A stretch of 64,000 nt of DNA from Thermoplasmata archaeon (GTDB lineage Archaea; Thermoplasmatota; Thermoplasmata; Lutacidiplasmatales; UBA184): assembly GCA_021844945.1 (NCBI GenBank), contig JAKBSJ010000002.1:294965-358964 (forward strand), in the 5' to 3' direction. Of this stretch, positions 1 to 64,000 are shown one piece after another. Numbering within the stretch: the first letter of the stretch is position 1; each line of letters begins with the position of its first letter. The notes beneath the pieces were generated by a model. The model was not told where the DNA came from and made no database searches. It saw nothing but the letters and a program-made list of their open reading frames with translations. The translations under genes and the position numbers were made by a program.

Positions 1-1112
1 TACGGGGCCGCATCGACTACGAGCGGCTCCGAAAGCAATTCGGAACGCAGGAGCTCTCCGGGCCCGTCCTCGAAGAGCTCCGGGAAGCCGCGGGCGGCAC
101 CCTCCATCCGTTGATCGAGCGGGGGGTCTACTACTCGCATCGGGACCTGGGGGTCCTCCTCGCGCAGTACCGAAAGGGAGAGCACTTCTTCCTGTACTCG
201 GGCCGTGGGCCGTCGGGCCCCCTCCACCTCTCCCACCTGGTGTCGTTCGAGCTGTGCCGTTGGCTGCAGGAGAAGTTCGATGCCCCGATGTACATCCAGA
301 TCACGGACGACGAGAAGTTCTGGGCGCGGAGCCAGCTCACCCGGGAAGACTCGATCCGCTGGGGCTACGAGAACCTTCTCGACATCCTCGCCGTAGGTTT
401 CGACCGGAAGAGAACGCACGTCTTCTTCGACTCCCGCTCGATTGCGGCGATGTATCCGCTCGCGGTCCGGGTCGCCCGCAAGATCCCGTACTCGACGGTC
501 AAGGCGGTGTTCGGGTTTGCCCCCAGCACCAACATCGGCCTCGTGTTCTACACGGCCCTGCAAACCGTGCCCGCGCTCTACCCGTCCTGGGAGAGCGGTC
601 GTAGCGTCCCGTGTCTCATCCCCTGCGGGATCGACCAGGACCCTCACTTCCGAGTGACGCGGGACATCGCCGAGTCGCTCGGATACCCGAAGCCCGCACT
701 CATTCACAGCCAAATGATCCCCGGGCTTCTCGGGGAGGGAGTGATGTCCACGACCGGTGGCAACGCGGCCGACAACGCGCTCTTCCTCAACGATCCCCCG
801 AAGACCGTCGAGCGGAAGATCCGAAAGGCGTTCACCGGCGGACGGGCCTCGGTCGAGGAGCAGCGTCGTCTCGGGGCGACCCCCGAGATCTGCTCCGTGT
901 GGGCATTGTGGCGGACCCGCTTCGCCGAGAACGAGGGCAAGTTCGAGCAGGTGACCCGCGATTGCCGCTCCGGCGCGCTCCTTTGCGGGGATTGCAAGGG
1001 AGAGCTCATCGAACGGGTACAGGCGTTCTATACGACCCATCAGGAGGCCCGAGAGCGAGCGCGCGATCGCGCCGAGGAGCTCATCATCACCGAGCCGCCA
1101 AAGCCCGATTGA
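1..1112 (+). CDS. trpS: tryptophan--tRNA ligase (archaeal/eukaryotic type), 5' end cut by window edge
   Basis: The frame of ORF 111..1112 stays open back to nt 3 (..RIDYERLRKQFGTQELS..HPLIERGVYYSHRDL). It carries a class-I HIGH-type motif GPLHLSHL and ITDDEKF, and looks like archaeal TrpRS over its whole length. Stop TGA at 1110-1112. Confidence 0.9.
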   Translation, partial: RGRIDYERLRKQFGTQELSGPVLEELREAAGGTLHPLIERGVYYSHRDLGVLLAQYRKGEHFFLYSGRGPSGPLHLSHLVSFELCRWLQEKFDAPMYIQITDDEKFWARSQLTREDSIRWGYENLLDILAVGFDRKRTHVFFDSRSIAAMYPLAVRVARKIPYSTVKAVFGFAPSTNIGLVFYTALQTVPALYPSWESGRSVPCLIPCGIDQDPHFRVTRDIAESLGYPKPALIHSQMIPGLLGEGVMSTTGGNAADNALFLNDPPKTVERKIRKAFTGGRASVEEQRRLGATPEICSVWALWRTRFAENEGKFEQVTRDCRSGALLCGDCKGELIERVQAFYTTHQEARERARDRAEELIITEPPKPD

Positions 1113-1160
1113 TGGGGCCGTAAACCCTCGATTTCCAGGGGAGGATCTCCCTCGCTAAGC

Positions 1161-1168
1161 TTATATAC
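1161..1168 (+). promoter_or_regulatory. TATA-like element (TTATATAC) in the trpS-ssb spacer
   Basis: Isolated A/T octamer in GC-rich intergenic DNA, about 155 nt upstream of the ssb ATG. Target and strand are uncertain; it would imply a long leader or a short unannotated transcript. Confidence 0.3.
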
Positions 1169-1321
1169 ATAAGGCTGGGTCCATCGGTCGAAGGAACGGA
1201 AAGCCTCGCCGATTTCGAGCGGCCCGCCGGTTTGATTTTTCGAACAGGTTGTTCGCGAGGATAGGCGGGAGCCCAACGTTCGTTCGAGACCAACGCGAAA
1301 GAAAGCGAAGAGGCAAACGAG

Positions 1322-1843
1322 ATGGAGAAGACCCTGACGAAAGTGCGCGACCTAACGCCGAGCTCGAAACAAGTCAACGTTCTCGCGAAAGTGGTGAACG
1401 TCGGCGAGCCCAAGGAAGTGATGGGCAAGTTCGGCGACCCGCGGAAAGTGGCGGAGGCCATTGTCGGCGACGACACGGCCACGATCATCCTTTCCCTGTG
1501 GAACGAGCAGATCGGATCGATTGCGAAGGACGAAGTGGTGCTGATTGACAACGGGTACGTGAGCCTCGTTCGGGGCCACATGCGCCTTAACGTCGGCCGC
1601 TACGGGAACCTCACGAAGTCGACGGAAGCGATCGCCGAAGTGAACAGCTCTCTCGACATGAGCCAGCAAGAGTTCGAGAGCGAGCGCCGCAGCTACGGTG
1701 GCGGCGGAGGCTACCGCGGTGGTGGCGGTGGCGGAGGCTATCGTGGCGGTGGTGGCGGCGGCGGTGGCGGAAGCTACGGCGGCGGTGGCAGCGGCGGATC
1801 GAGCGGCGGACGAGACCGCTCGGGCAGCTACAACCGGTACTAG
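1322..1843 (+). CDS. ssb: single-OB-fold ssDNA-binding protein (crenarchaeal/Thermoplasma-type SSB) with Gly/Arg/Tyr-rich C-terminal tail
   Basis: The N-terminal ~110 aa match the Sulfolobus-type SSB pattern by eye (..AEAIVGDDTATIILSLWNEQ..VVLIDNGYVSLVRGHMRLNVG..). The tail is GGGGGYRGGGGGGGYRGGGGGGGGGSYGGGGSGGSSGGRDRSGSYNRY. Third codon positions are strongly G/C. Confidence 0.85.
   Translation: MEKTLTKVRDLTPSSKQVNVLAKVVNVGEPKEVMGKFGDPRKVAEAIVGDDTATIILSLWNEQIGSIAKDEVVLIDNGYVSLVRGHMRLNVGRYGNLTKSTEAIAEVNSSLDMSQQEFESERRSYGGGGGYRGGGGGGGYRGGGGGGGGGSYGGGGSGGSSGGRDRSGSYNRY
1697..1810 (+). repeat. GGY/GGC-codon simple repeat encoding the SSB glycine-rich tail
   Basis: ggtggcggcggaggctaccgcggtggtggcggtggcggaggctatcgtggcggtggtggcggcggcggtggcgga... 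This is an imperfect tandem repeat of GGN triplets punctuated by TAC/TAT-CGN. Confidence 0.8.
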
Positions 1844-1879
1844 GACCTGCCCGATCCGCACGACCGAACCCTTTCGGCT

Positions 1880-1922
1880 CCCCTCCCTTCGGGGAGGGGC
1901 GCCCGCTCCATCGATTGTTTTT
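1880..1922 (+). terminator. GC hairpin (CCCCTCCC-TTCG-GGGAGGGG) followed by a T5 run, downstream of ssb
   Basis: Perfect 8-bp stem 1880-1887/1892-1899 with a TTCG loop, then ..TTGTTTTT at 1915-1922. Oligo-T is the usual archaeal termination signal. Confidence 0.5.
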
Positions 1923-1926
1923 ATAC
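1918..1926 (+). promoter_or_regulatory. TATA-like element (TTTTTATAC) about 30 nt upstream of ATG 1953
   Basis: The spacing fits an archaeal TATA box driving a leaderless or short-leader mRNA. It overlaps the T-run of the upstream terminator. Confidence 0.45.
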
Positions 1927-1952
1927 CTCGAGCCGGTCCCTTTGGTCCGAGC

Positions 1953-2636
1953 ATGCCCGACGACGAGTCGCGAGAGCTGACGCTGTACGTGGAGTCGAAG
2001 AAGGCCGTCACCCATTTCTACCGCGCGGGCTCCCTCGCTCCGGCAACGGCCCAAGTGGGCAACAACCCCCTCCCCACGAGCGCCGACACTCGAGGGGGCG
2101 ACGCTTCCAGCTCGCTCGGCGAGTCGGTCTTCTTCCTGTCGGACGAGCACGCCCGCTGCGTCGCCTTCACCGAGGATCTTGCGAAGCGCCGGGGATACCA
2201 CGTCAAGGTCGTCGACATCGCCAAGACCGGCCGGCTCGAACGCCTCGTGACGGAGCGCCTGCGCGGGGTCTCGCAATTGCCGGCGCTGGTCAGTCCGACC
2301 GGGTTGCGGCTCGAAGGGCCTGCGGCGTTCACGGAGGAGGCGGTCTGCGAGCTCATGCCGACCGAGCTCCGGAGCGTCCGGGCGTTCACCTACGTCAAGG
2401 TGAAGGGCGGCGATTTCGACCGGATCCGTGAGGTGCTCGTCGCGCTCCCCCAGGTCAAGGAGCTGCACTTCCTCACCGGGGATTGGGACATCTTCGTTGT
2501 CCTCGAGTTCCCGTCGGCGCAATCCCGCAAGCGCGAGGTCATCGATTTCGTGACGGACAAGATCCGCTCGCTGCCGGACATCGTGGACACCTCGACCCTG
2601 GTCCCCGAGTACACGATCACGAAGTTCGCGATCTAA
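1953..2636 (+). CDS. thioredoxin/glutaredoxin-fold domain fused to Lrp/AsnC-type ligand-binding (RAM) domain protein
   Basis: ATG 1953 lies in the frame of ORF 1698..2636 and GC3 is very high from 1953 onward. The middle (VFFLSDEHARCVAFTEDLAKRRGYHVKVVDI..LPALVSPTG) looks Trx-fold. The C-terminus (VRAFTYVKVKGGDFDRIREVLVALPQVKELHFLTGDWDIFVVLEF...TSTLV) is a typical AsnC/RAM domain. Confidence 0.7.
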   Translation: MPDDESRELTLYVESKKAVTHFYRAGSLAPATAQVGNNPLPTSADTRGGDASSSLGESVFFLSDEHARCVAFTEDLAKRRGYHVKVVDIAKTGRLERLVTERLRGVSQLPALVSPTGLRLEGPAAFTEEAVCELMPTELRSVRAFTYVKVKGGDFDRIREVLVALPQVKELHFLTGDWDIFVVLEFPSAQSRKREVIDFVTDKIRSLPDIVDTSTLVPEYTITKFAI

Positions 2637-5600
2637 CGCCGGGCCCGGCTTGCTCCCCGCGTCTTCGGCGCCCTACGCCGCCCGCGTCGGCGGGCGCGGT
2701 GGGGCTGCACGGCGCGCGGGATCCGGGCGACCCGTGCGGCGGCCGGCTCGGGGGTCCCGTAGAGGGCTTCGACCGTGAGCGCGTGCTCGCTCAACCATGC
2801 GATCCCTTCGGCGTACGCGCCGAACGTCTCCAAGCTCGTGAACAACGGGATCGCGAGTTCCACCGCCCGACGGCGGAGGACGTAGTCGTCCTCGAGCATC
2901 CGCTCGAGCTTGTCCTGGGTGAGGGAACTGGGGACGTTGAGGAGGAGATCGACCTCACCGCCGTCGAGCGCGTCGAGCACGTTCGGGTGCCGCTCGCGCT
3001 CGCTCACCTTGTACAGGACGCGGACGTTGCGGATCCCGCGGTCGGTGAGGTAGATTGCCGTGTCCTCGGTCGCCGCGACGCGCATGCCGATCTCCGCGAG
3101 ACGGCGAGCGATCGGCAGGAGGCGCTCCTTGAGCTCGGGACCCCCTACGCTCACGAACGCCGTTCCCGTCCTCGGAACGAGCCGGACCCCGGTCGCGAGC
3201 AGCGCCTTGACGAGCGCGTCGCTGAACGTCGGTCCGAAGCACGCGACCTCGCCCGTCGATTGCATCTCGACGCCGAGGACGGGATCCGACCCGCTCAGCT
3301 GGACGAAGGAGAACTGCGGTACCTTGACCCCCCAACGCCCCGGAGGGAGCGGGGCGATGCCGTCTCTCGAGATCGGTCGGCCCAGCATCGCCCGGGCCGC
3401 CTCGCGGAGCAGCGGCACGCCCGTCGCCTTCGTCAGGAACGGCAGCGACCGGCTCGCTCGAAGGTTGAGTTCGATGATCTGGTAGCCGCCGTCCTTCACG
3501 AGGAACTGGATGTTGAACGGCCCGCGGATCGAGAGCTCCCGCGCGAGCGTGCGCGCCGCCGCTACCAGGTCGCGTTGGACCTCGAGCGAGGTGTGGCGGG
3601 GGGGCAGGCAGAAGATCGCATCGCCGGAGTGGACGCCGGCCCGCTCAACGTGCTCGAGGATCCCCCCGACGAGGAGCCGCTCTCCGTCGGAGACCGCGTC
3701 CAGCTCGACCTCGTCCGCGCCCTCCACGAACTTGGTGATCACGACCGGGTGTTCCGGCGACACGCGCGCCGCCTGGTGGAGGAAGTCCGCGAGATCGGCC
3801 CGTCCCGGGATGACCCGCATCGCCTGGCCGCTTAGCACGTAGGAAGGTCGCACCAGCACCGGATAGCCGACCTCATCCGCGAACGCCTCGGCCTCCGCGA
3901 CGGTCGTGAACGCCTTCCACGCCGGTTGGGGGATCTCGCGCCGCTGGAGGAGCTGCGCGAACCGCGCCCGGTCCTCGGCCGTGTCGATCGACTCGGAGGA
4001 CGTGCCGAGGATCGGGATCCCGCAGGCGTGGAGGAGCGGCGTCAGGTTCTGCGCGAGCTGGCTGCCGACGCACGTCACGATCCCCTGATACCGATCGAAC
4101 TCCTGGATGTCGCGTACCCGCTCGAGCGTGATCTCCTCGAAGTAGAGGCGGTCGGATCGGTCGTAGTCGGTGGAGACGGTCTCGGGGTTCGAGTTCAGCA
4201 CGGCGACGGTCGGAACCCCCTCGGCCTTCAGTCCGTCGGCGAGGTTCATCGTCGACCAGTCGAACTCCACGCTCGAGCCGATGCGGTACGGTCCGGCGCC
4301 TAGAACGAGGATCGAGCCGGGGGGCGCGGGGGCGACGTCGTCGGCGTCGCCCCGGTAGGTGAGGTAGAGATAGTTCGTGCGGCTCGGCCACTCGCCGGCG
4401 AGCGTGTCGATCATCCGGACCCGGGGGCGGATGCCGGCCCTGATCCGCTGCGTGCGCACCTCCTCCTCGTCACGCCCACGAGCGCGCGCGATCGCCCGGT
4501 CGGAGAGCCCGAGCTCCTTGGCGCGCCGGAGCATCCCCGGCTCGGGCGGCGCGGAGGCGGACGCGATCAGTTCGCGCTGGCACTCCTCGATCTCAGCGAG
4601 GCGCTCGAGGAACCAGGCGTCGATGTAGGAAGTACGCTGGATCGCCGCAACGTCGATACCCGCGCGCAGCGCCTCGAGAACTTTGTACAGGATATCGGGC
4701 GTCGGAGCGCTCAGGTCGGCGAGGATCTCCTCCTTCGGGCGGACCGTCGCGGGAGGGAGCAGGTCGGAGCGTGGATCGCACATCCGCACCGCCTTCGAGA
4801 GCGCCTCGGGGAACGACGCGCCGACGCCCATGACTTCGCCGACCGACTTCATCGACGGGCCGAGGCGGCGGTCGGCGCGAGAGAACTTGTCGAGATCCCA
4901 CCGCGGGTGCTTCACGACGACGTAGTCGAGCGCCGGCTCGAAGCACGCGCTCGTGACGCCCGTGACACGATTCTTGAGCTCGGGCAGCGTGTAACCGAGC
5001 GCGAGCTTGGCGGCGACGTAGGCGAGCGGGTACCCGGTCGCTTTCGACGCGAGCGCACTCGAACGCGACAGCCGGGCGTTGATCTCGATCGCGTAGTACT
5101 CTCGACTGTCCGGGTTGAGGCAGAACTGGATGTTGCACTCCCCCACGACCCCGACGGTCTCCACCGCCCGCAGCGCCGCTTGGCGGAGCATCTGGTACTC
5201 GGCGTCGTCCAGGGTCTGGCTGGGGGCGATGACGATGTTATCGCCCGTGTGCACCCGCATGGAGAGCACGTTCTCCATATTGCAGACCGTGAGCGCGTTG
5301 CCGAGTCGGTCCCGCACGACTTCGTACTCGAGCTGCTTGAACGCGCCGACGTACCGTTCGAGGAGCACCTGCCCCATGGGGCTGGCCCGCAGGCCCCGGC
5401 CCACTACCTCATTGAGCTCGTCCGGCGTGCGCGCGACGCCGCCGCCCTTGCCGCCGAGCGTGTAAGCGACGCGCACCATCAGCGGATAGCCGAGTTCCGA
5501 CGCCGCACGATGCGCCTCCTCGATCGAGTAGACGGCTCGGCTCGGAAGGGTGGGAACCTTCGCCCGCTCCATAGCGCGGACGAACTTCGCGCGGTCCTCC

Positions 5601-5974
5601 GTGGCGCGGATCCCCGAGAGCGGCGTACCCAGGACTTCGGTCTGGGTCGCGCGCAGGGCCCCGGAGTCCGAGAGACCGATGCCGCAGTTGAGGGCGGTCT
5701 GGCCCCCGAAGGCGAGCAGGATTCCGTCCGGCCGCTCGGCCTCGAGGATCGGCGCGACGAACTCCGGGATCAGGGGCTGGAAGTACACGCGCCCGTTGCG
5801 CGGCGGATCGGTCTGCAACGTCGCGATGTTCGGGTTGACGACAACGGTGTAGACTCCCTCTTCCTCCAGCGCCTTCAGGCACTGAGAGCCGGAGTAGTCG
5901 AACTCGCCGGCCTCCCCGATCTTCAGGGCCCCCGACCCGAGGAGGACCGCCTTGCGAGGGATCTCGGGCGTCAT
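2633..5974 (-). CDS. carB: carbamoyl-phosphate synthase large subunit
   Basis: MTPEIPRKAVLLGSGALKIGEAGEFDYSGSQ.. with two ATP-grasp halves and an MGS-like C-terminus. The start ATG at 5974 overlaps the carA stop (ATGA). The upstream part of the 1164-aa ORF is a stop-free extension. Confidence 0.95.
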   Translation of the reverse strand: MTPEIPRKAVLLGSGALKIGEAGEFDYSGSQCLKALEEEGVYTVVVNPNIATLQTDPPRNGRVYFQPLIPEFVAPILEAERPDGILLAFGGQTALNCGIGLSDSGALRATQTEVLGTPLSGIRATEDRAKFVRAMERAKVPTLPSRAVYSIEEAHRAASELGYPLMVRVAYTLGGKGGGVARTPDELNEVVGRGLRASPMGQVLLERYVGAFKQLEYEVVRDRLGNALTVCNMENVLSMRVHTGDNIVIAPSQTLDDAEYQMLRQAALRAVETVGVVGECNIQFCLNPDSREYYAIEINARLSRSSALASKATGYPLAYVAAKLALGYTLPELKNRVTGVTSACFEPALDYVVVKHPRWDLDKFSRADRRLGPSMKSVGEVMGVGASFPEALSKAVRMCDPRSDLLPPATVRPKEEILADLSAPTPDILYKVLEALRAGIDVAAIQRTSYIDAWFLERLAEIEECQRELIASASAPPEPGMLRRAKELGLSDRAIARARGRDEEEVRTQRIRAGIRPRVRMIDTLAGEWPSRTNYLYLTYRGDADDVAPAPPGSILVLGAGPYRIGSSVEFDWSTMNLADGLKAEGVPTVAVLNSNPETVSTDYDRSDRLYFEEITLERVRDIQEFDRYQGIVTCVGSQLAQNLTPLLHACGIPILGTSSESIDTAEDRARFAQLLQRREIPQPAWKAFTTVAEAEAFADEVGYPVLVRPSYVLSGQAMRVIPGRADLADFLHQAARVSPEHPVVITKFVEGADEVELDAVSDGERLLVGGILEHVERAGVHSGDAIFCLPPRHTSLEVQRDLVAAARTLARELSIRGPFNIQFLVKDGGYQIIELNLRASRSLPFLTKATGVPLLREAARAMLGRPISRDGIAPLPPGRWGVKVPQFSFVQLSGSDPVLGVEMQSTGEVACFGPTFSDALVKALLATGVRLVPRTGTAFVSVGGPELKERLLPIARRLAEIGMRVAATEDTAIYLTDRGIRNVRVLYKVSERERHPNVLDALDGGEVDLLLNVPSSLTQDKLERMLEDDYVLRRRAVELAIPLFTSLETFGAYAEGIAWLSEHALTVEALYGTPEPAAARVARIPRAVQPHRARRRGRRRAPKTRGASRARR

Positions 5975-7119
5975 GAGCGTCGCCGCACCTTCGCCGCAAA
6001 GATGTCGAAGACGAACCCCGCCTCCTGCGGACCGGGGTGGCCCTCGGGATGGCCCTGGAGCGCGATCAGGCGGCCCGTCGCGTCCCGCACCCCCTCGAGC
6101 GTCCCATCGTCCGGGTTGAACGCCCACGGCTCGAGCCCCGTGCCGACGAGCGTCTTCGGGTCGACCGCGTAACCGTGGTTCTCGCTGACGATGAGTGCCC
6201 GGCCGTCCGGGAAGGTAACGGTCTTGTTCTGTCCTCGATGCCCGAACTTGAGCTTGAACGTCGACGCGCCCCGGCTCATCGCGAGAAGCTGCACGCCGAG
6301 GCAGATCCCGAGCGTAGGGAGGGCGCGCACCGATGGACGCGCGAGCTCGGCCACCGAGGTCTCGAGCTGCGCCGGGTCGCCGGGCCCGTTGCTGACGAGG
6401 AGCCCGGCGACGTGCCGTCCCTCGAATTTCTCGGGGATAGGGGCGTTGTAGGGGAGCCGGAGCACCGCGAGGCGACGGTCGAGGAGCGCGCGCAAAATGC
6501 TCGCCTTGACGCCGCAGTCGAGAACGGCTACCACCGGCGCGTTCCGGGGACCGAGGAGGCTCGCTTCTTTTGCGGTGACGTCGGCCATGTAGTTCTCGTC
6601 GGCGTAAGCGGGCGCGTCGCGGATCGTGCGCGCAAGCTCGTCATCGCTCGGACGACGGTCGACCGATCCTACGTCGATGACCCCCCGGACGACTCCCCGC
6701 TCGCGCAGGTGTTCAGTGAGCTGGCGGGTATCGATTCCGAGGACCCCGGGAACTCCTTCGGCATCCAGCCACTGGTCCAGGGGTTCCTCGCTGTTCCAAT
6801 GGTGCGGGGTCGTCGCTCCGCGGGCGATCATCCCCCGGACCTGGATCTCGCCGGATTCCACGCCGAGGGGGAGACCCAGTGGATCCCGTGCTTTCGGGTC
6901 CGGGACGCCGTAGTTCCCCAGCAGAGGGTACGTGAACGTGAGGATCTGTCCCCGGAACGATGGATCGGTCAGCGATTCGGGATAGCCAACCATCCCGGTG
7001 GTGAAGACGACCTCGCCGACCCGGCGGGTCGCGCGGCCGAGGCCGACCCCATCGAATCGACTTCCGTCCTCGAGAAATAGAGTCCCCCTCAGAGCGTCGT
7101 TCCCCGGCGTTCGGGACAC
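5971..7119 (-). CDS. carA: carbamoyl-phosphate synthase small (glutaminase) subunit
   Basis: ..LRGTLFLEDGSRFDGVGLG.., GATase triad region LGICLGVQLL .. ENHGYAV. Start chosen at in-frame GTG 7119 (VSRTPGNDALRGTLFLEDG); the exact start is uncertain. Confidence 0.9.
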   Translation of the reverse strand: MSRTPGNDALRGTLFLEDGSRFDGVGLGRATRRVGEVVFTTGMVGYPESLTDPSFRGQILTFTYPLLGNYGVPDPKARDPLGLPLGVESGEIQVRGMIARGATTPHHWNSEEPLDQWLDAEGVPGVLGIDTRQLTEHLRERGVVRGVIDVGSVDRRPSDDELARTIRDAPAYADENYMADVTAKEASLLGPRNAPVVAVLDCGVKASILRALLDRRLAVLRLPYNAPIPEKFEGRHVAGLLVSNGPGDPAQLETSVAELARPSVRALPTLGICLGVQLLAMSRGASTFKLKFGHRGQNKTVTFPDGRALIVSENHGYAVDPKTLVGTGLEPWAFNPDDGTLEGVRDATGRLIALQGHPEGHPGPQEAGFVFDIFAAKVRRRS

Positions 7120-7247
7120 GGCTGGTGGAACCCGATAGTCCCGAGGAATGGTGTTTTGGATAAGCGTTGCGCCACGAGATCCGTTGCTCCTCACCCGAGG
7201 AGCGCGCGACGCGAGGGGCGAAATACGTGGGTATCCCTGCGCTCGCG

Positions 7248-8246
7248 ATGCCCGGGTTCCCCCGTCTGCGCGACGCATACGACGTCGTCATCCTCGGCGG
7301 GGGTCACGCCGGCTTGGCCGCCGCGCTCAAAACGGGGTTGTTGGGCTACACCGCGCTCCTGATCGATCGCGGGCCGAAGTACAGCCGCTCGTACTACGCG
7401 CCGAAGATGGACAACATCCCCGGCTTCCCTGGAGGGATATCGGGCCACAAGCTCCTCGACCTCCAGATCGCCGCTCTCCGAGAGGTCGAGTCGTCCGTGA
7501 CGTACGTTACCCCGGCGACCGCGACCGGCCTCACCCGCCTCTCCAGCGGAGAGTACGAGGCCGCGTTCGGGTGGCTCAAGCGCAGCCACACGGCGCGCGG
7601 GCGCGCGGCCGTCCTAGCGCTCGGCGTCGTGGACCGGATGCCCGTGATCGGGGGAAAGATCGACCCCATCTTCCCATGGGCGAACTTCGGCATCGTAGAT
7701 TTCTGCGTTCTGTGCGACGGCCACACGCTGCCGGACCGGTCGGTCGGAGTTCTGGGGAACGACGCCTACGCCGTGCGGACGGCGATCGACCTCCTGCACT
7801 TCCGCCCGAAATCCGTGGAGATCCTCACGCTCGGACGACCCTTGCTCGAGGGCAGCCCCGACGACGAGCGGAGCGAGCTCCTGCGCCAATTGGCCGAGCG
7901 CGGCGTCACGCATGTGGATGCCGAGGTCGCGGGGTTCGACGAGATCCGCGAGCGGCGCTTCGGCGTGAAGTTCGCGGACGGCTCGCGTCGGGTCTACGAC
8001 AAGGGATTCAGCGCCCTGGGGTGGTACGATCAGCACCGCGACTTGCCCCGATCTCTCGGCTGTCGCATCGACAGCGAAGGATACGTGGTCACCGACGAGG
8101 ACTGCCGCGCGATCGCGGATCCGGACGGGGGCCCGATTCCGGGCCTGTACTGCATCGGGGACCTGCGGAACGGCTGGAACCAGATCCCCGAAGCGTGGGC
8201 AACTGCCGAGCGGGCGATCATCCACGCCTACGGCTACTACCTGTAG
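7248..8246 (+). CDS. FAD-dependent pyridine nucleotide-disulfide oxidoreductase, thioredoxin-reductase-like
   Basis: YDVVILGGGHAGLAAA (FAD GxGxxG), redox CxxC in FCVLCDGH (compare CAxCDG of TrxB), C-terminal GLYCIGD. Start taken at ATG 7248 (MPGFPRLRDAYDVVILGGG). Confidence 0.8.
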   Translation: MPGFPRLRDAYDVVILGGGHAGLAAALKTGLLGYTALLIDRGPKYSRSYYAPKMDNIPGFPGGISGHKLLDLQIAALREVESSVTYVTPATATGLTRLSSGEYEAAFGWLKRSHTARGRAAVLALGVVDRMPVIGGKIDPIFPWANFGIVDFCVLCDGHTLPDRSVGVLGNDAYAVRTAIDLLHFRPKSVEILTLGRPLLEGSPDDERSELLRQLAERGVTHVDAEVAGFDEIRERRFGVKFADGSRRVYDKGFSALGWYDQHRDLPRSLGCRIDSEGYVVTDEDCRAIADPDGGPIPGLYCIGDLRNGWNQIPEAWATAERAIIHAYGYYL

Positions 8247-8247
8247 C

Positions 8248-9015
8248 TCAGTTCGCGGGAGCGATACGCGGAGGACCGTCCTTCGGGGACGCGGCCACGT
8301 TGAGCTGGCGCGCCAGCTCGAAGAGATCGGTGGCGACCGCCTCCGCCCCGGCAGCGAGGAAACGATCGACCGTCATCGGCGACATCGAGGTCTCCCGGGG
8401 GTCGGGCAGGACGGCGTAGAAGTGGACCTGGGCGCGGGTCGCACACTCGGCATCGATCAAGTGATCGCCGACGTACAGGGCCCGTCCGATCGGGACCTCC
8501 ATTTCCTTCAGCAGGTACCACAACGCTTCGGGGGACGGCTTCGCCGGCCCCGCGGAGCTACGCGAGCGCAAGTAGGGGAAGTACTCGGCAAGGCCCGTTC
8601 GCACGAGGGCGGCGCGGGCAAACGCTTCGGAGCTCCGCGTCAGGATCCCGATGCGAAACCCTCGCCCCACGAGACCCTGTACTAGGTCCATCGCGCCTCC
8701 ACGGACCGTGGTCCGTTCGAGCGCCTGCATCTCGATCCCGTCTATGAGGCGGTGGAACTCGGCCTCGAAGCGCATGACCACCGTCTCGGGCGCCCCACCG
8801 GCAAGGATCCTATCTCGCGCGACCTCCAGGATCCGATGCATCGGCATCTCGACCGACAGGGCTCCGGGCCCGACTCCGTAGCGCTCGGCAAGCCGGATCA
8901 CCTCCCGCCGCATTCGGTAAAAGTCGTGCTGAGAGACGATCAGGGTGCCGTCCAAGTCGAAGACGATCCCGAGCATGGGATCCAGAAACCGCGGTTCCGC
9001 TTGGCGCACGGGCAT
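8248..9015 (-). CDS. HAD-superfamily phosphatase (subfamily IA-like)
   Basis: Motif I IVFDLDGTL, motif II ILTRS, motif IV YVGDHLIDAE. An alternative start at ATG 8976 (MLGIVFDLDGTL) is equally plausible. Confidence 0.8.
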   Translation of the reverse strand: MPVRQAEPRFLDPMLGIVFDLDGTLIVSQHDFYRMRREVIRLAERYGVGPGALSVEMPMHRILEVARDRILAGGAPETVVMRFEAEFHRLIDGIEMQALERTTVRGGAMDLVQGLVGRGFRIGILTRSSEAFARAALVRTGLAEYFPYLRSRSSAGPAKPSPEALWYLLKEMEVPIGRALYVGDHLIDAECATRAQVHFYAVLPDPRETSMSPMTVDRFLAAGAEAVATDLFELARQLNVAASPKDGPPRIAPAN

Positions 9016-9055
9016 CCCTCGTTCCCCCCGTCCGCCCCATTTCAGCGGGGCCGCC

Positions 9056-10588
9056 CTACCTAAGGGTTTCCTTCCAGCGGCGCTTTCCCTGCGGGTCCCG
9101 GCCTTTGGGTCGCGTCAGCGTGACGATCGACTCGCGCAGAAGGAACTGCCGACGTTGGCCGGAACGGCGGGTACGGGCGACATCCACGCTCTCGATCCGG
9201 TACCCGAGGCTTCGTCCGATGCGAGCGGTCAGCAGGTCGCCCGGGACGTAGGTACCGGCCAGTAACGAATCGCCGACCACGAGCACGAACCGACCTCCCG
9301 GGCGCAGCGCTCGGTATACGCTCCGTAGTACATCGGCCAGATCGCGGAAGTACCGGTGGACCACCCCGTGCATGTCGTTGCGACGGTAGGTGCCCTTGCG
9401 CGCGACGTTCTCACGGATCCGGGGAAGGATCTCCTCCAACCAGGGATCCGGGGTCCGGTCCGTGCCCAGGTAATCGCGCGTCGCTGTGCGCGGGAGGTTG
9501 TCGCAGGCGAGCTCCGCGATCCTCAGGGCCGATAGTTCCGGGTAGGAATTCACGTAGCCAAGCCAGGCAAGATCGAGCTTGTAGTTCATCACATAGTCGA
9601 GACCGTTGACGTACGGTGGACTGGTGATCGCGAGGTCCACGCTCTGGGCGGGAAGGTCGATCGTCCGGGAATCGCCCGAGCGGACTTCCGCTGGCGGACC
9701 CCACGGCTCGGAGGACCGCGCCCGTGCGCGCAGGTCCTCGACCATGGTCCGGATCACGTTCTCGTACTGGACGAACGGGAGCGGGCGCTCTCGATCGACG
9801 GGGTCGTAGCCAAGGCAGGGACTCCGTCGTAGGCGGCTTACCGGAACGAGGGTCGCGGCGAAGGCGAGACGAAGGGCGTCGGTGACGCCTCGGGCGTCCG
9901 CGGCCGGAAGGACGGAGCGGATCCGACGAAGTTGGGCCAGCGCCTCGGGCGAGAACTGGCGCCGCGTCTCCCGAAGGAACGGCAGCGCGGCCATCGGCGC
10001 GGGTCGCGCCGTGCGAAGGAGCACCGTCGCGGCGCGTTCCAGATCCCCCGGTGCGAGGTCGATGTCCGTCTTGACCCGCGCCGCGAGAGCCGCCGGGGCC
10101 ATCAGCTCGTAGCCGATCGCGCGTGCGCCGATCCGCTGGGCTTCGATCAGGCTCGTCCCGCTTCCGGCGAAGGGATCGAGGACCGTCGAACCGCGACGCA
10201 TGCCCTCGGAATGGAGCAGGTTCGAAACAAACTCCGCGGAGTACCCCTGGACGTAGGGCCACCAACGATGGAAGGGCAGCCCTTCGTTCGAGCGGAAAGT
10301 GATTGGGCCGCGGTACGATCCCAACGGAACCCCTTCCTCGAGGGCGAAGCGCTCGGCGTAGACTGCCGGTTCGGTGAAGTCCTCCCGCAGCTCGAGCCGA
10401 TCGAAGTCCAGGAGGACCCAGAGCCCCCGACCCATGCGGACGACCTCGCCGCTGCTCGCGAGGCCGCGCAGATCGGAATCTACGCTCGCGACGCCGACGC
10501 CCAGACGACGAGCGATCTGCCGCACGGTCGCTCCGAGCGCCCCGGACTCCGCCAATGCCGTGCGCACGTCGGCGCTCGCTACCGCCAC
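9056..10588 (-). CDS. orphan amino-methyltransferase (N6-A/N4-C DNA MTase-like) with N-terminal winged-helix domain
   Basis: GTG start. wHTH-like TVRQIARRLGVGVASVDSDLRGLASSGEVVRMGRGLWVL. AdoMet motif VLDPFAGSGTSLIEAQRIG. Catalytic DLAITSPPYVNGLDY. LRPGGRFVLVVGDS. No nuclease or specificity gene is adjacent. Confidence 0.8.
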   Translation of the reverse strand: MAVASADVRTALAESGALGATVRQIARRLGVGVASVDSDLRGLASSGEVVRMGRGLWVLLDFDRLELREDFTEPAVYAERFALEEGVPLGSYRGPITFRSNEGLPFHRWWPYVQGYSAEFVSNLLHSEGMRRGSTVLDPFAGSGTSLIEAQRIGARAIGYELMAPAALAARVKTDIDLAPGDLERAATVLLRTARPAPMAALPFLRETRRQFSPEALAQLRRIRSVLPAADARGVTDALRLAFAATLVPVSRLRRSPCLGYDPVDRERPLPFVQYENVIRTMVEDLRARARSSEPWGPPAEVRSGDSRTIDLPAQSVDLAITSPPYVNGLDYVMNYKLDLAWLGYVNSYPELSALRIAELACDNLPRTATRDYLGTDRTPDPWLEEILPRIRENVARKGTYRRNDMHGVVHRYFRDLADVLRSVYRALRPGGRFVLVVGDSLLAGTYVPGDLLTARIGRSLGYRIESVDVARTRRSGQRRQFLLRESIVTLTRPKGRDPQGKRRWKETLR

Positions 10589-10612
10589 GCCGGACGCGAG
10601 AGACGGCTCACG

Positions 10613-11572
10613 CTATGGGGATATCGCCGAACGCCCTGAGGTCCGTCGGACCGGACGGGGGACTACGATTTCGGGCCCGCGGCGCCGCGTCAGGTTCCGC
10701 CGGGGCCGCAGCTCGCGGATCTCCGAGACCAGTTCCTGCCGTAACGTCTCCCGCTCCCGGTCGAATCGGGTCCGCCAAGCCGGCACCGCCCGCTCCGGGT
10801 CGAGGCGCGCGAGCTGTTCTGCGAGCACGTCCCGGTCGTGGAGCTCACCCAACCGTCGCTGGAGCCTCGCGTACCGAGGCGGGAACGTTGAGGCCCGCGC
10901 CCCCGAAAGAGCGTCTTCTAGGTCCGTAAGATAACGGAGCTGACGCACCCGGATCCTTAGCGCGTGCATCCGCTCCGGCAGCGGCGACTTCAACGCTCGA
11001 CGCCGAGCCTTGCTTGCGGCGATGGCCAACCTTCGCCGTTCTCGTTTCAGCTCCTGGGTCAGCGCGACGAGCCGCGCGACCGACCCAATCCCTCGCAACG
11101 ACGCCTCGAGCTCCTCGAAGATCCCGGCCGCCTCTTCGGCGCGTAACGCCGCCCGTAGCAGCTCCCGGCCCGTGCGAGCGCTGTCACGCAGGTGACGCCC
11201 GAATGTCGCCCACGGATCGGTCGCCTTGGCGCGGTCCGGGCCGACGAGCCCCTCCCACAGATCGAGCTCCACATCTAGGTCCCGGACCGATCCCGCGAGC
11301 CGGGTCAGATGGCGCACTCGGCCGGCGAGGATTCGAAGCTCTTCCCGCCGGGGCCGGGGGCCAGTTCTTGACCACCATCGTACGAGGATCCGAAGGCGTC
11401 GGAGGTGCCTATGCAAGTCGTGCAGGTCTTCGGTCGAGGGCTCGGGACGTCCGATCACGGTATCGGTGCGGGATCGGGTGCGTGCGATCTCCTCCCGAGC
11501 ATATCGGCCGAGGGGGGACGGGCTGTTCCGGTGGTTGCCCGGCGATTTGGAGGTCGGCTTCCGAGCGAGCAC
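10613..11572 (-). CDS. CHAD domain-containing protein (polyphosphate-associated)
   Basis: Repeated conserved-His helices: EDLHDLHRHLRRLRILVRWW, VRDLDVELDLW, RMHALRIRVRQLRYLTDL, LGELHDRDVL. Start set at in-frame GTG 11572 so that it does not overlap the divergent ppx. The ORF is open to 11710, so the start is uncertain. Confidence 0.75.
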   Translation of the reverse strand: MLARKPTSKSPGNHRNSPSPLGRYAREEIARTRSRTDTVIGRPEPSTEDLHDLHRHLRRLRILVRWWSRTGPRPRREELRILAGRVRHLTRLAGSVRDLDVELDLWEGLVGPDRAKATDPWATFGRHLRDSARTGRELLRAALRAEEAAGIFEELEASLRGIGSVARLVALTQELKRERRRLAIAASKARRRALKSPLPERMHALRIRVRQLRYLTDLEDALSGARASTFPPRYARLQRRLGELHDRDVLAEQLARLDPERAVPAWRTRFDRERETLRQELVSEIRELRPRRNLTRRRGPEIVVPRPVRRTSGRSAISP

Positions 11573-11685
11573 GGTCGTCTCCCCACGGCGTTCGTCCCCA
11601 AAGCTCCGCGGGGTTCCCGCGGTCGGAGCCGATGGTTCAAAGCCCCGGAGGAGTTGGGGGACTCGTGGCCCGATCGAGGCTCGAA

Positions 11686-13227
11686 ATGTCCGAGCGTGCA
11701 ACGGCCGCACCGCCGATACGCGAGCCGAACGCGATCGGCGTCGTCGACGTCGGATCCAACACGGCCCGTCTCGTCGTGTTCGATACGAACCCGGTCGGCG
11801 TCGTGCGCCCGGTCTTCGAGGTCAAGGAGATCCCGCGTCTCGGAGCCGGGACCGGGTCGGACGGTTCCCTCTCTCCCGAGGCGTTCGCGCGCGGGATCGA
11901 ATCCCTGGGTCGTTTCGCGCGCGCGCTGAAGGCCCTCGGGGTCCCGCGCACGCTCACCGTCACGACGAGCGCCGTCCGGGACGCCCCGAACGGCGCGGAA
12001 TTCGTTCGCACCATCGCTCGCGAGACCGGGATTCTCTTGCGCGTGCTGACCGGGGCCGAGGAAGCGCGCTACGGCTACCTCGGCGTGGCGAGCGCATGGG
12101 CACTGGGGAACGACCTGGTCATCGACTTGGGCGGAGGGTCGCTCCAGGTCGTGGAGACCCGGCTCGGCGCCCTGGCGAACTCGGTGAGCCTTCCGTTGGG
12201 TGGGCTCCGCCTGACCCAGCGCTTCGTCCGCCACGATCCGCCGAAGGAACGCGAGATTGACGACCTGCGCGAGTACGTGCGGGACGCGGTCCGCTCGGCC
12301 ATCGCAGCCTTTGGCGGGTCGAACTATCGCGTCTTCGGGATCGGGGGAACGGTGCGGGCGGTCGCGCGCGCCGCGATCGAACTACGAGAGTACCCGATTC
12401 CGCGGGTCCACGGCTACCCGATCCGAGACCACGACCTCGAAGCGCTGACCGAATTGATCTCCGAGATGCCCACGGCAAAGCGGCGCGCGATCCCGGGCAT
12501 CGGGGTGGAGCGAGCGGACGTCATGGACGCCGGCCTCATCGTCCTCTCGGAGATCCTACGCTCGTCCAAGGCCGACGAGATCGCCGTAAGCGGCACCGGG
12601 ATCCGCGAGGGCCTCGCGCTCGAGGCGATCCGGGCGGAGCTACCGGTCCCCAACGAGGTCCTCGCGATCCGCTCGACGACCGCGGCCGCCGAGCGTTTCA
12701 GTTTTTCCCGCGAGCGGGGTCGGGAGGTCGCCGAGCTCTCCGTGGGGCTATTCGACCTCTTCGCCGACGCTCACCATTGGGGCCCGAGCGAACGGCTCTC
12801 CCTGCGGGTTGCGGCGGAGATGCACGACGCCGGGGTCTCGATCGACCTGTGGCGCCACGCGCACCACTCTGCCTACCTGATCCGCAACTACCCGATCTGG
12901 GGACTCACGCACCGCGAGACCCTCCTCGCCGCCTCGATCGTCGCGCTCCACGCTGGGGACGATCTCCCGTCCGGGATGCGCAAGGGGTTCGCCCCGATCC
13001 TTCGGCCGAGCGACGGAACGACCGCACGCCAGTTGGGCACGATCCTGCAGCTGGCGGGCCTTCTCGCCCCGGCGGATCCGCGGTTCTCCCTCGCGGCGGG
13101 GGGCAAGGTCCTTGCCGTGAGCTTTTCCCGTCCCGCGGGTACGACCCTCCCTCCCAGGACCATGGAGAAGGCCCGCAAACCCATCGAACGCGAACTCGAC
13201 ATCGAGGTGAGGTTCCGGGATGGCTGA
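11686..13227 (+). CDS. ppx: exopolyphosphatase / guanosine pentaphosphate phosphohydrolase family (Ppx-GppA) with C-terminal HD-like domain
   Basis: MSERATAAPPIREPNAIGVVDVGSNTARLVVFD.. (ASKHA phosphate-1 motif), DLGGGSLQ, GIGGTVRA. The C-terminus has EMHDAGVSIDLWRHAHHSAYLI. ATG 11686 lies in the frame of ORF 11014..13227. Confidence 0.9.
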   Translation: MSERATAAPPIREPNAIGVVDVGSNTARLVVFDTNPVGVVRPVFEVKEIPRLGAGTGSDGSLSPEAFARGIESLGRFARALKALGVPRTLTVTTSAVRDAPNGAEFVRTIARETGILLRVLTGAEEARYGYLGVASAWALGNDLVIDLGGGSLQVVETRLGALANSVSLPLGGLRLTQRFVRHDPPKEREIDDLREYVRDAVRSAIAAFGGSNYRVFGIGGTVRAVARAAIELREYPIPRVHGYPIRDHDLEALTELISEMPTAKRRAIPGIGVERADVMDAGLIVLSEILRSSKADEIAVSGTGIREGLALEAIRAELPVPNEVLAIRSTTAAAERFSFSRERGREVAELSVGLFDLFADAHHWGPSERLSLRVAAEMHDAGVSIDLWRHAHHSAYLIRNYPIWGLTHRETLLAASIVALHAGDDLPSGMRKGFAPILRPSDGTTARQLGTILQLAGLLAPADPRFSLAAGGKVLAVSFSRPAGTTLPPRTMEKARKPIERELDIEVRFRDG

Positions 13228-13918
13228 CCCGGCTGCGCCGCCGCGGGGCTATCCCGGGCGCCTTATCGTCCTCGAGGGTCTGGATGGCAGCGGGAAATCG
13301 ACCCAGGCCCGCCTCCTGGGCAAGTGGCTCGCGGCCCGGGGGTATCGTGTCTTCTTGACCGAGTGGAACTCCTCCGACCTCGTCAGCGACACGATCCGTC
13401 GCGGGAAGAAGCGCGGCCTGCTGACCCCGACCACCTTCAGCCTGCTCCACGCGACCGATTTTGCCGACCGATTCGAGCGCCAGATCCTCCCACCCTTGCG
13501 GGCGGGCTACGTGGTCGTGTGCGATCGCTACTCGTTCACGGCGTTCGCCCGGGACTCGGCGCGGGGGTGCGCGCCGGCCTGGGTGCGCAACATCTACCAG
13601 TTCGCGCCGCGACCGGACCGTACCTACTACTTCCGGGTCCCGGTGGCCGTCACGTTCCGCCGGAAGCAAGCGTCCCGAATGAAGATCTCCTACTACGAGG
13701 CCGGCATGGACTTGGGGCTCGCGGACAACGTCGAGGATAGCTACAAATTGTTCCAGGCCCGGCTGAAGCAGGAGTACGACCGCATGTCCGATACCGACGG
13801 CTTCACCGTGATCGACGCGAAGGGAACGGTGGAGGAAATCCAGCAGCAACTCCGCGAGGACCTTCGGCCCGTCCTCGACGGGTTCCCCACCGGGGAGAGG
13901 CTCCAGCATGAGGGATAG
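13220..13918 (+). CDS. thymidylate-kinase-fold P-loop protein A (ppx-coupled; candidate polyP kinase/phosphotransferase subunit)
   Basis: P-loop LEGLDGSGKSTQ, LLHATDFADRFE, VVCDRYSFTAFARD. The start overlaps the ppx stop by 8 nt. It lacks the TREPGGT-type dTMP loop (has TEWNSSD instead). Confidence 0.85.
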   Translation: MADPAAPPRGYPGRLIVLEGLDGSGKSTQARLLGKWLAARGYRVFLTEWNSSDLVSDTIRRGKKRGLLTPTTFSLLHATDFADRFERQILPPLRAGYVVVCDRYSFTAFARDSARGCAPAWVRNIYQFAPRPDRTYYFRVPVAVTFRRKQASRMKISYYEAGMDLGLADNVEDSYKLFQARLKQEYDRMSDTDGFTVIDAKGTVEEIQQQLREDLRPVLDGFPTGERLQHEG

Positions 13919-14657
13919 GACGTACGGAACGCCGCTGCCCGGGATGCTGGACGAGAATCTGCCGGGGAAGCTGATCGTCATCGAGGGCGCCGACGGATCC
14001 GGACGCACGACCGAGGCCGAGCGTCTGAAAGAAGCGCTCGAGATCGAGGGGCACTCGATCGTCGATACCGGCTTGCGCCGTTCCACTCTGGTCAGCGAGC
14101 GGATCGACCTCGCGAAGCAGGGCCACACGCTCGCGGCCACGACCATGGCCCTCCTCTACGCCACCGACTTCGCCGATCAGCTCGAGAACAAGATCATCCC
14201 GGCGCTCGCGGGCGGGAGCACCGTCCTCGCGGACCGGTACATCTACACTCTGACGGCCCGCGCGGTGGTCCGCGGGGCCTCCCGGCAGTGGGCTCAGCAG
14301 CTCTACGGATTCGCCCTGCGCCCGGACCTCACGATCTTCTTGGACGCGCGTCCGGAGATCCTGATGCACCGCGCGATCTCGAAGTACGGGAGCCTGGATT
14401 ACTGGGAGTCGGGCATGGACCTGTCGATCTCACCGGATCGGTTCGAGAGCTTCCTCGAGTACCAGGCGCGCCTACGGCGCGAATTCGGCTGGATGGTGGA
14501 AGCGTACGGCTTCTCCGTGGTCGATGCGAACCGCCACCCGGATCTGGTGCACGAGGATGTCCTGAAGCGGGTGCTGCCCCTCTATGCGCCGCCGAAGCGG
14601 CGTCGATCCCTCCCTCCGCCTACGTCTCGCGCTGGGCCATCCACTGCTTCCGCGTGA
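13908..14657 (+). CDS. thymidylate-kinase-fold P-loop protein B (paralog of A; Walker-A Lys replaced by Arg)
   Basis: IEGADGSGRTTE (GR instead of GK), LLYATDFADQLE, VLADRYIYTLTARA, DYWESGMDLS. ATG 13908 overlaps the stop of protein A by 11 nt. An alternative ATG lies at 13944. Confidence 0.85.
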   Translation: MRDRTYGTPLPGMLDENLPGKLIVIEGADGSGRTTEAERLKEALEIEGHSIVDTGLRRSTLVSERIDLAKQGHTLAATTMALLYATDFADQLENKIIPALAGGSTVLADRYIYTLTARAVVRGASRQWAQQLYGFALRPDLTIFLDARPEILMHRAISKYGSLDYWESGMDLSISPDRFESFLEYQARLRREFGWMVEAYGFSVVDANRHPDLVHEDVLKRVLPLYAPPKRRRSLPPPTSRAGPSTASA

Positions 14658-15129
14658 GCAGCCACTTCAGGCGAGCCCCTCCCGGCGCGACCTTTTGCGG
14701 GAATTCGAGCGCCGCCGTCCCCGCCCGCGATAGGCGGGCCACCGGCCTCGCTTCCCCGGTCAGCGCGAGACCGAGGATCTCGGCGAGCCCGGGCTCGTGA
14801 CCGACGAGAACCCCGCACGAGGCCCCCCTCCACTCTCGGGCCACCCGGGCCAGAGCCGCCGACGGGTCGCCCTCGAGACGAAGCTCGGGCCACTCGAGAA
14901 CGCGCACCGGCGGATCGAACGCCTCGGCCCATATTTCGGCGGTGCGGGCCGCGCGACGCAACGGGCTGGTCGCGATGCGGTCGATCTCTTCGACCTCCGC
15001 GGCGAACGCTCTTGCGGCCGCCCGCGTTTCACGGACCCCGTCGGCCGACAGGGGTCGCCCGACGTCGTCCGGCCATCGGGCGGGATTGCGTGCAACGGCA
15101 GGGCCATGACGGACGAGGAAGAGCTCCAC
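14620..15129 (-). CDS. SixA-type phosphohistidine phosphatase (histidine phosphatase superfamily)
   Basis: VELFLVRHGPA (RHG motif), SPLRRAARTAE, LVGHEPGL. Start placed at in-frame GTG 15129; the ORF extends to 15249. The 3' end overlaps the convergent Tmk-fold B gene by 38 nt. Confidence 0.75.
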   Translation of the reverse strand: MELFLVRHGPAVARNPARWPDDVGRPLSADGVRETRAAARAFAAEVEEIDRIATSPLRRAARTAEIWAEAFDPPVRVLEWPELRLEGDPSAALARVAREWRGASCGVLVGHEPGLAEILGLALTGEARPVARLSRAGTAALEFPQKVAPGGARLKWLLTRKQWMAQRET

Positions 15130-15275
15130 GGTCCCCCCGTCAGGGTAAACCGGCGCATGAACGTTCGGTCGCGCGCGAGGGGACCCACCGTGGCCACCGC
15201 CGCGGTTCGTCGATGCCGGGTGAGACGGATGTTCGGGAAGGGAAGGCATAAGGCTGCGGGACCGAGTTCCGTATC

Positions 15276-15560
15276 GTGACCCCGGAGCCTCCCCTCGTGT
15301 CCGCCGCGCCGGACCTGCCTTCCACGTGTCCTCTCTGCGGAAATCCCATGGTACGCGGTTCCATGAGGCTGTTCGCGCCCCAAGGCGCGTGCGGGCTGAT
15401 CTGGCTCGACGCGGGAGAGAAGCCGACCTTTATCGCGCCCAAGGACTCGATCCTTGCCGAACGGCGGCCCTTCCGGCCCGGGGACCCGGCGGAGGTCCCG
15501 GGGTGGATCTATCGAACGTGCAAGGTGGTCGTCGGCCGATACCCCGGTCCGCCACCGTGA
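15276..15560 (+). CDS. small hypothetical protein with N-terminal CxxC knuckle
   Basis: 94-aa ORF containing STCPLCGNPMVRGSM..LIWLD..WIYRTCKVVVG. The pattern resembles small Zn-ribbon/PH-like proteins. There is no competing gene here. Confidence 0.45.
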   Translation: MTPEPPLVSAAPDLPSTCPLCGNPMVRGSMRLFAPQGACGLIWLDAGEKPTFIAPKDSILAERRPFRPGDPAEVPGWIYRTCKVVVGRYPGPPP

Positions 15561-15787
15561 ACGAACCCGGTCGAACGCTCGAACGGGTCCCCGGCCGCGC
15601 CTAACGAGAGGGTTCGGCCCGAGGAGTTCATCCTTCGCGCTACGGTCACAGGCCTCCGGGAACCGGGTTATCCCACCTCTCCGGGCGATCTCCGATGCCT
15701 CCCCGAGTCTCCCCTCCAGGTAGGCTCCGCGCCATTCCTTGAACCGAGGAAACCTAGCCTTTCGCCGGACCTTGTCGCCCCGACGAC

Positions 15788-16483
15788 CTACGCTGGAACC
15801 GGCCGGGTCCTTCGGAGTCCCGCCTCGATCGCTCCGCGAACTATGAGGAGGGCTACGACGAAGAGCGGGATCAGGAAGACCTCACCGTACGGCCAGGGCA
15901 CATGCAGAGCCTCGCCGGCCCAGAAGGTCGCGAACGAGAAGAGCAGCGAGGTCGCCCCCAGCTTGAGCCAGGGAGTCTTGATCCGGCGAATCCGTTCGTG
16001 CACGAGCGCCACGGCGATCGCGAGGCTCGCCCCCGCCGCGAGCGCTCCGGCGACGGCCGCCACCGGCTGTCCGCCCGCGGCGAGGGGCAGGAGCACCACG
16101 ACCGCCTCGGTCGTCTCGATCGCCCCGACCGTGAAACCTCCCGCAAAGTGCACGGGCGGCGCGATCTTCGGACCGGGGGTCGAGGGAGGAGCGCGCGCGC
16201 GACGGTAGCTGCGCAGCGTGCTCCGGAACAGGAAGATCCCGAAGGCGAAGAGAACGATCGCCGAGGCGCCGAGGAGCTCGCTCGACGGAAGGGTCACGAG
16301 AGCGCTGCCCGCCCCAATTGCGATAGCGGCGACGACGGCGCTACCCACCGCGGCGCCGACCGCCGCGTAGCGGAGCGCTCCGCGCTCCGCACCCAGTGCG
16401 TAGATGAGAATGACGACCTCGGAGTACTCGATCAGCGTGACGAGGAACGCGAGGATCAACGCGCCGACCGAGAACGCCGTCAT
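15788..16483 (-). CDS. polytopic membrane protein with internal two-fold repeat
   Basis: About 6 hydrophobic segments. The two halves each begin with an acidic TM motif (LVTLIEYSEVVILIYALGA / TVGAIETTEAVVVLLPLAA). Family not confidently recognised. Confidence 0.7.
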   Translation of the reverse strand: MTAFSVGALILAFLVTLIEYSEVVILIYALGAERGALRYAAVGAAVGSAVVAAIAIGAGSALVTLPSSELLGASAIVLFAFGIFLFRSTLRSYRRARAPPSTPGPKIAPPVHFAGGFTVGAIETTEAVVVLLPLAAGGQPVAAVAGALAAGASLAIAVALVHERIRRIKTPWLKLGATSLLFSFATFWAGEALHVPWPYGEVFLIPLFVVALLIVRGAIEAGLRRTRPVPA

Positions 16484-16507
16484 GCGGTGGGCATCCCGCG
16501 AAGGATT

Positions 16508-17305
16508 TTACTTTCCGCGCTTGGCGCGAGGGACGGGGGTCTCTTTCCCGGTCGGTGGGCAGGTGAGGCAATCGACCTGCTCCGGGACGGCCGGCCAGAT
16601 CGGATCGAGCAGGTGGCCGGCCCGCACGCGTTTCGTCTCGAGGTAGCGCGCGTTGTACCGGTTCGGTCGCACGGTCAGGGGGATCCGCCCTTCGACGACG
16701 ATTCCGTGGCGTCGGAGCGAGGCGATCTTATCCGGATTGTTCGAGAGAAGACGGATCGAACGCACTTCGAGCACCTCGAGCATGCGGGCGGCGATCTCGT
16801 AGTCGCGTTCGTCCGGACGGAAGCCGAGAGCCTCGTTGGCCTCGATCGTGTCGAGTCCCATCTCCTGCAGTCGGTAGGCTTTGATCTTGTTCTCGAACCC
16901 GATCCCACGGCCCTCCTGACGCAGGTACAGGAGGATCCCACGCTCCATCTGGCCGAGCTTGGTGAGAGCGAGCTCGAGCTGTTCGCGGCAGTCGCAGCGC
17001 AGCGAGCCGAACACATCTCCGGTCAGGCACTCTGAGTGAATCCGTACCGGGACGCCGGACTGACCGGCCACCTGCCCTCGAACGAGGGCCGCCGGTTCCT
17101 TCGCGTCCGGTCGCCCATGGAACGAGACGACGCGGAACTCCCCGAACCGAGTGGGGAGCTGGGCAGTCGCACTGATTCGAAGGGGAGCGTGCTCGCGACG
17201 CGAGCGGCCCTCCGGCCCTCCATCGGCCGGATGAAGCGCACTGTCGGAGGGGTCCGATGCGTCCAAAGTACATACCCCCGCGTGCGGGAGAGGCGACTCG
17301 GCCAT
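16508..17305 (-). CDS. ribA: GTP cyclohydrolase II
   Basis: LPTRFGEFRVVSF.., Zn site RIHSECLTGDVFGSLRCDC, LYLRQEGRGIGFENKIKAYRLQ, NNPDK. The start is uncertain (ATG 17305, 17353 or 17416). Confidence 0.88.
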   Translation of the reverse strand: MAESPLPHAGVCTLDASDPSDSALHPADGGPEGRSRREHAPLRISATAQLPTRFGEFRVVSFHGRPDAKEPAALVRGQVAGQSGVPVRIHSECLTGDVFGSLRCDCREQLELALTKLGQMERGILLYLRQEGRGIGFENKIKAYRLQEMGLDTIEANEALGFRPDERDYEIAARMLEVLEVRSIRLLSNNPDKIASLRRHGIVVEGRIPLTVRPNRYNARYLETKRVRAGHLLDPIWPAVPEQVDCLTCPPTGKETPVPRAKRGK

Positions 17306-17599
17306 CGATGGGGGTGGCCCCTCCTTAACGTTGTTGGACCGATCGAGCGGCATGAAATCCGCAAGCCCCGAGGTGAAGGGGTACCCCTTCTCCGAAGGTT
17401 GGACCCCCCCGGACATCCTACCGTGTCCATCTCGCGATGGCGGTATCCCATCGCTAATTTCCGTCCGGTTCCGCGACGTCCTGGAGGGGGTGGAGGCACC
17501 GCGCCCATCCCGTACGTACGCGTTCTCGTGTTGATTCGAGGGCGGCTCCCCGGGCGATTGCGAAGCCGGGGGAGCGCCCGTTCCCGGACCGCTCGCCGA

Positions 17600-18226
17600 T
17601 CACCTCGACGGCCGGAGCATCCGCTTTGCCATGCCGGGCCGACCATCCACCTCGCGAAGCCCCTGAGCGGCCCCGCGTCGGTCGGCCGCGCTCCGCTCCT
17701 GATCGAGCTTCCACGCTCCGAGGAGCGTGCGTGGGCGCAGTCGGATCCCGACGATTTGTCGTAGCCGCTGGGCGATGTACTCCTTCGGGGCGTCCCCAAG
17801 CGACCAGGGCCTCGCGCGACCGCTCTCGTGCCGTCGGGTCAGCGTCTCGACCATTTCCCGCACCCCCGACGGAGCGTCGACCAGCTCCGCCGGACCCCGG
17901 GCCTCGACGGAGATGTAGTTCCAGGTCGGGACGGCCCGCCCGGTCTTGTGCTTGGATGGGTACCAGTCGGGAGAGATGTACGCGTCATCGACGAGGAAGG
18001 CGGCGACCACGTCCTCGCCGTTGCCAATCTCGTGCCACTGCGGGTTCGACCGAGCCAGATGTGCGACAAGCTCGGCTCTTTGCCCGCTTCCAACGACCGC
18101 GAACGGGACCTGGGATGTCTGGATGCCCTCCCGGGCGACGCTGATCAGGGTACCGAACGACCGGGCCCGGATCGCGGCGAGGAGCACCTCCCGTCGCCGT
18201 TCCCGATACACTGCGGGGACGTACAT
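17600..18226 (-). CDS. paiB: FMN-binding PaiB-family protein (putative transcriptional regulator)
   Basis: MYVPAVYRE..FGTLIS..QTSQVPF..AHLARSNPQW..AYISPDWYPSK..VPTWNYISVEARG..GAWKLDQ matches the PaiB pattern over its whole length. Confidence 0.8.
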   Translation of the reverse strand: MYVPAVYRERRREVLLAAIRARSFGTLISVAREGIQTSQVPFAVVGSGQRAELVAHLARSNPQWHEIGNGEDVVAAFLVDDAYISPDWYPSKHKTGRAVPTWNYISVEARGPAELVDAPSGVREMVETLTRRHESGRARPWSLGDAPKEYIAQRLRQIVGIRLRPRTLLGAWKLDQERSAADRRGAAQGLREVDGRPGMAKRMLRPSR

Positions 18227-18618
18227 GCCATTCCGTTTCGAGGGTCGCGGTCTATTTCAGCCTGCCCGAGCCGGCACGTCGCTCCCCGGCCGAAGTTGTC
18301 GATGCCCGGGCGATTGCGAGAGAAGGGGAGGACGCGGAGCCCATGCCGGTCCGAGGGTCGTGGCGGGACCGCTGGAATGGTACAGCCGGTCCAAAAAGAA
18401 GACACGCGGTCAGAGCCGGCTCGAAACGGTCTCACCGACGGGTTCGGCCCCCGGCATCTCTCGTTGGGAAAAGCGTTCCCGGTCTGGACGTAGGGCCGTC
18501 CATGGATTGGACTAGGCGGGCTCGGCTCCGAGCCCTGCGCCGCAGGGAGGAGCTCTTCCAGAACTGCTCGCCCGAGGATCCTATACCGTCTCCCGGACGG
18601 GAGCCGCGGGGCCCGCGT

Positions 18619-20751
18619 TCAGCGACGTCTCGCGCGGGGACGAGCGGGGCGAGCCACGACGCGGCCGCCGGGTGCCAGCGGAAGCGTGCGGAGCCGCGTT
18701 CCGGTCGCGTCGAAGATCGCGCCGGCCAGCGCGGGCGCGACGGCAATCATGGGTGTCTCGCCGCCGCCAGCGGGGGGAATCTCCCGCCAGTCCACGAGCT
18801 CGACAACGACCTCAGGGAGGTCCGCGAACCGCGGAACGCGATACTTCGAAAGGCGCGGATTGAGGACCACGCCGTCGCGGAAGTGCACCGCCTCGAATAG
18901 CGCGCCTCCCATCGCCATCACGGCCGCCCCCTCCACTTGGCTTTGGAGGTTGTCCGGATTCACGACCGCGCCGGCATCGAAGACCGAAACGAGCCGATCG
19001 ACCCGGAGTCGGCGGGACGGGCCGACGGTCACCTCGGCCACCGTGGCGATCCGGCTCTGCTTTTCGAGACCGGCCGCGATGCCGAATCCGTGCGACCTCT
19101 CGCGGCGGCGCCCCGCCCACCCCGAAAGCTCCGCCGCCCGACCTAACACCGCCCGCAGCCGATCGTCTTCGAGATGGGCGAGACGGAAGTCGAGGGGATC
19201 CTGCTTCGCCGCGTACGCGAGCTCGTCCATGGCCGACTCGCGGGCGAAGTTATTGGTCGTCGCCGCGAGAGCTCGGTACGATCCCTGGGGAAGCGGGGAT
19301 TGGGAAAGGACGTTGTCGACCCTCTGGTTCGGGATCCGGTAGGGGGTCCCGAGGGCCGCGGCGCCGGCGTTGATGTTGTGGAAACTCCACGCCGTGAGGC
19401 GCCCCCGAGCATCCAGCCCGGCGCGGACGTCGATCACCGCGTACGGACGGAAGTAGCCCTCGCGGAACTCCTCCTCCCGCGTGAACCCCAGCCGGACCGG
19501 CTGGCCCGCCGCCCGGGCGAGCCGGGCCGCCGCGGTCGCGACATCGCCTCCGTGCTTCCCTCCGAACCCCGAACCGGTCGGAGGGACGATGATGCGTACC
19601 ATTTCCGGCGGAATTCCCAGGTTCTTCGCGACGGCCTCCCGCGCTCGGAACGGTGTCTGGGTCCCCACCCAGACCGTCACGCGCTCGCCATCCCATTCGG
19701 CGATCGCGCACCGGGTCTCGAGGGGAACGTGAGCGATGTATGCGGCGTGGTAGACGGCCTCGAACCGGAGGGTCGCGCGGCGGAGCGCCGTCTCCACGTC
19801 TCCCTCGGATCGCCCTCGCCGGTCCCAGTCATCCCCGGTCTCGGGATGTTGTCGGAGGTACTCTTCGATCGTTCTCTCGTTCGGTTGCGGTGAGAATCGC
19901 CAGCGCGGACCGAGGGCCTCGAGCGCGGCGCGGGCCGAGCGCGGGTCGGGAGCCACCGCGCCTACGAACTCCCCTTCCCGAACAATACGGGCCCCTCGGT
20001 CCGCGAGGGCGTCCGGATCCGCGAGTCCTTCGAGTCGTGCGCCGTAGCGGGGCCGCTCGAGCACCGCCCCATGCAGCATGCCGTCCCGGCGGAGATCCGA
20101 CGTGTACATCCGTCGTCCGGTGACCACCTCGACCGCGTCGGGGTCCAATGTGGGTCGCCCCGCCCGGATCCATTGCGTGGGGAGTGTCAGCGGAAAGTCG
20201 GCTGGGACCTCGACGAGCTTACGCAGACCCCGGACCAGGGTCCCGTAGCTCCAGGACCGGCCCGGGCCCCGAACCTCACCCTCTTTGGCCACGAGCGAGT
20301 TTCGCGCGTTCGAGAGACCCGGCTGCTCTGCGGCGAGAGCCACGAGTTGCTCGCGGGCCGCGGCCGCCGCGCGTCCGAGGGCGGGCGCTGCGTCCGGCAT
20401 CGATCGGCTTCCGAACGTCCCAATGTCCCAGGGACAGAGGTCCGTGTCCGCCATCACGAGGCGGACCCGCGGTAGGGGCACCCGCAACTCTTCGGCGACC
20501 ACGAGCGAGAGTGCCGTACGAGTTCCTTGTCCCACCTCGGCTTTCCCTGTGAACGCCACCACGTCGCCCTCCTCCCCCACATGCAACCAGGCCCCGCCCG
20601 TGGGGGGTTGCCAGTCTCCTTCTCGCCTCTCGGCTACGGGACGACGGGGAGGGACTACGGTGACGAGGCCGGGGCCGAGTAGGTCGAAGTACTCTCGCTC
20701 CGGGACCGGCGTGAGGTCCCAGGGGCGGCGTGGGCGACGGAGTTCGGTCAT
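18619..20751 (-). CDS. molybdopterin-binding subunit of a xanthine dehydrogenase/aldehyde oxidase-family hydroxylase (IorB/CoxL-like)
   Basis: GKAEVGQGTRTAL, GTFGSRS, GSGFGGK, YRALAATTNNFARESAMDE. ATG 20751 overlaps the stop of the upstream 2Fe-2S subunit (ATGA). Confidence 0.85.
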   Translation of the reverse strand: MTELRRPRRPWDLTPVPEREYFDLLGPGLVTVVPPRRPVAERREGDWQPPTGGAWLHVGEEGDVVAFTGKAEVGQGTRTALSLVVAEELRVPLPRVRLVMADTDLCPWDIGTFGSRSMPDAAPALGRAAAAAREQLVALAAEQPGLSNARNSLVAKEGEVRGPGRSWSYGTLVRGLRKLVEVPADFPLTLPTQWIRAGRPTLDPDAVEVVTGRRMYTSDLRRDGMLHGAVLERPRYGARLEGLADPDALADRGARIVREGEFVGAVAPDPRSARAALEALGPRWRFSPQPNERTIEEYLRQHPETGDDWDRRGRSEGDVETALRRATLRFEAVYHAAYIAHVPLETRCAIAEWDGERVTVWVGTQTPFRAREAVAKNLGIPPEMVRIIVPPTGSGFGGKHGGDVATAAARLARAAGQPVRLGFTREEEFREGYFRPYAVIDVRAGLDARGRLTAWSFHNINAGAAALGTPYRIPNQRVDNVLSQSPLPQGSYRALAATTNNFARESAMDELAYAAKQDPLDFRLAHLEDDRLRAVLGRAAELSGWAGRRRERSHGFGIAAGLEKQSRIATVAEVTVGPSRRLRVDRLVSVFDAGAVVNPDNLQSQVEGAAVMAMGGALFEAVHFRDGVVLNPRLSKYRVPRFADLPEVVVELVDWREIPPAGGGETPMIAVAPALAGAIFDATGTRLRTLPLAPGGRVVARPARPRARRR

Positions 20752-21347
20752 CGCCCTTCCCCGGGGCCGGCGCCGAGCTGTTCCGCGGCCCGCTCGATCG
20801 ACCGGACGATCCGACTGTAACCGCAGCATCTACAAAGATGGCCGTCTAGGGCCCCCTCGATCTGCGCGCGCGTCGGATGAGGGTGGACGCGGAGGAGCGC
20901 AACGGTCCCCAGGATCATCGCCGGGGTGCAGAAACCACACTGGAACGCGCCAAGCTCGGCGAAGGCCCGCTGGACGGGGTGGAGGCCGTCCTTTCCAGCG
21001 AGCCCTTCGATCGTGGTGAGCTCGCGCTTGCCCACTTCGCCTATCGTCAACTGGCAGGCCGGCACCGGCTCGGAGCCTAGTAGGATGGTGCATGCGCCGC
21101 ACTGACCCTCGCCGCAGCCGTACTTGGCCCCCGTGAGCCTCCACTCCTCGCGCAAGACCGAAAGGACGATTCGGTCCGAACCGGTGCGGATCGAGCGAAT
21201 CGTCCCGTTCACCCGGAGCCGGTACTCGCGCACCGGGGACGCTCCGCGAGCGGGTCTGCGGGGGGGACGCGACCGAACGCGACGGCGCGGCCGAACGTCC
21301 ATCGGAGGCTCCCCCGGCCATGAGAGCGGGCGGGCATTTAGGCCCAT
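20748..21347 (-). CDS. [2Fe-2S]-binding small subunit of the molybdenum hydroxylase (CoxS/IorA-like)
   Basis: GCGEGQCGACTILL and QCGFCTPAMI..LCRCCGY cluster motifs. ATG 21347 is preceded by AGGAGGAGG 8 nt upstream. An alternative ATG lies at 21302. Confidence 0.85.
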   Translation of the reverse strand: MGLNARPLSWPGEPPMDVRPRRRVRSRPPRRPARGASPVREYRLRVNGTIRSIRTGSDRIVLSVLREEWRLTGAKYGCGEGQCGACTILLGSEPVPACQLTIGEVGKRELTTIEGLAGKDGLHPVQRAFAELGAFQCGFCTPAMILGTVALLRVHPHPTRAQIEGALDGHLCRCCGYSRIVRSIERAAEQLGAGPGEGR

Positions 21348-21821
21348 GCGCGACCTCCTCCTCGCGACCTTAGCAGGGTCCCTCGGCGGGATCGAGACCT
21401 GACCGTCGTCCGGGCGAGCTCGGAACCTGTTAACCCTCAGCTCGGCGGCAGCTCCCCGGCCAGCCTATGGGACTCCGTACACCCGCCATCGACGCGATTT
21501 GAACCGATCCGAAACGGAGATGCCGAAGGGCCAAGGGTTAGGACGTCCCGTGGACGCGCAGCCTACCCTCTTCTCCTCGTCCTGCCGGGACCCCCGGTTC
21601 CCGAGCGCACTCGCGCGGACGTCCTCTCAATGAGGCCGATCCCATGTCCGACAAGTTCCCGGAATTGAGCTTGGGGCTCGCGGTGATCTGCTCGGGAAAG
21701 ACGCCTCCGAGGGGGTTCCTTCGCCGAAGACGGAGGCGTTTCGGAGGGCCGCTTCGGTCTACTCCACGACCTTGGGTGCTCTCGATCCGCTCGGGACGCG
21801 TGAGAGGAGGAAGCGGACAGG

Positions 21822-21833
21822 TTATATATTTAT
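21822..21833 (+). promoter_or_regulatory. strong TATA box (TTATATATTTAT) for the Cys-rich protein/PadR operon
   Basis: The most A/T-rich dodecamer in the window, centred about 23-35 nt upstream of ATG 21849/21861. It is followed by TGATATCA-ctac-TGATAT (21833-21850). Confidence 0.6.
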
Positions 21834-21848
21834 GATATCACTACTGAT

Positions 21849-22067
21849 ATGGTGCAAACGATGTGTGACCAATGCGGATGTGAAGGGAACGGACCGAGAC
21901 GGGGCGGAGGACGCGGGTGCTGCGGCTCTGGAGGAGCAGTGCGGGCGCCACGAGGGTACCTGCGAGCGTCGGCTCCCGAAGACCTGAAGGACTACATCGA
22001 GGATCTTCGCTTCGAAACCCAGCGGGTCGAGAGGATCCTCCAAGAACGAGCCGCCGAGAAGGACTGA
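21849..22067 (+). CDS. small Cys/Gly-rich protein with C-terminal coiled-coil (resembles DUF5320-type proteins, tentative)
   Basis: MVQTMCDQCGCEGNGPRRGGGRGCCGSGG..EDLKDYIEDLRFETQRVERILQERAAE. It sits immediately upstream of padR. The start may be ATG 21861. Confidence 0.6.
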   Translation: MVQTMCDQCGCEGNGPRRGGGRGCCGSGGAVRAPRGYLRASAPEDLKDYIEDLRFETQRVERILQERAAEKD

Positions 22068-22100
22068 GCTCCGAACTCGATCCGGAGGGACGGACGGGCA

Positions 22101-22454
22101 TTGGCCCCTCGGTGCTGCTGCGGCCCTTTCCGGGTCCGGTTCTTTCCACCCGGAATTTTGCGGCCCCTACTCCTACGGGTGTTGCTCGAGGGGCCCAAGA
22201 CGGGATTCGCGTTGATCCACGAGGTCGCGCGGCGTACGGACGGGCAGTGGACTCCCGGTCCGGCCGCGATCTACCCCGCCCTTCGGAGGCTGGAGGAGGA
22301 GGGGTACATCCGTCGAGCTACCGGCGGCCCCGGTCTCCCCCGCGCGTACTCGCTCACTCCGAAGGGGCGACAAGTGGCGGGCGAATGGGAGAAGATGCGA
22401 CGATCCGGGCGCGACGAGTTGAGGTCCTTGTATCGACTCTGGGAGAGAATCTGA
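22101..22454 (+). CDS. padR: PadR-family transcriptional regulator
   Basis: ILRPLLLRVLLEGPKTGFALIHEV..WTPGPAAIYPALRRLEEEGYI...YSLTPKG is a PadR wHTH. TTG start; the N-terminus carries CCCGP. Confidence 0.8.
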   Translation: MAPRCCCGPFRVRFFPPGILRPLLLRVLLEGPKTGFALIHEVARRTDGQWTPGPAAIYPALRRLEEEGYIRRATGGPGLPRAYSLTPKGRQVAGEWEKMRRSGRDELRSLYRLWERI

Positions 22455-22455
22455 A

Positions 22456-23229
22456 GTGCCGAAAGCCGCCGCGCACCGGAGCCCAGCGTCGCCTCGGCTC
22501 GTGGGTCAGCGCGCTTTCTGGAACCGCCGCTATCGGGGAGATCCCGAGCTGTTCGGCGCCGGACGAAGCCCCTTCGCCCGATGGTCTCGTGACGTGCTTC
22601 GGCGGGCGGGGATTCGCCGGGGGGTGTGCATCGAACTCGGCGTCGGATACGGCCGGGACCTACGGTACCTCCAACGATGCGGGTTTGTCGTCCGCGGGGT
22701 GGATGCTTCCGACGTAGGGGTGGCGCTGGCGCGTCGTCGGCGGCGACCGGCCGTCCTTCGAGCGCCCGAGATCGTTCTCGGAGATGCCGTTTCTTTCTTG
22801 GCGCAGATTCCCGGTCAGAGTGTGGACGTGGTGTACTCCAACATGTTCTACAACATGGACTTCACCGAAGCGGAGCACGTGCGCCTCTTTACTGAGGTGG
22901 CTCGAGTGCTTCGACCGGGGGGATTCCATCTGTACTCGGTGCGTTCCACGAGCGACCCGTGGTACGGTCGGGGCCGACGCACCGGCCCCGACACCTTTGA
23001 CCTCCGACCGCACGGCTCCACGATGCACTTCTTCTCGCGAGCCTACGCCCGTCAACTCGGGCGAGGCGCGTTCTCTTCCTTCGCGCGCGAGGATCGATTG
23101 GAAGGCGCCCGGGACTTTCCGATACGATTGCTCTACGCGGCGGATGTGCGCAACGGCGATCCCGCGCCGGAGAACCGTCCTTCGTTTTCGCAGGCTTCGA
23201 TGAAGGCCCGGAGCGCTCGTCTCGGGTAG
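22456..23229 (+). CDS. class I SAM-dependent methyltransferase
   Basis: CIELGVGYGRDLRYL (motif I), VRGVDAS, VDVVYSNMFYN, LRPGGFHLYSV. GTG start 1 nt after the padR stop. Confidence 0.75.
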   Translation: MPKAAAHRSPASPRLVGQRAFWNRRYRGDPELFGAGRSPFARWSRDVLRRAGIRRGVCIELGVGYGRDLRYLQRCGFVVRGVDASDVGVALARRRRRPAVLRAPEIVLGDAVSFLAQIPGQSVDVVYSNMFYNMDFTEAEHVRLFTEVARVLRPGGFHLYSVRSTSDPWYGRGRRTGPDTFDLRPHGSTMHFFSRAYARQLGRGAFSSFAREDRLEGARDFPIRLLYAADVRNGDPAPENRPSFSQASMKARSARLG

Positions 23230-23333
23230 GGGCTCTCGGCCTCTCCCAATCCCGCCCCGCCTCCTTATCCGGGATCCGCCAGAGCGCCGTTGCGAAGATC
23301 GAGCGCAGAAGGGCGCGGCCGTCCTACGCGGTC

Positions 23334-23753
23334 TTGAAGCGCCTCCTCGAGTGCTTGGACGCGGAGCGCCGACCGCGGGAGCGGATCGCGTCCGTCGCGG
23401 ATGTTCGTTCCCGTCAGGTCATCTCGGTGGAGCCCACCACTTTGCTAAAGGAGGCGGTCGCGGAGATGCGGCGGCACGAAATCTCCCAGCTTCCCGTGAT
23501 CGATGGGCGGAACGCCGTCGGAAGCCTCTCCGAGCGCACCATCACGAACCTGATCCTGTCCGGGAGGCGGCCCACCGACTTCTCGCGCATCCGGGTGAAG
23601 CAGGTAATGGAAGAACCGTTTCCGACGGTAGATGAGAGGGCACCGGCCTATCTCGCGGCAGGCCTTCTTCAACACTACGCATCGGTGCTCGCGACGGTCA
23701 ACGGCGAAATCCAAGGCATCGTCACGAAGTCCGACATTCTCAAACGGGTATGA
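23334..23753 (+). CDS. CBS-domain pair protein
   Basis: Two CBS repeats (..VISVEPTTLLKEAVAEMRRHEISQLPVIDG.. and ..FPTVDERAPAYLAAGLLQHYASVLATVNGEIQGIVTKSDIL). TTG start. Confidence 0.75.
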   Translation: MKRLLECLDAERRPRERIASVADVRSRQVISVEPTTLLKEAVAEMRRHEISQLPVIDGRNAVGSLSERTITNLILSGRRPTDFSRIRVKQVMEEPFPTVDERAPAYLAAGLLQHYASVLATVNGEIQGIVTKSDILKRV

Positions 23754-23838
23754 GAAATGAACGAGACATCAACAAAACCGAAGAAGGGGAGCAAAATGAT
23801 GAACGACGCGACGAAGGGCCTGTAGGGGAGGCTGAACA

Positions 23839-24780
23839 ATGAGGATTTTCCAGGACGTGTCCGAAGCGGTGGGCAGCACGCCCCTCGTCCGGCTCAATCG
23901 CATCACGGGAGGCCTACCATGCACTGTCCTCGCAAAGCTCGAGTCGAGGAACCCCGGAGGCAGCGTGAAGGATCGTATCGGCTTGGGCATGATCGCAGCG
24001 GCGGAACGCCAGGGTCTCCTTCGGAAGGGTTCGGTCATTGTCGAAGGGACGAGCGGGAACACGGGGATCGCTCTCGCGATGATCGCCGCCGTGAAGGGAT
24101 ACCGCCTGATTCTCGCGATGCCGGAAACGATGAGCGTGGAACGACGGAACCTCCTGAAGGCCTACGGTGCCGAACTCGTCCTTACCCCGGGGGCGGAAGG
24201 AATGCGGGGGGCGATCGCAAAGGCGGAGGAAGTGGCCCGAGCGATCCCGAACTCCTTCGTGCCGCAGCAGTTCCGGAACCCGGCCAACCCTCAGGTGCAC
24301 CGAGAGACCACGGCCGTGGAGATCTGGAACGACACCGACGGTAAGGTGGACGTCTTCGTCGCGGGGGTCGGGACGGGCGGCACGATCACGGGCGTCGCGG
24401 AATACATCAAACCGAAGAAGCGCGGATTCCGGACGGTGGCGGTCGAGCCATCCGCTTCCCCCGTACTCAGCGGAGGACCGCCCGGCCCGCACAAGATCCA
24501 GGGAATCGGGGCTGGTTTCAAGCCGGAGATCCTGAAATCGGATCTCATTGACGAAATCCTTCGCGTTCGGGACGAGGACGCGATGGAAACCGCACGGCAG
24601 CTCGCCCGCCAGGAGGGGCTGCTCGTCGGCATCTCTTCGGGTGCCGCCGTCTTCGCGGCGTTGACCGTAGCCAAGAGGACCGAGAACGACGGTAAACTCA
24701 TCGTGACCGTCCTCCCCGATACGGGCGAGCGCTACCTGAGCACCCCCTTGTTCCAATTGGGGTCCGACCCGTCGTTGTAG
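23839..24780 (+). CDS. cysK: cysteine synthase (O-acetylserine sulfhydrylase)
   Basis: [10 protein letters not shown].., PLP lysine in [35 protein letters not shown] lies 8 nt upstream of the ATG. Confidence 0.93.
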
Positions 24781-24901
24781 CGCGCGGGGCGATAGCGGGG
24801 GGCGGATGTCGCGCGACGAACCTCGGCGAACCGACCGAGGGCGAACCACCTCAGCACGACGTCGCACGCCTACCGCGCCGGGAGGAATCGCGGTCCCAAC
24901 G

Positions 24902-25780
24902 ATGAGGATCGCCGCCGAACTGATCGCCGCGTACGAGACCCATGGCGATTCGCGCCATCTACGGCTCCAAGACCTACCCTCGAAGGCTGGGTCCGTCTCG
25001 CTGCTGAAGGACCTGCTGGCCCTCCTCTTCCCGAGCTGGTGCGCGGGCGCCGGATTGACCCCGGTGGGCCTGCGGCGCCGCCTCGAGAGTACGCTGCCGC
25101 TCGTGCATGCCCGTCTCGTGGAGGAGATTACGCGGAGCCTGAACTCTCTTCATCCGATCTCGGACGAAGGGGAGAGAGGAAACGCACGAGCGCGAGCGGC
25201 CGGAATCGCGAGCGCGCTTCTGGAAAGCCTCCCCGGGATCAAGCGGCAACTCTCGTCCGACATCCGGGCGGCCTACAATGACGACCCGGCCGCTCAGAGT
25301 CCGGAGGAAGTCACTCTCAGCTATCCGTGCATTTACGCCATCGCAACGTATCGCATCGCCCACGAGCTCTACCGGCGCGGCGTCCCGATCATCCCTCGCA
25401 TCCTCAGCGAGCACGCCCACTCGCGAACTGGCATCGACATCCATCCAGGGGCGAAGATCGGAGAGAACTTCTTCATCGACCACGGGACCGGTGTGGTGAT
25501 CGGAGAGACGGCCGAGATCGGCGACAACGTCCGGATCTATCAGGGGGTGACGCTCGGAGCCAAGAGCCTCTCCCACGCCGAGGTCACCACCCTGCGCGGG
25601 AAGAAACGCCATCCCACGATCGAGGACGACGTCGTGGTCTACTCCGGAGCGACCATCCTCGGGGCCCGGACGGTCATCGGAAGGGGGGCGGTGATCGGTG
25701 GGAACGTCTGGATCACTTCCTCGGTCCCGGCCTACACGACGGTGATGGAAGCGTCTCCGCGGCGAAGAAACCGGAAGTGA
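24902..25780 (+). CDS. cysE: serine O-acetyltransferase
   Basis: [31 protein letters not shown].., hexapeptide repeats [43 protein letters not shown]. Start taken at ATG 24902; the ORF opens at 24806. Confidence 0.9.
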
Positions 25781-25898
25781 AAGGGATCGGCTCTCGTCGC
25801 GGAGAGCCCCGGGACGGATCGTGCGACGCCCTTGGGCGCCGAAGCGCTCGGTGGCTATTCCTCGATCCACCCGAGGGTGAACGATGCGAACTAAACGG

Positions 25899-25905
25899 AT
25901 TTAAT
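25899..25905 (+). promoter_or_regulatory. TATA-like ATTTAAT inside the palindrome CGGATTTAATCCG (25896-25908)
   Basis: Centred 29 nt upstream of ATG 25931. Confidence 0.35.
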
Positions 25906-25930
25906 CCGGTATCGAGGATACGTTCATCCG

Positions 25931-26551
25931 ATGGCCACGGCCACGGAATCTCCCCTGGCCCGTGACCTCTCCGGTCTTCCCCGACCCACGTCGGAGGCAC
26001 CTCCCGCGATCCTGACCTGGCGGGCCTATCCGCTCGTTCTCGTGCCGGTGGGCGCGCTCGTCGTCGCCCTTCTCCTGAACCAGTTCGTGGCCCTCGACTA
26101 CGTCCATGTGATGAGCGGGGCGCTCTGGACCGGGATCGACATCTTCATGGGGCTCGTGATCGGGCCGATCCTCGGGCGGATGACCGGGCCGGCCCGAGCC
26201 GACTTCGTCCAGCGCCTCGTCCCCACGATGTTGTTCCTGATGCCTGCCCTCGCTTCGGTGACGATCACGGCGGGCATCTATCTCGCCATGATGGAAGGGA
26301 TATTCCAGCTGAACTATCTCGCGATCCAGCTGGCCGGCATCTTCGTGCTGATCTTGGCCGGCCAGGGATTCGGCATCTTCCTCCCGAACGAGCTGAGGAT
26401 CGTGCTCGAGCTGCGCAAGGAGCACCCGGACGTCGGCAAGATCGGGAGGCTCGGTCTGCTCAACGCGCGGCTGGCCGGCGTCCAGGCGGTCTTCCAGGTG
26501 GCCCTGATCTTCGTGATGGCCAGCCTGGCCGCGGGCTTGGTGAATCTCTGA
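25931..26551 (+). CDS. hypothetical integral membrane protein (about 4-5 TM)
   Basis: Hydrophobic segments LVLVPVGALVVALLL, ALWTGIDIFMGLVIGPIL, MLFLMPALASVTITAGIYLAMM, LAGIFVLILAG, VFQVALIFVMASLAAG. Good GC3. Family not recognised. Confidence 0.65.
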   Translation: MATATESPLARDLSGLPRPTSEAPPAILTWRAYPLVLVPVGALVVALLLNQFVALDYVHVMSGALWTGIDIFMGLVIGPILGRMTGPARADFVQRLVPTMLFLMPALASVTITAGIYLAMMEGIFQLNYLAIQLAGIFVLILAGQGFGIFLPNELRIVLELRKEHPDVGKIGRLGLLNARLAGVQAVFQVALIFVMASLAAGLVNL

Positions 26552-27118
26552 CGCGCGACGGCCTCCGATAGTAGGGCTTGTTTCCCGCTGCTTCCCCGGG
26601 TTCGAGCCTCCTTCGTGCCTGCGAACCGAGGAACGGGTGACCGGCTCCGAGCCGCGGCTTTCGGGCAGACCGGAACGTTGCGCCAATGCACCGCCCCCCG
26701 GTATCATGACGAAAAATTCCTAACACCGTCTCCGGATTTCAAGCGACCACGGCCGTCTCCCCGCTCCGGTGCGGATCGTCCGGTCTCGTTTCGGGATGCC
26801 GGGGCCGCCCGACGTCCCACTCCCTGCGGCAGGTTCGGTCGCTCAGCTACCTCCGCTTCCGGGGAAGAAGGGGGCGATCCGCCGGGACGGACTACCCGAC
26901 GAACGATCACTCCCGCGCTGCGCTCGACGGCGACCGAGTCGAGCGGGAGCCGATGGGCTGCGAAGGCCTCTCGGCGGTCTTCGGCTCCGTTCGGTACTTC
27001 GAGAACATGGCCGCTGATGCGGGCGAGGGTGCCGTTGCCCGATACGAAGAGAGAGTATATGTGCTGTATTTGTGAGTATGGTAGATCCTCGTATAAGCCC
27101 ACTTGCGTCCTAGCCATC

Positions 27119-27268
27119 GTGCCTCGAGTCTTCGTCCGAGCGTGGGCGTGCAACCGGTGCGGGCATCGATGGCTCCCTCGAATCCGGCGAGAGCCCAAGC
27201 GGTGTCCCAAGTGCCGAAGCCCATACTGGAACAAACGACGGGTGCGCCCCTCGGCCAGGAGGTCGTAG
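27119..27268 (+). CDS. small zinc-ribbon protein
   Basis: VPRVFVRAWACNRCGHRWLPRIRREPKRCPKCRSPYWNKRRV has two CxxC knuckles with the W..PR/..YW pattern of small archaeal Zn-ribbon proteins. GTG 27119 lies about 25 nt downstream of TATAAG (27092-27097). The start is uncertain. Confidence 0.5.
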   Translation: MPRVFVRAWACNRCGHRWLPRIRREPKRCPKCRSPYWNKRRVRPSARRS

Positions 27269-27269
27269 C

Positions 27270-27599
27270 ATGGCGGGAAGTGGTCAAGCCCAGGGGGCGA
27301 ACGACTCCGGCGACGCGGCCCACCCCCGCTTCGCGGCCATGATGGGGCAGGTCACCGACGAACTTCGACGTCAGATGGGCGCGGTCGAGTACATCCACGT
27401 CGTCTTCCCTCCCGTCTTCCGGATGTACATCTCGGAGACGTTCCAAGAGCACCGTTCGGGGTTCTCCTGGACCTGCCCCGAAGAAGCCGAAGATCGAGAG
27501 GGAGATCACACCAAGGAGGTGTGCCGGGTTCCGAGGAGGCATGCGGGGGACCGACCTTGCCCGGCTCCAGGGCGTGCCCAAGGCTCCCGAGTCCTGTGA
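27270..27599 (+). CDS. hypothetical protein
   Basis: 109-aa ORF with genome-typical codon usage (GTC/TTC/ATC/TAC/GAG). It starts 1 nt after the Zn-ribbon stop, and its stop overlaps the xth GTG (GTGA). No family recognised. Confidence 0.45.
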   Translation: MAGSGQAQGANDSGDAAHPRFAAMMGQVTDELRRQMGAVEYIHVVFPPVFRMYISETFQEHRSGFSWTCPEEAEDREGDHTKEVCRVPRRHAGDRPCPAPGRAQGSRVL

Positions 27600-28366
27600 A
27601 GCTACTCTCCTGGAACGTAGCCGGCCTTCGCAGCGCGATTCGAAAGGGATTCCCGCGAACCCTTGTGTCCTCGGTTTATTCCGCGGTCCTCTTCCAGGAG
27701 ACGCGTACCGATTCGGTTCCCGAGGGCCTCGTGCCCCGGCGGTGGCACGCCTATCTCAACCCGGCCGAACAAAAGGGGTACTCGGGGGTCCTCACCCTGT
27801 GCCGAGCGGAGCCATTGTCCGTCGCCCACGGGCTGGGCGACCCGCGATTGGACCGGGAAGGCCGCGTCTCGACCCTAGAATTCTCGGACCTCTACCTCGT
27901 GAACGCGTACTTCCCGTATGCTCAGCGCGACCTCTCCCGCCTCGGGACCAAACTCGAGTTCGATCGTGCCATGGCGCGATGGACCCGAAAGCTCCGTCGG
28001 AAGAAACCGGTGGTCCTCGGCGGGGATTTCAACGTGGCCCATGAGGAGCGCGACATCGCTCGACCTGACTCCAACCGCCAGAGCGCGGGATTCACCCGGG
28101 AGGAACGGGACTGGTTCACCCGGTTTCTTCGGACCGGGTTTGTCGACTCCTATCGGATGTTCGTGCGCGAGGGCGGGCACTACACCTGGTGGACCTACCG
28201 ATTCCACGCGCGCGAGCGGAACATCGGCTGGCGAATCGATTACTTCCTCGTCACGCGCGAGCTCGCACCTCGGGTTCGGAGCGCGACGATCCTCCCGAAC
28301 GTGCTCGGTTCGGATCACGCTCCGGTGACGATCGAACTCTCGGACCCATCGAGACCGCAGTCCTAA
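27596..28366 (+). CDS. xth: exodeoxyribonuclease III / AP endonuclease
   Basis: VKLLSWNVAGLR, LFQETR, YSGV, LVNAYFP, GGDFNVAHEERD, WWTYR, RIDYFLV, GSDHAPV are the full ExoIII motif set. GTG start at 27596. Confidence 0.9.
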   Translation: MKLLSWNVAGLRSAIRKGFPRTLVSSVYSAVLFQETRTDSVPEGLVPRRWHAYLNPAEQKGYSGVLTLCRAEPLSVAHGLGDPRLDREGRVSTLEFSDLYLVNAYFPYAQRDLSRLGTKLEFDRAMARWTRKLRRKKPVVLGGDFNVAHEERDIARPDSNRQSAGFTREERDWFTRFLRTGFVDSYRMFVREGGHYTWWTYRFHARERNIGWRIDYFLVTRELAPRVRSATILPNVLGSDHAPVTIELSDPSRPQS

Positions 28367-28494
28367 TCCCGATCCGAACCCTCCGATGGGCCGCCGAGCA
28401 GTACGGAGCGGGCTCCCTCCCCACCCTTCGACGCGCCAGGGCCGGCCCACCCGCGGGGCCGATGATCCGACCGTGCTCCGAGAGAGGGGCACCT

Positions 28495-30597
28495 TCAGTG
28501 GGGACAGACCGTTCCGGCGCATCCTCCCGAGTATTCCGAATCCGCCACTACGTGCTTCCGGCCCTCGGGGGAGGTCCCCGTGGCCAAGGACAGCACCTGC
28601 TGGGGCTTGGAGCCATACCGATAGACCGTGATGCCCTTCAACCGCAGCTCCCAGGCGCGGTGATAGATCCGCTTCACATCCTCGATCGAGGCGTCCGGTG
28701 GAAGATTGATCGTCTTCGAGACGGCATTGTCGGTGTACCGTTGGAAGGCCTGCTGAATCCGAAGGTGCCACTCCGGCGCTACGTCCAGCGCAGTGGCGAA
28801 GGTCCGGCGCAGGTCCGCCGGCACTTCACGCAGCGACCGGACGGATCCCGACCGGGCGATCTTTTCTCGAAGCTCGGGGGTGAGGAAGCCTCGCCGTCTC
28901 CCCTCGCTCTCGAACCGCTCGTTGACCTCGAGCAGTTGCACCCCTTCCATGACATTCCGCACGAACGAGACCGCGAAGAGCGGCTCGATCCCCGAGGAGC
29001 AGCCGGCCAGGATGGAGATCGTTCCCGTTGGCGCGATGGTCGTCACGGTGGCGTTGCGCAAGGGACCATACTTCCCACCTCGCCATCGGCTTCGCGCAAA
29101 GTTCGGAAACGGTCCCCGGCTCCGGGCGAGCTCGCTCGAGGCACGATGCGCCGTGAGATCCAAGAACCGCATCACTCGACTCGCGGTCGACACCGCCTGC
29201 GGGGAGTCGTACGGGATACCGAGCCGGATCAAGGCATCGGCAAACCCCATGACACCGAGACCGATCTTTCGGTTCTCCCGGTTCCTGCGGCCAATCGCCG
29301 GAAGCGGGTATCGGCTCGCGTCCAGAGTGTTGTCGAGGAAGTGGACCGCATCCCGTACGACCGTGGCCAGCCGGGTCCAGTCGATCCGCCGGCCCTTCAC
29401 GAGGCGCGCGAGGTTGATCGATCCGAGCGTGCAAGACTCCCAGGGTAGCAGCGGCTGTTCTCCGCACGGGTTCGTGGCCTCGATCCGGCCCAGCGAGGGT
29501 GTGGGGTTGGCGCGGTTGATGGCATCCAGGAAGAGGAGGCCCGGATCGCCGGTCTCCCTGGCGTTGCTCGCGATCAAGTGAAAGAGGTCCGCGGCGGGCA
29601 CCTCTCCCGTGCGGCGACCGGTGCGTGGGTTCACGAGTTGGATCGCGCGGTGGCGGTCCACCGCTCGCATGAACCGATCGTCCACGCCGACCGAGAGATT
29701 GAAGTTCGTCAGGGCGCCGGGGCGCGACTTCGCGGTGACGAACTCCACAATGTCCGGATGGTAGACCGAGAGCACGGCCATGTTTGCCCCGCGGCGGCGT
29801 CCTCCCTGCTTGATCGCCTCGGTCGCCCGATCGAAGATCTCGAGGAACGAAAGCGGCCCGGAGGCCACTCCGCCCGACCGGCGCACCCCATCGCCCCGGG
29901 GTCGTAGGGAGCTGAACGAGAACCCGGTGCCGCCCCCGCTCTGGTGGATCAAGGCCGCCGCTTTGAGCGCGTCGAAGATATCGGCCAGGTCGTCCGCAAT
30001 GGGGACGACGAAGCAGGCTGCCAGCTGGCCCAGGGGCGTCCCCGCGTTCATCAGCGTCGGAGAGTTCGGTAGGAACTCCAACTCCGCCATCATGCGGTAG
30101 AACGTTTCCTCCACGCGAGCGACCTCCGCGCGAGGATCGTAGCGACGGTCTACGGCCGCGATCGCGTGCGCCACGCGACGGAAGAGCTCTCGGGGAGACT
30201 CAATCACCTCGCCTCGCTCGTTCCGACGCAGGTAGCGACGTTCGAGGACGCGGAGCGCGTTGATGCCGAGCTTCAGATCGTCCACGGTGCCGAGGAGCCG
30301 TTGATAGTCTCGGTTGCGTTGTCGTTCGTGCCGGTAGAGGATGTACGCCTTGGCGGCCGCCTCGTGCCGGTGCTGGATCAGGACATGTTCCACTAGGTCC
30401 TGGATGTCTTCGACCGAAGGGATGGACCGGACGAAACGATCCGCGGCCAGACGCTCTACCTCCTCGGCGAGCGTTCGCGCGCGGCCTACGCTTCCCTCCC
30501 CGGTGGCCGTGAAAGCCTTGACGATGGCCGCTCGGATCTTGGTGCGATCGAACCGAACGACCTTTCCGTCGCGCTTTCGGACCCGCGTCAGCGTCAC
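28495..30597 (-). CDS. nrdJ: adenosylcobalamin-dependent (class II) ribonucleotide reductase with N-terminal ATP-cone
   Basis: ATP-cone VRKRDGKVVRFDRTKIRAAI. Active site NPCGEQPLLPWESCTLGSINL. C-terminal Cys pair YSGGCAGTVCPH. GTG start at 30597. No intein. Confidence 0.93.
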   Translation of the reverse strand: MTLTRVRKRDGKVVRFDRTKIRAAIVKAFTATGEGSVGRARTLAEEVERLAADRFVRSIPSVEDIQDLVEHVLIQHRHEAAAKAYILYRHERQRNRDYQRLLGTVDDLKLGINALRVLERRYLRRNERGEVIESPRELFRRVAHAIAAVDRRYDPRAEVARVEETFYRMMAELEFLPNSPTLMNAGTPLGQLAACFVVPIADDLADIFDALKAAALIHQSGGGTGFSFSSLRPRGDGVRRSGGVASGPLSFLEIFDRATEAIKQGGRRRGANMAVLSVYHPDIVEFVTAKSRPGALTNFNLSVGVDDRFMRAVDRHRAIQLVNPRTGRRTGEVPAADLFHLIASNARETGDPGLLFLDAINRANPTPSLGRIEATNPCGEQPLLPWESCTLGSINLARLVKGRRIDWTRLATVVRDAVHFLDNTLDASRYPLPAIGRRNRENRKIGLGVMGFADALIRLGIPYDSPQAVSTASRVMRFLDLTAHRASSELARSRGPFPNFARSRWRGGKYGPLRNATVTTIAPTGTISILAGCSSGIEPLFAVSFVRNVMEGVQLLEVNERFESEGRRRGFLTPELREKIARSGSVRSLREVPADLRRTFATALDVAPEWHLRIQQAFQRYTDNAVSKTINLPPDASIEDVKRIYHRAWELRLKGITVYRYGSKPQQVLSLATGTSPEGRKHVVADSEYSGGCAGTVCPH

Positions 30598-31173
30598 AGG
30601 GTCTCAGCGCGGCGGGGCTCTCCTCCTTCGCACGGTAAAGCCCCTCCCTCCCAAAATCTCTCGTACTGCTTGAGGATCGAGAGAAGCTCGCGGATCGCGT
30701 TGGGGCATTATCGATCCAAACCCTGGGCGTTGGCAAGGAGAACTTCGGCGAGCACGCCTACCTCCCTGCAACGGTGCCCGTATGCACGGACAACGCCCTC
30801 CCTCCTTCCGCGCGTTCGTTCAGTCGAGGGATACGCGAAGCACCGAGATCGAGAGTACGAAGTAGGACCCGATGGCCGAATCGGTCGTCGTTCCTCGCGT
30901 GTTGGCCTGGGCAAGGAAGGGACGAAGCTCGCCGCCCGTCTCAAGCTAGGCAAGATCGCTGCCGTCGACCCGTCGGTGTTCATCGGCTGGAAACGCCGCT
31001 TCCTCTCGACGGGCTGCGCCGAGGCACGACGGCTGGAGCTCGACTGGCCCTTCGTCACTCGGGCGAAACGATCTCTGCGACGAAGCACCCTACCCGCCAA
31101 CGGGGTGTCCGTCCGTCGGCGGAAGAGGGCCCCGCTCGCGGGATGACTCCTTGGGTTCGGCGGGCGATATCGG

Positions 31174-31179
31174 TTTTTT
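31174..31179 (+). terminator. T6 run on the + strand in the nrdJ/tRNA-Val spacer
   Basis: cggTTTTTTgcc lies 28 nt after the stop of a coding-like + strand patch (30904-31146). The transcript it would terminate is unidentified. Confidence 0.3.
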
Positions 31180-31207
31180 GCCTCCGTAGTATAGCGCCCA
31201 ACTCCCG

Positions 31208-31280
31208 TGGGCCGGGACGGATTCGAACCGTCGATCTCCGCCTTGTAAGGGCGGCGTCCTCACCGCTAGACGACCGGCCC
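31208..31280 (-). tRNA. tRNA-Val (anticodon UAC)
   Basis: Manual cloverleaf: GGGCCGG/TC/GTCT-AGCGGTGA-GGAC/G/CCGCC-CTTACAA-GGCGG/AGATC/GACGG-TTCGAAT-CCGTC/CCGGCCC+A. CCA is not encoded and there is no intron. Confidence 0.93.
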
Positions 31281-31298
31281 GCGGGGTGGGACGGGACC

Positions 31299-33086
31299 TC
31301 AGCCCTCGCTATTGGTCGTTTCGGTCGCAGGGTGAACGCGATGACGTAGGCGAACCGCGAGTCCGCGTCCGAGCTGGGCCATCGCAGGGCCCGGCACCAT
31401 CGCCTCGCCGACGGCGGCGAGCTCTCCGTGTTGCAGCACCGCTACGGCATCCCCCACGCGGATCGCGGGAGAGGCATGGCGCACGCCCGGGACGAAGACA
31501 TCTCCCGCGAGCGGCATCTCGGGATCGACCTCGACCGTGAGCTCGAGGTCCGGGAGCATTCGTCGAGCTCCGGCGATCGTGAGCTGGAACAATCCCCGTT
31601 CCTCCCGCCAGGTGGCAAGGTCACTGCCGGCCCCGTCCGTGACCCGTTGAAACCACGGACGCCCGGCGAGTCGCACCGGAGCCGCGAAAAGACGCTCGGC
31701 CGCCGGCCGACCGAACTGAAAGGCGGCGATCTCCGCGAGTTCCTCGCGGACCACCGCGAGCGGGCCACCGGGCACGGGGGAGAGCGGTTCGAGAGCGGAG
31801 GCGACGGCGGCACGCAGGGAGTCGATCGCTTCCGCGGAGGTCGTCCGATGGTCCCCGATCGTCCAAACGGTCGGGGTCACCGGGCTCCGGTTCTCCCGCA
31901 GGAACCCGTACGTCCCGGGATCGAGGTGGACGATGATCGAGCGATACGCCCCGGCCCGAACGAGGTGATCGAACCCCTCGCGAACGATTCCCCGCTCGGC
32001 CTCGCTCCACTCTCCCGTCACCGGGATATCGTATTGCCGCGCCGGGTAGACGTCTTCGAGCTCTCGCGGAACGAGGCCGATCGGCGAGCTCACCGATACC
32101 ACGTGCAACCGCTCGGCCCTCGCGAGTCCTTCCCATGCCTGAGCGAAGCGGCGGTGGGTGCGCGAGCGCCGGTAGGGTTTCGTGCGGCTGCACGGAACGA
32201 TGAGTAGGACCTCCTTCGACGTCGGGGGGCGGTAGCGCTCGACCAGGCGAGCACGGAAACGCCGCATCTCGGGCCGACGCAGGGACTCGACGAGCACGTA
32301 ACGTCCCGGCGTACCCGTTCCTACGACCGCGGTCCGCTCTTCGAGCAGCGCCCCGAGCGTGCCGTCCGTGTAGCGTAGCATTTCGGCCAGTGCCGGCTCC
32401 GCCGCGAGCCGGGCTTCGACGAGCTCGCGCAGGCGGCCGACCTGCAAGGCCCGCCGGCTCGCCTCGAGAGCACGGGCGTATTCCTGCCGCGCGAATCCGG
32501 GAGGATGGGCTGGGATCCCGGCAAGTATCGGCTCCGTGCCCAGCGATTCATCGAATGGAACCCCGCGGGCCTCGAGCATCTGACCCTCGGTCGTGTCCAC
32601 CAGGTCGATCCCGAGGTAGACAAGGAACGGGACCCGGTGCGGCAGCGCTACGCGAGGCGCCCAGAGTACCGGACCCGGGCCCAAGTGGCCGCGAATGGCC
32701 CCGACCGTGGCGACGAACGGCTCTCCGTCGGTCCAGAGGGCCCGAGCGTTCGCGAGGACGACGAGCTCCGCGCCGGCGATCGCGTCCAGCTCCCCCGCGG
32801 AAATCGGGCCGTGGACCATTCCGATCCCCGGAGCGACTAGGACTGCACGCCCCCTCCCGCCTTCGATCTCGGGTGCGAGCACCGGAAAGCTCAGGTCGAT
32901 GGAATGCCCGGCGAGTGCGAGGCGCAGGGGTCGCGTTCCGTTGGGAACGTCGGGACGAGCTTCGAGGAATCCGTACCGATCCGTCGGCACGGTATCGATC
33001 AGCGTTGGTACGTCAAACGTCGCGCCACCGACCGACGCGGAACCCAGGACACCAAGGCCCTCGAGCGTCCGTATCGATCGGGTCAT
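31299..33086 (-). CDS. arcS: archaeosine synthase (TgtA2/ArcS: TGT-like N-domain, DUF5591-type core, C-terminal PUA)
   Basis: LLIVPCSRTKPYRRS core motif, VSVSSPIGLVPRELE. PUA-like C-terminus GDVFVPGVRHASPAIRVGDAVAVLQHGELAAVGEAMV. Confidence 0.8.
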   Translation of the reverse strand: MTRSIRTLEGLGVLGSASVGGATFDVPTLIDTVPTDRYGFLEARPDVPNGTRPLRLALAGHSIDLSFPVLAPEIEGGRGRAVLVAPGIGMVHGPISAGELDAIAGAELVVLANARALWTDGEPFVATVGAIRGHLGPGPVLWAPRVALPHRVPFLVYLGIDLVDTTEGQMLEARGVPFDESLGTEPILAGIPAHPPGFARQEYARALEASRRALQVGRLRELVEARLAAEPALAEMLRYTDGTLGALLEERTAVVGTGTPGRYVLVESLRRPEMRRFRARLVERYRPPTSKEVLLIVPCSRTKPYRRSRTHRRFAQAWEGLARAERLHVVSVSSPIGLVPRELEDVYPARQYDIPVTGEWSEAERGIVREGFDHLVRAGAYRSIIVHLDPGTYGFLRENRSPVTPTVWTIGDHRTTSAEAIDSLRAAVASALEPLSPVPGGPLAVVREELAEIAAFQFGRPAAERLFAAPVRLAGRPWFQRVTDGAGSDLATWREERGLFQLTIAGARRMLPDLELTVEVDPEMPLAGDVFVPGVRHASPAIRVGDAVAVLQHGELAAVGEAMVPGPAMAQLGRGLAVRLRHRVHPATETTNSEG

Positions 33087-33297
33087 GGTTCTCCGGGCCC
33101 GTCCGATGGGGTGCGCGCGCGCAGATCCGCCTCCTGTGGCCCTCGGCGAGACGATCGGCGCTCTTCCCCGTCGAGTCTTCGTGCGTCGAGATCCCCGCTA
33201 CGACCCGGGGGGAGCCGCCTCGTCGAACCTTCTCCGGGACCACGGGAAAGACCGTGCGCAAATCGGGTCGTCATGTTCCGCGCCTCCGGGAGGCACA

Positions 33298-34182
33298 CTA
33301 GAGGATGAACAGTGCGGCCGCGGTGCCGGCGAGATAGAGAAGCCCGGCGATGAAGTGGCGTTGGAACGGCGCCCGCGTCCCCTGCGGCGCGCGCGCGAGC
33401 TGCCCGTCGCTGATCCCCGCGAGGACCGCCATCGCTGCGAGCGCTACATAATACTCGAAACCCACTCCCAGCGCGAGGCCGAATAACGCGAGGAGAACGA
33501 GCGCGATCGCGTGCAGCGTCGGAACCAGACGAACGCTCACCGGGACGCCGAAACGCACCGGGATCGACTTCAGCCCCTGGGCCCGGTCGTTCTCGACGTC
33601 GCCGAGGCTGTGCACGGTTTCGAACGCGGTACCCCAGGCGAGCATCCCGGCGACGGCGAGCCACGTCGCCCACGGCAGGGTTCCTTGGACGGCGATGAAG
33701 ATCGCCGCCGGCGTGATCGCCTCGACCAGTCCGAGGAACGCGGTCGTCGCCGAAGTGAATCGCTTCGTGTAGCTGTATCCATAGACGAGCGCGAGCGCGA
33801 CCGGGGATAGGACGAAGGCGAGGGGGTTCAGGAAGTATGCCGCCGCGACGACGATGGCCCCGCTCCCGATCGCGATCGTGAGCGCGAACGCGGACGAGAT
33901 GCGCCCGGTGACGAGAGCCCGCGAGGCCGTTCGAGGGTTCCGTGCGTCCTGCGCGCGATCGGTCCAGCGATTGAAGCTGTGACCGGCGTTGCGCGCCGCG
34001 ATGAACGCGATCACGATCAGGAGGAATTTCTCCAGCGTCGGAAGTCCGCGCGATGCGAGAAGGAGGAAGGCGAGCGCGAAGGAGAAGTTGAGCCCGAGGT
34101 TCTGGATCTCGAGGAACCGCCCGATCGTCGCGAGCGTGCCCTCGCGGGGCGGCGCGCTCACGGCGGCGCCGGACCGAACCAC
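33298..34182 (-). CDS. ubiA: UbiA-family aromatic prenyltransferase
   Basis: First Asp-rich-type motif ARNAGHSFNRWTDRAQD, second HSLGDVENDRAQG, about 8 TM. An alternative GTG start at 34161 would give a GTGA overlap with the ubiD stop. Confidence 0.85.
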   Translation of the reverse strand: MVRSGAAVSAPPREGTLATIGRFLEIQNLGLNFSFALAFLLLASRGLPTLEKFLLIVIAFIAARNAGHSFNRWTDRAQDARNPRTASRALVTGRISSAFALTIAIGSGAIVVAAAYFLNPLAFVLSPVALALVYGYSYTKRFTSATTAFLGLVEAITPAAIFIAVQGTLPWATWLAVAGMLAWGTAFETVHSLGDVENDRAQGLKSIPVRFGVPVSVRLVPTLHAIALVLLALFGLALGVGFEYYVALAAMAVLAGISDGQLARAPQGTRAPFQRHFIAGLLYLAGTAAALFIL

Positions 34183-35639
34183 TTCGCAAGGGTCGGATCG
34201 CTTGCCACGAGCCGATCGATCGCCGCCCGGGTCGCGGGATCCGGCCGTATCTCCTCGGGCCAGGGACGGGGGAAACCGTCCTCGGGTCCCTTGCGGGTCG
34301 CATCGATCCCGATCTTCGCGCCGTAGTTCGGCACCGGGTTTGAGATGGACAGCTGGTCGACCGGGCCGTGGGAGAGCTCGATGTCCCGGCCCGGGTCCGC
34401 CTGGAGACCCACCCGGTAGAGGACCTCGCGCAGATCGTGGACGTCGATGTCGTCGTCGACGATCACGAGATAGCGAGTGAACATCATCTGGCCGAGGCCC
34501 CAGAGCGCATGCATCACTTTGCGCGGATGCCCGGGGTAACTCTTGCGGATCGAGACGATCCCGACGTTGATGAACAGTCCCTCGAGCGGGAGCTCCATGT
34601 CGACGATCTCCGGGAGGACCAGGCGCACGACCGGCAGGAAGATCCGCTCGACCGCCTTCCCGACGATGGCATCCTCCGTCGGGGGCTTACCGCTCACGGT
34701 GCCGAGATAGACGGGGCGCTCCCGGTGCGTGACGTGGGTCACGTGCAGTACCGGGAACTCTTCGGGAGCCGAGTAGTAGCCGGTGTGGTCGCCGAACGGC
34801 CCCTCCGTCCGGCTCTCGGTCGGATCGACGTACCCTTCCAGCACGAACTCGGCCTCCGCCGGGACGTCGAGGTCGATCGTCCGAGCTTTCACGAGCTCGA
34901 TCGGCTCGCGGCGCAGGAAGCCGCCAAACACGAAATTGGAGATCCCCTCGGGGACCGGGGCGAGGCCCGAGAAGACGGTCGCGGGGTCTGCGCCGATGGC
35001 AACCGCGACCGACATCCGCTCGCCTCGAGCGGCCCACTTGCGCAGGTTGCTCCGTCCGACCCGATGGATCTGAACGTGGAATCCTAGGGTGTCCGGTCCG
35101 TACTGCTGGAGGCGGTAGATCCCGGTGTGGGACTCTCCCGTCTCGGGATCGCGGGTGATCACGATCGGGAAGGTGATCGTCCGGCCACCGTCCTTCGGCC
35201 AGCACTTCAGGATCGGGATGCGGTCGAGGTCGACGCGCTCCTCCTCCACGTCCTGACACGGTCCGGATCGGACATGCTTCGGCGCGAGCGAGCGAAGGGT
35301 GCCGAGAGCCTCCATCGTGCCGGAGATGTCGCGAACGGCGCCGAGCACGCCCGCCGGCGGACGCAGGTGAACGAGCCGCTCCACCCGTTGAGCGGTCGCG
35401 TCGACGGTCTCGTCACCGAAGGCGAGCGCGATACGACGCGGCGATCCTAGGAGATTCGTGACGATCGGGTAGGCCGCGCCCGGGGAGTTCTCAAAGAGCA
35501 GTGCCGGCCCGTCCCGACGGACCGCGCGCTGGGTCGCTTCGGCGATCTCGAGATCGCGGGAGACCGCCGAGCGGATCCGCACGAGATCCCCTCGGCGCTC
35601 GAGTTCGGTTAAGAACTCACCGAGCGAGCGATAGGCCAT
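34158..35639 (-). CDS. ubiD: UbiD-family (prFMN-dependent) decarboxylase
   Basis: MAYRSLGEFLTELERRGDLVRI.., YRLQ..GFH, FGDHTGYYS. Start at ATG 35639. The upstream 157 codons of the 650-aa ORF are a stop-free extension. Confidence 0.9.
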   Translation of the reverse strand: MAYRSLGEFLTELERRGDLVRIRSAVSRDLEIAEATQRAVRRDGPALLFENSPGAAYPIVTNLLGSPRRIALAFGDETVDATAQRVERLVHLRPPAGVLGAVRDISGTMEALGTLRSLAPKHVRSGPCQDVEEERVDLDRIPILKCWPKDGGRTITFPIVITRDPETGESHTGIYRLQQYGPDTLGFHVQIHRVGRSNLRKWAARGERMSVAVAIGADPATVFSGLAPVPEGISNFVFGGFLRREPIELVKARTIDLDVPAEAEFVLEGYVDPTESRTEGPFGDHTGYYSAPEEFPVLHVTHVTHRERPVYLGTVSGKPPTEDAIVGKAVERIFLPVVRLVLPEIVDMELPLEGLFINVGIVSIRKSYPGHPRKVMHALWGLGQMMFTRYLVIVDDDIDVHDLREVLYRVGLQADPGRDIELSHGPVDQLSISNPVPNYGAKIGIDATRKGPEDGFPRPWPEEIRPDPATRAAIDRLVASDPTLAKWFGPAPP

Positions 35640-35720
35640 GGCGCCCGGCGAGCCACCGGCGATATTTAACGCGCGGAGGCGCCGGCTAGGTTCATATCGA
35701 AACCCCTCTCCTTCCGCACG

Positions 35721-36455
35721 ATGCAGACCGTCACGCTCGAGTTCCCGACCGAGCACCTGATCGCGCTCGGACTCATCCCCTCCCGCTTCTTCGATCGCTA
35801 CGAGGAAGTGGAGCTCCTCGAGACCCTCCGCCTCGAGCGCGGGTGGCGCCTCCAGCTTGTGCGGGTCCGCCGACGGGGCCCGCTTCGCTCGGTCCAGGAG
35901 CTCGCGCACGAGTCGCGACGGATCCGTCAGGCCTACGGGCTCACGAGCTTCGAGCTCCTCGAACGGCGGCCGCGCACGCGGGACTACATCCTTCTCGTCC
36001 GCCAGCGCAACCCCGAGAGCCTCCGCGCACTGGTCGGTCTCGCCGGCGGCCAGATCGCTCCGACCGCGCCGTTCCGGATGACCCCGGCCACCGTGATCGC
36101 CTCGTTCCACGGGGAGGAGCGTGCGCTACGCCGCGTCCTGCGGCGACTTCGGCAGATGGAATTTCCGTTCCGCATCGTCCGCGCTTCCCACCGCCCGTTC
36201 CACGACCCGGAACAACCGGCCGATCCCACGGAACTTCAGTCCGAGCTGATTGCGCGAGCCTGGGTGCTCGGCTACTACGCCGTCCCGCGTCGAATCACGC
36301 TCTCTCGCCTCGCCCGGCTCACCGGCCGCAGCGCTCCGGCCTTGGGGAAGATTCTGCGGAGGGCGGAGGGGCGCTTGGTAGCTCGGTTCCTTACCGGACG
36401 GGTGCCGCTCGCACCGGCCGACGCGGAGGGTCGGCCGTCCGGACCGACCGCCTAA
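35721..36455 (+). CDS. HTH_10 (Bat/bacterio-opsin-activator-type) DNA-binding protein
   Basis: C-terminal TELQSELIARAWVLGYYAVPRRITLSRLARLTGRSAPALGKILRRAEGRLVARFL is the typical HTH_10 signature. It is divergent from ubiD-ubiA. Confidence 0.75.
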   Translation: MQTVTLEFPTEHLIALGLIPSRFFDRYEEVELLETLRLERGWRLQLVRVRRRGPLRSVQELAHESRRIRQAYGLTSFELLERRPRTRDYILLVRQRNPESLRALVGLAGGQIAPTAPFRMTPATVIASFHGEERALRRVLRRLRQMEFPFRIVRASHRPFHDPEQPADPTELQSELIARAWVLGYYAVPRRITLSRLARLTGRSAPALGKILRRAEGRLVARFLTGRVPLAPADAEGRPSGPTA

Positions 36456-36917
36456 ATGCCCCCTCGGCTCGCTCGCTACATGCCGCGTCGCTCTCGCGTG
36501 GTCACGGTCGAGGTAGTGGCGGCGGGCGCGAAGGTCCCGTATCGGGCGACCGATGGATCGGCCGCGTTCGATCTCGCGAGTCGGGTACGGATCTCGCTCC
36601 GTGCCGGGGTCGTCACGAAGGTCCCGACGGGGCTCAAGCTGCGCGCCCCGAGGGGAACGTTCCTCGAGGTGCGGCCCCGTAGCGGCCTTGCTTCCCGTGG
36701 CGTGCTGATGACGAACGCCCCGGGGACGATCGATCGAGACTATTCCGGCGAGGTGTTCGTTCCGTTGACATACCTGTTTCGAGGCCGGTACTGGATCGAA
36801 GCGGGCGACCGCATCGCCCAGGTCCGCGTCGTTCCGGACGAACCGACCGCGTTCCGCCGGGGGAGGGTCGCGCCGATGCGCTCTCGATCCGGAGGATTCG
36901 GGAGCACCGGCCGCTGA
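36456..36917 (+). CDS. dut: dUTP diphosphatase (trimeric dUTPase)
   Basis: GSAAFDL, RPRSGLASRG, GTIDRDYSGEV, C-terminal RSGGFGSTG (motif 5). It starts directly after the upstream stop. Confidence 0.9.
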   Translation: MPPRLARYMPRRSRVVTVEVVAAGAKVPYRATDGSAAFDLASRVRISLRAGVVTKVPTGLKLRAPRGTFLEVRPRSGLASRGVLMTNAPGTIDRDYSGEVFVPLTYLFRGRYWIEAGDRIAQVRVVPDEPTAFRRGRVAPMRSRSGGFGSTGR

Positions 36918-36931
36918 TCCCGCGACCGGGG

Positions 36932-38542
36932 TCACCGGTCGTATTCGTCCAGCACGGTCTGGATCGACGGATCGATCACCGGGGGCCGCAGCGTGCCGGC
37001 ACGGGCCTCGGCCTCCACCTCTTCGAGCATCGCGTGCATCCGGCGCTCGCGGGCGAACGAAGCGCGATGCATTCCCTCGTCCCGGGTGCCGCGCGCCACG
37101 AGCACGAGCGCTCGCCCGGCCCGCGCCCGACCCGTTCGCCCCCGCCGCTGGATCGTGCGGATCACGTCGGGGATCGGCTCGTAGAAGACCACCAGATCGG
37201 TGGACGGGATATCGAGCCCCTCTTCGGCGACCGATGTGGCGACGAGGCAGTTCACCTCACCGCGCCGGAACCGGTCGAGCAACGCGACCTGCTCCTTCTG
37301 GCTCAACCCCACGTCCGCGCCATGCGTGGCCTGGCCCACGAAGCGGGCCGGGCGAACGATGCCCGCGGCCTCCGTCTCGAGGGCTTGGACGAGCCGGTCG
37401 ACCGTGTCCCGGTACTGGGAGAAGACGATCACTCGGGCGTTCGGGCGGTCGCGCAGCTCCGCCCGAACCACGCCCACCGCCGTCGTGAGCTTCGGGTGCT
37501 CGATCGCCTCCGTCGCCAAGCGCCGACGGACCTCAATCACATCCGGGTCCCCGAGGAACGCTCGCTGGGCCGGCGTGACCCGGCCCCGATCGGGCTCGGC
37601 CTGCCGATCAAGGAACGCTCGGAGCGCATCGACCCCCTGGCTCTCCGCGAGCTCGAGAGCGTGCAGTCCCTTCATCGCGACGGACTGCGCGGTGACCGCG
37701 GCCCACACCGCGGCCGGGGCCGGTTCTCCTCGGGACCGATGGGCGCTCAGTTCTCGATGGAGCCGAGTCCCAACGTCGAGCAACGCCCGACGCGACATCT
37801 CGCCCGGCGCTACGAGCCCGCTCTGACTGAGCCGCTCCACGGCGCGGGCAACGGCGGCGCGCAAAAGGATCGCCACATGTTGCATCTCGGGCGGCAGGGG
37901 GATCTCCACGGTCTCCACCCCGACGGAGTGGATGTACGGCACCACGTCCGGCGAATGCTCGGTCCGATACTCGAAGTGCTCGAGATGCAGGTTGTACCAG
38001 ACCTCCTCGATGCGCTGCTTGCGCGCACCGGGCGAGGCCGTCATGGCGAGGACGCGCGCCCCTCGCCCCTCCGCGTTGCGCCGCCCGATCGCGACGTACG
38101 GGTAGTCCCCGACGGCGCGGTGCGCCTCGTCAAAGACGATCAGCGAAAATCTATCCAGTGTGAACCCCTCGTGGAGGAGGTCGTTCGCGATCACCTGGGG
38201 CGTCGCGACCACGATCTGCGGAGGGTGAACCAGCTCGCTCCGACGCTCGGGCGTGATCGCGCCGGTCAGGACCAGAGGTTTCGGCCCAGCCACCGTATCG
38301 GCAACGGACCGAGCGTGCTGCACGACGAGCGGGCGGGTCGGAGCGAGCAGGAGGACCGACTCGGTCGGGCGGCGATCGAGGAACTCCGCGATGACCCGCA
38401 GCGCGATCGCGGTCTTCCCGAGCCCGGTCGGGAGGACGACCAGCGTGTTGCGCGCGACGGCGACTCGCGCGATATCGGCCTGATAGCGCCGATCCTCGAG
38501 CGAGCCGGGACGTATCCTCGGGTGCTCTACGACCGTCGCCAT
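36932..38542 (-). CDS. hef: Hef/FANCM-family SF2 helicase (helicase module only, no ERCC4 nuclease domain)
   Basis: EDRRYQADIA, VLPTGLGKT, FDEAH, MTASPG, VFSQYRDT, QRRGRTGR. The ORF ends about 70 aa after motif VI. Confidence 0.8.
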   Translation of the reverse strand: MATVVEHPRIRPGSLEDRRYQADIARVAVARNTLVVLPTGLGKTAIALRVIAEFLDRRPTESVLLLAPTRPLVVQHARSVADTVAGPKPLVLTGAITPERRSELVHPPQIVVATPQVIANDLLHEGFTLDRFSLIVFDEAHRAVGDYPYVAIGRRNAEGRGARVLAMTASPGARKQRIEEVWYNLHLEHFEYRTEHSPDVVPYIHSVGVETVEIPLPPEMQHVAILLRAAVARAVERLSQSGLVAPGEMSRRALLDVGTRLHRELSAHRSRGEPAPAAVWAAVTAQSVAMKGLHALELAESQGVDALRAFLDRQAEPDRGRVTPAQRAFLGDPDVIEVRRRLATEAIEHPKLTTAVGVVRAELRDRPNARVIVFSQYRDTVDRLVQALETEAAGIVRPARFVGQATHGADVGLSQKEQVALLDRFRRGEVNCLVATSVAEEGLDIPSTDLVVFYEPIPDVIRTIQRRGRTGRARAGRALVLVARGTRDEGMHRASFARERRMHAMLEEVEAEARAGTLRPPVIDPSIQTVLDEYDR

Positions 38543-38606
38543 CCTCGCTCCGGACCCGGCGAGCCACCGGTCGGGCCTTTAATAGCCGCGGACTCGCCCG
38601 GGTGCG

Positions 38607-39755
38607 ATGCTCGCGATGGTCTGGGTCGTCGTCCTTCTCTTCGCATCGGCCCTCGCGATCCTCTATCAGGGCATCGCCATCGTGTTCGCCTACCAGATGC
38701 CCACTCTCGACCCCCTCGACCCGCGGGGCCCGGAGGCTCGACCCCCTCTCCCACGCATCAGCGTGGTCATCGCGGCCCGCAACGAGTTCGACGACCTTCC
38801 GGCGACGCTCGATTCGCTGCTCGCGCAGGACCTGCCGATTGATGAGATCGTCGTGGTCGACGGAGCCTCGACCGACGGTACGTCGGACGTCGCTCGGGCG
38901 CACGCGCCGAAGGTGCGCCTGATCGAGGAACCTCCCCTACCGGCGGGTTGGGTGGGAAAGAGCTGGGCGTGCGCGGTCGGAGCGCGCGCGACCCAGGGCG
39001 AATGGATCCTCTTCCTCGACGCGGACGTGCGCCTCCACCCGGCGGCGGTGAGGACCGCCCTCGCTTGGGCGACCCGAGAGTCCGCAGACTTGGCCTCCCT
39101 CGCGACGCGCATCGAGGTCGGCTCGACCTGGGAGCGGATCGTGATGCCGTTCTACGTCCAGATGGTGCTCACCTACCTGCGCGCCCCCCGCGTCAATCGG
39201 GACACCTCCTCCGCCGCGATGGCCAACGGCCAGTTCACGCTGGTCCGTCGCGCGGCGTACGAAGTGGTCGGGGGCCATGAGGCGATCCGCACGCAGCTGG
39301 TCGAGGACGTGGCGCTCGCCCAGCAATTCCGGGCGCACGGACTTCGCTTGAGGGTCGCCTGGGCTCCCGAGCTCGCCCATACCCGGATGTACCGCTCCCG
39401 CTCCGAGATCTCCGAGGGGATCCTCAAGACGGTGCACGGCACGCGGTATTCGACCGCGGTACAGATCGGCCGCATCGTCGGCCTCGTCGGTCTCTTCTGG
39501 CTCCCACTCGGGGTCCTCCCGCTCGGGATCGTGACCGCGGATCCGATTCTCATCGGTACGGGAGCCTTCCTCTACGTCGCGTTGTTCGGTAAGCACATCG
39601 CGTTCGCCCACGCCGTTCGGGCGCCGGCGGCCTACGGACTGCTCTATCCGGTCGCGGTCGCCTTCTTCGTCGTCCTGCTCGCGCGCTCGATCCGGAGAGG
39701 AGCCGGGGATCGTCCGGTAGAGTGGAAGGGCCGCGAATACTCCCTGCGCGGCTGA
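38607..39755 (+). CDS. family 2 glycosyltransferase, membrane-anchored
   Basis: ISVVIAARNE, VVVDGASTDGT, FLDADV (DxD), NGQFTLVRR, LVEDVALA, with flanking TM segments. Confidence 0.8.
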   Translation: MLAMVWVVVLLFASALAILYQGIAIVFAYQMPTLDPLDPRGPEARPPLPRISVVIAARNEFDDLPATLDSLLAQDLPIDEIVVVDGASTDGTSDVARAHAPKVRLIEEPPLPAGWVGKSWACAVGARATQGEWILFLDADVRLHPAAVRTALAWATRESADLASLATRIEVGSTWERIVMPFYVQMVLTYLRAPRVNRDTSSAAMANGQFTLVRRAAYEVVGGHEAIRTQLVEDVALAQQFRAHGLRLRVAWAPELAHTRMYRSRSEISEGILKTVHGTRYSTAVQIGRIVGLVGLFWLPLGVLPLGIVTADPILIGTGAFLYVALFGKHIAFAHAVRAPAAYGLLYPVAVAFFVVLLARSIRRGAGDRPVEWKGREYSLRG

Positions 39756-39802
39756 CAACGTGAGTAAGGCCTAATGCGCCCGAACGGTTCGAGCTGCGCA
39801 TC

Positions 39803-41314
39803 ATGAACGCCGCGGAGCCGGCCCGGTTCGACCTCTTCATCGACGGCCAGGAGATTTCCGGCCAGAAGGGGGAGCGCGCGACGCTGAAGGACCCCGCGAG
39901 CGGGCACGCCATCGCATCCGTCGCGATCGCCGGACGCGATGAGGCGCTCCACGCCCTGGAGGCGGCGGACCGCGCATTCCGCGAGAGCCCTTGGGCCCAG
40001 GACGACGGAGCGCTGCGGGCCCGGGTCCTGAGGCGCCTCGCGGATCGGCTCGAGGCGGACGCGGAGTCGTTCGCGCGCCTCGAGACGGTCAACATGGGCA
40101 AGACCTTGCGCGAAGCGAGGGGCGATGTCGCCTTCGTCGTGCGCACGCTCGAGTACGCGAGCGGGCTCGCCGACAAGATCGAGGGGGAGACGATCCCGGT
40201 TCCCCCGCCCCGGTTCGACTATACCGTGCGGGAGCCGCTGGGCGTCACGGTGCACATCGCCCCCTGGAACTACCCGTTGCTCCTCGCAATCCGCTCCGTG
40301 GCTCCCGCGCTCGCGTCCGGCAACTCGGTCGTCCTCAAGCCCGCGAGCCTCACCCCGCTGACGGCCGTGTCGTTCGCCCGCCTGGCCCACGCAGGGGGGG
40401 TCCCCCCGGGGATCCTCAACGTCGTGATGGGACCCGGGCGCGAGGTCGGCGAAGCGTTGGTCACCGACGAGCGATGCCGCGCCGTATCCTTCACGGGAAG
40501 CGTCGAGGTGGGGCTCCGGATCGGCGAAATTGCCGGGCGACGGGCGATCCCCCAGACGCTCGAGCTCGGAGGGAAGAGCCCGGTCCTCGTTCTACCGGAC
40601 GCGGACCTCGACCGCGCCGCGCGTGGGATCGGCTTCGGGATCTTCGGTAACGCGGGGCAGATGTGCTGGGCGGCCTCGCGGCTGATCGTCCACGAGAGCG
40701 TACGGGTACCGCTCCTCGGGAAGGTCCGCGCCTTTGCGGAGGCGCTGAAGCTCGGCCCCGGCATCGAGGACGGGATCGATATGGGACCGTTGGTCTCCGC
40801 CGACCAGGTCGATCGCGTGCTCGGCTACATCGATGCGGCCCGCCAGGACGGGGGCAAGGTCATTACCGGGGGAGGGCGGCCGGACGACCCGAGGCTCGCC
40901 CCCGGCAACTTCGTTCGGCCGACGATCGTCGAAGAGGTACCTCCCACGTCGAGGGCGGTCCGCGAGGAGATCTTCGGGCCGGTCCTCTCGGTCTCCTCCT
41001 TCCGGGAGGTCGAGGAGGCGATCCGGCTCGCGAACGACACTCGCTTCGGTCTCTTCGCCGCCCTCTGGACCAAGGACGTCGGCGCGGCGCATTCGCTCGC
41101 ACGGCGCCTCCACGCCGGGATGATCGCGATCAACGACCCCCCGAACACGTTCCCGCAGACCCCGTTCGGCGGCGTAAAGGACAGCGGGGTCGGGTCGGAG
41201 CAGGGTCGAAAGAGCATCGAGTTCTTCACCCGGACCAAGAACGTCCTCGTCCACCTCGGGACCCCTGGGAAGAGACCGGCGCCCGCGTCGGTTCGTACGA
41301 AACCCCCAAAGTAA
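39803..41314 (+). CDS. NAD(P)+-dependent aldehyde dehydrogenase
   Basis: APWNYPLL, FTGSVEVG, LELGGKSP, GQMCWAASRLIVHE (catalytic Cys), EEIFGPV. Confidence 0.9.
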   Translation: MNAAEPARFDLFIDGQEISGQKGERATLKDPASGHAIASVAIAGRDEALHALEAADRAFRESPWAQDDGALRARVLRRLADRLEADAESFARLETVNMGKTLREARGDVAFVVRTLEYASGLADKIEGETIPVPPPRFDYTVREPLGVTVHIAPWNYPLLLAIRSVAPALASGNSVVLKPASLTPLTAVSFARLAHAGGVPPGILNVVMGPGREVGEALVTDERCRAVSFTGSVEVGLRIGEIAGRRAIPQTLELGGKSPVLVLPDADLDRAARGIGFGIFGNAGQMCWAASRLIVHESVRVPLLGKVRAFAEALKLGPGIEDGIDMGPLVSADQVDRVLGYIDAARQDGGKVITGGGRPDDPRLAPGNFVRPTIVEEVPPTSRAVREEIFGPVLSVSSFREVEEAIRLANDTRFGLFAALWTKDVGAAHSLARRLHAGMIAINDPPNTFPQTPFGGVKDSGVGSEQGRKSIEFFTRTKNVLVHLGTPGKRPAPASVRTKPPK

Positions 41315-41343
41315 CCCCCTCGGGTCTCTCCCTCGAGGTTGCG

Positions 41344-41973
41344 GTGAGCGCTCCGGTCGACCCGCGCGCGTGGGGGAGCTGCCTATACTGCGGCGACGCG
41401 GTCCCGCCGGATTCCAAAGCCTGTCCGATCTGCGGGGCCGAGAACCCGATCCGCGCGGGCCAGGCCCCGAAGGAGCCGAAGAGGGTCCGGAGACGTATCT
41501 GGGCGCTCGGGACCCTGCGGAGCGTGCTCGTTTTTGGTGCGATCGCGCTGCTCGTCTATGCGATCATCGCCGCGGAGCTATCGGGCCCACCGGTCATCGC
41601 CGACCCGCTGACGCACAGCGGTACCTACTACATTTCGTCCGAGAACTACACGGTCCTCTCGGGCTCGGTGCAGGGAGGGGATTACATCCTCGGCAACTGG
41701 TCGGTGATGGTGCCGTTCGCCGGCGAGATGAGCCTCGTGATCTACAATAGTACCGAATTCACGCAATTCCAAGCCGGAGACAATACGGCCAATCAGACGT
41801 GGGTGGCCCCCACGACGAACGGGCAGATCGACTTCAGCGCGCTCTACACCAGCACGTTCTACTTCGTTTTCGAGAACCCCTACCCCGCGTCGAGCGGCCT
41901 CAACGAGAAGGTCTACATCTCGACGGCCTACACACCGGACGTGAATTCGTTCGACGGCGGGCTGATGCGTTAG
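41344..41973 (+). CDS. membrane-anchored protein: N-terminal zinc ribbon, one TM, extracytoplasmic domain with N-glycosylation sequons
   Basis: GTG 41344 lies in the frame of ORF 40663..41973. CLYCGDAVPPDSKACPICG; TM LVFGAIALLVYAIIAA; sequons NYT, NWS, NST, NQT. Confidence 0.6.
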   Translation: MSAPVDPRAWGSCLYCGDAVPPDSKACPICGAENPIRAGQAPKEPKRVRRRIWALGTLRSVLVFGAIALLVYAIIAAELSGPPVIADPLTHSGTYYISSENYTVLSGSVQGGDYILGNWSVMVPFAGEMSLVIYNSTEFTQFQAGDNTANQTWVAPTTNGQIDFSALYTSTFYFVFENPYPASSGLNEKVYISTAYTPDVNSFDGGLMR

Positions 41974-41991
41974 CCGCGGGAGGGGCGAGGT

Positions 41992-42642
41992 CTACGCGGC
42001 CGGTTCGGCCGTCGGAGCGCGCCGGAGGTATTCCGGTGGCACCGAATCGATCAGGAACACCGTGGTTCCGGCCCGCATGATCACGAGCCCCGCCGCTCGC
42101 GCGGCTCGCGTGTCGACCTCGAGGATCACGGGTTGCGGCGTTCGGACGCTGCCCGCCGCCCGCGCGTCCTCGGCGGTCTTCGACAGGTGGACCTTTTTTC
42201 GGTCGGACGGCCGGAGCCCGACTTCGAGGACGATCGGCGCCTCTTCTTCGGTCACCGGATAGTAGAGCAGGTCCGGCACCCGGTCGGTCGGGAGATCGAG
42301 CTGAACGTCCACCGTGTGGGCGTACGTCGCGCGAATCCGATCGTCCCGGACCTCGTAGCGACCCTTCGCGTCGGTCTCGGCGATCGCGACCAGGTGGTGG
42401 ACCCGCAGCCATTGGTATCCGCGGTGGCGCTGGCTGATCGCGCGCACGATCTGGGGGAGGGAGACCCAGCCGTGTTCGTCCATCGTGAGGCCGTAGCGCT
42501 CGGGAAAGTGACGGAGGATCCCGGTCAGCACGCGACCGATGTGATCGAGCTCCCGGTCGTCCATGAGGAACCGGCCCTCCTGACCGCACTGCGGGCACTC
42601 CGGCCCGCGGAAGTAGCCGTGCTGCTCGCACTCCTTCAGCAT
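41992..42642 (-). CDS. kptA: RNA 2'-phosphotransferase (Tpt1/KptA) with N-terminal CxxC..CxxC knuckle
   Basis: LTGILRHFPERYGLTMDEHGWVSL, HHLVAI.., VHLS are Tpt1 motifs. N-terminus MLKECEQHGYFRGPECPQCG. Confidence 0.85.
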   Translation of the reverse strand: MLKECEQHGYFRGPECPQCGQEGRFLMDDRELDHIGRVLTGILRHFPERYGLTMDEHGWVSLPQIVRAISQRHRGYQWLRVHHLVAIAETDAKGRYEVRDDRIRATYAHTVDVQLDLPTDRVPDLLYYPVTEEEAPIVLEVGLRPSDRKKVHLSKTAEDARAAGSVRTPQPVILEVDTRAARAAGLVIMRAGTTVFLIDSVPPEYLRRAPTAEPAA

Positions 42643-42656
42643 GGAGCCGGGCCTCC

Positions 42657-42944
42657 TTACGCCTTGACCCGGCCCGCCTTCTTGTCGAAATCGGTGAGCA
42701 GGTCCCCGTATCCGTCGGCGAGGTCCTTCAAGACCCGTTTCAGGACCTGCTGGGGTTTCTCGCCCTTAGTTCTGAGGTAGAGCGTCGGGCGGTCGAGGTA
42801 GGGATGGCCCAAGTAGTAACGGGCCTCCACGACCTTCTCCTCGGCCTGAAGGGCTTCGACGAGCGGGATGAGCAGCGTCTCCTCCCCCTTGGGGAGCTCG
42901 AGCCGCAACGTATCGTGCTCGTTCTCGGCGACCCGAACGTCCAT
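42657..42944 (-). CDS. rpoL: DNA-directed RNA polymerase subunit L (Rpo11)
   Basis: MDVRVAENEHDTLRLELPKGEETLLIPLVEALQAEEKVVEARYYLGHPYLDRPTLYLRTKG matches the RpoL pattern. Start at ATG 42944. Confidence 0.85.
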   Translation of the reverse strand: MDVRVAENEHDTLRLELPKGEETLLIPLVEALQAEEKVVEARYYLGHPYLDRPTLYLRTKGEKPQQVLKRVLKDLADGYGDLLTDFDKKAGRVKA

Positions 42945-43031
42945 CGTCGCGACCTGAGTGGCGCCCACCTTCGCTCCGTTCATAAGGGTGGCGGGCGCCG
43001 GAACGCTCGCCGGCGGCGTGCGCCGACGTCC

Positions 43032-43038
43032 CTATAAC
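43032..43038 (+). promoter_or_regulatory. TATA-like CTATAAC, 29 nt upstream of the purD ATG
   Basis: A/T hexamer in a GC-rich spacer at canonical archaeal TATA-to-start distance for a leaderless mRNA. Confidence 0.4.
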
Positions 43039-43063
43039 CGCGCGCGCGTCCTCGGGGGAGTAC

Positions 43064-44467
43064 ATGCGCGTCCTGGTCGTGGGAGGAGGGGCCCGCGAGC
43101 ACGCGATCGCGGTCACTTTGGCCCGTGCCGGCGCCGAGATCGTCGTCGCCTCCCCTCACGCGAACCCGGGGCTCGAACGGATCGCGAAAGCGTCCGTCCG
43201 CGTCGACGTCGACGCGGCGCAGCGGGTTTCCGACTTCGGAGAGCGCCAGGAAATCGACTACGCGGTCATCGGTCCCGAGGCCGCGCTCGCCGCGGGTGCT
43301 TCCGATGCGCTGCGCGACGCCGAGATCCCCGTCGTGGGCCCCTCCAAGACCGCGGCGCGGATCGAGTCGAGCAAGCTGTTCTGCCGGGAACTCCTCGCGA
43401 AGCACGGGGTCGGCGGCCAGCCGAGGTGGCGCGCTCCCGAACGGATCGAGCAGGTCGAAGCCACCCTGGCCGAATTCTCCGGCCCGGTCGTGATCAAGCC
43501 GAGCGGCCTTACGGCGGGAAAGGGCGTGTGGGTGCAGGGTCCGGACTTCCCGGACGCTCGACCCGGTGCCGCCTACGCAAGAAGCCTTCTCGCGCAGGGA
43601 CAGCGGGTCCTGATCGAGGAGAAGCTCGAAGGCGAGGAGTTCAGCCAGATGGCGTTCGTGACCGACTCGGGGATCTACCCGATGCCCGCGGTCCAGGACT
43701 TCAAACGAGCCCTCGAGGGTGACCAGGGCGGCAACACCGGCGGAATGGGCTCCTACTCGCAACGCGACCACTTGCTACCGTTCCTGAGCGCGTCGCGACG
43801 CGATCGCGCGATCGAGATCCTAGCCCAATCGGTCGCCGCCCTCCGCTCCGAAGGGATCGAGTACCGCGGCGTGCTCTACGGCGGGTTCATGCTGACGGCT
43901 CAGGGACCGATGCTCCTGGAGTTCAACGCGCGATTCGGCGACCCCGAAGGCGTTAACGCGATGACGCTCTACGACGAGGGCAACTTCGACGAGCTCCTCT
44001 ACGGCGTCGCGTGCGGCCGGGTCGACCCGACGCTCCTCGAGTTTCGCCGACGCGCGACCGTGCTCAAGTACCTGGTCCCGCCCGGCTACGGGGACCGCCC
44101 ACGGCCGGGGGGCGTCCTCGAGATCGACGAGGCTGCGATCGAAGCCGACGGGGTCCACGTGTTCTACGGGAGCGTCGAGCCCGCGGGGCCGGCCGCGGTA
44201 CGTCTCGGGTCAAGCCGCGGAATCGCCCTCATCGGTGAGGCGAGCGCGATCCACGAGGCCGGAGCGCGCGTCGAGGCGGCCCTGGCCCACGTGCGTGGCG
44301 AGTTCTACGTACGGCACGATATCGGAACACTCGAGGACCTTGCCCGCCGGCGCGAGCACATGCGCCAGATCTTCAGCCCCGGGGCAAAGCCGTCCCCGCT
44401 CCCGCTCAGCGTCGCGCCGCCGGACGCCCCGCCCTCGAGCGCGGCACCGGACGAGATGCGCGTTTAG
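43064..44467 (+). CDS. purD: phosphoribosylamine--glycine ligase
   Basis: MRVLVVGGGAREHAIA.., VIKPSGLTAGKGV, ATP-grasp, NARFGDPE. Confidence 0.93.
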   Translation: MRVLVVGGGAREHAIAVTLARAGAEIVVASPHANPGLERIAKASVRVDVDAAQRVSDFGERQEIDYAVIGPEAALAAGASDALRDAEIPVVGPSKTAARIESSKLFCRELLAKHGVGGQPRWRAPERIEQVEATLAEFSGPVVIKPSGLTAGKGVWVQGPDFPDARPGAAYARSLLAQGQRVLIEEKLEGEEFSQMAFVTDSGIYPMPAVQDFKRALEGDQGGNTGGMGSYSQRDHLLPFLSASRRDRAIEILAQSVAALRSEGIEYRGVLYGGFMLTAQGPMLLEFNARFGDPEGVNAMTLYDEGNFDELLYGVACGRVDPTLLEFRRRATVLKYLVPPGYGDRPRPGGVLEIDEAAIEADGVHVFYGSVEPAGPAAVRLGSSRGIALIGEASAIHEAGARVEAALAHVRGEFYVRHDIGTLEDLARRREHMRQIFSPGAKPSPLPLSVAPPDAPPSSAAPDEMRV

Positions 44468-44504
44468 ACGAGGTCCCTCCCGCCCCGGTCGGCCCGCAAG
44501 CCCC

Positions 44505-44510
44505 TAATAT
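44505..44510 (+). promoter_or_regulatory. TATA-like TAATAT, about 28 nt upstream of the tfs ATG
   Basis: Same spacing pattern as the other promoters in this window. Confidence 0.4.
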
Positions 44511-44534
44511 CGGCCGGTCGGTCAAACCGTCTCC

Positions 44535-44846
44535 ATGTTCTGTCCGAAGTGCCACCGTCTGATGCGCCCGGATAAGGGAAAGGGGGTCTGGGTCTGCACC
44601 TCCTGCGGCACGAAGGTCCCGCTCGGTTCCGGAAAGGAGGTCGGTCGCTCCGCTCCCTCCGGGCGGACGGTCGCGGTCGTCGAAGAGTCGAGGACCGGGA
44701 CCCTTCCGACGACGAACGAGCAATGCCCGAAGTGCGGGAACGATACGGCCTACTGGGTGCTCCGCCAGACCCGGGGCGCCGACGAACCCGAGACCCGCAT
44801 CTTCGAGTGCACGAAGTGCGGCCACAAGTGGCGCGAGTACCAATGA
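44535..44846 (+). CDS. tfs: transcription factor S (TFIIS/RpoM-like cleavage factor)
   Basis: N-terminal Zn ribbon MFCPKCHRLM..CTSCG. C-terminal CPKCGNDTAYWVLRQTRGADEPETRIFECTKCGHKW with the acidic DE hairpin. Confidence 0.9.
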   Translation: MFCPKCHRLMRPDKGKGVWVCTSCGTKVPLGSGKEVGRSAPSGRTVAVVEESRTGTLPTTNEQCPKCGNDTAYWVLRQTRGADEPETRIFECTKCGHKWREYQ

Positions 44847-46147
44847 GCGCCGCCCCCCTCGTGCGGATCGCGGACGCCGGGCGGCCCGAGCGGATCGGTC
44901 AGCGCATCCGCATCCGCGGTTGGGTGCAGGGCACGCGCTCCAGCGGGGGGATCCTGTTCACGAAGGTGCGCGATCGGACGGGCGCGATCCAGATCACGGC
45001 GCGTCGTGACACGATCGGCGACGCGGTGTTCGACGCGCTCGAGCATGTCCAGATCGAAGGGACGATCGTCGTCGACGGCACGGTCATCGCCGACGCGCGA
45101 GCTCCGGGCGGACGCGAGCTGCGCGCCGACGCCGTGGAGATCATCGACGCCGGACTTCCGTTCCCGATCTTCGAAGAACAGACCGAGGAGTTCCGCCTCG
45201 ACAAGCGGCACCTCGCGATCCGATCACCCGAGATCGTCCGGACGCTCCGGTTGAAGGCCGAGCTGCTGCACGCGCTGCGCGAGTTCCTCGACCGGGAGGA
45301 AGTGCTCGAAATGACCCCGCCGATCCTTACGGGGAACCCCGCCGAGGGCGGGGCCGAAGCATTCGCGATCGACTACTTCGGGCGCCCCGGGTACCTCTCC
45401 CAGACCGCCCAGCTCTACCTCGAAGCGTTGATCGTGCCCCACGAGCGCGTCTACGCGATCACTCCGTCGTTCCGCGCGGAGAAGATGCGTACGCCCCGCC
45501 ACCTCACCGAGTACCAGCATCTCGAGGTCGAGCTCGCGTGGACCGACCTCGATGGCCTCCTCGAATTCATCGAGCGGATGCTCATCCACGTCTGCCACCA
45601 TCTCGCCCGAGCCGACCCCGAGGGGCTACGCGAGCTCGGACGCCCGCCCGAGGAGCTCGCCGCTCTCCGAGCTCCCTTCCCGCGCATCCGGTACGCGGAC
45701 GCGATCCAGGAGCTCCGGGCGAAGGGATACGCCGTCGATTGGGGCAGCAGCCTCGGCACCGCCGAAGAGCGCGCCCTGACGCTCGAGCGTTCGCTCCCGA
45801 TCTTCCTCACGCACTTTCCCCGTGAGATCACGGCGTTCTACATGCGAAGAAGCCCGAGCGATCCTCGTACGGTGGAGGCGGCCGATCTCCTCGCGCCGGA
45901 AGGGTACGGCGAGCTCGTGGGCGCCTCGTGCCGCGAGACGAGTATCGAGAACCTCGTCGGGCGTCTCACCGAGATGGGCGTCGACCCGGCGCCCTACGAG
46001 TGGTACCTCGATCTCCGCCGTCACGGGAACGTCCCGCACGCCGGCTTCGGCCTCGGCGTGGAGCGGCTTCTTCGATGGATCACGCGACGCGAGCACATCC
46101 GCGACACCACCCCGTTTCCCCGTACACCGAGCCGGCACACGCCCTAG
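44843..46147 (+). CDS. asnS: asparagine--tRNA ligase (class IIb)
   Basis: OB anticodon-binding N-domain, motif 2 FRAE, APEGYGELVGASCRE, YEWYLDLRRHGNVPHAGFGLGVERLL, PFPRTP (AsnRS-like rather than AspRS-like). The ATG overlaps the tfs stop (ATGA). Confidence 0.85.
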   Translation: MSAAPLVRIADAGRPERIGQRIRIRGWVQGTRSSGGILFTKVRDRTGAIQITARRDTIGDAVFDALEHVQIEGTIVVDGTVIADARAPGGRELRADAVEIIDAGLPFPIFEEQTEEFRLDKRHLAIRSPEIVRTLRLKAELLHALREFLDREEVLEMTPPILTGNPAEGGAEAFAIDYFGRPGYLSQTAQLYLEALIVPHERVYAITPSFRAEKMRTPRHLTEYQHLEVELAWTDLDGLLEFIERMLIHVCHHLARADPEGLRELGRPPEELAALRAPFPRIRYADAIQELRAKGYAVDWGSSLGTAEERALTLERSLPIFLTHFPREITAFYMRRSPSDPRTVEAADLLAPEGYGELVGASCRETSIENLVGRLTEMGVDPAPYEWYLDLRRHGNVPHAGFGLGVERLLRWITRREHIRDTTPFPRTPSRHTP

Positions 46148-46222
46148 AGCGAGCGCAAAGGGGCAAGGTTCATACGCAAATGCGCCGATGGCCCGCAGCG
46201 TTCGCCCGTCGGAGTATCTAGC

Positions 46223-46816
46223 GTGGTCAACCAACACAGTCCGGACCGGGCGGAGCGGTCGGCGGATGCCTCGTCCAAGCCCGACGGGGCCGGCGCTGCG
46301 GCGAAGCTCGAAGGCGCAGCGAAGCCGGAAACCCCGGCCAAACCCGAGACGCTGCTGGGCGTAGAGCGGCTGACGCATCTCGATGTTAACGAGGTCTGCG
46401 GGCTTTACAAGAAGGTCTGGGAGGCGCAGCGCGGCGAGCTCCCTCCCGAGATGATCAAGGCGTGGGTGCCGACGCCGCTCGAGTTCACGAGCTGGATGGA
46501 GGGCGTCAACTACTTCGCGGCCCGCCGGAACGGTCGCTTGGTCGGTGTCATCGGTCTCGAGATCTCACAAGGCAGCGGTCGGATCGTTCACCTCGCGGTC
46601 GATCCGGACGCCCGCCGCCAGGGCGTGGCGACCGCCCTCATCAAGGCCGCGATCGAGTGGGCCCGTCGCAGCAACTGCCCTTCGGTGTGGGCCGACGCGC
46701 TCTCCCGCTTCACCGCCGCCGCCGATCTTCTGACGCACCTCGGATTCCACGATGCCGGCGTGCTCCGCCGCCACCAGTGGAACGAGGACGTCCGCTTCTT
46801 CGAGCAGCTGCTCTAG
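46223..46816 (+). CDS. GNAT-family N-acetyltransferase
   Basis: RLVGVIGLEI..IVHLAVDPDARRQGVATALIKAAIEWAR (acetyl-CoA motif A Q/RxxGxA). GTG start; the N-terminal ~45 aa are low-complexity, so the start is uncertain. Confidence 0.75.
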   Translation: MVNQHSPDRAERSADASSKPDGAGAAAKLEGAAKPETPAKPETLLGVERLTHLDVNEVCGLYKKVWEAQRGELPPEMIKAWVPTPLEFTSWMEGVNYFAARRNGRLVGVIGLEISQGSGRIVHLAVDPDARRQGVATALIKAAIEWARRSNCPSVWADALSRFTAAADLLTHLGFHDAGVLRRHQWNEDVRFFEQLL

Positions 46817-46876
46817 GCGCGCGGCACCGCGGTCCGGTACGCAGCTTATTCACGGCCCGGGTTCGACCGAGCCGTC

Positions 46877-47285
46877 GTGACCCGCGGGGCTCGCAAGAGC
46901 ATGCGACGTTCGGTCTTCGGCCGCGACCCGCGGAACTACGACTCGGCGCGTCTTCCCTACCCGCCTCGGGGTTGGGAGATCCTCACGACTCGGTGCGGAT
47001 TGGTTCCGGGTGCGAAGGTCTTCGGGATCGGACGGGGGACAGGGTTGGCCACAAAGAGTTTCTCCGTCGGGGCGCGGATCCGCTGACGCTCATCGCGCCG
47101 GATCCACGTCGCGTTCCGTTCCTCAAACGCTCGCTCGCCCGCGAAGCGGCGGGCATCGAGATCGTTCCCCGTCCGTAGAGCGTGCCCGGCTCCCGAACGA
47201 AGGGTTCGATCTCGGGATGGCCGCCACCCGCGCGTATGAGTCGCTGCGGCCGCCAGTCGCGGAAGATGCAGGGGGTGAGATTTGA
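46877..47285 (+). pseudogene. frameshifted, 3'-truncated class I SAM-methyltransferase remnant
   Basis: Three consecutive frames carry collinear MTase pieces. Frame a: FGRDPRNYDSARLPYPP..VFGIGRGTGLATKSF..GAR*. Frame b: GADPLTLIAPDPRRVPFLKRSL..IEIV*. Frame c: ERARLPNEGFDLGMAATRAYESL... The last frame ends inside tRNA-Leu. Confidence 0.6.
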
Positions 47286-47351
47286 ACTCACGAACTCCTA
47301 CGAGACCAGGACCTCAACCTGGCGCCTTTGACCAAGCTGGGCCACCCCTGC
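47267..47351 (-). tRNA. tRNA-Leu (anticodon GAG), long variable arm
   Basis: GCAGGGG/TG/GCCC-AGCTTGGTCAA-AGGC/G/CCAGG-TTGAGGT-CCTGG/TCTCGTAGGAGTTC/GTGAG-TTCAAAT-CTCAC/CCCCTGC+A. CCA is not encoded. Confidence 0.92.
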
Positions 47352-47380
47352 ACTCTCGGTCCGCCTACCGAACGACCCCG

Positions 47381-47386
47381 ATAAAT
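47381..47386 (-). promoter_or_regulatory. TATA-like ATTTAT (minus strand), about 30-35 nt upstream of the tRNA-Leu 5' end
   Basis: The plus strand reads gATAAATc in otherwise GC-rich DNA. The position fits a tRNA promoter. Confidence 0.4.
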
Positions 47387-47428
47387 CTTGCTTTCGCCGA
47401 GGAGTCCGTCCGGGACGCCCGGGCAAGG

Positions 47429-47436
47429 TCTATTAG
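47429..47436 (+). promoter_or_regulatory. TATA-like TCTATTAG, 26 nt upstream of the alba ATG
   Basis: Spacing consistent with a leaderless alba mRNA. Confidence 0.35.
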
Positions 47437-47458
47437 CCGGCCCTCTTCGCCGGGCGCG

Positions 47459-47836
47459 ATGACGCCCGAAGGACCCCCGCACCGGGCCGCCCGGACGCAC
47501 GAAGACGGCCCGCACGTCTACATCGGCGCGCGGCCCACGATGACCTACGTTTTCCAAGTGGTCGCGCAGCTCAACTCCGGTGCCGGACCGGTGCTGGTGA
47601 AGGCGCGGGGCGCGACGATCTCGAAGGCGGTGGACGTGGTCGAGGTGATCCGACGCCGTCTCCTTCCCGGGGACGTCGCGGTCGGAGCGATCGAGATCGC
47701 GACGGAGCGACTGACCAACCGGGACGGACGGGACACGAACGTTTCGTCGATCACAATACCGTTGACGCGGACGTCGCCCCCTCCGCCGGTGCCGCCGAAC
47801 CCGCCGGCGCTGGAGACGAAGCCGGGGCCGACGTAG
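47459..47836 (+). CDS. albA: Alba DNA/RNA-binding chromatin protein with Pro-rich C-terminal extension
   Basis: VYIGARPTMTYVFQVVAQLNSGAGPVLVKARGATISKAVDVVEVIRRRLLPG..IEIATERLTNRDGRDTNVSSITIPLTR is the canonical Alba fold. It is followed by TSPPPPVPPNPPALETKPGPT. Confidence 0.88.
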   Translation: MTPEGPPHRAARTHEDGPHVYIGARPTMTYVFQVVAQLNSGAGPVLVKARGATISKAVDVVEVIRRRLLPGDVAVGAIEIATERLTNRDGRDTNVSSITIPLTRTSPPPPVPPNPPALETKPGPT

Positions 47837-49604
47837 GCGCGGCCGACGCGACCCAACGCCGGAGCACCCAAGTACCGGCCCAGAGGTCACCGATCCGCTG
47901 CCGCTCGCTCGATATGGAGACGGCGACGACGGCGACGGCCCCGCTCACTCCGAGCGCGAGCGCCACGATCCCGACGAGGACGAGCTCGAGGAGAGCTCCC
48001 GTAATCGAAGCGGGGATACCGGAGACGGTGATCGAAGCGCCCAGGGCGAGCGCGAGACCGATCGGCAGCGAGATGCCGAGCGCGCTCAGGGCGATGAGCT
48101 TCGGGCTCTCCCGGACCGTCGAGCGAAGGAACCCGGGCTTCTGACCCGCGCGATCGCGCACTTCGATGCCGCAGATCCACTTCCCGACCGACGTCCCGAG
48201 GATCGACGACAGGAGCGCGAAGTAGAGGAAGGCATAGGCAATGAACCCGTACGATGCCGCGAGGAGGAAGAGGGAGGTCGGTCCCCCGGCGGCGGTGAGC
48301 GCATCGGTCACCGACGGTGCGTGGATCAGGATCTCGTACCAAACCAGGATCGCCGGGAGAACCACGACGAGCAGGTCGATCGCGTACGCGGCGGCGCGCC
48401 GAGGGATCGTCGCAAATCGGAACATCGTGAGCCTCCGGCCGAGCCCCACGAGCGCCCGGGCCGTCTGAGCCCCCCGCTCGGCCTCGACCCTCTCGAACGG
48501 GCCGCGTTGCGATACCAGGTCGAGATTGGCCTGGTCGGCCGCAACCCACCCCGGGACCGGGAGGCCCTGCCAGGGCCGGTCCGCCCGGGCGGGGGGGGCC
48601 CGGAGGAGGATTCGCGCCTGATCGGCCGCCGCATGGCTCGCCTCTCGAGAGATCGCGAGCGACGCTTCGGAGGTCCCGGAGAACGACGAGCGGACCGCCT
48701 CGGCCAAGGCACCGTAGGGACTGGTCGGATCGAGCGGGATCCCATCCGTGGCCGGCACGTGCGTCGTTTCCATGTACCGTAGGAAGAGGTAGGCGACGGC
48801 GAGGGCGAGCAGCGGGGAGAGGTAGACGAGGTCGGAATAGTTCCCGCCTCCGATCACGTAGAGGCCCTTGAGGCTCGAAGCGTAGAGCGGAGGCTGACGC
48901 AACAGATCCGCGCCGATGATCACGCCGAAGGTCGTTGCGGCGTAGGCGAGCGGTACCGCGCGGCCCGTCTCGGACCCGTACAGATACGAACCGAGGATCG
49001 CCGCGACCGCGCCGGCCGCGATCGGTCCGACCAGGTACTGCGGGAACTCCACCTCGATCCCGACCCCGGGAACCGTCGAGCTCACGACGAACGTGAGCAC
49101 GAGAACTCCCGAGCTCAGGCCCACGAGCGCGGCGACCTCTCTCGTCGGCCCCAGCGACCGGGGCAGGGCCACGGCGCCGAGGGTCGCGAGCGCGGCGACG
49201 GCCACGACGCCGAGGGCCTGGACCGCCGGAGTCGGTACGAGCACGACGACCGCGAACGCCGCCGCGGCCTCGGCAGCGAAGATGCTCAGGAAGATCGGCA
49301 AGCTCCGCGATCGCGGCGGGGCGAAGTAGGCGAACAGTGCCGACGATAGGACGAGGGGGATCACAGCCCCTCCGATGTTGATCGCGAGGTAGTCGCCGTC
49401 GAACGGGAAGAGCGTCGTCTCCGCGTACACGCTCAACACCACAGCGGCGGTGAGAAGCCAGAACGTCCAGCGTTCGAAGCCGATGCTCTGCGCGTAGGCC
49501 CGGTCCTCCCAAAGGAAGAGGAACAGGAACAGCCACAGTAGCGGGACGAGGATGACCCCCACCGTGATCGCAGAGATGTTGAGGAGGTTGGAACCGATGT
49601 CCAT
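47751..49604 (-). CDS. large polytopic membrane protein with C-terminal RDD domain
   Basis: The N-terminal ~300 aa are multi-TM (..YLAINIGGAVIPLVL.., DUF1614-like, tentative). RDD module: PRRAAAYAIDLLVV..GTSVGKWICGIEVRDRAGQKPGFLRSTVRE. Start at ATG 49604 preferred over GTG 49658. Confidence 0.75.
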   Translation of the reverse strand: MDIGSNLLNISAITVGVILVPLLWLFLFLFLWEDRAYAQSIGFERWTFWLLTAAVVLSVYAETTLFPFDGDYLAINIGGAVIPLVLSSALFAYFAPPRSRSLPIFLSIFAAEAAAAFAVVVLVPTPAVQALGVVAVAALATLGAVALPRSLGPTREVAALVGLSSGVLVLTFVVSSTVPGVGIEVEFPQYLVGPIAAGAVAAILGSYLYGSETGRAVPLAYAATTFGVIIGADLLRQPPLYASSLKGLYVIGGGNYSDLVYLSPLLALAVAYLFLRYMETTHVPATDGIPLDPTSPYGALAEAVRSSFSGTSEASLAISREASHAAADQARILLRAPPARADRPWQGLPVPGWVAADQANLDLVSQRGPFERVEAERGAQTARALVGLGRRLTMFRFATIPRRAAAYAIDLLVVVLPAILVWYEILIHAPSVTDALTAAGGPTSLFLLAASYGFIAYAFLYFALLSSILGTSVGKWICGIEVRDRAGQKPGFLRSTVRESPKLIALSALGISLPIGLALALGASITVSGIPASITGALLELVLVGIVALALGVSGAVAVVAVSISSERQRIGDLWAGTWVLRRWVASAAPTSAPASSPAPAGSAAPAEGATSASTVL

Positions 49605-49658
49605 GACGAAAAGCTTCCCCCGCGCGCCGTGCGGAGGAAGGGCCGAGGGGGGGACCAC

Positions 49659-49666
49659 GTAAAATC
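49659..49666. promoter_or_regulatory. shared A/T element GTAAAATC between divergent genes
   Basis: It lies about 33 nt upstream of the aspA-like ATG 49697 and about 58 nt upstream of the opposite-strand ATG 49604. It is the only A/T-rich element in the 92-bp spacer. Confidence 0.3.
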
Positions 49667-49696
49667 CCTTGCCGGGTAGCTCCTCCAGGAGGGTCG

Positions 49697-51097
49697 ATGC
49701 CCGGGTCGCGCCAGGAGCAGGATTCCCTCGGAACCCGTGAGGTGCCGAGCGACGCCTACTGGGGGATCCAGACGCTCCGGGCGTGCGAGAACTTTCCCGT
49801 GAGCGGCTGGACCGAGTCGGTCCATCTGATCCGGGCGTACGCGTATCTCAAGCTCGCCGCAGTTCGCGCGAACCTCGAACTCGGCGGGATCGACGAACGT
49901 CGCGGCCGTGCGATCCTCCAGGCGGCGGAGGAGATGGCCCAGGGTCGGTTCGATCGCGAGTTTCCGATCGACGTGTTCCAGAGCGGGGCCGGAACGAGCT
50001 TTCACATGAACGTCAACGAGGTCCTGGCCAACCGGGCGCTCGAGATCCTCGGTATCCCCCGCGGGACGTACTCCGAGATCAGCCCGAACGACCACCCGAA
50101 CCGGGGCCAGTCGACCAACGATACCTTCCCGGCGGCAGCCCAGGTCGCGACGTTGCTCGCGCTCCGCGAGATTCGGCCCGCGCTCGCGACGTTGATCGCG
50201 AGCTTCCGGCGCAAGGCGGCCGAGTTCGCCGGGCTGGCGAAGGCCGGACGGACCCACCTCAAGGACGCGATGCCCGTGACCTTGGGCCAGGAGTTCGGTG
50301 CCTGGGCGACCGTCCTCGAGCGCCTCGTCGAGGCGCTCTCTCCCGTGGAGCACGCGCTGTGCGAGATCCCGCTGGGGGGCAGTGCCGTCGGCACCGGAAT
50401 CAATTCCGTGCAGGGATTCCGTGAGAAGTCCGTCGCGTACTACGCGTCGCTCGTCGGACTGCCGCTGCGGGTGGCGCGCGATCCGTTCGAGATGATGCAG
50501 AGCCGCTGGCCGCTCGCCTCCGCCGCGAGCTGGCTGAAGCTCCTATCGCTCGAATTGGTACGGATCGCCAACGACCTCCGCCTCCTCTCGAGTGGCCCGC
50601 ATACCGGTCTCGATGAGATCCGGATGCCCGAGATCCAACCTGGCTCGTCGATCATGCCGGCGAAGGTCAACCCATCGGCCGCCGAGTGCCTCGATATGAT
50701 CGCCTTCCATGTGATCGGAGCCGATACGGCGGTGAGCCTCGCCACGCAGGCCGGTCAGCTCGAGATCAACGTGATGATGCCGCTCGCCGCCTTCGAGGTC
50801 ATCCGCTCGATCGAGATCCTGACCCGCTACCTGCCCGTGTTCGCCCGCTCGTGCATCGACGGCATCGAGCCGAACCGAGCGAACCTCGAGCGCTACCTCC
50901 TCAGCTCCGGGGCGCTCGCCACCGTGCTGACTCCGCGGCTCGGCTACCTCAAGGTCGCCGAGCTCGTCCACGCCGCGGAGAAGACCGGGCGAACGGTCCG
51001 GGCGCTTGCCGTCGAGCAGGGTCTCCTGACCGAGGCCGAGGCGGAGTTGCTGCTCGGGGATGCCGCCCTCCTCAAGCTGACGGTTCCAGTGCCTTAA
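49697..51097 (+). CDS. aspartate ammonia-lyase / class II fumarase family lyase (AspA-like)
   Basis: DSLGTREVPSDAYWGIQT, QSGAGTSFHMNVNEVLANRALE, signature GSSIMPAKVNP. The AspA versus FumC assignment was made by eye only. Confidence 0.88.
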   Translation: MPGSRQEQDSLGTREVPSDAYWGIQTLRACENFPVSGWTESVHLIRAYAYLKLAAVRANLELGGIDERRGRAILQAAEEMAQGRFDREFPIDVFQSGAGTSFHMNVNEVLANRALEILGIPRGTYSEISPNDHPNRGQSTNDTFPAAAQVATLLALREIRPALATLIASFRRKAAEFAGLAKAGRTHLKDAMPVTLGQEFGAWATVLERLVEALSPVEHALCEIPLGGSAVGTGINSVQGFREKSVAYYASLVGLPLRVARDPFEMMQSRWPLASAASWLKLLSLELVRIANDLRLLSSGPHTGLDEIRMPEIQPGSSIMPAKVNPSAAECLDMIAFHVIGADTAVSLATQAGQLEINVMMPLAAFEVIRSIEILTRYLPVFARSCIDGIEPNRANLERYLLSSGALATVLTPRLGYLKVAELVHAAEKTGRTVRALAVEQGLLTEAEAELLLGDAALLKLTVPVP

Positions 51098-51099
51098 AG
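51094..51099 (+). promoter_or_regulatory. TATA-like TTAAAG, about 30 nt upstream of the trmB-family ATG
   Basis: It overlaps the stop codon of the upstream lyase gene. Confidence 0.35.
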
Positions 51100-51125
51100 G
51101 GGGACGCGCATCCTTCGTCCGTTCC

Positions 51126-51884
51126 ATGGTGGCCGCGACCAACTCGGGAGCGATCCTCGCGAACCAGGCTTCGGAGGAGTTTCGTCACGCCTCCGAGGTC
51201 CTCGGTCGCGTGGGGCTCACCCAGTACGAGGCGCGCGCCTACATCGCGCTGGTCGGACGCGGACTCGGCGACGCGTCCGCCATCGCGCAGTCGGCGGGGA
51301 TCCCGCGCACGAGCGCCTACAAGGTCCTCGAGTCGCTCGCGGACAAGGGCTACGCGAAGGCGACCGGTGGCAAACCCATCCTCTTCCGCCCGACCCCGCC
51401 GCTCGACGTCGCCGAGAACCTCAAGGGGGCGATCCAAGAGGTCTTCGAAGCGCTGGCCGAGCTCCATCGCGAGGTGGCCGAGCACGGGGAACCGCAGTTG
51501 GTCTACCTGTTGAGCGGGCGGGACAAGGTACTGGCGAAGATCACGGAGCTCCTCGACCAATCGACCCGCTCGTTCATCCTGACGACCCCTCGGCTCGCCG
51601 AGATCCGCGAGGAGCTCGAGAAGAAGGTCCAGCACGCCCTGAAGCGAGGCGTGGCGGTCACGTTCGTCACCGCCCCCCTCCAGCGGACTCCCGAAGGGGT
51701 CCAGTACGTGAGCCGCGAGAACCTGATGGCCACGGAGGTCCTCGCCGACGATCAGCACGCCCTTCTCGCGGCTCCCGGGCTGGAGGCGTGCGGGTACACC
51801 GACAACCCGATCCTGACCGCGCATCTCCAGCAGTTCCTGGAGATACTGCTCGACCGCGAGCCCGAGAGGCCCTCGACTCCCTGA
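51126..51884 (+). CDS. trmB: TrmB-family transcriptional regulator
   Basis: LGRVGLTQYEARAYIALVGRGLGDASAIAQSAGIPRTSAYKVLESLADKGY is a TrmB wHTH. It has the C-terminal effector-type domain. Confidence 0.85.
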   Translation: MVAATNSGAILANQASEEFRHASEVLGRVGLTQYEARAYIALVGRGLGDASAIAQSAGIPRTSAYKVLESLADKGYAKATGGKPILFRPTPPLDVAENLKGAIQEVFEALAELHREVAEHGEPQLVYLLSGRDKVLAKITELLDQSTRSFILTTPRLAEIREELEKKVQHALKRGVAVTFVTAPLQRTPEGVQYVSRENLMATEVLADDQHALLAAPGLEACGYTDNPILTAHLQQFLEILLDREPERPSTP

Positions 51885-51900
51885 ACGCGGGCGCACGACG

Positions 51901-52767
51901 ATGATCGCTCGCCGCGAGCGGCGCACGCCGGCCGATCGGGTCCGAGCCATCGTCGCGCGCTCGGCGGGCGATGCGGCGGCGTCGCGGCTTCCCGACGGAT
52001 ACCACCGGATGGGGCGCGTTCTCCTCCTGCGCCTCCCGGACGAGCTCGCCGCATACGACCGGGAGATCGGGCGCGCGTGGCAGCACGTCCTCGGCGTCGA
52101 AACGGTCATCGCCCGGGACGGCCCGATCGACGGCGAGCTCCGCCGCCCCCGCGTGCGGATCCTCGCGGGCGAGGAGACCACGACGCAGGTGACCGAGCAC
52201 GGCATCCGGTATCGCTTTGACGCGGCCCGAACGATGTTCGCGACCGGCAATCGTACCGAGCGCCAACGGATCGCCCGGCTCGTACGACCGGGCGAGGCCG
52301 TCGCCGACCTCTTCGCCGGCATCGGCTACTTCTCCCTCCCGATCGCGGCCCATGCGGCCCCGGCCCGACTGGTGGCCGTCGAAAAGAACCCGGAGGCGTT
52401 CCGCTTCCTGCAGGAGAACCTCGCCCCGTACGCGTCTCGGACGTCGATCGCCGCCCATCTGGGCGACAATCGGGAGGTCTCTCTGCCGATGGGAGAGTTC
52501 GACCGGATTATCCTGGGTTACCTCCCTTCGTCGGAACCCTGGATACCCCGCGCGCTCGCGCTCGCCCGCCCGAGCGGAGCTTGGATCCACCTGCATCGGA
52601 CCGAAGAGACGCGACGGCCTCTCTCCGAAGGGGCGACCGACGTCGCCCAGAAGTTCCGCGCGGCCGGGGCGACGATCGCGGAACCAGTCCTGTCCCGAGA
52701 AGTGAAACCGTACGGCCCGGGCCGACGCCATGTGGTCGCGGACGTTCACGCGATCCCGGGGCCCTAG
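51901..52767 (+). CDS. trm5: tRNA (guanine37-N1)-methyltransferase Trm5 / Taw22 (Met-10+ family)
   Basis: GIRYRFDAARTMFATGNRTER, VADLFAGIGYFSLPIA, AVEKNPEAFRFLQENL. Confidence 0.85.
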   Translation: MIARRERRTPADRVRAIVARSAGDAAASRLPDGYHRMGRVLLLRLPDELAAYDREIGRAWQHVLGVETVIARDGPIDGELRRPRVRILAGEETTTQVTEHGIRYRFDAARTMFATGNRTERQRIARLVRPGEAVADLFAGIGYFSLPIAAHAAPARLVAVEKNPEAFRFLQENLAPYASRTSIAAHLGDNREVSLPMGEFDRIILGYLPSSEPWIPRALALARPSGAWIHLHRTEETRRPLSEGATDVAQKFRAAGATIAEPVLSREVKPYGPGRRHVVADVHAIPGP

Positions 52768-53888
52768 GCCGCTCGGGCCGCGGGGGCCCGCAAACGGGCG
52801 ACGGCCGCCGGGAACGAACGGGCGAACCGCTCGATGTCCGACGGAGGGTTCGAGAACGACACGCGGATGAACCGATGTCCGAACAGGGGGGAGACGTAGC
52901 CGCCGGACCGGACGAACACCCCGTCCCGTATCAGCATCTCCTCCTGGATCGTCTCCGGGCGGATCCCGGTACCGGCGAGGTCGATCGCGAACATGTTCGC
53001 CTGCGACGGGAACACCGGGAGCGACGTGCCCTCGACCTTGGCGACCACCTCCCGGATCCGGACGGCGTTCTCGCGCGTCTGGCGCCGGACGGCCGGCAGC
53101 CACGTGGTCTTGGTGCGGAGCGCGGTTCGGGCCGCCCACTGGGCCACGACGTCCACTCCGAGGTCGTTCGTGTGGAATCGACCGATGGTGCTCGCCAGGT
53201 CGGGCGAAGCCATCAGACCCCCCAACCGCATGCCGGCGAGACCGCAGTTCTTCGAGACCGACCAGACGGTGATCGTCTGTTCGGGGGCGAACTCGCAGGC
53301 GAGCGTGTGCCGCTCCGGGAAGTCCCGATAGGTAACATCGTTCAGGAGGTAGATCCGATGGTCGTGCGCGAGGTCGGCGAACGCCCGTACTTCCTCCCGG
53401 GAGTAGCCCGATCCGAGAGGATTAAGCGGATCGATCAGCACGAGGATCCGGGTCCTCGGCCCGATCGCCTCCTTCACCTTCTCGATGTCGAGCCGATACG
53501 GCGGAGCGTAGATGGGGAGCGCCCGGACGTTCGCGCCGGCGAGCTCGGCGAACCGGTGAATGATCGGGTAGCCGGGGTCGGAGCTGATCATCTCGTCCCC
53601 GGGGCGGAACAACGCGCGCTCGAGCATGTAGAGCGCCTCGGTGCCGCCCGCCGTGAGGATCACCGGGTCGGCGGGCGCGAGCCCGAAGTCCTTTCGAACG
53701 AGGTCGAGCAGCTCGGGATCGCCCTTTCCCTGCGGATACATCGTGTAGCGTCGCTCGCGGATCGCCTCGAGCATCGCGGGCTCGACCGCCTCGCGCGGAA
53801 CGAGATGGTTGGTGTTTTGGCACATCCAGGCGATTTCGCCGAACCGAGCGTGCGCGTAGGCGAACGGCTCGAAGGGTTCGTCGGTCAT
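52764..53888 (-). CDS. pyridoxal-phosphate-dependent class I/II aminotransferase
   Basis: TAGGTEAL, LIDPLNPLG, PLP lysine in SVSKNCGLAGMRLGG, FIRVSF. Confidence 0.88.
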   Translation of the reverse strand: MTDEPFEPFAYAHARFGEIAWMCQNTNHLVPREAVEPAMLEAIRERRYTMYPQGKGDPELLDLVRKDFGLAPADPVILTAGGTEALYMLERALFRPGDEMISSDPGYPIIHRFAELAGANVRALPIYAPPYRLDIEKVKEAIGPRTRILVLIDPLNPLGSGYSREEVRAFADLAHDHRIYLLNDVTYRDFPERHTLACEFAPEQTITVWSVSKNCGLAGMRLGGLMASPDLASTIGRFHTNDLGVDVVAQWAARTALRTKTTWLPAVRRQTRENAVRIREVVAKVEGTSLPVFPSQANMFAIDLAGTGIRPETIQEEMLIRDGVFVRSGGYVSPLFGHRFIRVSFSNPPSDIERFARSFPAAVARLRAPAARAA

Positions 53889-53894
53889 CGCGCT

Positions 53895-54701
53895 CTACCC
53901 TTTCCCTAGGGGAGAGTTAACGGCTTGGGTTCCCGCCCCGGTTCGGGTACCGACCCCGGCGAGGAAGGTCGTCACGATCCCCATCGACTGGAGGTGCGGC
54001 TCGACCCGCGAGAATCCGACCCCCTCCATCGAGGACACCAGCGCGTCGCGCGGAGGCAGTGCCTTCAGAGACTCGGGGAGGTAGCGGTACGGTCCCGCAC
54101 TCCCGGCGGCCGCGCCCATCCAAGGGACCACCCGGTCGAAGTAGGCGTGGAACAGCTGTCGGAACGCCGGCGAGGTCGGTTCCGTGATCTCGAGCGTCAG
54201 CGCCGTGCCCCCGGGCCGCAGGACCCGTCGCATCTCGGCGAGGGCCTGAGGGAGGTCGGCGAAGTTCCGCAGGACGAAGGCGTTCGTGACCAGATCGAAC
54301 GAGCCGTCCGCGAACGGTAGGCGAAGACCGGTGGCCCGGCCGAGCGAGATGCGGCGGAGTTCCCGGGAGCGCGCGTGGCGTTGGCGCATGCGATCGAGCA
54401 TCGCGCGGGTGAAGTCGATCGCGATGACCGACGCCTGCGGGAAGTGACGTTGAACGAGGACCGCCAGATCTCCGGTTCCGCACCCGAGGTCCAGGGCGCG
54501 CTCGACCGGCGCTCCCGCGCGGAAACGGTCGAGGTCCCACAGCGCCCGCGGGCGCCAGAGGAAGTCGTTGCCCATCGAGGCCAGGTGGTCGAATCCGTCG
54601 TACCCCTGGGCGATGTGGGTGAACATCCGACGGACGTCCCGCTCGAATCCCGGTTCGCCCCGTCGCGGGAACGGGGAGCCATCGGTGCTCGACCCCGTCA
54701 T
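53895..54701 (-). CDS. ubiE: demethylmenaquinone/ubiquinone methyltransferase (UbiE/MenG family)
   Basis: VRRMFTHIAQGYDGFDHLASMGNDFLWR, ALDLGCGTGDL, LRPGGTALTLE. Confidence 0.85.
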   Translation of the reverse strand: MTGSSTDGSPFPRRGEPGFERDVRRMFTHIAQGYDGFDHLASMGNDFLWRPRALWDLDRFRAGAPVERALDLGCGTGDLAVLVQRHFPQASVIAIDFTRAMLDRMRQRHARSRELRRISLGRATGLRLPFADGSFDLVTNAFVLRNFADLPQALAEMRRVLRPGGTALTLEITEPTSPAFRQLFHAYFDRVVPWMGAAAGSAGPYRYLPESLKALPPRDALVSSMEGVGFSRVEPHLQSMGIVTTFLAGVGTRTGAGTQAVNSPLGKG

Positions 54702-54802
54702 CGTCCGGTGAGCACGCGAGGGGGCGGGATAACCCTAGGGTCGCCCGCGCCCCGGGGCTCACGCGTATCGTAATCTGCGGGAGCGCGTATCTGGCGCAAG
54801 GG

Positions 54803-54807
54803 TTAAG
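54803..54807 (+). promoter_or_regulatory. TATA-like (gGTTAAGt), 30 nt upstream of ATG 54835
   Basis: Same spacing pattern. A mirror element GGTTATCC (minus strand, 54727-54734) sits about 28 nt upstream of the ubiE start at 54701. Confidence 0.3.
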
Positions 54808-54834
54808 TCGCGCACACCGGCTCGTCCCGCTCCC

Positions 54835-55101
54835 ATGCAGGCCGATGAAGATCTGACCGAGGTCGGCCCGACGACGCGGTCGGTCTCCCAGATGTCACTC
54901 CCCCGCCGGGTCGCATTCTGGGGGTTCGCCGCCCTCCTTATCGCCGGGGCCGTCTTCTACCTGTGGTGGGGGCTCTCGTTCGGCGTCTGGATCGACAACG
55001 GGGTCTACGCGGTCGTGATCACGCTCGCGCTCTTCGGCCTCGCCGGGATGTGGCTCATGATGCCCAACCCCCCGCCACCCGCGGAACTTCCCCCGCACTA
55101 G
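54835..55101 (+). CDS. small hypothetical membrane protein (2 TM)
   Basis: FWGFAALLIAGAVFYLWWGL and VYAVVITLALFGLAGMWLMM. 88 aa. Confidence 0.55.
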   Translation: MQADEDLTEVGPTTRSVSQMSLPRRVAFWGFAALLIAGAVFYLWWGLSFGVWIDNGVYAVVITLALFGLAGMWLMMPNPPPPAELPPH

Positions 55102-55116
55102 GCGCGCCGCGTTGGG

Positions 55117-56544
55117 CTATAGCGAACGACCCGCGAGCGCCCACCGAAGGCCCTCGCGCGCGTCGCACGCGAGGCACTTTTCGAGCTTCGGCAGATCGAG
55201 GGGCAGCTCTCCTTCGGGGGTGCCCAGCAGGGAGCCATCGATTGCCTCTTCCACCGCGTGGCCGCAGGCCTCGGACCCACACCACGCGATGACCCGCACG
55301 TGGACCGATCCGGCGAGCTCCCGGAGCGTCCGAGCGAGCGCGAACGCGGACCGGAACTGCGCCCGAGCGGCATCGTAGATTGCTGAGTCGTACTGCGCGA
55401 GGCGCCGATCGACCTCTTCTTCGAGCCGGTCGAGAGGGAACGATCCCTTGGTGCCCCGGCGGTCCGTGCAGGACGCCTCCTTGTGCTCGAGCTCGCGCGC
55501 GCCGAGCTCGATCCGTAGCGGCACGCCCGCGAGCTCCCAGCGGTAGTACTTCGCTCCCGGGCGCTCGTCGCTCGTATCGACGTGGACTCGGCGTCCGTGC
55601 GCGCGCAGCCGCCGCGCGGCCTCGTTCGCGAGCCCCACGGTGTCCGTCGTCGGGGAACGGCCCGGTATCGGGACGATGACGACCTCGTACGGGGCGATCG
55701 ACGTGGGGAAGGCCGCACCCTTCCCGTCGCCGTGGACCGCGACGACTGCCCCGATCAGGCGTTCGGAGAGGCCAAACGTCGTCTGGTGCACGTAGCTCTG
55801 GCTCCCGTCGGGAGCCTCGTAGCGGATCTCGTACGGCCGGGAGAAGTTCTCGCGATAGTGGTGGATGCTCCCGATCTGGAGGGTCCGGGCTTCCCCGACG
55901 GGGATGTCGAGCGCGATCGAGTAGTATGCCCCGGCGAACTTGTCCCAATCCGGCCGACGAACGGCCATATACGGCAGGCACAGGGCCTGGGCCATCTGCG
56001 CGAATGCCGCTAGGTTGGAGCGGACCCGCTGGGTCGCGAGGTCCTCCGTCGCCTGGCAGGTATGCTCCTCGAAGAAGTGGATCTCGCGCACGCGCAGGAA
56101 CGGCCTCGTCGTCTTGGTCTCGTAGCGGAACGTATTGACGATCTGGTAGACGTTCAGCGGGAGGTCCTTGTGCGATCGGATCCAGATGGCGAAGATCGGG
56201 TACATCGCCGTCTCGCTGGTCGGCCGGAGAACGAGCGGGATGTCCAGGGCGCTGGAGCCACCCTTCGTGACCCAGTAGACCTCCGCCGAGAAGCCCTTGA
56301 TGTGTTCGGCCTCCTTCTGGAACTCGGTCTCGGGAATCAGGGTCGGGAACTCGACCGGGGTCGAACCGGTCGCCTCGATCTCGCGGATCATGAGCTCGTC
56401 CAGGCGTCGGCGAGCTTGGAATCCGTAGGGAGTCCAGACATTCATGCCCTTGACCGGGTAGCGCTTGTCGGTGAGGTTCGCTGCCTCGACGACCGCGAGG
56501 TACCAGTCCATGAACGCGGCGCGCTTCTCCGGCAGGTCCGCCAT
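55117..56544 (-). CDS. proS: proline--tRNA ligase (archaeal/eukaryotic type)
   Basis: FMDWYLAVVEAANL..YPVKGM.., class II motifs FRYETK..RPFLRVREF-like, GEARTLQIGSIHHY. C-terminal Zn-binding CGSEACGHAV..CLAC. Confidence 0.93.
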   Translation of the reverse strand: MADLPEKRAAFMDWYLAVVEAANLTDKRYPVKGMNVWTPYGFQARRRLDELMIREIEATGSTPVEFPTLIPETEFQKEAEHIKGFSAEVYWVTKGGSSALDIPLVLRPTSETAMYPIFAIWIRSHKDLPLNVYQIVNTFRYETKTTRPFLRVREIHFFEEHTCQATEDLATQRVRSNLAAFAQMAQALCLPYMAVRRPDWDKFAGAYYSIALDIPVGEARTLQIGSIHHYRENFSRPYEIRYEAPDGSQSYVHQTTFGLSERLIGAVVAVHGDGKGAAFPTSIAPYEVVIVPIPGRSPTTDTVGLANEAARRLRAHGRRVHVDTSDERPGAKYYRWELAGVPLRIELGARELEHKEASCTDRRGTKGSFPLDRLEEEVDRRLAQYDSAIYDAARAQFRSAFALARTLRELAGSVHVRVIAWCGSEACGHAVEEAIDGSLLGTPEGELPLDLPKLEKCLACDAREGLRWALAGRSL

Positions 56545-56643
56545 CGGTAGCGCCCTCAGGGGACGGGGGGCTCTATAACGGTGCGCCGGCCCCCGGGAGA
56601 TCCCCGGAACGGTCGCTCACGGGCGCTTCGGGATCACGCGAGG

Positions 56644-56650
56644 AATTAAG
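56644..56650 (+). promoter_or_regulatory. TATA-like AATTAAG, 30 nt upstream of ATG 56677
   Basis: Same spacing pattern as the other promoters. Confidence 0.35.
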
Positions 56651-56676
56651 TCGAACTGCCGACATTCTAGGGCTCC

Positions 56677-57786
56677 ATGCGGCTGGTGGTCTGCGTCGAC
56701 CGGGACGACGACCTCGGCCGGAAGGCCGGCATCCAAGGACCCGTGCTCGGCCGCGCGAGCGTGATCGAAGCGGCGACCCGGCTCGCCGTCGCCGACCCCG
56801 AGGACGCGGACCCGAACGCGATGTTCGCGGCGGTTCGGCTCTACGACGAGCTCATGGCCGCCGGGCAAGCGGCGGAGGTCTGCGTCCTCACGGGATCTCC
56901 GAAGGTCGGTCGGCTCTCCGACCAGGTGGTCGCGGAGCAATTCGACCTCGTGCTGCAGCAGGTGAAGGTCGACGGCGCGCACCTCGTGAGCGACGGAGCC
57001 GAGGACGAGTTCCTGTTCCCGATCCTCGCGTCGCGCATCCGCATCGACGGCGTACACCGCGTGTACATCCGCCAGAGCGCGAACATCGAGGGAACGTACT
57101 ACATGGTGGTCCGGGCGCTCAAGGACCCGAAGCTCCGCTCGAAGACGATCCTTCCGCTCGCGCTCGTCCTGCTCGTCCTGGGCATCAGCGCGGGTGCCGG
57201 TCTCCTCGCATGGGGCGTGATCATCCTCGCGATCCTGCTCGGCATCTACCTCGTCTTCTGGACGTTCGATGTCGACGACGCGATCATCGACTCGATCCGC
57301 AGCGCTTCGACCGACCTGCGACAAGGGTCCGTGGCGTTCGGCTTCGGTCTCTTGGCGATTGGGATCGTCGCCGTCGGGTTCGACTCCGGTTACCGCTCGT
57401 ACGCCCACCTGACCGGGCCGGCGCTCAATCACTTCCTGGCGTTCTTCAACTCCGCCGCCATCTGGTGGATCGTCGGAGCTCTCGTCTGGGAGGTGGGCCG
57501 CGCCCTGCGGCGCTACCTCGTGCGCGACCGGTTCCCCCGGTCGTTCTTCGTCGCCACGACCTCGATCCTCGGGGTGGGCGCGCTGGCCTACGGAGTGATC
57601 TCGCTCTTGGAGTACCTCCAAGGGATTGGGGGCATCACGTTCGGAGGTCTCCCGACGCTCCCGATGAGCGTTCTCGTGATCGCCGGAGGGCTGGGACTCG
57701 GCATCGCCGCCGGGATACTGCAGCAACGCCTGCGGGCGAACGTCGGCGCCCCGGTGCCCGAGCCGAGTTCGACCCAAGGTATCTGA
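56677..57786 (+). CDS. DUF373-family archaeal membrane protein
   Basis: MRLVVCVDRDDDLGRKAGI..ADPEDADPNAMFAAVRLYDEL.. is the cytosolic N-domain, followed by about 6 TM. This matches the pattern I recognise as DUF373. Confidence 0.75.
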   Translation: MRLVVCVDRDDDLGRKAGIQGPVLGRASVIEAATRLAVADPEDADPNAMFAAVRLYDELMAAGQAAEVCVLTGSPKVGRLSDQVVAEQFDLVLQQVKVDGAHLVSDGAEDEFLFPILASRIRIDGVHRVYIRQSANIEGTYYMVVRALKDPKLRSKTILPLALVLLVLGISAGAGLLAWGVIILAILLGIYLVFWTFDVDDAIIDSIRSASTDLRQGSVAFGFGLLAIGIVAVGFDSGYRSYAHLTGPALNHFLAFFNSAAIWWIVGALVWEVGRALRRYLVRDRFPRSFFVATTSILGVGALAYGVISLLEYLQGIGGITFGGLPTLPMSVLVIAGGLGLGIAAGILQQRLRANVGAPVPEPSSTQGI

Positions 57787-58395
57787 CTAGCGACGGGCGT
57801 TCCAGCGAGCGAGCTCGTCCAGGTCTTCGGGCGGGACGTCCCACCCGCACCTCTCGCGAAGCACGGCCCGCACGCGGTCCGGGTCGACTCCCCGAGCGCG
57901 CTCGGCGAGGCTGGCGAGGTCCTCCCAATAGTTCCACGGGAACACGACCCACACCCACGACTCTTTCGGGATCTCCTCGCCGAAATAGTCCGGTCGGAAT
58001 TTGGAGTGCGAGATGTGAAGGAACGCCGCGGTCTCGGCCCGGGCCGGCCGACCTTCCCGGACCCGTGCGAGGGCCAGCTCGAGGCTCTCTCCGGTGTCGG
58101 TGATGTCGTCGACGACCAGCACCTGCTGGCCCTCGACCGGACCGGAGGGCCCCTCCGTTACTTCGGCCTTACCCGAGGGGGTCGCGGTCACCCCCCAGTG
58201 CTGGGCCCGCAGGCTGTAGACCCGCTTGACGCCGAGACGATCGGCGAGCAATCGGGCCGGGACCCAGCCTCCGCGCGTCAACCCGACGATCGTATCGGGG
58301 CGTCGACCCGCGGCGAGGACCTGCTCGCCGACGCGGTCGGCCCAACGGTCCACGTCCTCCCACGTCGAGACGCGACAGCGGGGGAAATCGACCAT
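57787..58395 (-). CDS. purine phosphoribosyltransferase (hypoxanthine/guanine/xanthine PRT-like)
   Basis: IVGLTRGGWVPARLLADRL and PRPP motif VLVVDDITDTGESL. Confidence 0.8.
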   Translation of the reverse strand: MVDFPRCRVSTWEDVDRWADRVGEQVLAAGRRPDTIVGLTRGGWVPARLLADRLGVKRVYSLRAQHWGVTATPSGKAEVTEGPSGPVEGQQVLVVDDITDTGESLELALARVREGRPARAETAAFLHISHSKFRPDYFGEEIPKESWVWVVFPWNYWEDLASLAERARGVDPDRVRAVLRERCGWDVPPEDLDELARWNARR

Positions 58396-58405
58396 CGGCC
58401 CGGAT

Positions 58406-59668
58406 CTACGGGTAGATGCCGCGGATCCGGATCGCGTCGACGACGCGCTGGATGGCGAGGAGGTAGGCTCCCGTCCGGTTGTGGACCGAGTGCGCCTTCG
58501 CCTGCTTGCGCATGTCCGCGTACGACCCGACCATCACGCGCTCGAGACGCTGGTTGACCTCGTCCAGCGTCCAGAAGAACCCTTGCAGGTCCTGGGCCCA
58601 CTCGAAGTAGCTGACCGTCACGCCGCCCGCGTTCGCGAGGATGTCGGGAAGGACGGTGATACCCTTCTGGAACAGGATCGTATCCGCTTCGGGAAGCGTC
58701 GGGCCGTTCGCGGCCTCCGCGACGATCTTTGCCTGTACCTTGTCGGCGTTCTTGGCCGAGAGCTGGTTCTCGAGCGCCGCCGGGATGAGCACATCGCACT
58801 TCATCGTAAGGATCTCGTCGTTGGTGATGGGCTTCGAGCCGGGGAACCCGACCACCGAGCCCGTCTTCCGCTTGTGCTCGTCGACCGCGTGAGGGTTCAG
58901 TCCGTCGGGGTTCGTGATCCCGCCCTTCGAGTCCGAGACCGCGACGATCTTGGCTCCCTGCTCATCGGCGAGGATCTTGGACGCGACGCTGCCCGCGTTC
59001 CCGAATCCTTGGATCGCGACCGACGCACCCTTGAGCTTGAGGCCGAGCTCTTTCGCGGCCTCGCGGACCACGTAGGAGCATCCCCGTCCGGTGGCCTCCC
59101 CGCGTCCCTCGCTGCCGCCGATGCTAATCGGCTTTCCGGTGACGACGCCGGGGACGCTGTAGCCCTTCTGCATCGAGAACGTGTCCATGATCCAAGCCAT
59201 CGTCTGCGCGTCGGTGTAGACGTCCGGGGCCGGAATGTCGACCTCGGGTCCGATGATCGGCGCAATTTCGCTCGCGTAGCGGCGGGTCAGGCGCTCGAGC
59301 TCGCCGATGCTCATGTGCTTGGGATCGCAGATGACCCCGCCCTTTGCGCCCCCGTAGGGGATGTTGACGACCGCGCACTTCCACGTCATCCAAGCGGCCA
59401 GCGCCCGTACCTCGTCCAGCGTGACCTGCGGATGGTAGCGGATCCCGCCCTTCGTGGGTCCCCGGGCCATGTTGTACTGGACGCGGTATCCGGTGTAGAC
59501 CCGGAACGATCCGTCGTCCATCCGGACCGGGAAGTTCACTGTGAGTTCGCGCTTCGGTACTTTGAGCACTTCGCGGACTCCGCCGTTCAGGTGCAGCAGA
59601 TCGGCGACGATGTCGATTTGACGCTGGGCGGTTTCGAACGGATTCACAGCCGGTGATTGATTAGCCAT
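58406..59668 (-). CDS. gdhA: glutamate dehydrogenase
   Basis: MANQSPAVNPFETAQ.., GPTKGGIRYHP, catalytic-Lys region IPYGGAKGGV, GFGNAGS. Start at ATG 59668. The 673-aa ORF is a stop-free upstream extension. Confidence 0.93.
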   Translation of the reverse strand: MANQSPAVNPFETAQRQIDIVADLLHLNGGVREVLKVPKRELTVNFPVRMDDGSFRVYTGYRVQYNMARGPTKGGIRYHPQVTLDEVRALAAWMTWKCAVVNIPYGGAKGGVICDPKHMSIGELERLTRRYASEIAPIIGPEVDIPAPDVYTDAQTMAWIMDTFSMQKGYSVPGVVTGKPISIGGSEGRGEATGRGCSYVVREAAKELGLKLKGASVAIQGFGNAGSVASKILADEQGAKIVAVSDSKGGITNPDGLNPHAVDEHKRKTGSVVGFPGSKPITNDEILTMKCDVLIPAALENQLSAKNADKVQAKIVAEAANGPTLPEADTILFQKGITVLPDILANAGGVTVSYFEWAQDLQGFFWTLDEVNQRLERVMVGSYADMRKQAKAHSVHNRTGAYLLAIQRVVDAIRIRGIYP

Positions 59669-59733
59669 TCTAGGTTCCTCCAGGGAACGACGCGCGACCC
59701 GGCGGGGCGTACATGAGCCTGACGAACGCCGTG

Positions 59734-60747
59734 CTAGAGCGTAGCACCACGACGGGATCGCCGCCGTCTCTCTTCCGCCCTGACTGCAAACGGATCCCAT
59801 CCGGCACGGGGCAGCCGCATCCTTCGCCCCTCGAGTTCGAGGTACGCCCCCCGCCCGGGTTCGATCCGCCCGATTCGCGTGGCCCATCGTGCGGCCACCT
59901 TCGCACCGGTCTGGGGGACCGCGGCGAGCAGCTCGTAATCCCCACCGTAGAACGCATCCCTGCTCCATTCCGGGTTCGTCGGATCGGGCGCTCCCAGCGT
60001 TCGGTCCCACGGGAGGCGGTCCGCTTCGAGCACCACCCGCACGCGGCTCGCACCGGATAGGAGCCACGCCCCCTCGGCAAGCCCGTCGGAAGTATCGAGC
60101 ATCGCATGGGCGACCGCTGCGAGTCCGACGCCCTCGCGCAGCCGGGGGTGGATCTCGAGAAGCCGCCTCAGCACCCGATCGGTGGGATGCGTGCGGGAGC
60201 GCTGGAGATCGCGGAACGCAGCGCCTCCCCGCCCCACCGTACCCGTAGTGAAGAGCCAATCTCCGGGGCGCGCAGCGGTACGTGGCGCGAGGTGGCGCCG
60301 ATCGCCCCAGGAGAGGACGGTGCTGACGACCGCGCGCCGATCCGAGGACTTCGTATCGCCTCCGACGAGGCGCGCCCCTACCGCGCGGGCCGCCGCCTCC
60401 GCCCCTCGGGCCACTTCCTCGGGCCATCGACGCGGGGTCTCGGGCGGGATCAGCAACGCGAGCAGGACTGCGGCCGGTCGGCTTCCCTTCGCGGCCGCGT
60501 CGGAGAGGCTGACCTGAACCGCGGCTCGGCCTACCTCGCGCGGAGGACTCCCGCGAAGGAAGTGCGTCCCTTCCACCAAAGAATCGACCTTGAGGACCGC
60601 CACCCGTCCGCGGGGCGGGACGATGGCGGCCGCGTCATCGCCGATCGGGAGCAGCCCTTCTCGGCCCGCGATCAGGTGATGCGCGAGCCAGCGGTGGAAG
60701 CCTCGCTCGGAGAACGGGCGGCGGCGTTCCGTAGCCGTACTCTTCAC
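59734..60747 (-). CDS. thiL: thiamine-monophosphate kinase
   Basis: GDDAAAI, KVDSLVEGTHF, SLSDAAAKG, GGDT.., AIR-synthase-like C-domain. Start set at GTG 60747, 20 nt after the upstream stop; it is uncertain. Confidence 0.85.
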   Translation of the reverse strand: MKSTATERRRPFSERGFHRWLAHHLIAGREGLLPIGDDAAAIVPPRGRVAVLKVDSLVEGTHFLRGSPPREVGRAAVQVSLSDAAAKGSRPAAVLLALLIPPETPRRWPEEVARGAEAAARAVGARLVGGDTKSSDRRAVVSTVLSWGDRRHLAPRTAARPGDWLFTTGTVGRGGAAFRDLQRSRTHPTDRVLRRLLEIHPRLREGVGLAAVAHAMLDTSDGLAEGAWLLSGASRVRVVLEADRLPWDRTLGAPDPTNPEWSRDAFYGGDYELLAAVPQTGAKVAARWATRIGRIEPGRGAYLELEGRRMRLPRAGWDPFAVRAEERRRRSRRGATL

Positions 60748-60766
60748 GGATCTGGGTACCGGGGTC

Positions 60767-61954
60767 CTAGCGATAGGGAACGAAGTCGCGGCCCAGGAGC
60801 TCTCTCCCCAGGATGATCCGCATGATGTTGAGTCCGCCTTCGGCACCGACCAAGTAGCTCATGATTCCGCGGAGCCCGAGCTCGAGACCCACCTCCTTAG
60901 TGTAACCGGCAGCGCCGTGCCACATCATCACCCGCTTGACGCACTCGAAGGCGATCTGCGGGGCCGCGAGCTTCACGCTCGCGACCGCCTTGTCGACCTC
61001 CGAGCGGTGCGACGCGTCCCCGCGCAGCGTGTAGCGGTCCAGCAACCACGCGGCGCGGCGGCACTGCCACTTCACGGCCTCCACCTGGGTGTACAGGTCC
61101 ACGAGCTCGAACTGGGGTCCCTCGAACTTCCCGAGTCGCGCGCCGAAGACTTCGCGCTGTTGGAGATAGGCCGTCCCGATCTCGAGGGCGCGCTCGGCGG
61201 CCCCGACGCACGCGGCGCTCACGAACGTGCGCGCGACGCTAAACCCTTCCATCGCGTAGTCGAACCCCTTGCCTTCGCTCCCGATCAGGAAGCGTTCGGG
61301 GACCCGAACGTCGTCGTAGGTGAGGCCTCCCGTGGAGATCCCCATCCGCCCCATGTTGTCGAACTTCTGCGTGGAGAGGCGGTCGGACCGGGTAGGAACG
61401 TAGAGGAAATTGAATCCGTTCGACGCGCGGGTCAGGGTCAGGTGGCCCCCGCCGAGCCGTTTCGCCTCTTCGACGCCGGAGACGAACGCCTTCTCCCCGC
61501 GAACGACGAACTCGCCCGCGTCGCGACGGGATTGCGTACGCATGTGGGCGAGATCGCTTCCTCCGGTCGGCTCCGTCGAGGCGATCCCGAGGAACGCCTT
61601 CCCCGCGCACACCGGGGGAAGTATCTCCGCCTTCGCCGTTTCGGTGCCGTGACGGTCGAGGACGTAGCCCCATCCCGCCTCAAGCAGGAAGAAGACGGCC
61701 GTCGCCATCGAGAAGTCCCCGCGGCCGATCTCTTCGGCGGCGAGCTCCGTCAGGATCGCGCTCGCGCCCATGCCTCCGTGGTCGGTCGAAACCGGCATCG
61801 CGAGCAGGCCGAGATGCGCCATCCCGCCGAGGACGTCGTCCGGGATCCTCCCGGTCGTGTCGATCTCCCGTTCTCGGGCGCGTAGGACGCGATCCCCGAA
61901 CTGTCGGACCGCGGTCTGGAACGCCTGCTCCTCGTCGCTGAGCTCGAAGTCCAT
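60767..61954 (-). CDS. acyl-CoA dehydrogenase
   Basis: MDFELSDEEQAF.., STEPTGGSDL, full-length ACAD architecture including the C-terminal helical domain (..MMWHGAAGYTKE..). Confidence 0.9.
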   Translation of the reverse strand: MDFELSDEEQAFQTAVRQFGDRVLRAREREIDTTGRIPDDVLGGMAHLGLLAMPVSTDHGGMGASAILTELAAEEIGRGDFSMATAVFFLLEAGWGYVLDRHGTETAKAEILPPVCAGKAFLGIASTEPTGGSDLAHMRTQSRRDAGEFVVRGEKAFVSGVEEAKRLGGGHLTLTRASNGFNFLYVPTRSDRLSTQKFDNMGRMGISTGGLTYDDVRVPERFLIGSEGKGFDYAMEGFSVARTFVSAACVGAAERALEIGTAYLQQREVFGARLGKFEGPQFELVDLYTQVEAVKWQCRRAAWLLDRYTLRGDASHRSEVDKAVASVKLAAPQIAFECVKRVMMWHGAAGYTKEVGLELGLRGIMSYLVGAEGGLNIMRIILGRELLGRDFVPYR

Positions 61955-62043
61955 GAACGTTCCATCGAGGACGGTTGTTCCTTGGAAAAAGGATGCGGTG
62001 GCCGAGGGACGGACCCCTTCGCCCGGATGCGCCCGGCAAGTCC

Positions 62044-62048
62044 TTTAT
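62044..62048 (+). promoter_or_regulatory. TATA-like (ccTTTATgc), about 27 nt upstream of GTG 62073
   Basis: It supports choosing GTG 62073 as the gap start. Confidence 0.35.
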
Positions 62049-62072
62049 GCCGATGGGACGGTGCGCGGCGAC

Positions 62073-63125
62073 GTGCCGAAGCGGGTGCGGGTCGGGGTCA
62101 ACGGCTACGGAACGATCGGGAAGCGCGTGGCCGACGCCGTCGTCAAGCAGCCCGACATGGAACTCGTCGGAGTGGCCAAGACGCGGCCGAGCTTCGAGGC
62201 AGAGCAGGCGGTCGCCAAAGGCTACCGGTTGTTCGTGACCGGTGGAGGGGATCCCGGCGCTTTCGAGACGGCGGGCCTTCCCGTCGCGGGCACGCTGGAC
62301 GCGCTGCTAGCGGGGATCGACGTGATCGTCGACGCGTCGCCGGACAAGGTCGGGCGGGAGAACGCCGCGCGGTACCGTTCCGCTGGAGTACGCGCGGTCT
62401 TCCAAGGAGGCGAGAAGTCCGACGTCGCGGAGGCGTCGTTCAACGCGATGGCGAACTACCGCACGGGGGAGGGAAAGCGCTCGCTTCGCGTCGTCAGCTG
62501 CAACACCACGGGCCTCGCGCGGGCGGCCGCCGTGATCGACCGGGCCTGGGGCGTAGAGCGGTGGGAGGCGACGCTCGTCCGACGGGCTGCGGACCCATCC
62601 GAGACGAACCGGGGTCCGATCAACGGGATCCTTCCCACGTTCCAGATGCCGTCCCACCACGGACCGGACGTTCGAACGGTGTTGCAGGACCTGCCGATCA
62701 CTACGCTCGCCGTGGTCGTGCCTACGACCCTAATGCACGTCCATGTGAACCGGGTCCGCCTGCGACACCCTCCGGCCCGCGCGGCCGATGTCGTGGCCCG
62801 TCTTCGGGCGAGCCCCCGTTTCCGAATCTTCCGTTCTTGGGAGCGTGCGGACGGGACCCCGCAGGTCATGGAGTTCGGGCGGGACCGGGGGCTCGGGCAC
62901 AATGACGTCATGGAGAACGTGCTGTGGGAGGCCGGCATCGGACTGGACGGCCCGGAGCTCCACTTTTTCCAAGGGGTCCACCAGGAATCCGTGGTCGTCC
63001 CGGAGAACATCGACGCGATCCGCTCGATGTTCGGCCTGGCGGCGGATGCCGAGGAATCGATACGGATGACGGACGCGGCGCTGGGCCTCCCTCCGCCCGA
63101 TACGCGACCCACAAGCATGAAATAA
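62073..63125 (+). CDS. gap: glyceraldehyde-3-phosphate dehydrogenase, archaeal type II (phosphorylating)
   Basis: (V)PKRVRVGVNGYGTIGKRVADAV, active site VVSCNTTGL, PSHHGPDV. GTG start; 62061 and 62085 are alternatives. The upstream part of ORF 61770..63125 is antisense to acd. Confidence 0.9.
   Translation: MPKRVRVGVNGYGTIGKRVADAVVKQPDMELVGVAKTRPSFEAEQAVAKGYRLFVTGGGDPGAFETAGLPVAGTLDALLAGIDVIVDASPDKVGRENAARYRSAGVRAVFQGGEKSDVAEASFNAMANYRTGEGKRSLRVVSCNTTGLARAAAVIDRAWGVERWEATLVRRAADPSETNRGPINGILPTFQMPSHHGPDVRTVLQDLPITTLAVVVPTTLMHVHVNRVRLRHPPARAADVVARLRASPRFRIFRSWERADGTPQVMEFGRDRGLGHNDVMENVLWEAGIGLDGPELHFFQGVHQESVVVPENIDAIRSMFGLAADAEESIRMTDAALGLPPPDTRPTSMK
63120..63125 (+). promoter_or_regulatory. 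TATA-like AAATAA, 28 nt upstream of the rpoE' ATG (overlaps the gap stop)
   Basis: Same spacing pattern as the other promoters. Confidence 0.3.
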
Positions 63126-63149
63126 CATGCGCAAGTCGGCACGCTCTGA

Positions 63150-63779
63150 ATGTACTACTTAGACCGGCGCACCGACGTAGTTCGGGTGCCCCCCGCTCGC
63201 CTAGGCTCCGAGATCGAGGGGGTCCTGACCGAACTCGCGCAGCAGCAGTTCGAGGGGAAGCTCGTGGACGGCTCGAACCTTACCGTCCTGATACGGGACG
63301 TCAAACCCGTCGGAGAAGGGCACATCATCCACGGGGACGGCGGTGTCTACCAAGAGGTCGAGTACACGGCGTTGTTCTTCCGCCCCGAACTCCAAGAGGT
63401 CGTCGAGGGGTCCCTCGTCGAGATACGGAAGTTCGGAGCGTTCGTTCGGTTCGGCCCGCTGGACGGTCTGCTCCACGTCTCCCAGATCATGGACGACCGC
63501 GTGAACATCGACGAGCACAACCAGCGGCTCGTCGGCGTCGAGACCAAGCGCGACCTCAAGGTCGGCTACAAGGTACGCGCCCGAATCGTGTCGCTCTCCC
63601 TTTCCGAGATCTCCCCGCGCGACAGCCGCATCGGCCTGACGATGCGCCAGCCCGGACTCGGCCGCCTCGAGTGGATCGTCGAAGCCCATAAGAAGGCCGA
63701 AGAACGCCCGGGCAAGAAAGCCCCGTCCAAGAAGGAGACCCCGACCGCGCCAAAGGCGGCCGTCAAGGCTGCACAGTGA
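63150..63779 (+). CDS. rpoE: DNA-directed RNA polymerase subunit E' (Rpo7) with S1 domain and Lys/Pro-rich tail
   Basis: MYYLDRRTDVVRVPPARLG.., GEGHIIHGDGGVYQEVEY, S1 fold VEGSLVEIRKFGAFVRFGPLDGLLHVSQI. Confidence 0.9.
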   Translation: MYYLDRRTDVVRVPPARLGSEIEGVLTELAQQQFEGKLVDGSNLTVLIRDVKPVGEGHIIHGDGGVYQEVEYTALFFRPELQEVVEGSLVEIRKFGAFVRFGPLDGLLHVSQIMDDRVNIDEHNQRLVGVETKRDLKVGYKVRARIVSLSLSEISPRDSRIGLTMRQPGLGRLEWIVEAHKKAEERPGKKAPSKKETPTAPKAAVKAAQ

Positions 63780-63792
63780 AGGTACCACTACT

Positions 63793-63981
63793 ATGATGAA
63801 CCTGCGAGCCTGCAAGACCTGCCACTCGATCACCGATCAAGCGACGAAGTGCCCCCACTGCGGAGGCGAGGTCTCCCGCGAGTGGCAAGGGTACCTGGTC
63901 GTCATCGACCCGGAAAAGTCGGAGATCGCCCGTAAGATGGGGATCCATGCCGCGGGACGCTACGCGCTCCGCGTCAAGTGA
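63793..63981 (+). CDS. spt4: transcription elongation factor Spt4 (RpoE'')
   Basis: MMNLRACKTCHSITDQATKCPHCGGEVSREWQGYLVVIDPEKSEIARKMGI is a Zn ribbon plus the Spt4 NGN-binding pattern. It sits immediately downstream of rpoE', the conserved archaeal arrangement. Confidence 0.88.
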   Translation: MMNLRACKTCHSITDQATKCPHCGGEVSREWQGYLVVIDPEKSEIARKMGIHAAGRYALRVK

Positions 63982-64000
63982 GGCGAACGCCTGGTCCGTC

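Follow-up and report, generated by a model that had tools for sequence, protein, structure and literature searches.

The locus at positions 10613–15129 of the window, by which we mean the whole stretch of 64,000 nucleotides that was analysed, was identified from its sequence as a five-gene polyphosphate (polyP) module of a Thermoplasmata archaeon with a two-subunit polyP kinase of the PPK3 type, and is very probably a polyP turnover module built around that enzyme. The observations behind this reading are the genes present, their orthology, the state of their motifs, the fold of A and B and the conservation of the linkage. PPK3 is known from Sulfolobus acidocaldarius (Hofmann et al., JBC 2026, PMC12995831; preprint bioRxiv 2024.08.28.610084), in which SaPPK3, a reversible heteromeric polyP kinase without dTMP kinase activity, consists of Saci_2019 (cPPK3) and Saci_2020 (rPPK3) in an alpha2beta2 form. 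The original prediction held that the two dTMP-kinase-fold proteins beside ppx, here A and B, were unlikely to be housekeeping Tmk and better explained as a polyP kinase or phosphotransferase partner of Ppx, probably heteromeric, which agrees with the characterised SaPPK3. It also pointed to a ppx-adjacent pair of 'thymidylate kinase' genes in Sulfolobus as a proposed new PPK type; this was correct, the pair being Saci_2019 and Saci_2020, of which A and B are orthologues. The features of the locus are as follows.

10613..11572, minus strand: CHAD-domain protein, 319 aa (Pfam PF05235, 1.7e-18), with its start at the GTG at 11572
11573..11685, no strand: CHAD–ppx divergent spacer, 113 bp (sequence reading and gene calls)
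11686..13227, plus strand: PPX, Ppx/GppA family, 513 aa (Ppx-GppA 1e-56; Ppx-GppA_III 1.3e-13)
13220..13918, plus strand: A, predicted cPPK3, 232 aa, dTMP-kinase fold (Thymidylate_kin 8.3e-25; 2plr/5h70 match)
13908..14657, plus strand: B, predicted rPPK3, 249 aa, dTMP-kinase fold (Thymidylate_kin 3.3e-21; 2plr 4.3e-33)
14620..15129, minus strand: SixA-type histidine phosphatase, 169 aa from the GTG at 15129 (His_Phos_1 7.1e-13)

All five open reading frames were found at the coordinates originally predicted, and the predicted layout could be read directly in the sequence: ppx is the first gene of a plus-strand unit ppx-A-B, the CHAD gene is divergent from this unit and the SixA gene converges on it. 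The ppx/A junction, reading ATGGCTGA, is an 8-nt overlap between the ATG of A (13220–13222) and the TGA of ppx (13225–13227), and the A/B junction an 11-nt overlap between the ATG of B (13908–13910) and the TAG of A (13916–13918). Purine-rich, Shine-Dalgarno-like stretches are present 5' of the starts of both A (GAGGTGAGG at 13204–13212) and B (GGGGAGAGG at 13892–13900). The convergent overlap between B (end at 14657) and SixA (3' end at 14620) covers 38 nt. Starting at 11710, the longest CHAD reading frame would run into ppx on the opposite strand. In assemblies with an identical A protein, the public gene calls give a CHAD protein of 319 aa and a SixA protein of 169 aa; the former corresponds to the GTG at 11572 and thus leaves the 113-bp spacer, which presumably holds the putative promoters of the CHAD and ppx units.

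Both A and B matched the Thymidylate_kin profile in the search that had been proposed for them. The best sequence match of A was the S. tokodaii protein STK_15430 (PDB 2plr/5h70; E=1.8e-58, 47% identity), far stronger than its best match to a canonical Tmk (E about 1e-17 to 2e-17). The AF2 model of A (pLDDT 90.2) aligned in Foldseek with 5h70_B at TMt 0.94 and rmsd 1.5, while the E-values of canonical Tmks were weaker by about ten orders of magnitude. For neither A nor B was there a PPK2 among the top 50 Foldseek matches, or a Pfam PPK2 match. With Saci_2019 as the query A scored above B (204 and 128 bits), and A is 45% identical to the Sulfolobus c subunit. The motifs GSGK[ST], DRY and TDFADRFER were each present in 80/80 A orthologues. 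About 15 conserved basic residues in the alignment are present in A and missing from B, the same contrast that was described between c and r subunits (PMC12995831), and several of them, namely the KKK cluster, R84, R87, R94 and R153, are basic also in Saci_2019. A is thus identified as an orthologue of cPPK3, and a predicted catalytic P-loop kinase.

Subunit B had its best sequence and structure match likewise in STK_15430 (Foldseek against 5h70_A, TMt 0.90), and its AF2 model (pLDDT 81.2) is a complete kinase fold. With Saci_2020 as the query the order of scores was B (100 bits) above A (80 bits); the identity of B to the Sulfolobus r subunit is 30%. The Walker-A lysine of B is replaced by arginine (GSGRT), which is invariant in 74/74 orthologues and is found too in every other rPPK3 that was compared, two of them from Sulfolobaceae (S. 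tokodaii and Metallosphaera sedula). Further r-type signatures, GLRRS, Y84 and DQxEN, are common to B and the Sulfolobaceae (S. tokodaii and M. sedula), Nitrososphaera and bacterial r subunits. The derived states that B has in common with all of these are GR[ST], G-L/I-x-x-S, Tyr for His77 and DQxEN. The gene also lies directly after the c gene, as r genes do, and a clade of r subunits with B and Saci_r was recovered in 135/200 neighbour-joining bootstraps (68%), a moderate support for its monophyly. B is accordingly assigned as the orthologue of rPPK3, a putative regulatory, non-canonical subunit. DR[YF] is present in all 74 B orthologues, with the DRY arginine kept. The rPPK3s have been described as lacking the DRX arginine, and this loss was taken as the cause of their inactivity (PMC12995831); B does not have this lesion, a point against the PPK3 reading, and may not be inactive.

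The module is carried by at least 80 species-level genomes. The neighbourhood survey suggested by the original prediction found PPX, A, B and SixA together in 39/39 Thermoplasmata loci with full flanks, and CHAD in 29 of these 39. Among all 80 related loci PPX was 5' of A in 79; SixA was an adjacent convergent gene in 67, and CHAD a divergent neighbour in 52. The linkage persists despite an order and orientation different from the Sulfolobus and Nitrososphaera loci; such an arrangement goes far beyond what chance would give. Within the 64 kb no kinase that could compete with A and B, whether PPK1, PPK2 or a third Tmk-like protein, was found, which also supports the PPK3 reading.

What A and B do, in what ratio they assemble, how B activates A and in which direction the reaction runs in the cell we infer from the Sulfolobus enzyme; the low identity of A and B to its subunits, only 45 and 30%, respectively, is a point against the reading. 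A would move phosphate reversibly at the polyP chain end, polyP(n) + ADP <-> polyP(n-1) + ATP. By analogy with Saci_2020, B, a paralogue of A without the canonical lysine in its Walker-A motif, would form an alpha2beta2 heterotetramer with A and raise its activity roughly ten-fold. The start/stop overlaps of ppx-A-B probably couple translation, which would favour equimolar A and B and their co-production with PPX. As in SaPPK3, the ATP/ADP ratio may set the direction, with polyP synthesis confined to high energy charge and polyP returned to ATP when the charge falls. PPX would degrade polyP to Pi irreversibly; its score against the exopolyphosphatase model TIGR03706 (271 bits) is under the NCBIfam cutoff of 307. 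The SixA protein, with an RHG motif ('LVRHGPA') and a second histidine ('GHEPG'), is also under its NCBIfam cutoff (TIGR00249 sixA, 59.8 bits against 74.5) and is a putative phosphohistidine or small-phosphoester phosphatase. The CHAD protein is presumed to be polyP-granule-associated and would be expected to sit on the granule.

Three other readings were weighed against this one. It is highly improbable that one or both of A and B are ordinary dTMP kinases, whether the housekeeping enzyme or a duplicate, that lie beside ppx by chance. Counting for it and against PPK3, both proteins exceed the NCBIfam dTMP-kinase equivalog cutoff of 83.25 bits (TIGR00041; A 96.1, B 83.3), and public records label both as dTMP kinase. 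Also counting for it, STK_15430 was first deposited as a dTMP kinase, and no third Tmk-like gene was found within the 64-kb window. However, the positions TREPGG, F-S-A-D-R and A-Y-Q of Thermus thermophilus (Tth) Tmk, which we take to be those contacting dTMP in canonical Tmk, are replaced: TREPGG by TEWNSS in A and TGLRRS in B, F-S-A-D-R by H-A-T-D-F and Y-A-T-D-F, respectively, and A-Y-Q is gone in both. A and B also fall in the PPK3 clade, apart from Tth Tmk, in 96/100 bootstraps, the linkage with ppx and SixA is invariant in the 39 loci, and kinases of this type also occur fused to Ppx-GppA domain III/HD or to pyrophosphatase. Finally, dTMP kinase activity is absent from the Sulfolobus orthologues and present in the unlinked Saci_0893 (PMC12995831).

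It is quite unlikely that the module serves polyP use only, for ATP regeneration and Pi release, synthesis being left to a PPK1 or PPK2 whose gene lies in another part of the genome. SaPPK3 favours the direction from polyP to ATP with a 50-fold higher specific activity, and it forms polyP only with an ATP-recycling system (PMC12995831); a few Thermoplasmatales PPK1 homologues have been reported, and the part of the genome inspected was 64 kb. Against this, the window contains neither PPK1 nor PPK2, most PPK3-encoding genomes have neither, and Saci_2019 makes polyP from ATP in vitro (PMC12995831). The original description of the pair as the synthetic partner of Ppx gives only half the story, as the enzyme favours polyP-dependent ATP formation (PMC12995831). 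The remaining reading, an unlikely one, gives B a second functional site instead of the role of an inert scaffold, either as an allosteric sensor that binds nucleotide or polyP, or as a kinase with another acceptor (for example AMP or another NMP); in the latter case the reaction of the pair would run in two steps or be gated by energy charge. Conservation of B is very strong (about 100 columns are invariant in 65 sequences), the kinase fold of its model is complete, DRY (74/74) and the lid arginine R155 are kept, and the Walker position is an invariant arginine and not degenerate. It also has conserved basic residues of its own (R57, R58, K95, R126 and R148) and a conserved N-terminal motif T-Y-G-T-x-L-P-G that is missing in Sulfolobaceae r subunits. 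A Walker-A Lys-to-Arg change, however, usually abolishes phosphotransfer in P-loop NTPases. The same arginine is present in the S. tokodaii and M. sedula r subunits, the basic residues assigned to polyP binding are absent from B, and the only r subunit tested, Saci_2020, is inactive alone (PMC12995831).

The PPK3 reading can be set beside several known systems. Canonical Tmk (T. thermophilus 5x7j, Saci_0893) has the same fold, P-loop, DRY and lid as A and B, but differs in its dTMP-binding positions, and the A and B genes are operon-linked to ppx; Tth Tmk also lacks an insertion of about 17 residues (conserved E-A/S-G-M-D) common to A and B. The two-domain class II PPK2 (P. aeruginosa PA3455) likewise combines an active P-loop kinase module with an inactive paralogous one, needed for oligomerisation and activation, and likewise favours polyP-dependent nucleotide phosphorylation; unlike A/B, it belongs to another P-loop kinase family (PF03976), its modules are fused and its acceptor is AMP. 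The cPPK3 homologue STK_15430 of Sulfurisphaera tokodaii (PDB 2plr, 4nzy, 4rzx, 5h70), deposited as 'dTMP kinase', was crystallised alone as a single subunit, and its structures show neither polyP nor a heteromer. Outside Thermoplasmata, the c subunits nearest to A are those of the Nitrososphaera and bacterial PPK3 loci (55 and 52% identity, respectively), whose r subunits combine GSGR[ST] with DRY as B does. The Nitrososphaera order is sixA-ppx-c-r, unlike that of the Thermoplasmata locus, and a bacterial Acidoferrales MAG (DATFQU010000206.1) has c-r-ppx, CHAD and SixA being absent from the DNA available for that locus.

The characterised counterpart is the S. acidocaldarius operon, sixA-ppx-cPPK3-rPPK3-CHAD (PMC12995831), a layout confirmed directly at that locus. 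CHAD and SixA, which the original prediction regarded as added partners, are thus already present there and are listed with PPX as typical PPK3 neighbours (PMC12995831); the family and its gene partners were known from Sulfolobus, and the interpretation is not new. The two loci share all five gene families and the core ppx -> c -> r with overlapping junctions; A resembles Saci_2019 in its P-loop, DRY and basic residues, B resembles Sulfolobaceae r subunits in its r-type signatures, and both A and B have the dTMP-kinase fold. The predicted extension to a distant high-GC lineage holds, the host being a Thermoplasmata archaeon with 68% GC here and a crenarchaeote there. The PPX protein has 513 aa here, domain III included, and 411 aa in S. 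acidocaldarius, and B has a conserved N-terminal extension compared to Sulfolobaceae r subunits. The modest novelty lies in the Thermoplasmata host, unnamed in the text of PMC12995831, in the rearranged gene order, with CHAD divergent upstream and SixA convergent downstream instead of five co-directional genes, and in a B subunit that keeps the DRX arginine, where Sulfolobaceae r subunits have D-G-Y, and carries the invariant Walker-A Lys-to-Arg replacement instead.

The five-gene polyphosphate (polyP) module at 10613-15129 was borne out by the ORF list together with Pfam and NCBIfam matches, with the coordinates and strands of the original prediction. PPX, SixA-like and CHAD genes all accompany genes A and B in the window (Pfam):

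3' end at 10613, GTG start at 11572, minus strand: CHAD protein of 319 aa (Pfam PF05235, 1.7e-18)
Stop at 13227, plus strand: ppx (Pfam Ppx-GppA, 1e-56; domain III, 1.3e-13)
13220-13918, plus strand: A, candidate catalytic subunit (Pfam Thymidylate_kin, 8.3e-25)
13908-14657, plus strand: B, candidate regulatory subunit (Pfam Thymidylate_kin, 3.3e-21)
3' end at 14620, minus strand: SixA-like phosphatase of 169 aa (Pfam His_Phos_1, 7.1e-13)

The overlaps claimed earlier were also found when the DNA was read directly at the junctions: ppx and A overlap by 8 nt (ATGGCTGA), A and B by 11 nt (ATG at 13908, TAG at 13916-13918), and the converging 3' ends of B and the SixA-like gene by 38 nt. Both internal starts, those of A and B, are preceded by purine-rich Shine-Dalgarno-like stretches. 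The lengths of the CHAD (319 aa) and SixA (169 aa) proteins are those of the gene calls of assemblies with an identical A protein. The 319-aa call places the CHAD start of the window at GTG 11572 and not at 11710, which leaves a 113-bp divergent spacer to ppx and no divergent overlap. The minus-strand phosphatase scored 59.8 bits against the TIGR00249 sixA model (cutoff 74.5), and with both RHG and GHEP motifs readable it is predicted to be SixA-like.

A ppx-adjacent pair of 'thymidylate kinases' in Sulfolobus, named in the original prediction as a proposed new PPK type, is by now in the literature: in S. acidocaldarius the two proteins were described as a heteromeric family-3 polyphosphate kinase (PPK3) by Hofmann et al. 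(bioRxiv 2024.08.28.610084; J Biol Chem 2026, PMC12995831). The catalytic cPPK3 (Saci_2019) and the regulatory rPPK3 (Saci_2020) form an alpha2beta2 complex without dTMP kinase activity, the real Tmk being the unlinked Saci_0893, and the enzyme is reversible but favours ADP + polyP -> ATP by 50-fold in specific activity (PMC12995831). The published model of SaPPK3 has an ipTM of 0.86.

Sequence and fold comparisons placed A with the catalytic subunits. Its residues 13-220 matched the S. tokodaii cPPK3 homologue STK_15430, deposited as dTMP kinase (2plr, 4nzy, 4rzx, 5h70), at E=1.8e-58, compared with E=2e-17 for the best canonical Tmk. In Foldseek, the AF2 monomer model of A (pLDDT 90.2) matched 5h70_B at a TMt of 0.94 (rmsd 1.5 A), and the E-values of canonical Tmks were weaker by approximately ten orders of magnitude. 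The motifs GSGK[ST], DRY and TDFADRFER were each kept in all 80 A orthologues compared, and in the sequence alignment A has the Walker-A lysine, the DRX arginine and the conserved positive residues that characterise cPPK3. Approximately 15 basic residues conserved in A lack such conservation in B, including R14, K35, R43, R60, K64, K/R65 and R84, and further R87, R94, K149, R153, K155, K183 and R212. The KKK cluster, R84, R87, R94 and R153 are basic also in Saci_2019. A contrast of this kind between c and r subunits has been ascribed to the polyP-binding cleft (PMC12995831), and judged from the alignment the pattern of A is that same contrast. Saci_2019 matched A at 204 bits and B at 128 bits, and A is assigned here as the predicted catalytic PPK3 subunit.

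B matched STK_15430 at 4.3e-33 and the best Tmk at 7e-15, and the best Foldseek match of its AF2 monomer model (pLDDT 81.2) was 5h70_A (TMt 0.90). Saci_2020 matched B at 100 bits and A at 80 bits. An r clade including B, Saci_2020 and the bacterial r subunits was recovered in 135 of 200 NJ bootstraps, and in 157 of 200 Saci_2020 and B formed a group without any c type. The tandem order of A and B (c, then r) is the same as that of Saci_2019 and Saci_2020 in their own locus, and B is a predicted r-type subunit. Homologues retrieved with B as query were all from close Thermoplasmata relatives, none being from Sulfolobus; the Sulfolobus loci were reached via a search with the 2plr sequence.

Across NCBI, JGI and UniRef A and B are named dTMP or thymidylate kinases because both exceed the dTMP-kinase equivalog cutoff of TIGR00041 (83.25 bits; A 96.1, B 83.3; NCBIfam), and the profile-HMM check proposed for the two proteins likewise returned Thymidylate_kin (PF02223) in Pfam. 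The equivalog score is in conflict with the residue-level and clade-level tests. In alignment with the Tmk of T. thermophilus, TREPGG is replaced by TEWNSS in A and TGLRRS in B, F-S-A-D-R by H-A-T-D-F and Y-A-T-D-F, respectively, and the A-Y-Q motif is lost in both; these positions we take to be the dTMP-contacting ones in Tmk structures. The c and r types stood jointly apart from the T. thermophilus Tmk in 96 of 100 NJ bootstraps, a tree that with its one canonical outgroup is weaker than the published phylogeny. Since these positions are replaced, and since the dTMP-binding residues of c and r subunits have been reported as not conserved (PMC12995831), the equivalog match looks like a systematic misannotation, and one that appears to concern the whole PPK3 family. 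That A and B would be housekeeping Tmk duplicates was rejected on the residue and clade evidence, which, in line with the original prediction, argues against Tmk function. A PPK2-like identity was rejected as well, with no Pfam match and no PPK2 among the top 50 Foldseek matches of either protein. No Pfam match to PPK1 or PPK2 (PF03976) was found for A, B or the other genes of the window, and neither PPK1/PPK2 nor a third Tmk-like gene was detected in the 64-kb window by Pfam on the approximately 50 called genes and by six-frame tblastn. A genome with PPK3 is expected to hold a separate canonical tmk and usually neither PPK1 nor PPK2.

An ATP-cone ribonucleotide reductase and a dUTPase are located at 28495-30597 and 36456-36917, 14-22 kb from the PPK3 genes. 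Despite their presence, a canonical tmk is still absent from the 64-kb window.

The inactivity of rPPK3 has been explained by the replacement of the DRX arginine (PMC12995831). B reads A-D-R-Y at this position and DR[YF] is present in 74 of 74 Thermoplasmata orthologues, so that the arginine is retained; in the same 74 sequences the Walker-A lysine is changed to an invariant arginine (GxGR[ST]). The r-type signatures derived here are this Walker-A Lys-to-Arg change, G-[LI]-x-x-S in the place of E-W-N-S-S, Tyr in the place of His77, and D-Q-x-E-N. Those of B are common to the r subunits of S. tokodaii, M. sedula, Nitrososphaera and Acidoferrales, and Saci_2020 has every one of them except the Walker arginine. 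The comparison was extended to six loci beyond the Thermoplasmata set.

Walker-A and DRX positions of r subunits at six further loci
S. tokodaii: Walker A GSGRTA; DRX position ADGY
M. sedula: Walker A GSGRTY; DRX position ADGY
S. acidocaldarius: Walker A SSGKTT; DRX position ADGY
Nitrososphaera: Walker A ASGRST; DRX position ADRY
Acidoferrales bacterium: Walker A GSGRST; DRX position ADRY
L088 (ENA ERZ25039590 contig_22674): Walker A GSGRST; DRX position ADRY

Among the r subunits compared, the D-G-Y lesion was present only in the three from Sulfolobaceae, while Nitrososphaera and the bacterial ones keep DRY. In a library of 50%-identity representatives, 154 clusters matched B at E<=1e-30, and the kinase domains were read in the best 150 of them: 62 combine the Walker arginine with an intact DRX arginine, five have a Walker cysteine, and 34 have a Walker lysine, these being c-type or fusion proteins. 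Given the 62 domains with Walker arginine and intact DRX, and the DRY of the r subunits outside Sulfolobaceae, the loss of the DRX arginine appears to be lineage-specific and not defining. From these motifs, the family-wide hallmark of the r subunit is the Walker Lys-to-Arg change, and the DRX-arginine loss looks like a secondary change in Sulfolobaceae. The pattern suggests that the current explanation of rPPK3 inactivity is drawn from an atypical lineage.

An N-terminal motif, T-Y-G-T-x-L-P-G, is conserved in B (window 13908-13945, residues 1-12) and in its orthologues in the related Thermoplasmata loci (L001-L080), with Y6, P11 and G12 invariant or nearly so. Neither A nor the r subunits of Sulfolobaceae have this motif, and the bacterial r subunits have it in a weaker form.

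The B alignment contains approximately 100 invariant columns among 65 sequences, indicating strong constraint, and R57, R58, K95, R126 and R148 are basic residues conserved within the B set itself. Despite the Walker arginine, the site is otherwise intact in sequence, with DRY, the lid arginine, the basic residues of its own and the N-terminal motif. An invariant arginine in an otherwise intact site is more in keeping with a pseudokinase that binds a ligand than with a scaffold in decay. Beyond this, we tentatively raise, as something rather doubtful, that in most lineages, the present one included, the r subunit may, instead of being a dead scaffold, serve as a conserved ligand-binding sensor or second active site. 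Sensing of ATP/ADP or polyP by B would make PPK3 a switch that responds to energy charge through allosteric gating; in that case Thermoplasmata, Nitrososphaera and bacteria would have the typical form, and the Sulfolobus enzyme would be a derived exception.

The search of genome contigs with A identified 202 confirmed relatives in GTDB species-representative genomes. The MAGs with long contigs include those of JAKIWL010000001.1 (504 kb), CAVVLW010000006.1 (659 kb) and JAKASQ010000002.1 (443 kb). The best 80 of the 202 were all from MAGs named Thermoplasmata archaeon, plus one 'Ca. Lutacidiplasmatales', and with the host being an uncultured Thermoplasmata of 68% GC the proposed extension to a distant high-GC lineage held. 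The combination ppx-A-B was present in the 80 loci, surveyed with flanks of up to 10 kb, wherever the contig permits. PPX, A, B and SixA were found in all 39 loci with full flanks and CHAD in 29 of them; SixA was convergent and adjacent in 67 of the 80 loci, and CHAD divergent and adjacent in 52. Alignment gaps pointed to overlapping ppx/A and A/B junctions in approximately two-thirds of the loci. The most distant loci have displaced accessory genes, CHAD being downstream of SixA in two (L061, L063) and SixA upstream and co-directional in three (L076, L079, L080). The expected conservation of the ppx/Tmk-fold linkage in relatives was thus strongly confirmed by the survey of the 80 neighbourhoods. 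Because the linkage survives rearrangement in the distant loci, Sulfolobus, Nitrososphaera and Acidoferrales, it argues for functional coupling and not for inherited gene order.

One MAG, isolate SMAG_U14978, has two contigs (L044, DATJRX010000028.1; L054, DATJRX010000017.1), each with a complete CHAD/ppx/A/B/SixA set, which is either a true duplication or the result of two co-binned strains. In L088 (2.0 Mb), the host of which is apparently a bacterium, a c-r pair is flanked by gidA and a 2-oxoacid dehydrogenase operon without adjacent ppx, CHAD or SixA, and PPK3 is thus not always embedded in a polyP operon. PPK3-like kinase domains were also detected in fusion proteins (P0244, P0262, P0302, P0322, P0331, P0356, P0242, P0343). 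These include two Tmk-fold domains with Ppx-GppA domain III/HD (696 and 680 aa), a family-I-like inorganic pyrophosphatase with a Tmk fold (1610 aa), an MFS transporter with a Tmk fold and DUF2252/APH (approximately 1200 aa), and single-chain c-r fusions (P0242, 460 aa; P0343, 359 aa). The fusions tie the PPK3-type kinase independently to phosphate/polyP chemistry.

The window is approximately 95% identical over 14 kb to two related contigs, L003 (JAKAYT010000008.1) and L083 (DAIFCV010000042.1), and elsewhere it includes the archaeal housekeeping genes of RpoL, Rpo7/E', archaeosine tRNA-guanine transglycosylase, TrmB, Tpt1 and TYW2/Trm5. Compared with L083 and L003, a 4.2-kb segment (17470-21639) with an FMN_bind_2 protein and a molybdopterin (MoCoBD) and [2Fe-2S] oxidoreductase pair is extra or replaced. 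A 2.6-kb segment (23222-25798) holds CBS, a PALP (cysteine-synthase-like) enzyme and a hexapeptide acyltransferase where the two contigs have a methyltransferase, and 321 bp are inserted at 26588-26908. The segments within 17470-26908 form a strain-variable region; GC falls to approximately 0.65 across 22-30 kb. Upstream of CHAD (7167-10588) are a pyridine-nucleotide disulphide oxidoreductase, a HAD hydrolase and a 510-aa N6/N4 DNA-methylase-like protein. This three-gene block is syntenic in 26 of the 39 full-flank Thermoplasmata loci and probably represents lineage synteny, although the HAD phosphatase could be functionally related to the polyP module next to it. The carA region (6175-7080) is on the minus strand according to public gene calls.

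On the observed gene content, orthology, motif status, fold and linkage of the module, its working may be modelled on the Sulfolobus enzyme, from which catalysis, oligomeric state and physiological direction are taken by analogy. A would be a polyP:ADP/ATP phosphotransferase, which B would join, probably as A2B2, and activate, and the ATP/ADP ratio would set the direction of the reaction. Translational coupling of ppx-A-B would set the stoichiometry, the overlapping genes being consistent with 1:1 production of A and B, while PPX would drain polyP to Pi and CHAD would decorate the polyP granule.

How PPK-less archaea make polyP is a testable question that the 2026 paper has largely answered. 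The module is real and its original interpretation correct, and the PPK3 family with its CHAD and SixA partners is already published: sixA, ppx, cPPK3, rPPK3 and CHAD form one operon in S. acidocaldarius, and PPX, SixA, CHAD, PstS/C and Nudix are listed as neighbourhood partners (PMC12995831), so that CHAD and SixA are not newly added here as had been claimed. The main texts of bioRxiv 2024.08.28.610084 and PMC12995831 make no mention of any term beginning with Thermoplasma, and in the literature searched no paper was found combining PPK3 with terms beginning with Thermoplasmat, or Lutacidiplasmatales with polyphosphate. What is new against these main texts is a large Thermoplasmata radiation with the module, its rearranged architecture, and an r-motif pattern unlike the published generalisation. 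PPK3 is not limited to Sulfolobaceae, Nitrososphaeraceae and "a few bacteria" but belongs, as a standard module with conserved synteny, to a large uncultured Thermoplasmata radiation of soils, peat and acidic sites. Naming both subunits "dTMP kinase" leads in such genomes to too few calls for polyP metabolism and to wrong ones for nucleotide metabolism.

These findings refine and do not change the picture set by the 2026 paper (PMC12995831). The layout of the S. acidocaldarius locus was confirmed as sixA 3292-3768, ppx 3769-5004, c 5001-5642, r 5621-6253 and CHAD 6243-6863. In Sulfolobus and Nitrososphaera sixA comes first and is co-directional, whereas in the window the SixA-like gene is downstream and convergent, and the Acidoferrales bacterium has the order c-r-ppx in contrast to the ppx-c-r of the window.

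Follow-up and report, generated by a model that had tools for sequence, protein, structure and literature searches.

The window, by which we mean the whole 64-kb stretch of Thermoplasmata DNA analysed, holds a gene cluster in the order CHAD(−)/ppx/A/B/sixA(−). The first gene of the operon, ppx (11686..13227, + strand), encodes an exopolyphosphatase of the Ppx/GppA family (Pfam Ppx-GppA, 1e-56; domain III, 1.3e-13; TIGR03706 exopolyphosphatase, 1.1e-80). Its product matched the GppA equivalog more weakly, so that exopolyphosphatase was the best model. Gene A (13220..13918, + strand; 232 aa) encodes a putative catalytic subunit, cPPK3, and gene B (13908..14657, + strand; 249 aa) a putative non-catalytic or regulatory subunit, rPPK3. 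The ppx stop and the ATG of A overlap by 8 nt (ATGGCTGA), and the end of A overlaps the ATG of B by 11 nt. It is evident from the sequence that translation of ppx, A and B is coupled in a single unit, an arrangement suited to making A and B in roughly equal amounts.

Both flanking genes lie on the opposite strand. The CHAD-domain protein (10613..11572, − strand; Pfam PF05235 CHAD, 1.7e-18) is divergent from ppx; its reading frame stays open up to 11710, the most plausible start being the GTG at 11572. The SixA-like histidine phosphatase (14620..15249, − strand; Pfam His_Phos_1, 7e-13) is convergent with B, the 3' ends of the two genes overlapping by 38 nt. A GTG at 15129 provides an alternative SixA start, and the match to TIGR00249 sixA (2.8e-16) fell under the cut-off. 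The earlier note on this DNA did not name the new substrate; polyphosphate is indicated by the neighbouring ppx, CHAD and sixA genes. No convincing archaeal AT-rich promoter box was found in the CHAD-ppx interval (11500-11700). An Rfam scan of the 64-kb window returned two tRNAs only, neither at the locus, and within the same window there was no third Tmk-like ORF. None of the 34 ORFs of the window that were scanned carried a PPK1 or PPK2 domain.

A and B both have the thymidylate kinase (Tmk) fold, matching Pfam PF02223 at 8e-25 and 3e-21, respectively, and are paralogs with 37% identity over 207 aa (E=5e-47). The motifs quoted for them in the earlier note all translate exactly at their coordinates on the + strand. 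The Walker-A pattern GxxxxGK(S/T) is present in A as GLDGSGKST (13277-13303), with Lys26 encoded at 13295..13297, and is absent from B, which reads GADGSGRTT (13986-14012). The CGC codon of B Arg33 (14004..14006) is at least two substitutions from any Lys codon. Shared by both proteins are LLHATDFAD (A, 13442-13468) and LLYATDFAD (B, 14151-14177), CDRYSFTAFAR (A, 13520-13552) and ADRYIYTLTAR (B, 14229-14261), and YYEAGMDLG (A, 13691-13717) and YWESGMDLS (B, 14400-14426). Where Tmk has its dTMP-site loop, T-R-E-P-G-G-T, A has TEWNSSD (13358..13378, + strand) and B has VDTGLRR (14061..14081, + strand), the latter with two conserved arginines (R57 and R58).

The catalytic set of A is intact, comprising Walker-A K26, DRY R103 and lid R148, each invariant in 15/15 cPPK3s. 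Residues E48, W49, N50, S51 and S52 of its loop are likewise invariant in this set, and A thus carries the cPPK3 signature TEWNSS, together with the c-only basic residues R84, R87, R65, R139 and K155. The columns of R84 and R87, putative cleft residues, are Arg in all 15 c subunits and in r subunits become Gln (14/14) and Asn (13/14). B lacks the c-only basics, with Q91 and N94 in their place, has r-only basics (R57, R58, K95, R126 and K159) and keeps DRY (R110). The R57 and R58 columns are each basic in 13/14 rPPK3s, being Arg in 12/14 and 13/14, respectively; the Sulfolobaceae rPPK3s are not basic there and read GLQMS or GIQSS. An AF2 model of B (pLDDT 80.3) had 5h70 as its best PDB match (target-normalised TM 0.90, rmsd 2.4 Å). 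The Pro/Arg-rich C-terminal tail from about residue 228 was of low confidence.

We compared both proteins with canonical thymidylate kinase (PF02223, TIGR00041; for example T. thermophilus 5x7j and M. tuberculosis 1g3u), with which they share the fold, P-loop, DRY, lid Arg and ATP-site architecture. The control set consisted of 67 single-copy canonical Tmks, picked out by the pattern (L/F)EG(L/I)DGSGK and making up 67 of the 80 loci listed from the contig scan; their Walker-A Lys (67/67) is circular. Their loop columns read T-R-E-P-G-G-T, with Glu in 59/67 and Pro in 62/67, and the thymine-stacking Phe and base-binding Arg were present in 54/67 and 61/67. At the Phe, Arg, Glu and Pro columns A has His, Phe, Trp and Asn, and B has Tyr, Phe, Leu and Arg. 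The stacking Phe is thus replaced by His in A and Tyr in B, the base-binding Arg by Phe in both, and the R-E-P loop by EWN in A and GLR in B. B additionally lacks the Walker-A Lys. These replacements bear out the claim that the dTMP-site loop is missing from both proteins, and the motifs they share were not common among the 67 bona fide Tmks. The Y(Y/W)E(A/S)GMDL stretch is extra sequence in the lid region, in columns that are gapped in 23-36 of the 67 canonical enzymes.

An alignment made by eye had set LLHATDFADR against the Tmk stretch LLxAADRxxH, placing Phe on a phosphate-binding Arg. In the HMMER alignment LLHATDFADR of A lies opposite LLFSADRAEH of the T. thermophilus enzyme, where Phe81 occupies the column of the Tmk Arg and His77 that of the thymine-stacking Phe. 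The placement therefore stood, but not the role given to the Arg: in M. tuberculosis Tmk this residue (Arg74) hydrogen-bonds the thymine base, and it is the DRY Arg (Arg95), with Tyr39 of the post-strand-2 loop, that holds the phosphate (PMC3619541).

The closest characterised system is SaPPK3 of Sulfolobus acidocaldarius, in which Saci_2019 is the cPPK3 and Saci_2020 the rPPK3 (Hofmann et al., J Biol Chem 2026, PMC12995831; preprint 10.1101/2024.08.28.610084), the PPK3 family having been described in 2024-2026. Saci_2019 alone makes polyphosphate; Saci_2020 alone is inactive, yet at 1:1 it lifts Saci_2019 activity about 10-fold, the two forming an alpha2beta2 complex by gel filtration (PMC12995831). 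The reaction is reversible, with a 50-fold preference for ATP formation (PMC12995831). The same study states that dTMP-binding residues are unconserved in PPK3 because the second substrate is polyphosphate (PMC12995831). The remodelled acceptor site proposed in the earlier note, and its pairing of a catalytic A with an impaired or regulatory B, agree well with these findings. A genome with PPK3 would also be expected to encode its own canonical dTMPK and in most cases neither PPK1 nor PPK2.

A aligned with STK_15430 (2plr/5h70) over residues 13-220 (phmmer E=1.8e-58), with 47% identity. This Sulfurisphaera tokodaii protein (St1543; 2plr, 4nzy, 4rzx and 5h70), deposited as 'dTMP kinase', is named as a cPPK3 homolog by Hofmann et al. 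(PMC12995831). It resembles A over its full length and shares TEWNSSD, HATDF(A/S)DR.ER, DRY..TA.ARDS and the lid; it differs in reading QEAGADI where A has YYEAGMDL, and its structure was solved alone. More broadly, A is 47-55% identical to cPPK3s, including those of Sulfolobaceae, with all family-specific residues in common. With the second subunits of the Nitrososphaerales and Sumerlaeota pairs B shares 50-55% identity, compared with 37% with A. In a neighbour-joining tree (drawn without support values) all second subunits clustered together, apart from first subunits. These identities and the clustering rule out a recent lineage-specific tmk duplication.

The arrangement also resembles SaPPK3, with tandem dTMPK-fold paralogs directly downstream of ppx, and sixA and CHAD in the cluster. 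In both systems the first subunit combines a complete catalytic set with an acceptor site that is basic and remodelled, one catalytic residue is missing from the second, and the dTMP-binding residues are lost from both subunits. The pair differs from SaPPK3 in that sixA and CHAD lie on the opposite strand, and in its host: the main texts of the paper and preprint name Sulfolobaceae, Nitrososphaeraceae and a few bacteria, whilst the host here belongs to the Thermoplasmatota. The order ppx-c-r was kept in eight Thermoplasmata MAGs, at two of three Nitrososphaerales loci and in Metallosphaera; only the c-r pair was seen at the remaining Nitrososphaerales locus and at that of Sumerlaeota. Among the eight Thermoplasmata loci, CHAD occupied the same position in six and the SixA-like arrangement was identical in all. 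That c+r, and c+r with Ppx domain III/HD, occur naturally as single-chain fusions speaks for subunits that are coupled both physically and in function.

Taken together, these results make it very probable (about 85%) that the locus is a Thermoplasmata polyphosphate operon encoding a two-subunit PPK3, with A as cPPK3 and B as rPPK3. The PPK3 system itself is already published, and this pair is a further member of it in a Thermoplasmata archaeon; judged against the main texts of the paper and preprint, it is the first PPK3 noted in Thermoplasmata. By homology, A would be a P-loop kinase that retains the Tmk ATP/ADP site (Walker-A Lys, DRY Arg and lid Arg), its thymidylate pocket having become a basic cleft that accepts the end of a polyphosphate chain, and would catalyse ATP + polyP(n) <-> ADP + polyP(n+1). 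B would not transfer phosphate, because Arg takes the place of its Walker-A Lys and it lacks the c-specific basic residues. Its role would instead lie in oligomerisation and activation within a heteromer that is probably alpha2beta2. If the pair behaves like the Sulfolobus enzyme, the equilibrium would favour ATP formation from ADP and polyphosphate, and the polymer could serve as a phosphate store and emergency energy buffer. Ppx would degrade polyphosphate, and the CHAD protein would sit on the granule.

A functional analogy is offered by two-domain class II PPK2 (P. aeruginosa PA3455/PPK2C), in which an inactive P-loop module oligomerises and activates the active one, whose substrate is polyphosphate (PMC12995831). 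That enzyme belongs to another P-loop kinase family, its modules are fused domains, and its ADP and polyphosphate sites are swapped relative to PPK3 (PMC12995831). Membership of PPK2 was rejected for A and B, neither of which matched PF03976 at E<=0.01; the two families are also separated in PMC12995831.

An improbable alternative is that the pair is a phosphotransferase for another acceptor, such as a polyP- or ATP-dependent kinase of another nucleotide or of a (p)ppGpp-type compound, and not a true PPK. It could draw on the neighbouring Ppx/GppA-family gene, since enzymes of that family can act on pppGpp, and on the fact that both key catalytic positions of B differ from those of the characterised regulatory subunit. 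Against this, the best model for the ppx product is exopolyphosphatase and not GppA, A has all the family-specific residues of the cPPK3s to which it is 47-55% identical, the CHAD protein is a marker of polyphosphate granules (PMC12995831), and fusions to Ppx domain III exist.

Next, the catalytic positions of the second subunits were considered. Hofmann et al. explain the inactivity of rPPK3 by the loss of its DRX arginine (PMC12995831). Saci_2020 has indeed lost it, to Gly (ADGY), and has a Walker Lys (GIMSSGKTT), so a Lys-to-Arg change cannot be credited with the inactivity of the Sulfolobus subunit. By contrast, B lacks the DRX-loss feature given for rPPK3s, reading ADRY, and has Arg at the Walker-A position; it also has the acceptor-loop Arg pair (GLRRS) that is absent from Sulfolobaceae rPPK3s. 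The syntenic rPPK3s (13/14) and the r-type representative domains (103/104) nearly all keep the DRX Arg, and the Sulfolobaceae rPPK3s have all lost it (39/39). We read DRX Arg loss as a Sulfolobaceae trait that does not define the family; the published explanation holds only for the Sulfolobaceae sampled.

Walker-A Arg was found in 117 of the 120 closest B homologs (69-97% identity), the other three having no P-loop match, and in all 14 syntenic B-type subunits, from four lineages. Within the Thermoplasmata clade, an alignment of 50 sequences showed no variation at Arg33. Its CGC codon, together with its conservation in these homologs and its invariance across the clade, rules out sequencing error or strain noise as the source of the Lys-to-Arg change. 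Amongst representatives of 50%-identity clusters, 83/84 B-type domains had a residue other than Lys; Cys occupied the position in 9/84, and some had His, Val, Pro or Ser. The c and r types were sorted with HMMs that drew on 15 c and 14 r sequences, so that the Walker column adds a few bits to its own sorting. Domains more than 30 bits apart gave the same picture (R 56, C 8 and K 1 of 68 r-type domains). Judged by sequence, loss of the Walker-A Lys, mostly to Arg and sometimes to Cys, is the near-universal rPPK3 feature outside Sulfolobaceae. On the same comparison Saci_2020, the characterised regulatory subunit, is the atypical one, and the majority type includes B. The Walker-A change as an rPPK3 hallmark is absent from the main texts of the Hofmann et al. 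paper and preprint.

In P-loop NTPases, replacement of the Walker-A Lys by Arg generally keeps nucleotide binding and abolishes phosphoryl transfer. There are thus good grounds to predict that B, with its Walker-A Arg and intact DRY, is inactive. That B is instead active, its Arg standing in for the Lys in a complex with two kinds of active site, is improbable, slightly more so than a different acceptor. One site might then serve synthesis and the other ATP regeneration, or the two might differ in nucleotide specificity. Conservation of the B site does exceed what dead sites usually show: G27, D29, S31, G32, R33, T35, DRY, R118, R122 and the lid Arg155 are kept in the 50-sequence clade alignment and across lineages. 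However, in addition to the general effect of the Lys-to-Arg change, neither Cys nor the His, Val, Pro or Ser of other representatives can replace Lys function, c-specific R84 and R87 are absent from B, and the Sulfolobus r subunit is inactive (PMC12995831).

The invariant Arg-P-loop, DRY Arg, lid Arg and acceptor-loop Arg pair also fit a B-type subunit that binds ATP/ADP, a polyphosphate chain or both. We tentatively suggest, whilst holding it doubtful, that the majority type of r subunit is a ligand-binding sensor or anchor and not a dead scaffold; Saci_2020 would then be an atypical derivative in further decay. Through such a subunit, energy charge could govern which way the enzyme runs or how processive it is. 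Sulfolobaceae would then have lost the DRX Arg and the Arg pair, after which the Walker residue would have gone back to Lys in some lineages. Because the Walker-A Lys is lost and the rest of the site conserved outside Sulfolobaceae, a pair from Thermoplasmata, Nitrososphaerales or bacteria should be a better model for the role of the regulatory subunit than one from Sulfolobaceae.

Least probable of all, and hardly credible, is that A, B or both are ordinary thymidylate kinases (EC 2.7.4.9) from a duplicated tmk: they match Pfam Thymidylate_kin, pass the TIGR00041 dTMP-kinase equivalog cut-off of 83.25 bits (A at 96.1, B barely, at 83.3) and have homologs named 'dTMP kinase' by NCBI and JGI, but the replacements of the stacking Phe, base-recognising Arg and R-E-P loop do not vary within the family, the surrounding operon is one of polyphosphate metabolism, the titles of the four closest-structure PDB entries (2plr, 4nzy, 4rzx and 5h70) do not name dTMP, the only ligand named being ADP in 5h70, and the Sulfolobus PPK3 subunits have no dTMPK activity, which resides in a third, unlinked paralog (PMC12995831). 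The TIGR00041 scores explain the public names. Well over 100 clusters at 90% identity, mostly from Thermoplasmata MAGs, are named "dTMP kinase" or "thymidylate kinase", and these are almost certainly the two PPK3 subunits, calling for correction of the annotation. A widespread set of soil and sediment archaea would thereby gain a route for polyphosphate synthesis and ATP regeneration that surveys of PPK1 and PPK2 would miss. Among the 80 Tmk-containing loci listed, two Tmk-like ORFs occurred in only 13, all of PPK3 type; a fourteenth listed two-Tmk locus proved to be one ORF matched twice and was left out of this count.

Two overlapping forward-strand ORFs, A (13220..13918; 232 aa) and B (13908..14657; 249 aa), encode Tmk-fold proteins which share 37% identity. 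On translation, all of the motifs quoted in an earlier note were found at their expected positions: the P-loop (GLDGSGKST in A, GADGSGRTT in B), the loop after strand 2 (TEWNSSD and VDTGLRR, respectively), LLHATDFAD versus LLYATDFAD, CDRYSFTAFAR versus ADRYIYTLTAR and YYEAGMDLG versus YWESGMDLS. The P-loop Arg of B is encoded by CGC, at least two substitutions away from Lys. Both proteins match Pfam Thymidylate_kin (A, 8e-25; B, 3e-21) and reach the 83.25-bit cut-off of the NCBIfam dTMP-kinase equivalog (96.1 and 83.3 bits), which explains why public homologs are named dTMP kinase. The closest solved structure for A was St1543/STK_15430 of Sulfurisphaera tokodaii (2plr/5h70; E=1.8e-58, 47% identity over the full length), which has TEWNSSD, HATDF.DR.ER and DRY..TA.ARDS in common with A and is matched by B at 4e-33. 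B as modelled by AlphaFold2 (pLDDT 80.3, pTM 0.79) superposed best on the St1543 structures (target-normalised TM 0.90, rmsd 2.4 A), with canonical Tmks next at a TM of about 0.8.

The acceptor site was compared with that of 67 canonical Tmks encoded as single copies in diverse genomes. These carry T-R-E(59/67)-P(62/67)-G-G-T in the loop, a stacking Phe (54/67) and a base-binding Arg (61/67). The corresponding residues are E-W-N, His and Phe in A and G-L-R, Tyr and Phe in B, so the dTMP site is replaced in both proteins. HMMER aligned A with T. thermophilus Tmk in the way tentatively proposed by eye before, placing His77 opposite the stacking Phe and Phe81 opposite the Arg of LLFSADR. This was earlier described as Phe replacing a phosphate-binding Arg; the substitution stands but the label is slightly off. 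In the dTMP-bound structure of M. tuberculosis TMPK, the equivalent residue, Arg74, makes a hydrogen bond to the thymine ring, and the phosphate is held by DRY Arg95 and by Tyr39, the latter in the loop after strand 2 (PMC3619541). Motifs shared by A and B were not frequent in the 67 canonical Tmks, and the Y(Y/W)E(A/S)GMDL segment forms part of the lid region, its columns being gapped in 23-36 of them.

A and B match, feature by feature, the published description of PPK3, a heteromeric family-3 polyphosphate kinase. Starting from the ppx neighbourhood of Sulfolobus acidocaldarius, Hofmann et al. (J Biol Chem 2026, PMC12995831; preprint 10.1101/2024.08.28.610084) studied Saci_2019 together with Saci_2020, both of which are annotated as thymidylate kinases but lack dTMPK activity, this being found in a third, unlinked paralog. 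Saci_2019 makes polyphosphate (polyP) from ATP. Saci_2020 is inactive alone and strongly boosts activity at a 1:1 ratio, Saci_2019 by itself having about one-tenth of the polyP-dependent kinase activity of the holoenzyme (PMC12995831). The complex is alpha2beta2 and its reaction is reversible, with ATP formation from ADP and polyP preferred 50-fold (PMC12995831). The subunits were named cPPK3 (catalytic) and rPPK3 (regulatory), and STK_15430 was named as a cPPK3 homolog. In this family the dTMP-binding residues are not conserved, basic cleft residues are kept in c but not r, and the ppx/sixA/CHAD neighbourhood recurs (PMC12995831). Given this fit, the earlier note was correct in proposing a remodelled acceptor site and a catalytic A paired with an impaired or regulatory B; it reached this from sequence alone and did not name the new substrate. 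The system itself is already published, and what had not been highlighted before is a member in this lineage. As polyP kinase activity, activation by r, the alpha2beta2 assembly and the preference for ATP formation come from experiments on orthologs only, they are predicted for A and B by homology. No third Tmk-like ORF was found within the 64-kb window, and no PPK1 or PPK2 domain among the window ORFs scanned.

Identification of A and B was settled by their neighbours, which are ppx, CHAD and SixA-like genes. The exopolyphosphatase gene ppx (11686..13227, forward strand; Pfam Ppx-GppA 1e-56, TIGR03706 1.1e-80) lies directly 5' of A, and its stop overlaps the ATG of A by 8 nt (ATGGCTGA). The ATG of B is in turn overlapped by the last codons of A (11 nt). 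A CHAD-domain gene is divergent from ppx and a SixA-like histidine phosphatase gene is convergent with B. Judged from the sequence, ppx, A and B form a coupled unit in which the ATP site is intact in A, the dTMP site is replaced in both subunits and B is without the Walker-A Lys. At this locus A would catalyse ATP + polyP(n) <-> ADP + polyP(n+1), B would be its non-catalytic partner, made in equal amounts, and the Ppx, CHAD and SixA-like proteins would make up the rest of a polyP turnover module. B and the SixA-like gene overlap at their 3' ends by 38 nt (14620..14657), an arrangement that recurs in all eight Thermoplasmata-type loci (L001-L008). The C-terminal tail of B is Pro/Arg-rich, has low pLDDT and finishes with AAS(A/G), a recurring motif on which the SixA reading frame of the opposite strand may impose a constraint. 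Adjoining the CHAD gene, an ORF on the minus strand (9056..10612) gave weak, partial matches to N6_N4_Mtase/UPF0020 DNA methylase and an AbiEi_4 antitoxin-like HTH, and may encode a methyltransferase.

The possibility that the Walker-A Lys-to-Arg change is strain noise, with orthologs of B keeping GK(S/T), is dismissed: of the 120 homologs closest to B (69-97% identity), 117 have GSGR. Arg33 of B was invariant in a 50-sequence clade alignment, and the residue is also Arg in each of the 14 syntenic second subunits, which come from Thermoplasmata, Nitrososphaerales, a Sumerlaeota bacterium and Metallosphaera. In cluster representatives at 50% identity, the Walker position was covered by 84 B-type domains, with R in 70 of them, C in nine, H, V, P and S in one each and K in one; K was present in 40 of 43 A-type domains. 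Replacement of the Walker-A Lys by Arg generally blocks phosphoryl transfer in P-loop proteins. Together with the missing c-specific basic residues (Q91 and N94 of B stand in place of R84 and R87 of A), this suggests that B-type subunits are inactive. Outside Sulfolobaceae, the Walker-A change noticed in the earlier note is a near-universal mark of regulatory subunits, a point of modest novelty.

Inactivity of rPPK3 has been attributed to a replaced DRX arginine (PMC12995831). B reads ADRY and keeps this Arg. Outside Sulfolobaceae, 13 of 14 syntenic rPPK3s and 103 of 104 representative domains of r type retain it. Sulfolobaceae rPPK3s (n=39; L013, P0275-P0313) had lost it in every case (Gly 35, Ser 4), and their Walker residue was polymorphic (Arg 24, Lys 15); the S. 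acidocaldarius rPPK3, taken as Saci_2020, combines GIMSSGKTT, with the Walker Lys kept, and ADGY. Since the Walker residue varies where the DRX Arg is uniformly lost, the P-loop constraint seems to have relaxed once that Arg was gone. A rough NJ tree, which carries no support values, grouped all r subunits apart from the c subunits and gave Sulfolobaceae a long branch, with Lys-bearing sequences as nested subclades among Arg-bearing ones. The most economical order would be loss of the Walker-A Lys in the rPPK3 ancestor, loss of the DRX Arg in Sulfolobaceae and return of Lys in some of these. The model regulatory subunit, Saci_2020, is therefore atypical. The published DRX explanation is valid only for the Sulfolobaceae sampled, which is the other part of the modest new content.

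Residues invariant in B within the Thermoplasmata clade and kept across lineages include the P-loop glycines, Asp29, Ser31, Arg33 and Thr35, D109-R110-Y111, R118 and R122, the lid Arg155 and the E167-D171 lid segment. B-type proteins also have conserved basic residues of their own, two within the acceptor-site loop (R57, R58) besides K95, R126 and K159, which Sulfolobaceae rPPK3s lack. Simple decay does not describe B. With both sets, catalytic-site and B-type-specific basic residues, conserved, B is a candidate for binding a ligand (nucleotide and/or polyP) in addition to acting as a scaffold, albeit a rather doubtful one.

Hosts named in the main texts of the PPK3 paper and its preprint are Sulfolobaceae, Nitrososphaeraceae and, in a few scattered cases, bacteria (PMC12995831). 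Thermoplasmata are not mentioned in these main texts; the supplementary trees may include such sequences. Named close homologs of B were all "MAG: Thermoplasmata archaeon" (phylum Thermoplasmatota), and the CHAD/ppx/c/r/sixA arrangement was found at seven named Thermoplasmata MAG loci and one labelled "bacterium" (68-74% identity). The latter, L001 (DAIDCO010000074.1, 'bacterium isolate clean3188'), probably represents archaeal DNA that was left unclassified or mis-binned, as its cluster is of Thermoplasmata type and 74% identical to the window. Other window genes are of archaeal type, among them those for Tpt1, an archaeal-type ProRS and an archaeosine-synthase-like protein (DUF5591+TGT_C2+PUA). 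Immediately downstream of the last of these comes a tRNA gene (31208-31280); the pair occupies 31208..33197 on the minus strand and is one marker of an archaeal window.

Natural (Rosetta-stone) fusions support obligate c:r pairing and the link to polyP. An Alicyclobacillaceae protein (P0122, WP_258112839.1, 460 aa) joins c and r in a single chain, with His at the Walker position of the r half. Two others, P0142 (Ignavibacteria, MBI1803771.1) and P0124, fuse c, a degenerate r and Ppx-GppA domain III/HD in 680-696 aa. The representative search with B also returned, from outside the window, cPPK3-like domains (xTxWNSS loop, GSGKS, DR[YWH]) inside large multidomain proteins. P0260, from the protist Ancoracysta twista (EukProt EP00164_P001487, 794 aa), is SPX + Tmk-like + APH/DUF2252; P0202, P0236, P0267 and P0226 are MFS_1 + Tmk-like + APH/DUF2252 proteins of roughly 900-1280 aa. 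SPX is a sensor domain controlling eukaryotic polyP synthesis, and these proteins may thus be eukaryotic PPK3-type enzymes. The sections covered from the PPK3 paper's main text mention neither SPX nor these fusions (PMC12995831). P0182 (1610 aa), encoded by a 137-kb Logan contig, has a pair of InPase (inorganic pyrophosphatase) domains and, after them, a cPPK3-like Tmk domain. Elsewhere in the window, AT skew is unusually high over 48001..50000 (0.219; no more than |0.12| in the rest) and GC skew is positive there; the minus strand of this region codes for an RDD + DUF1614 membrane protein.
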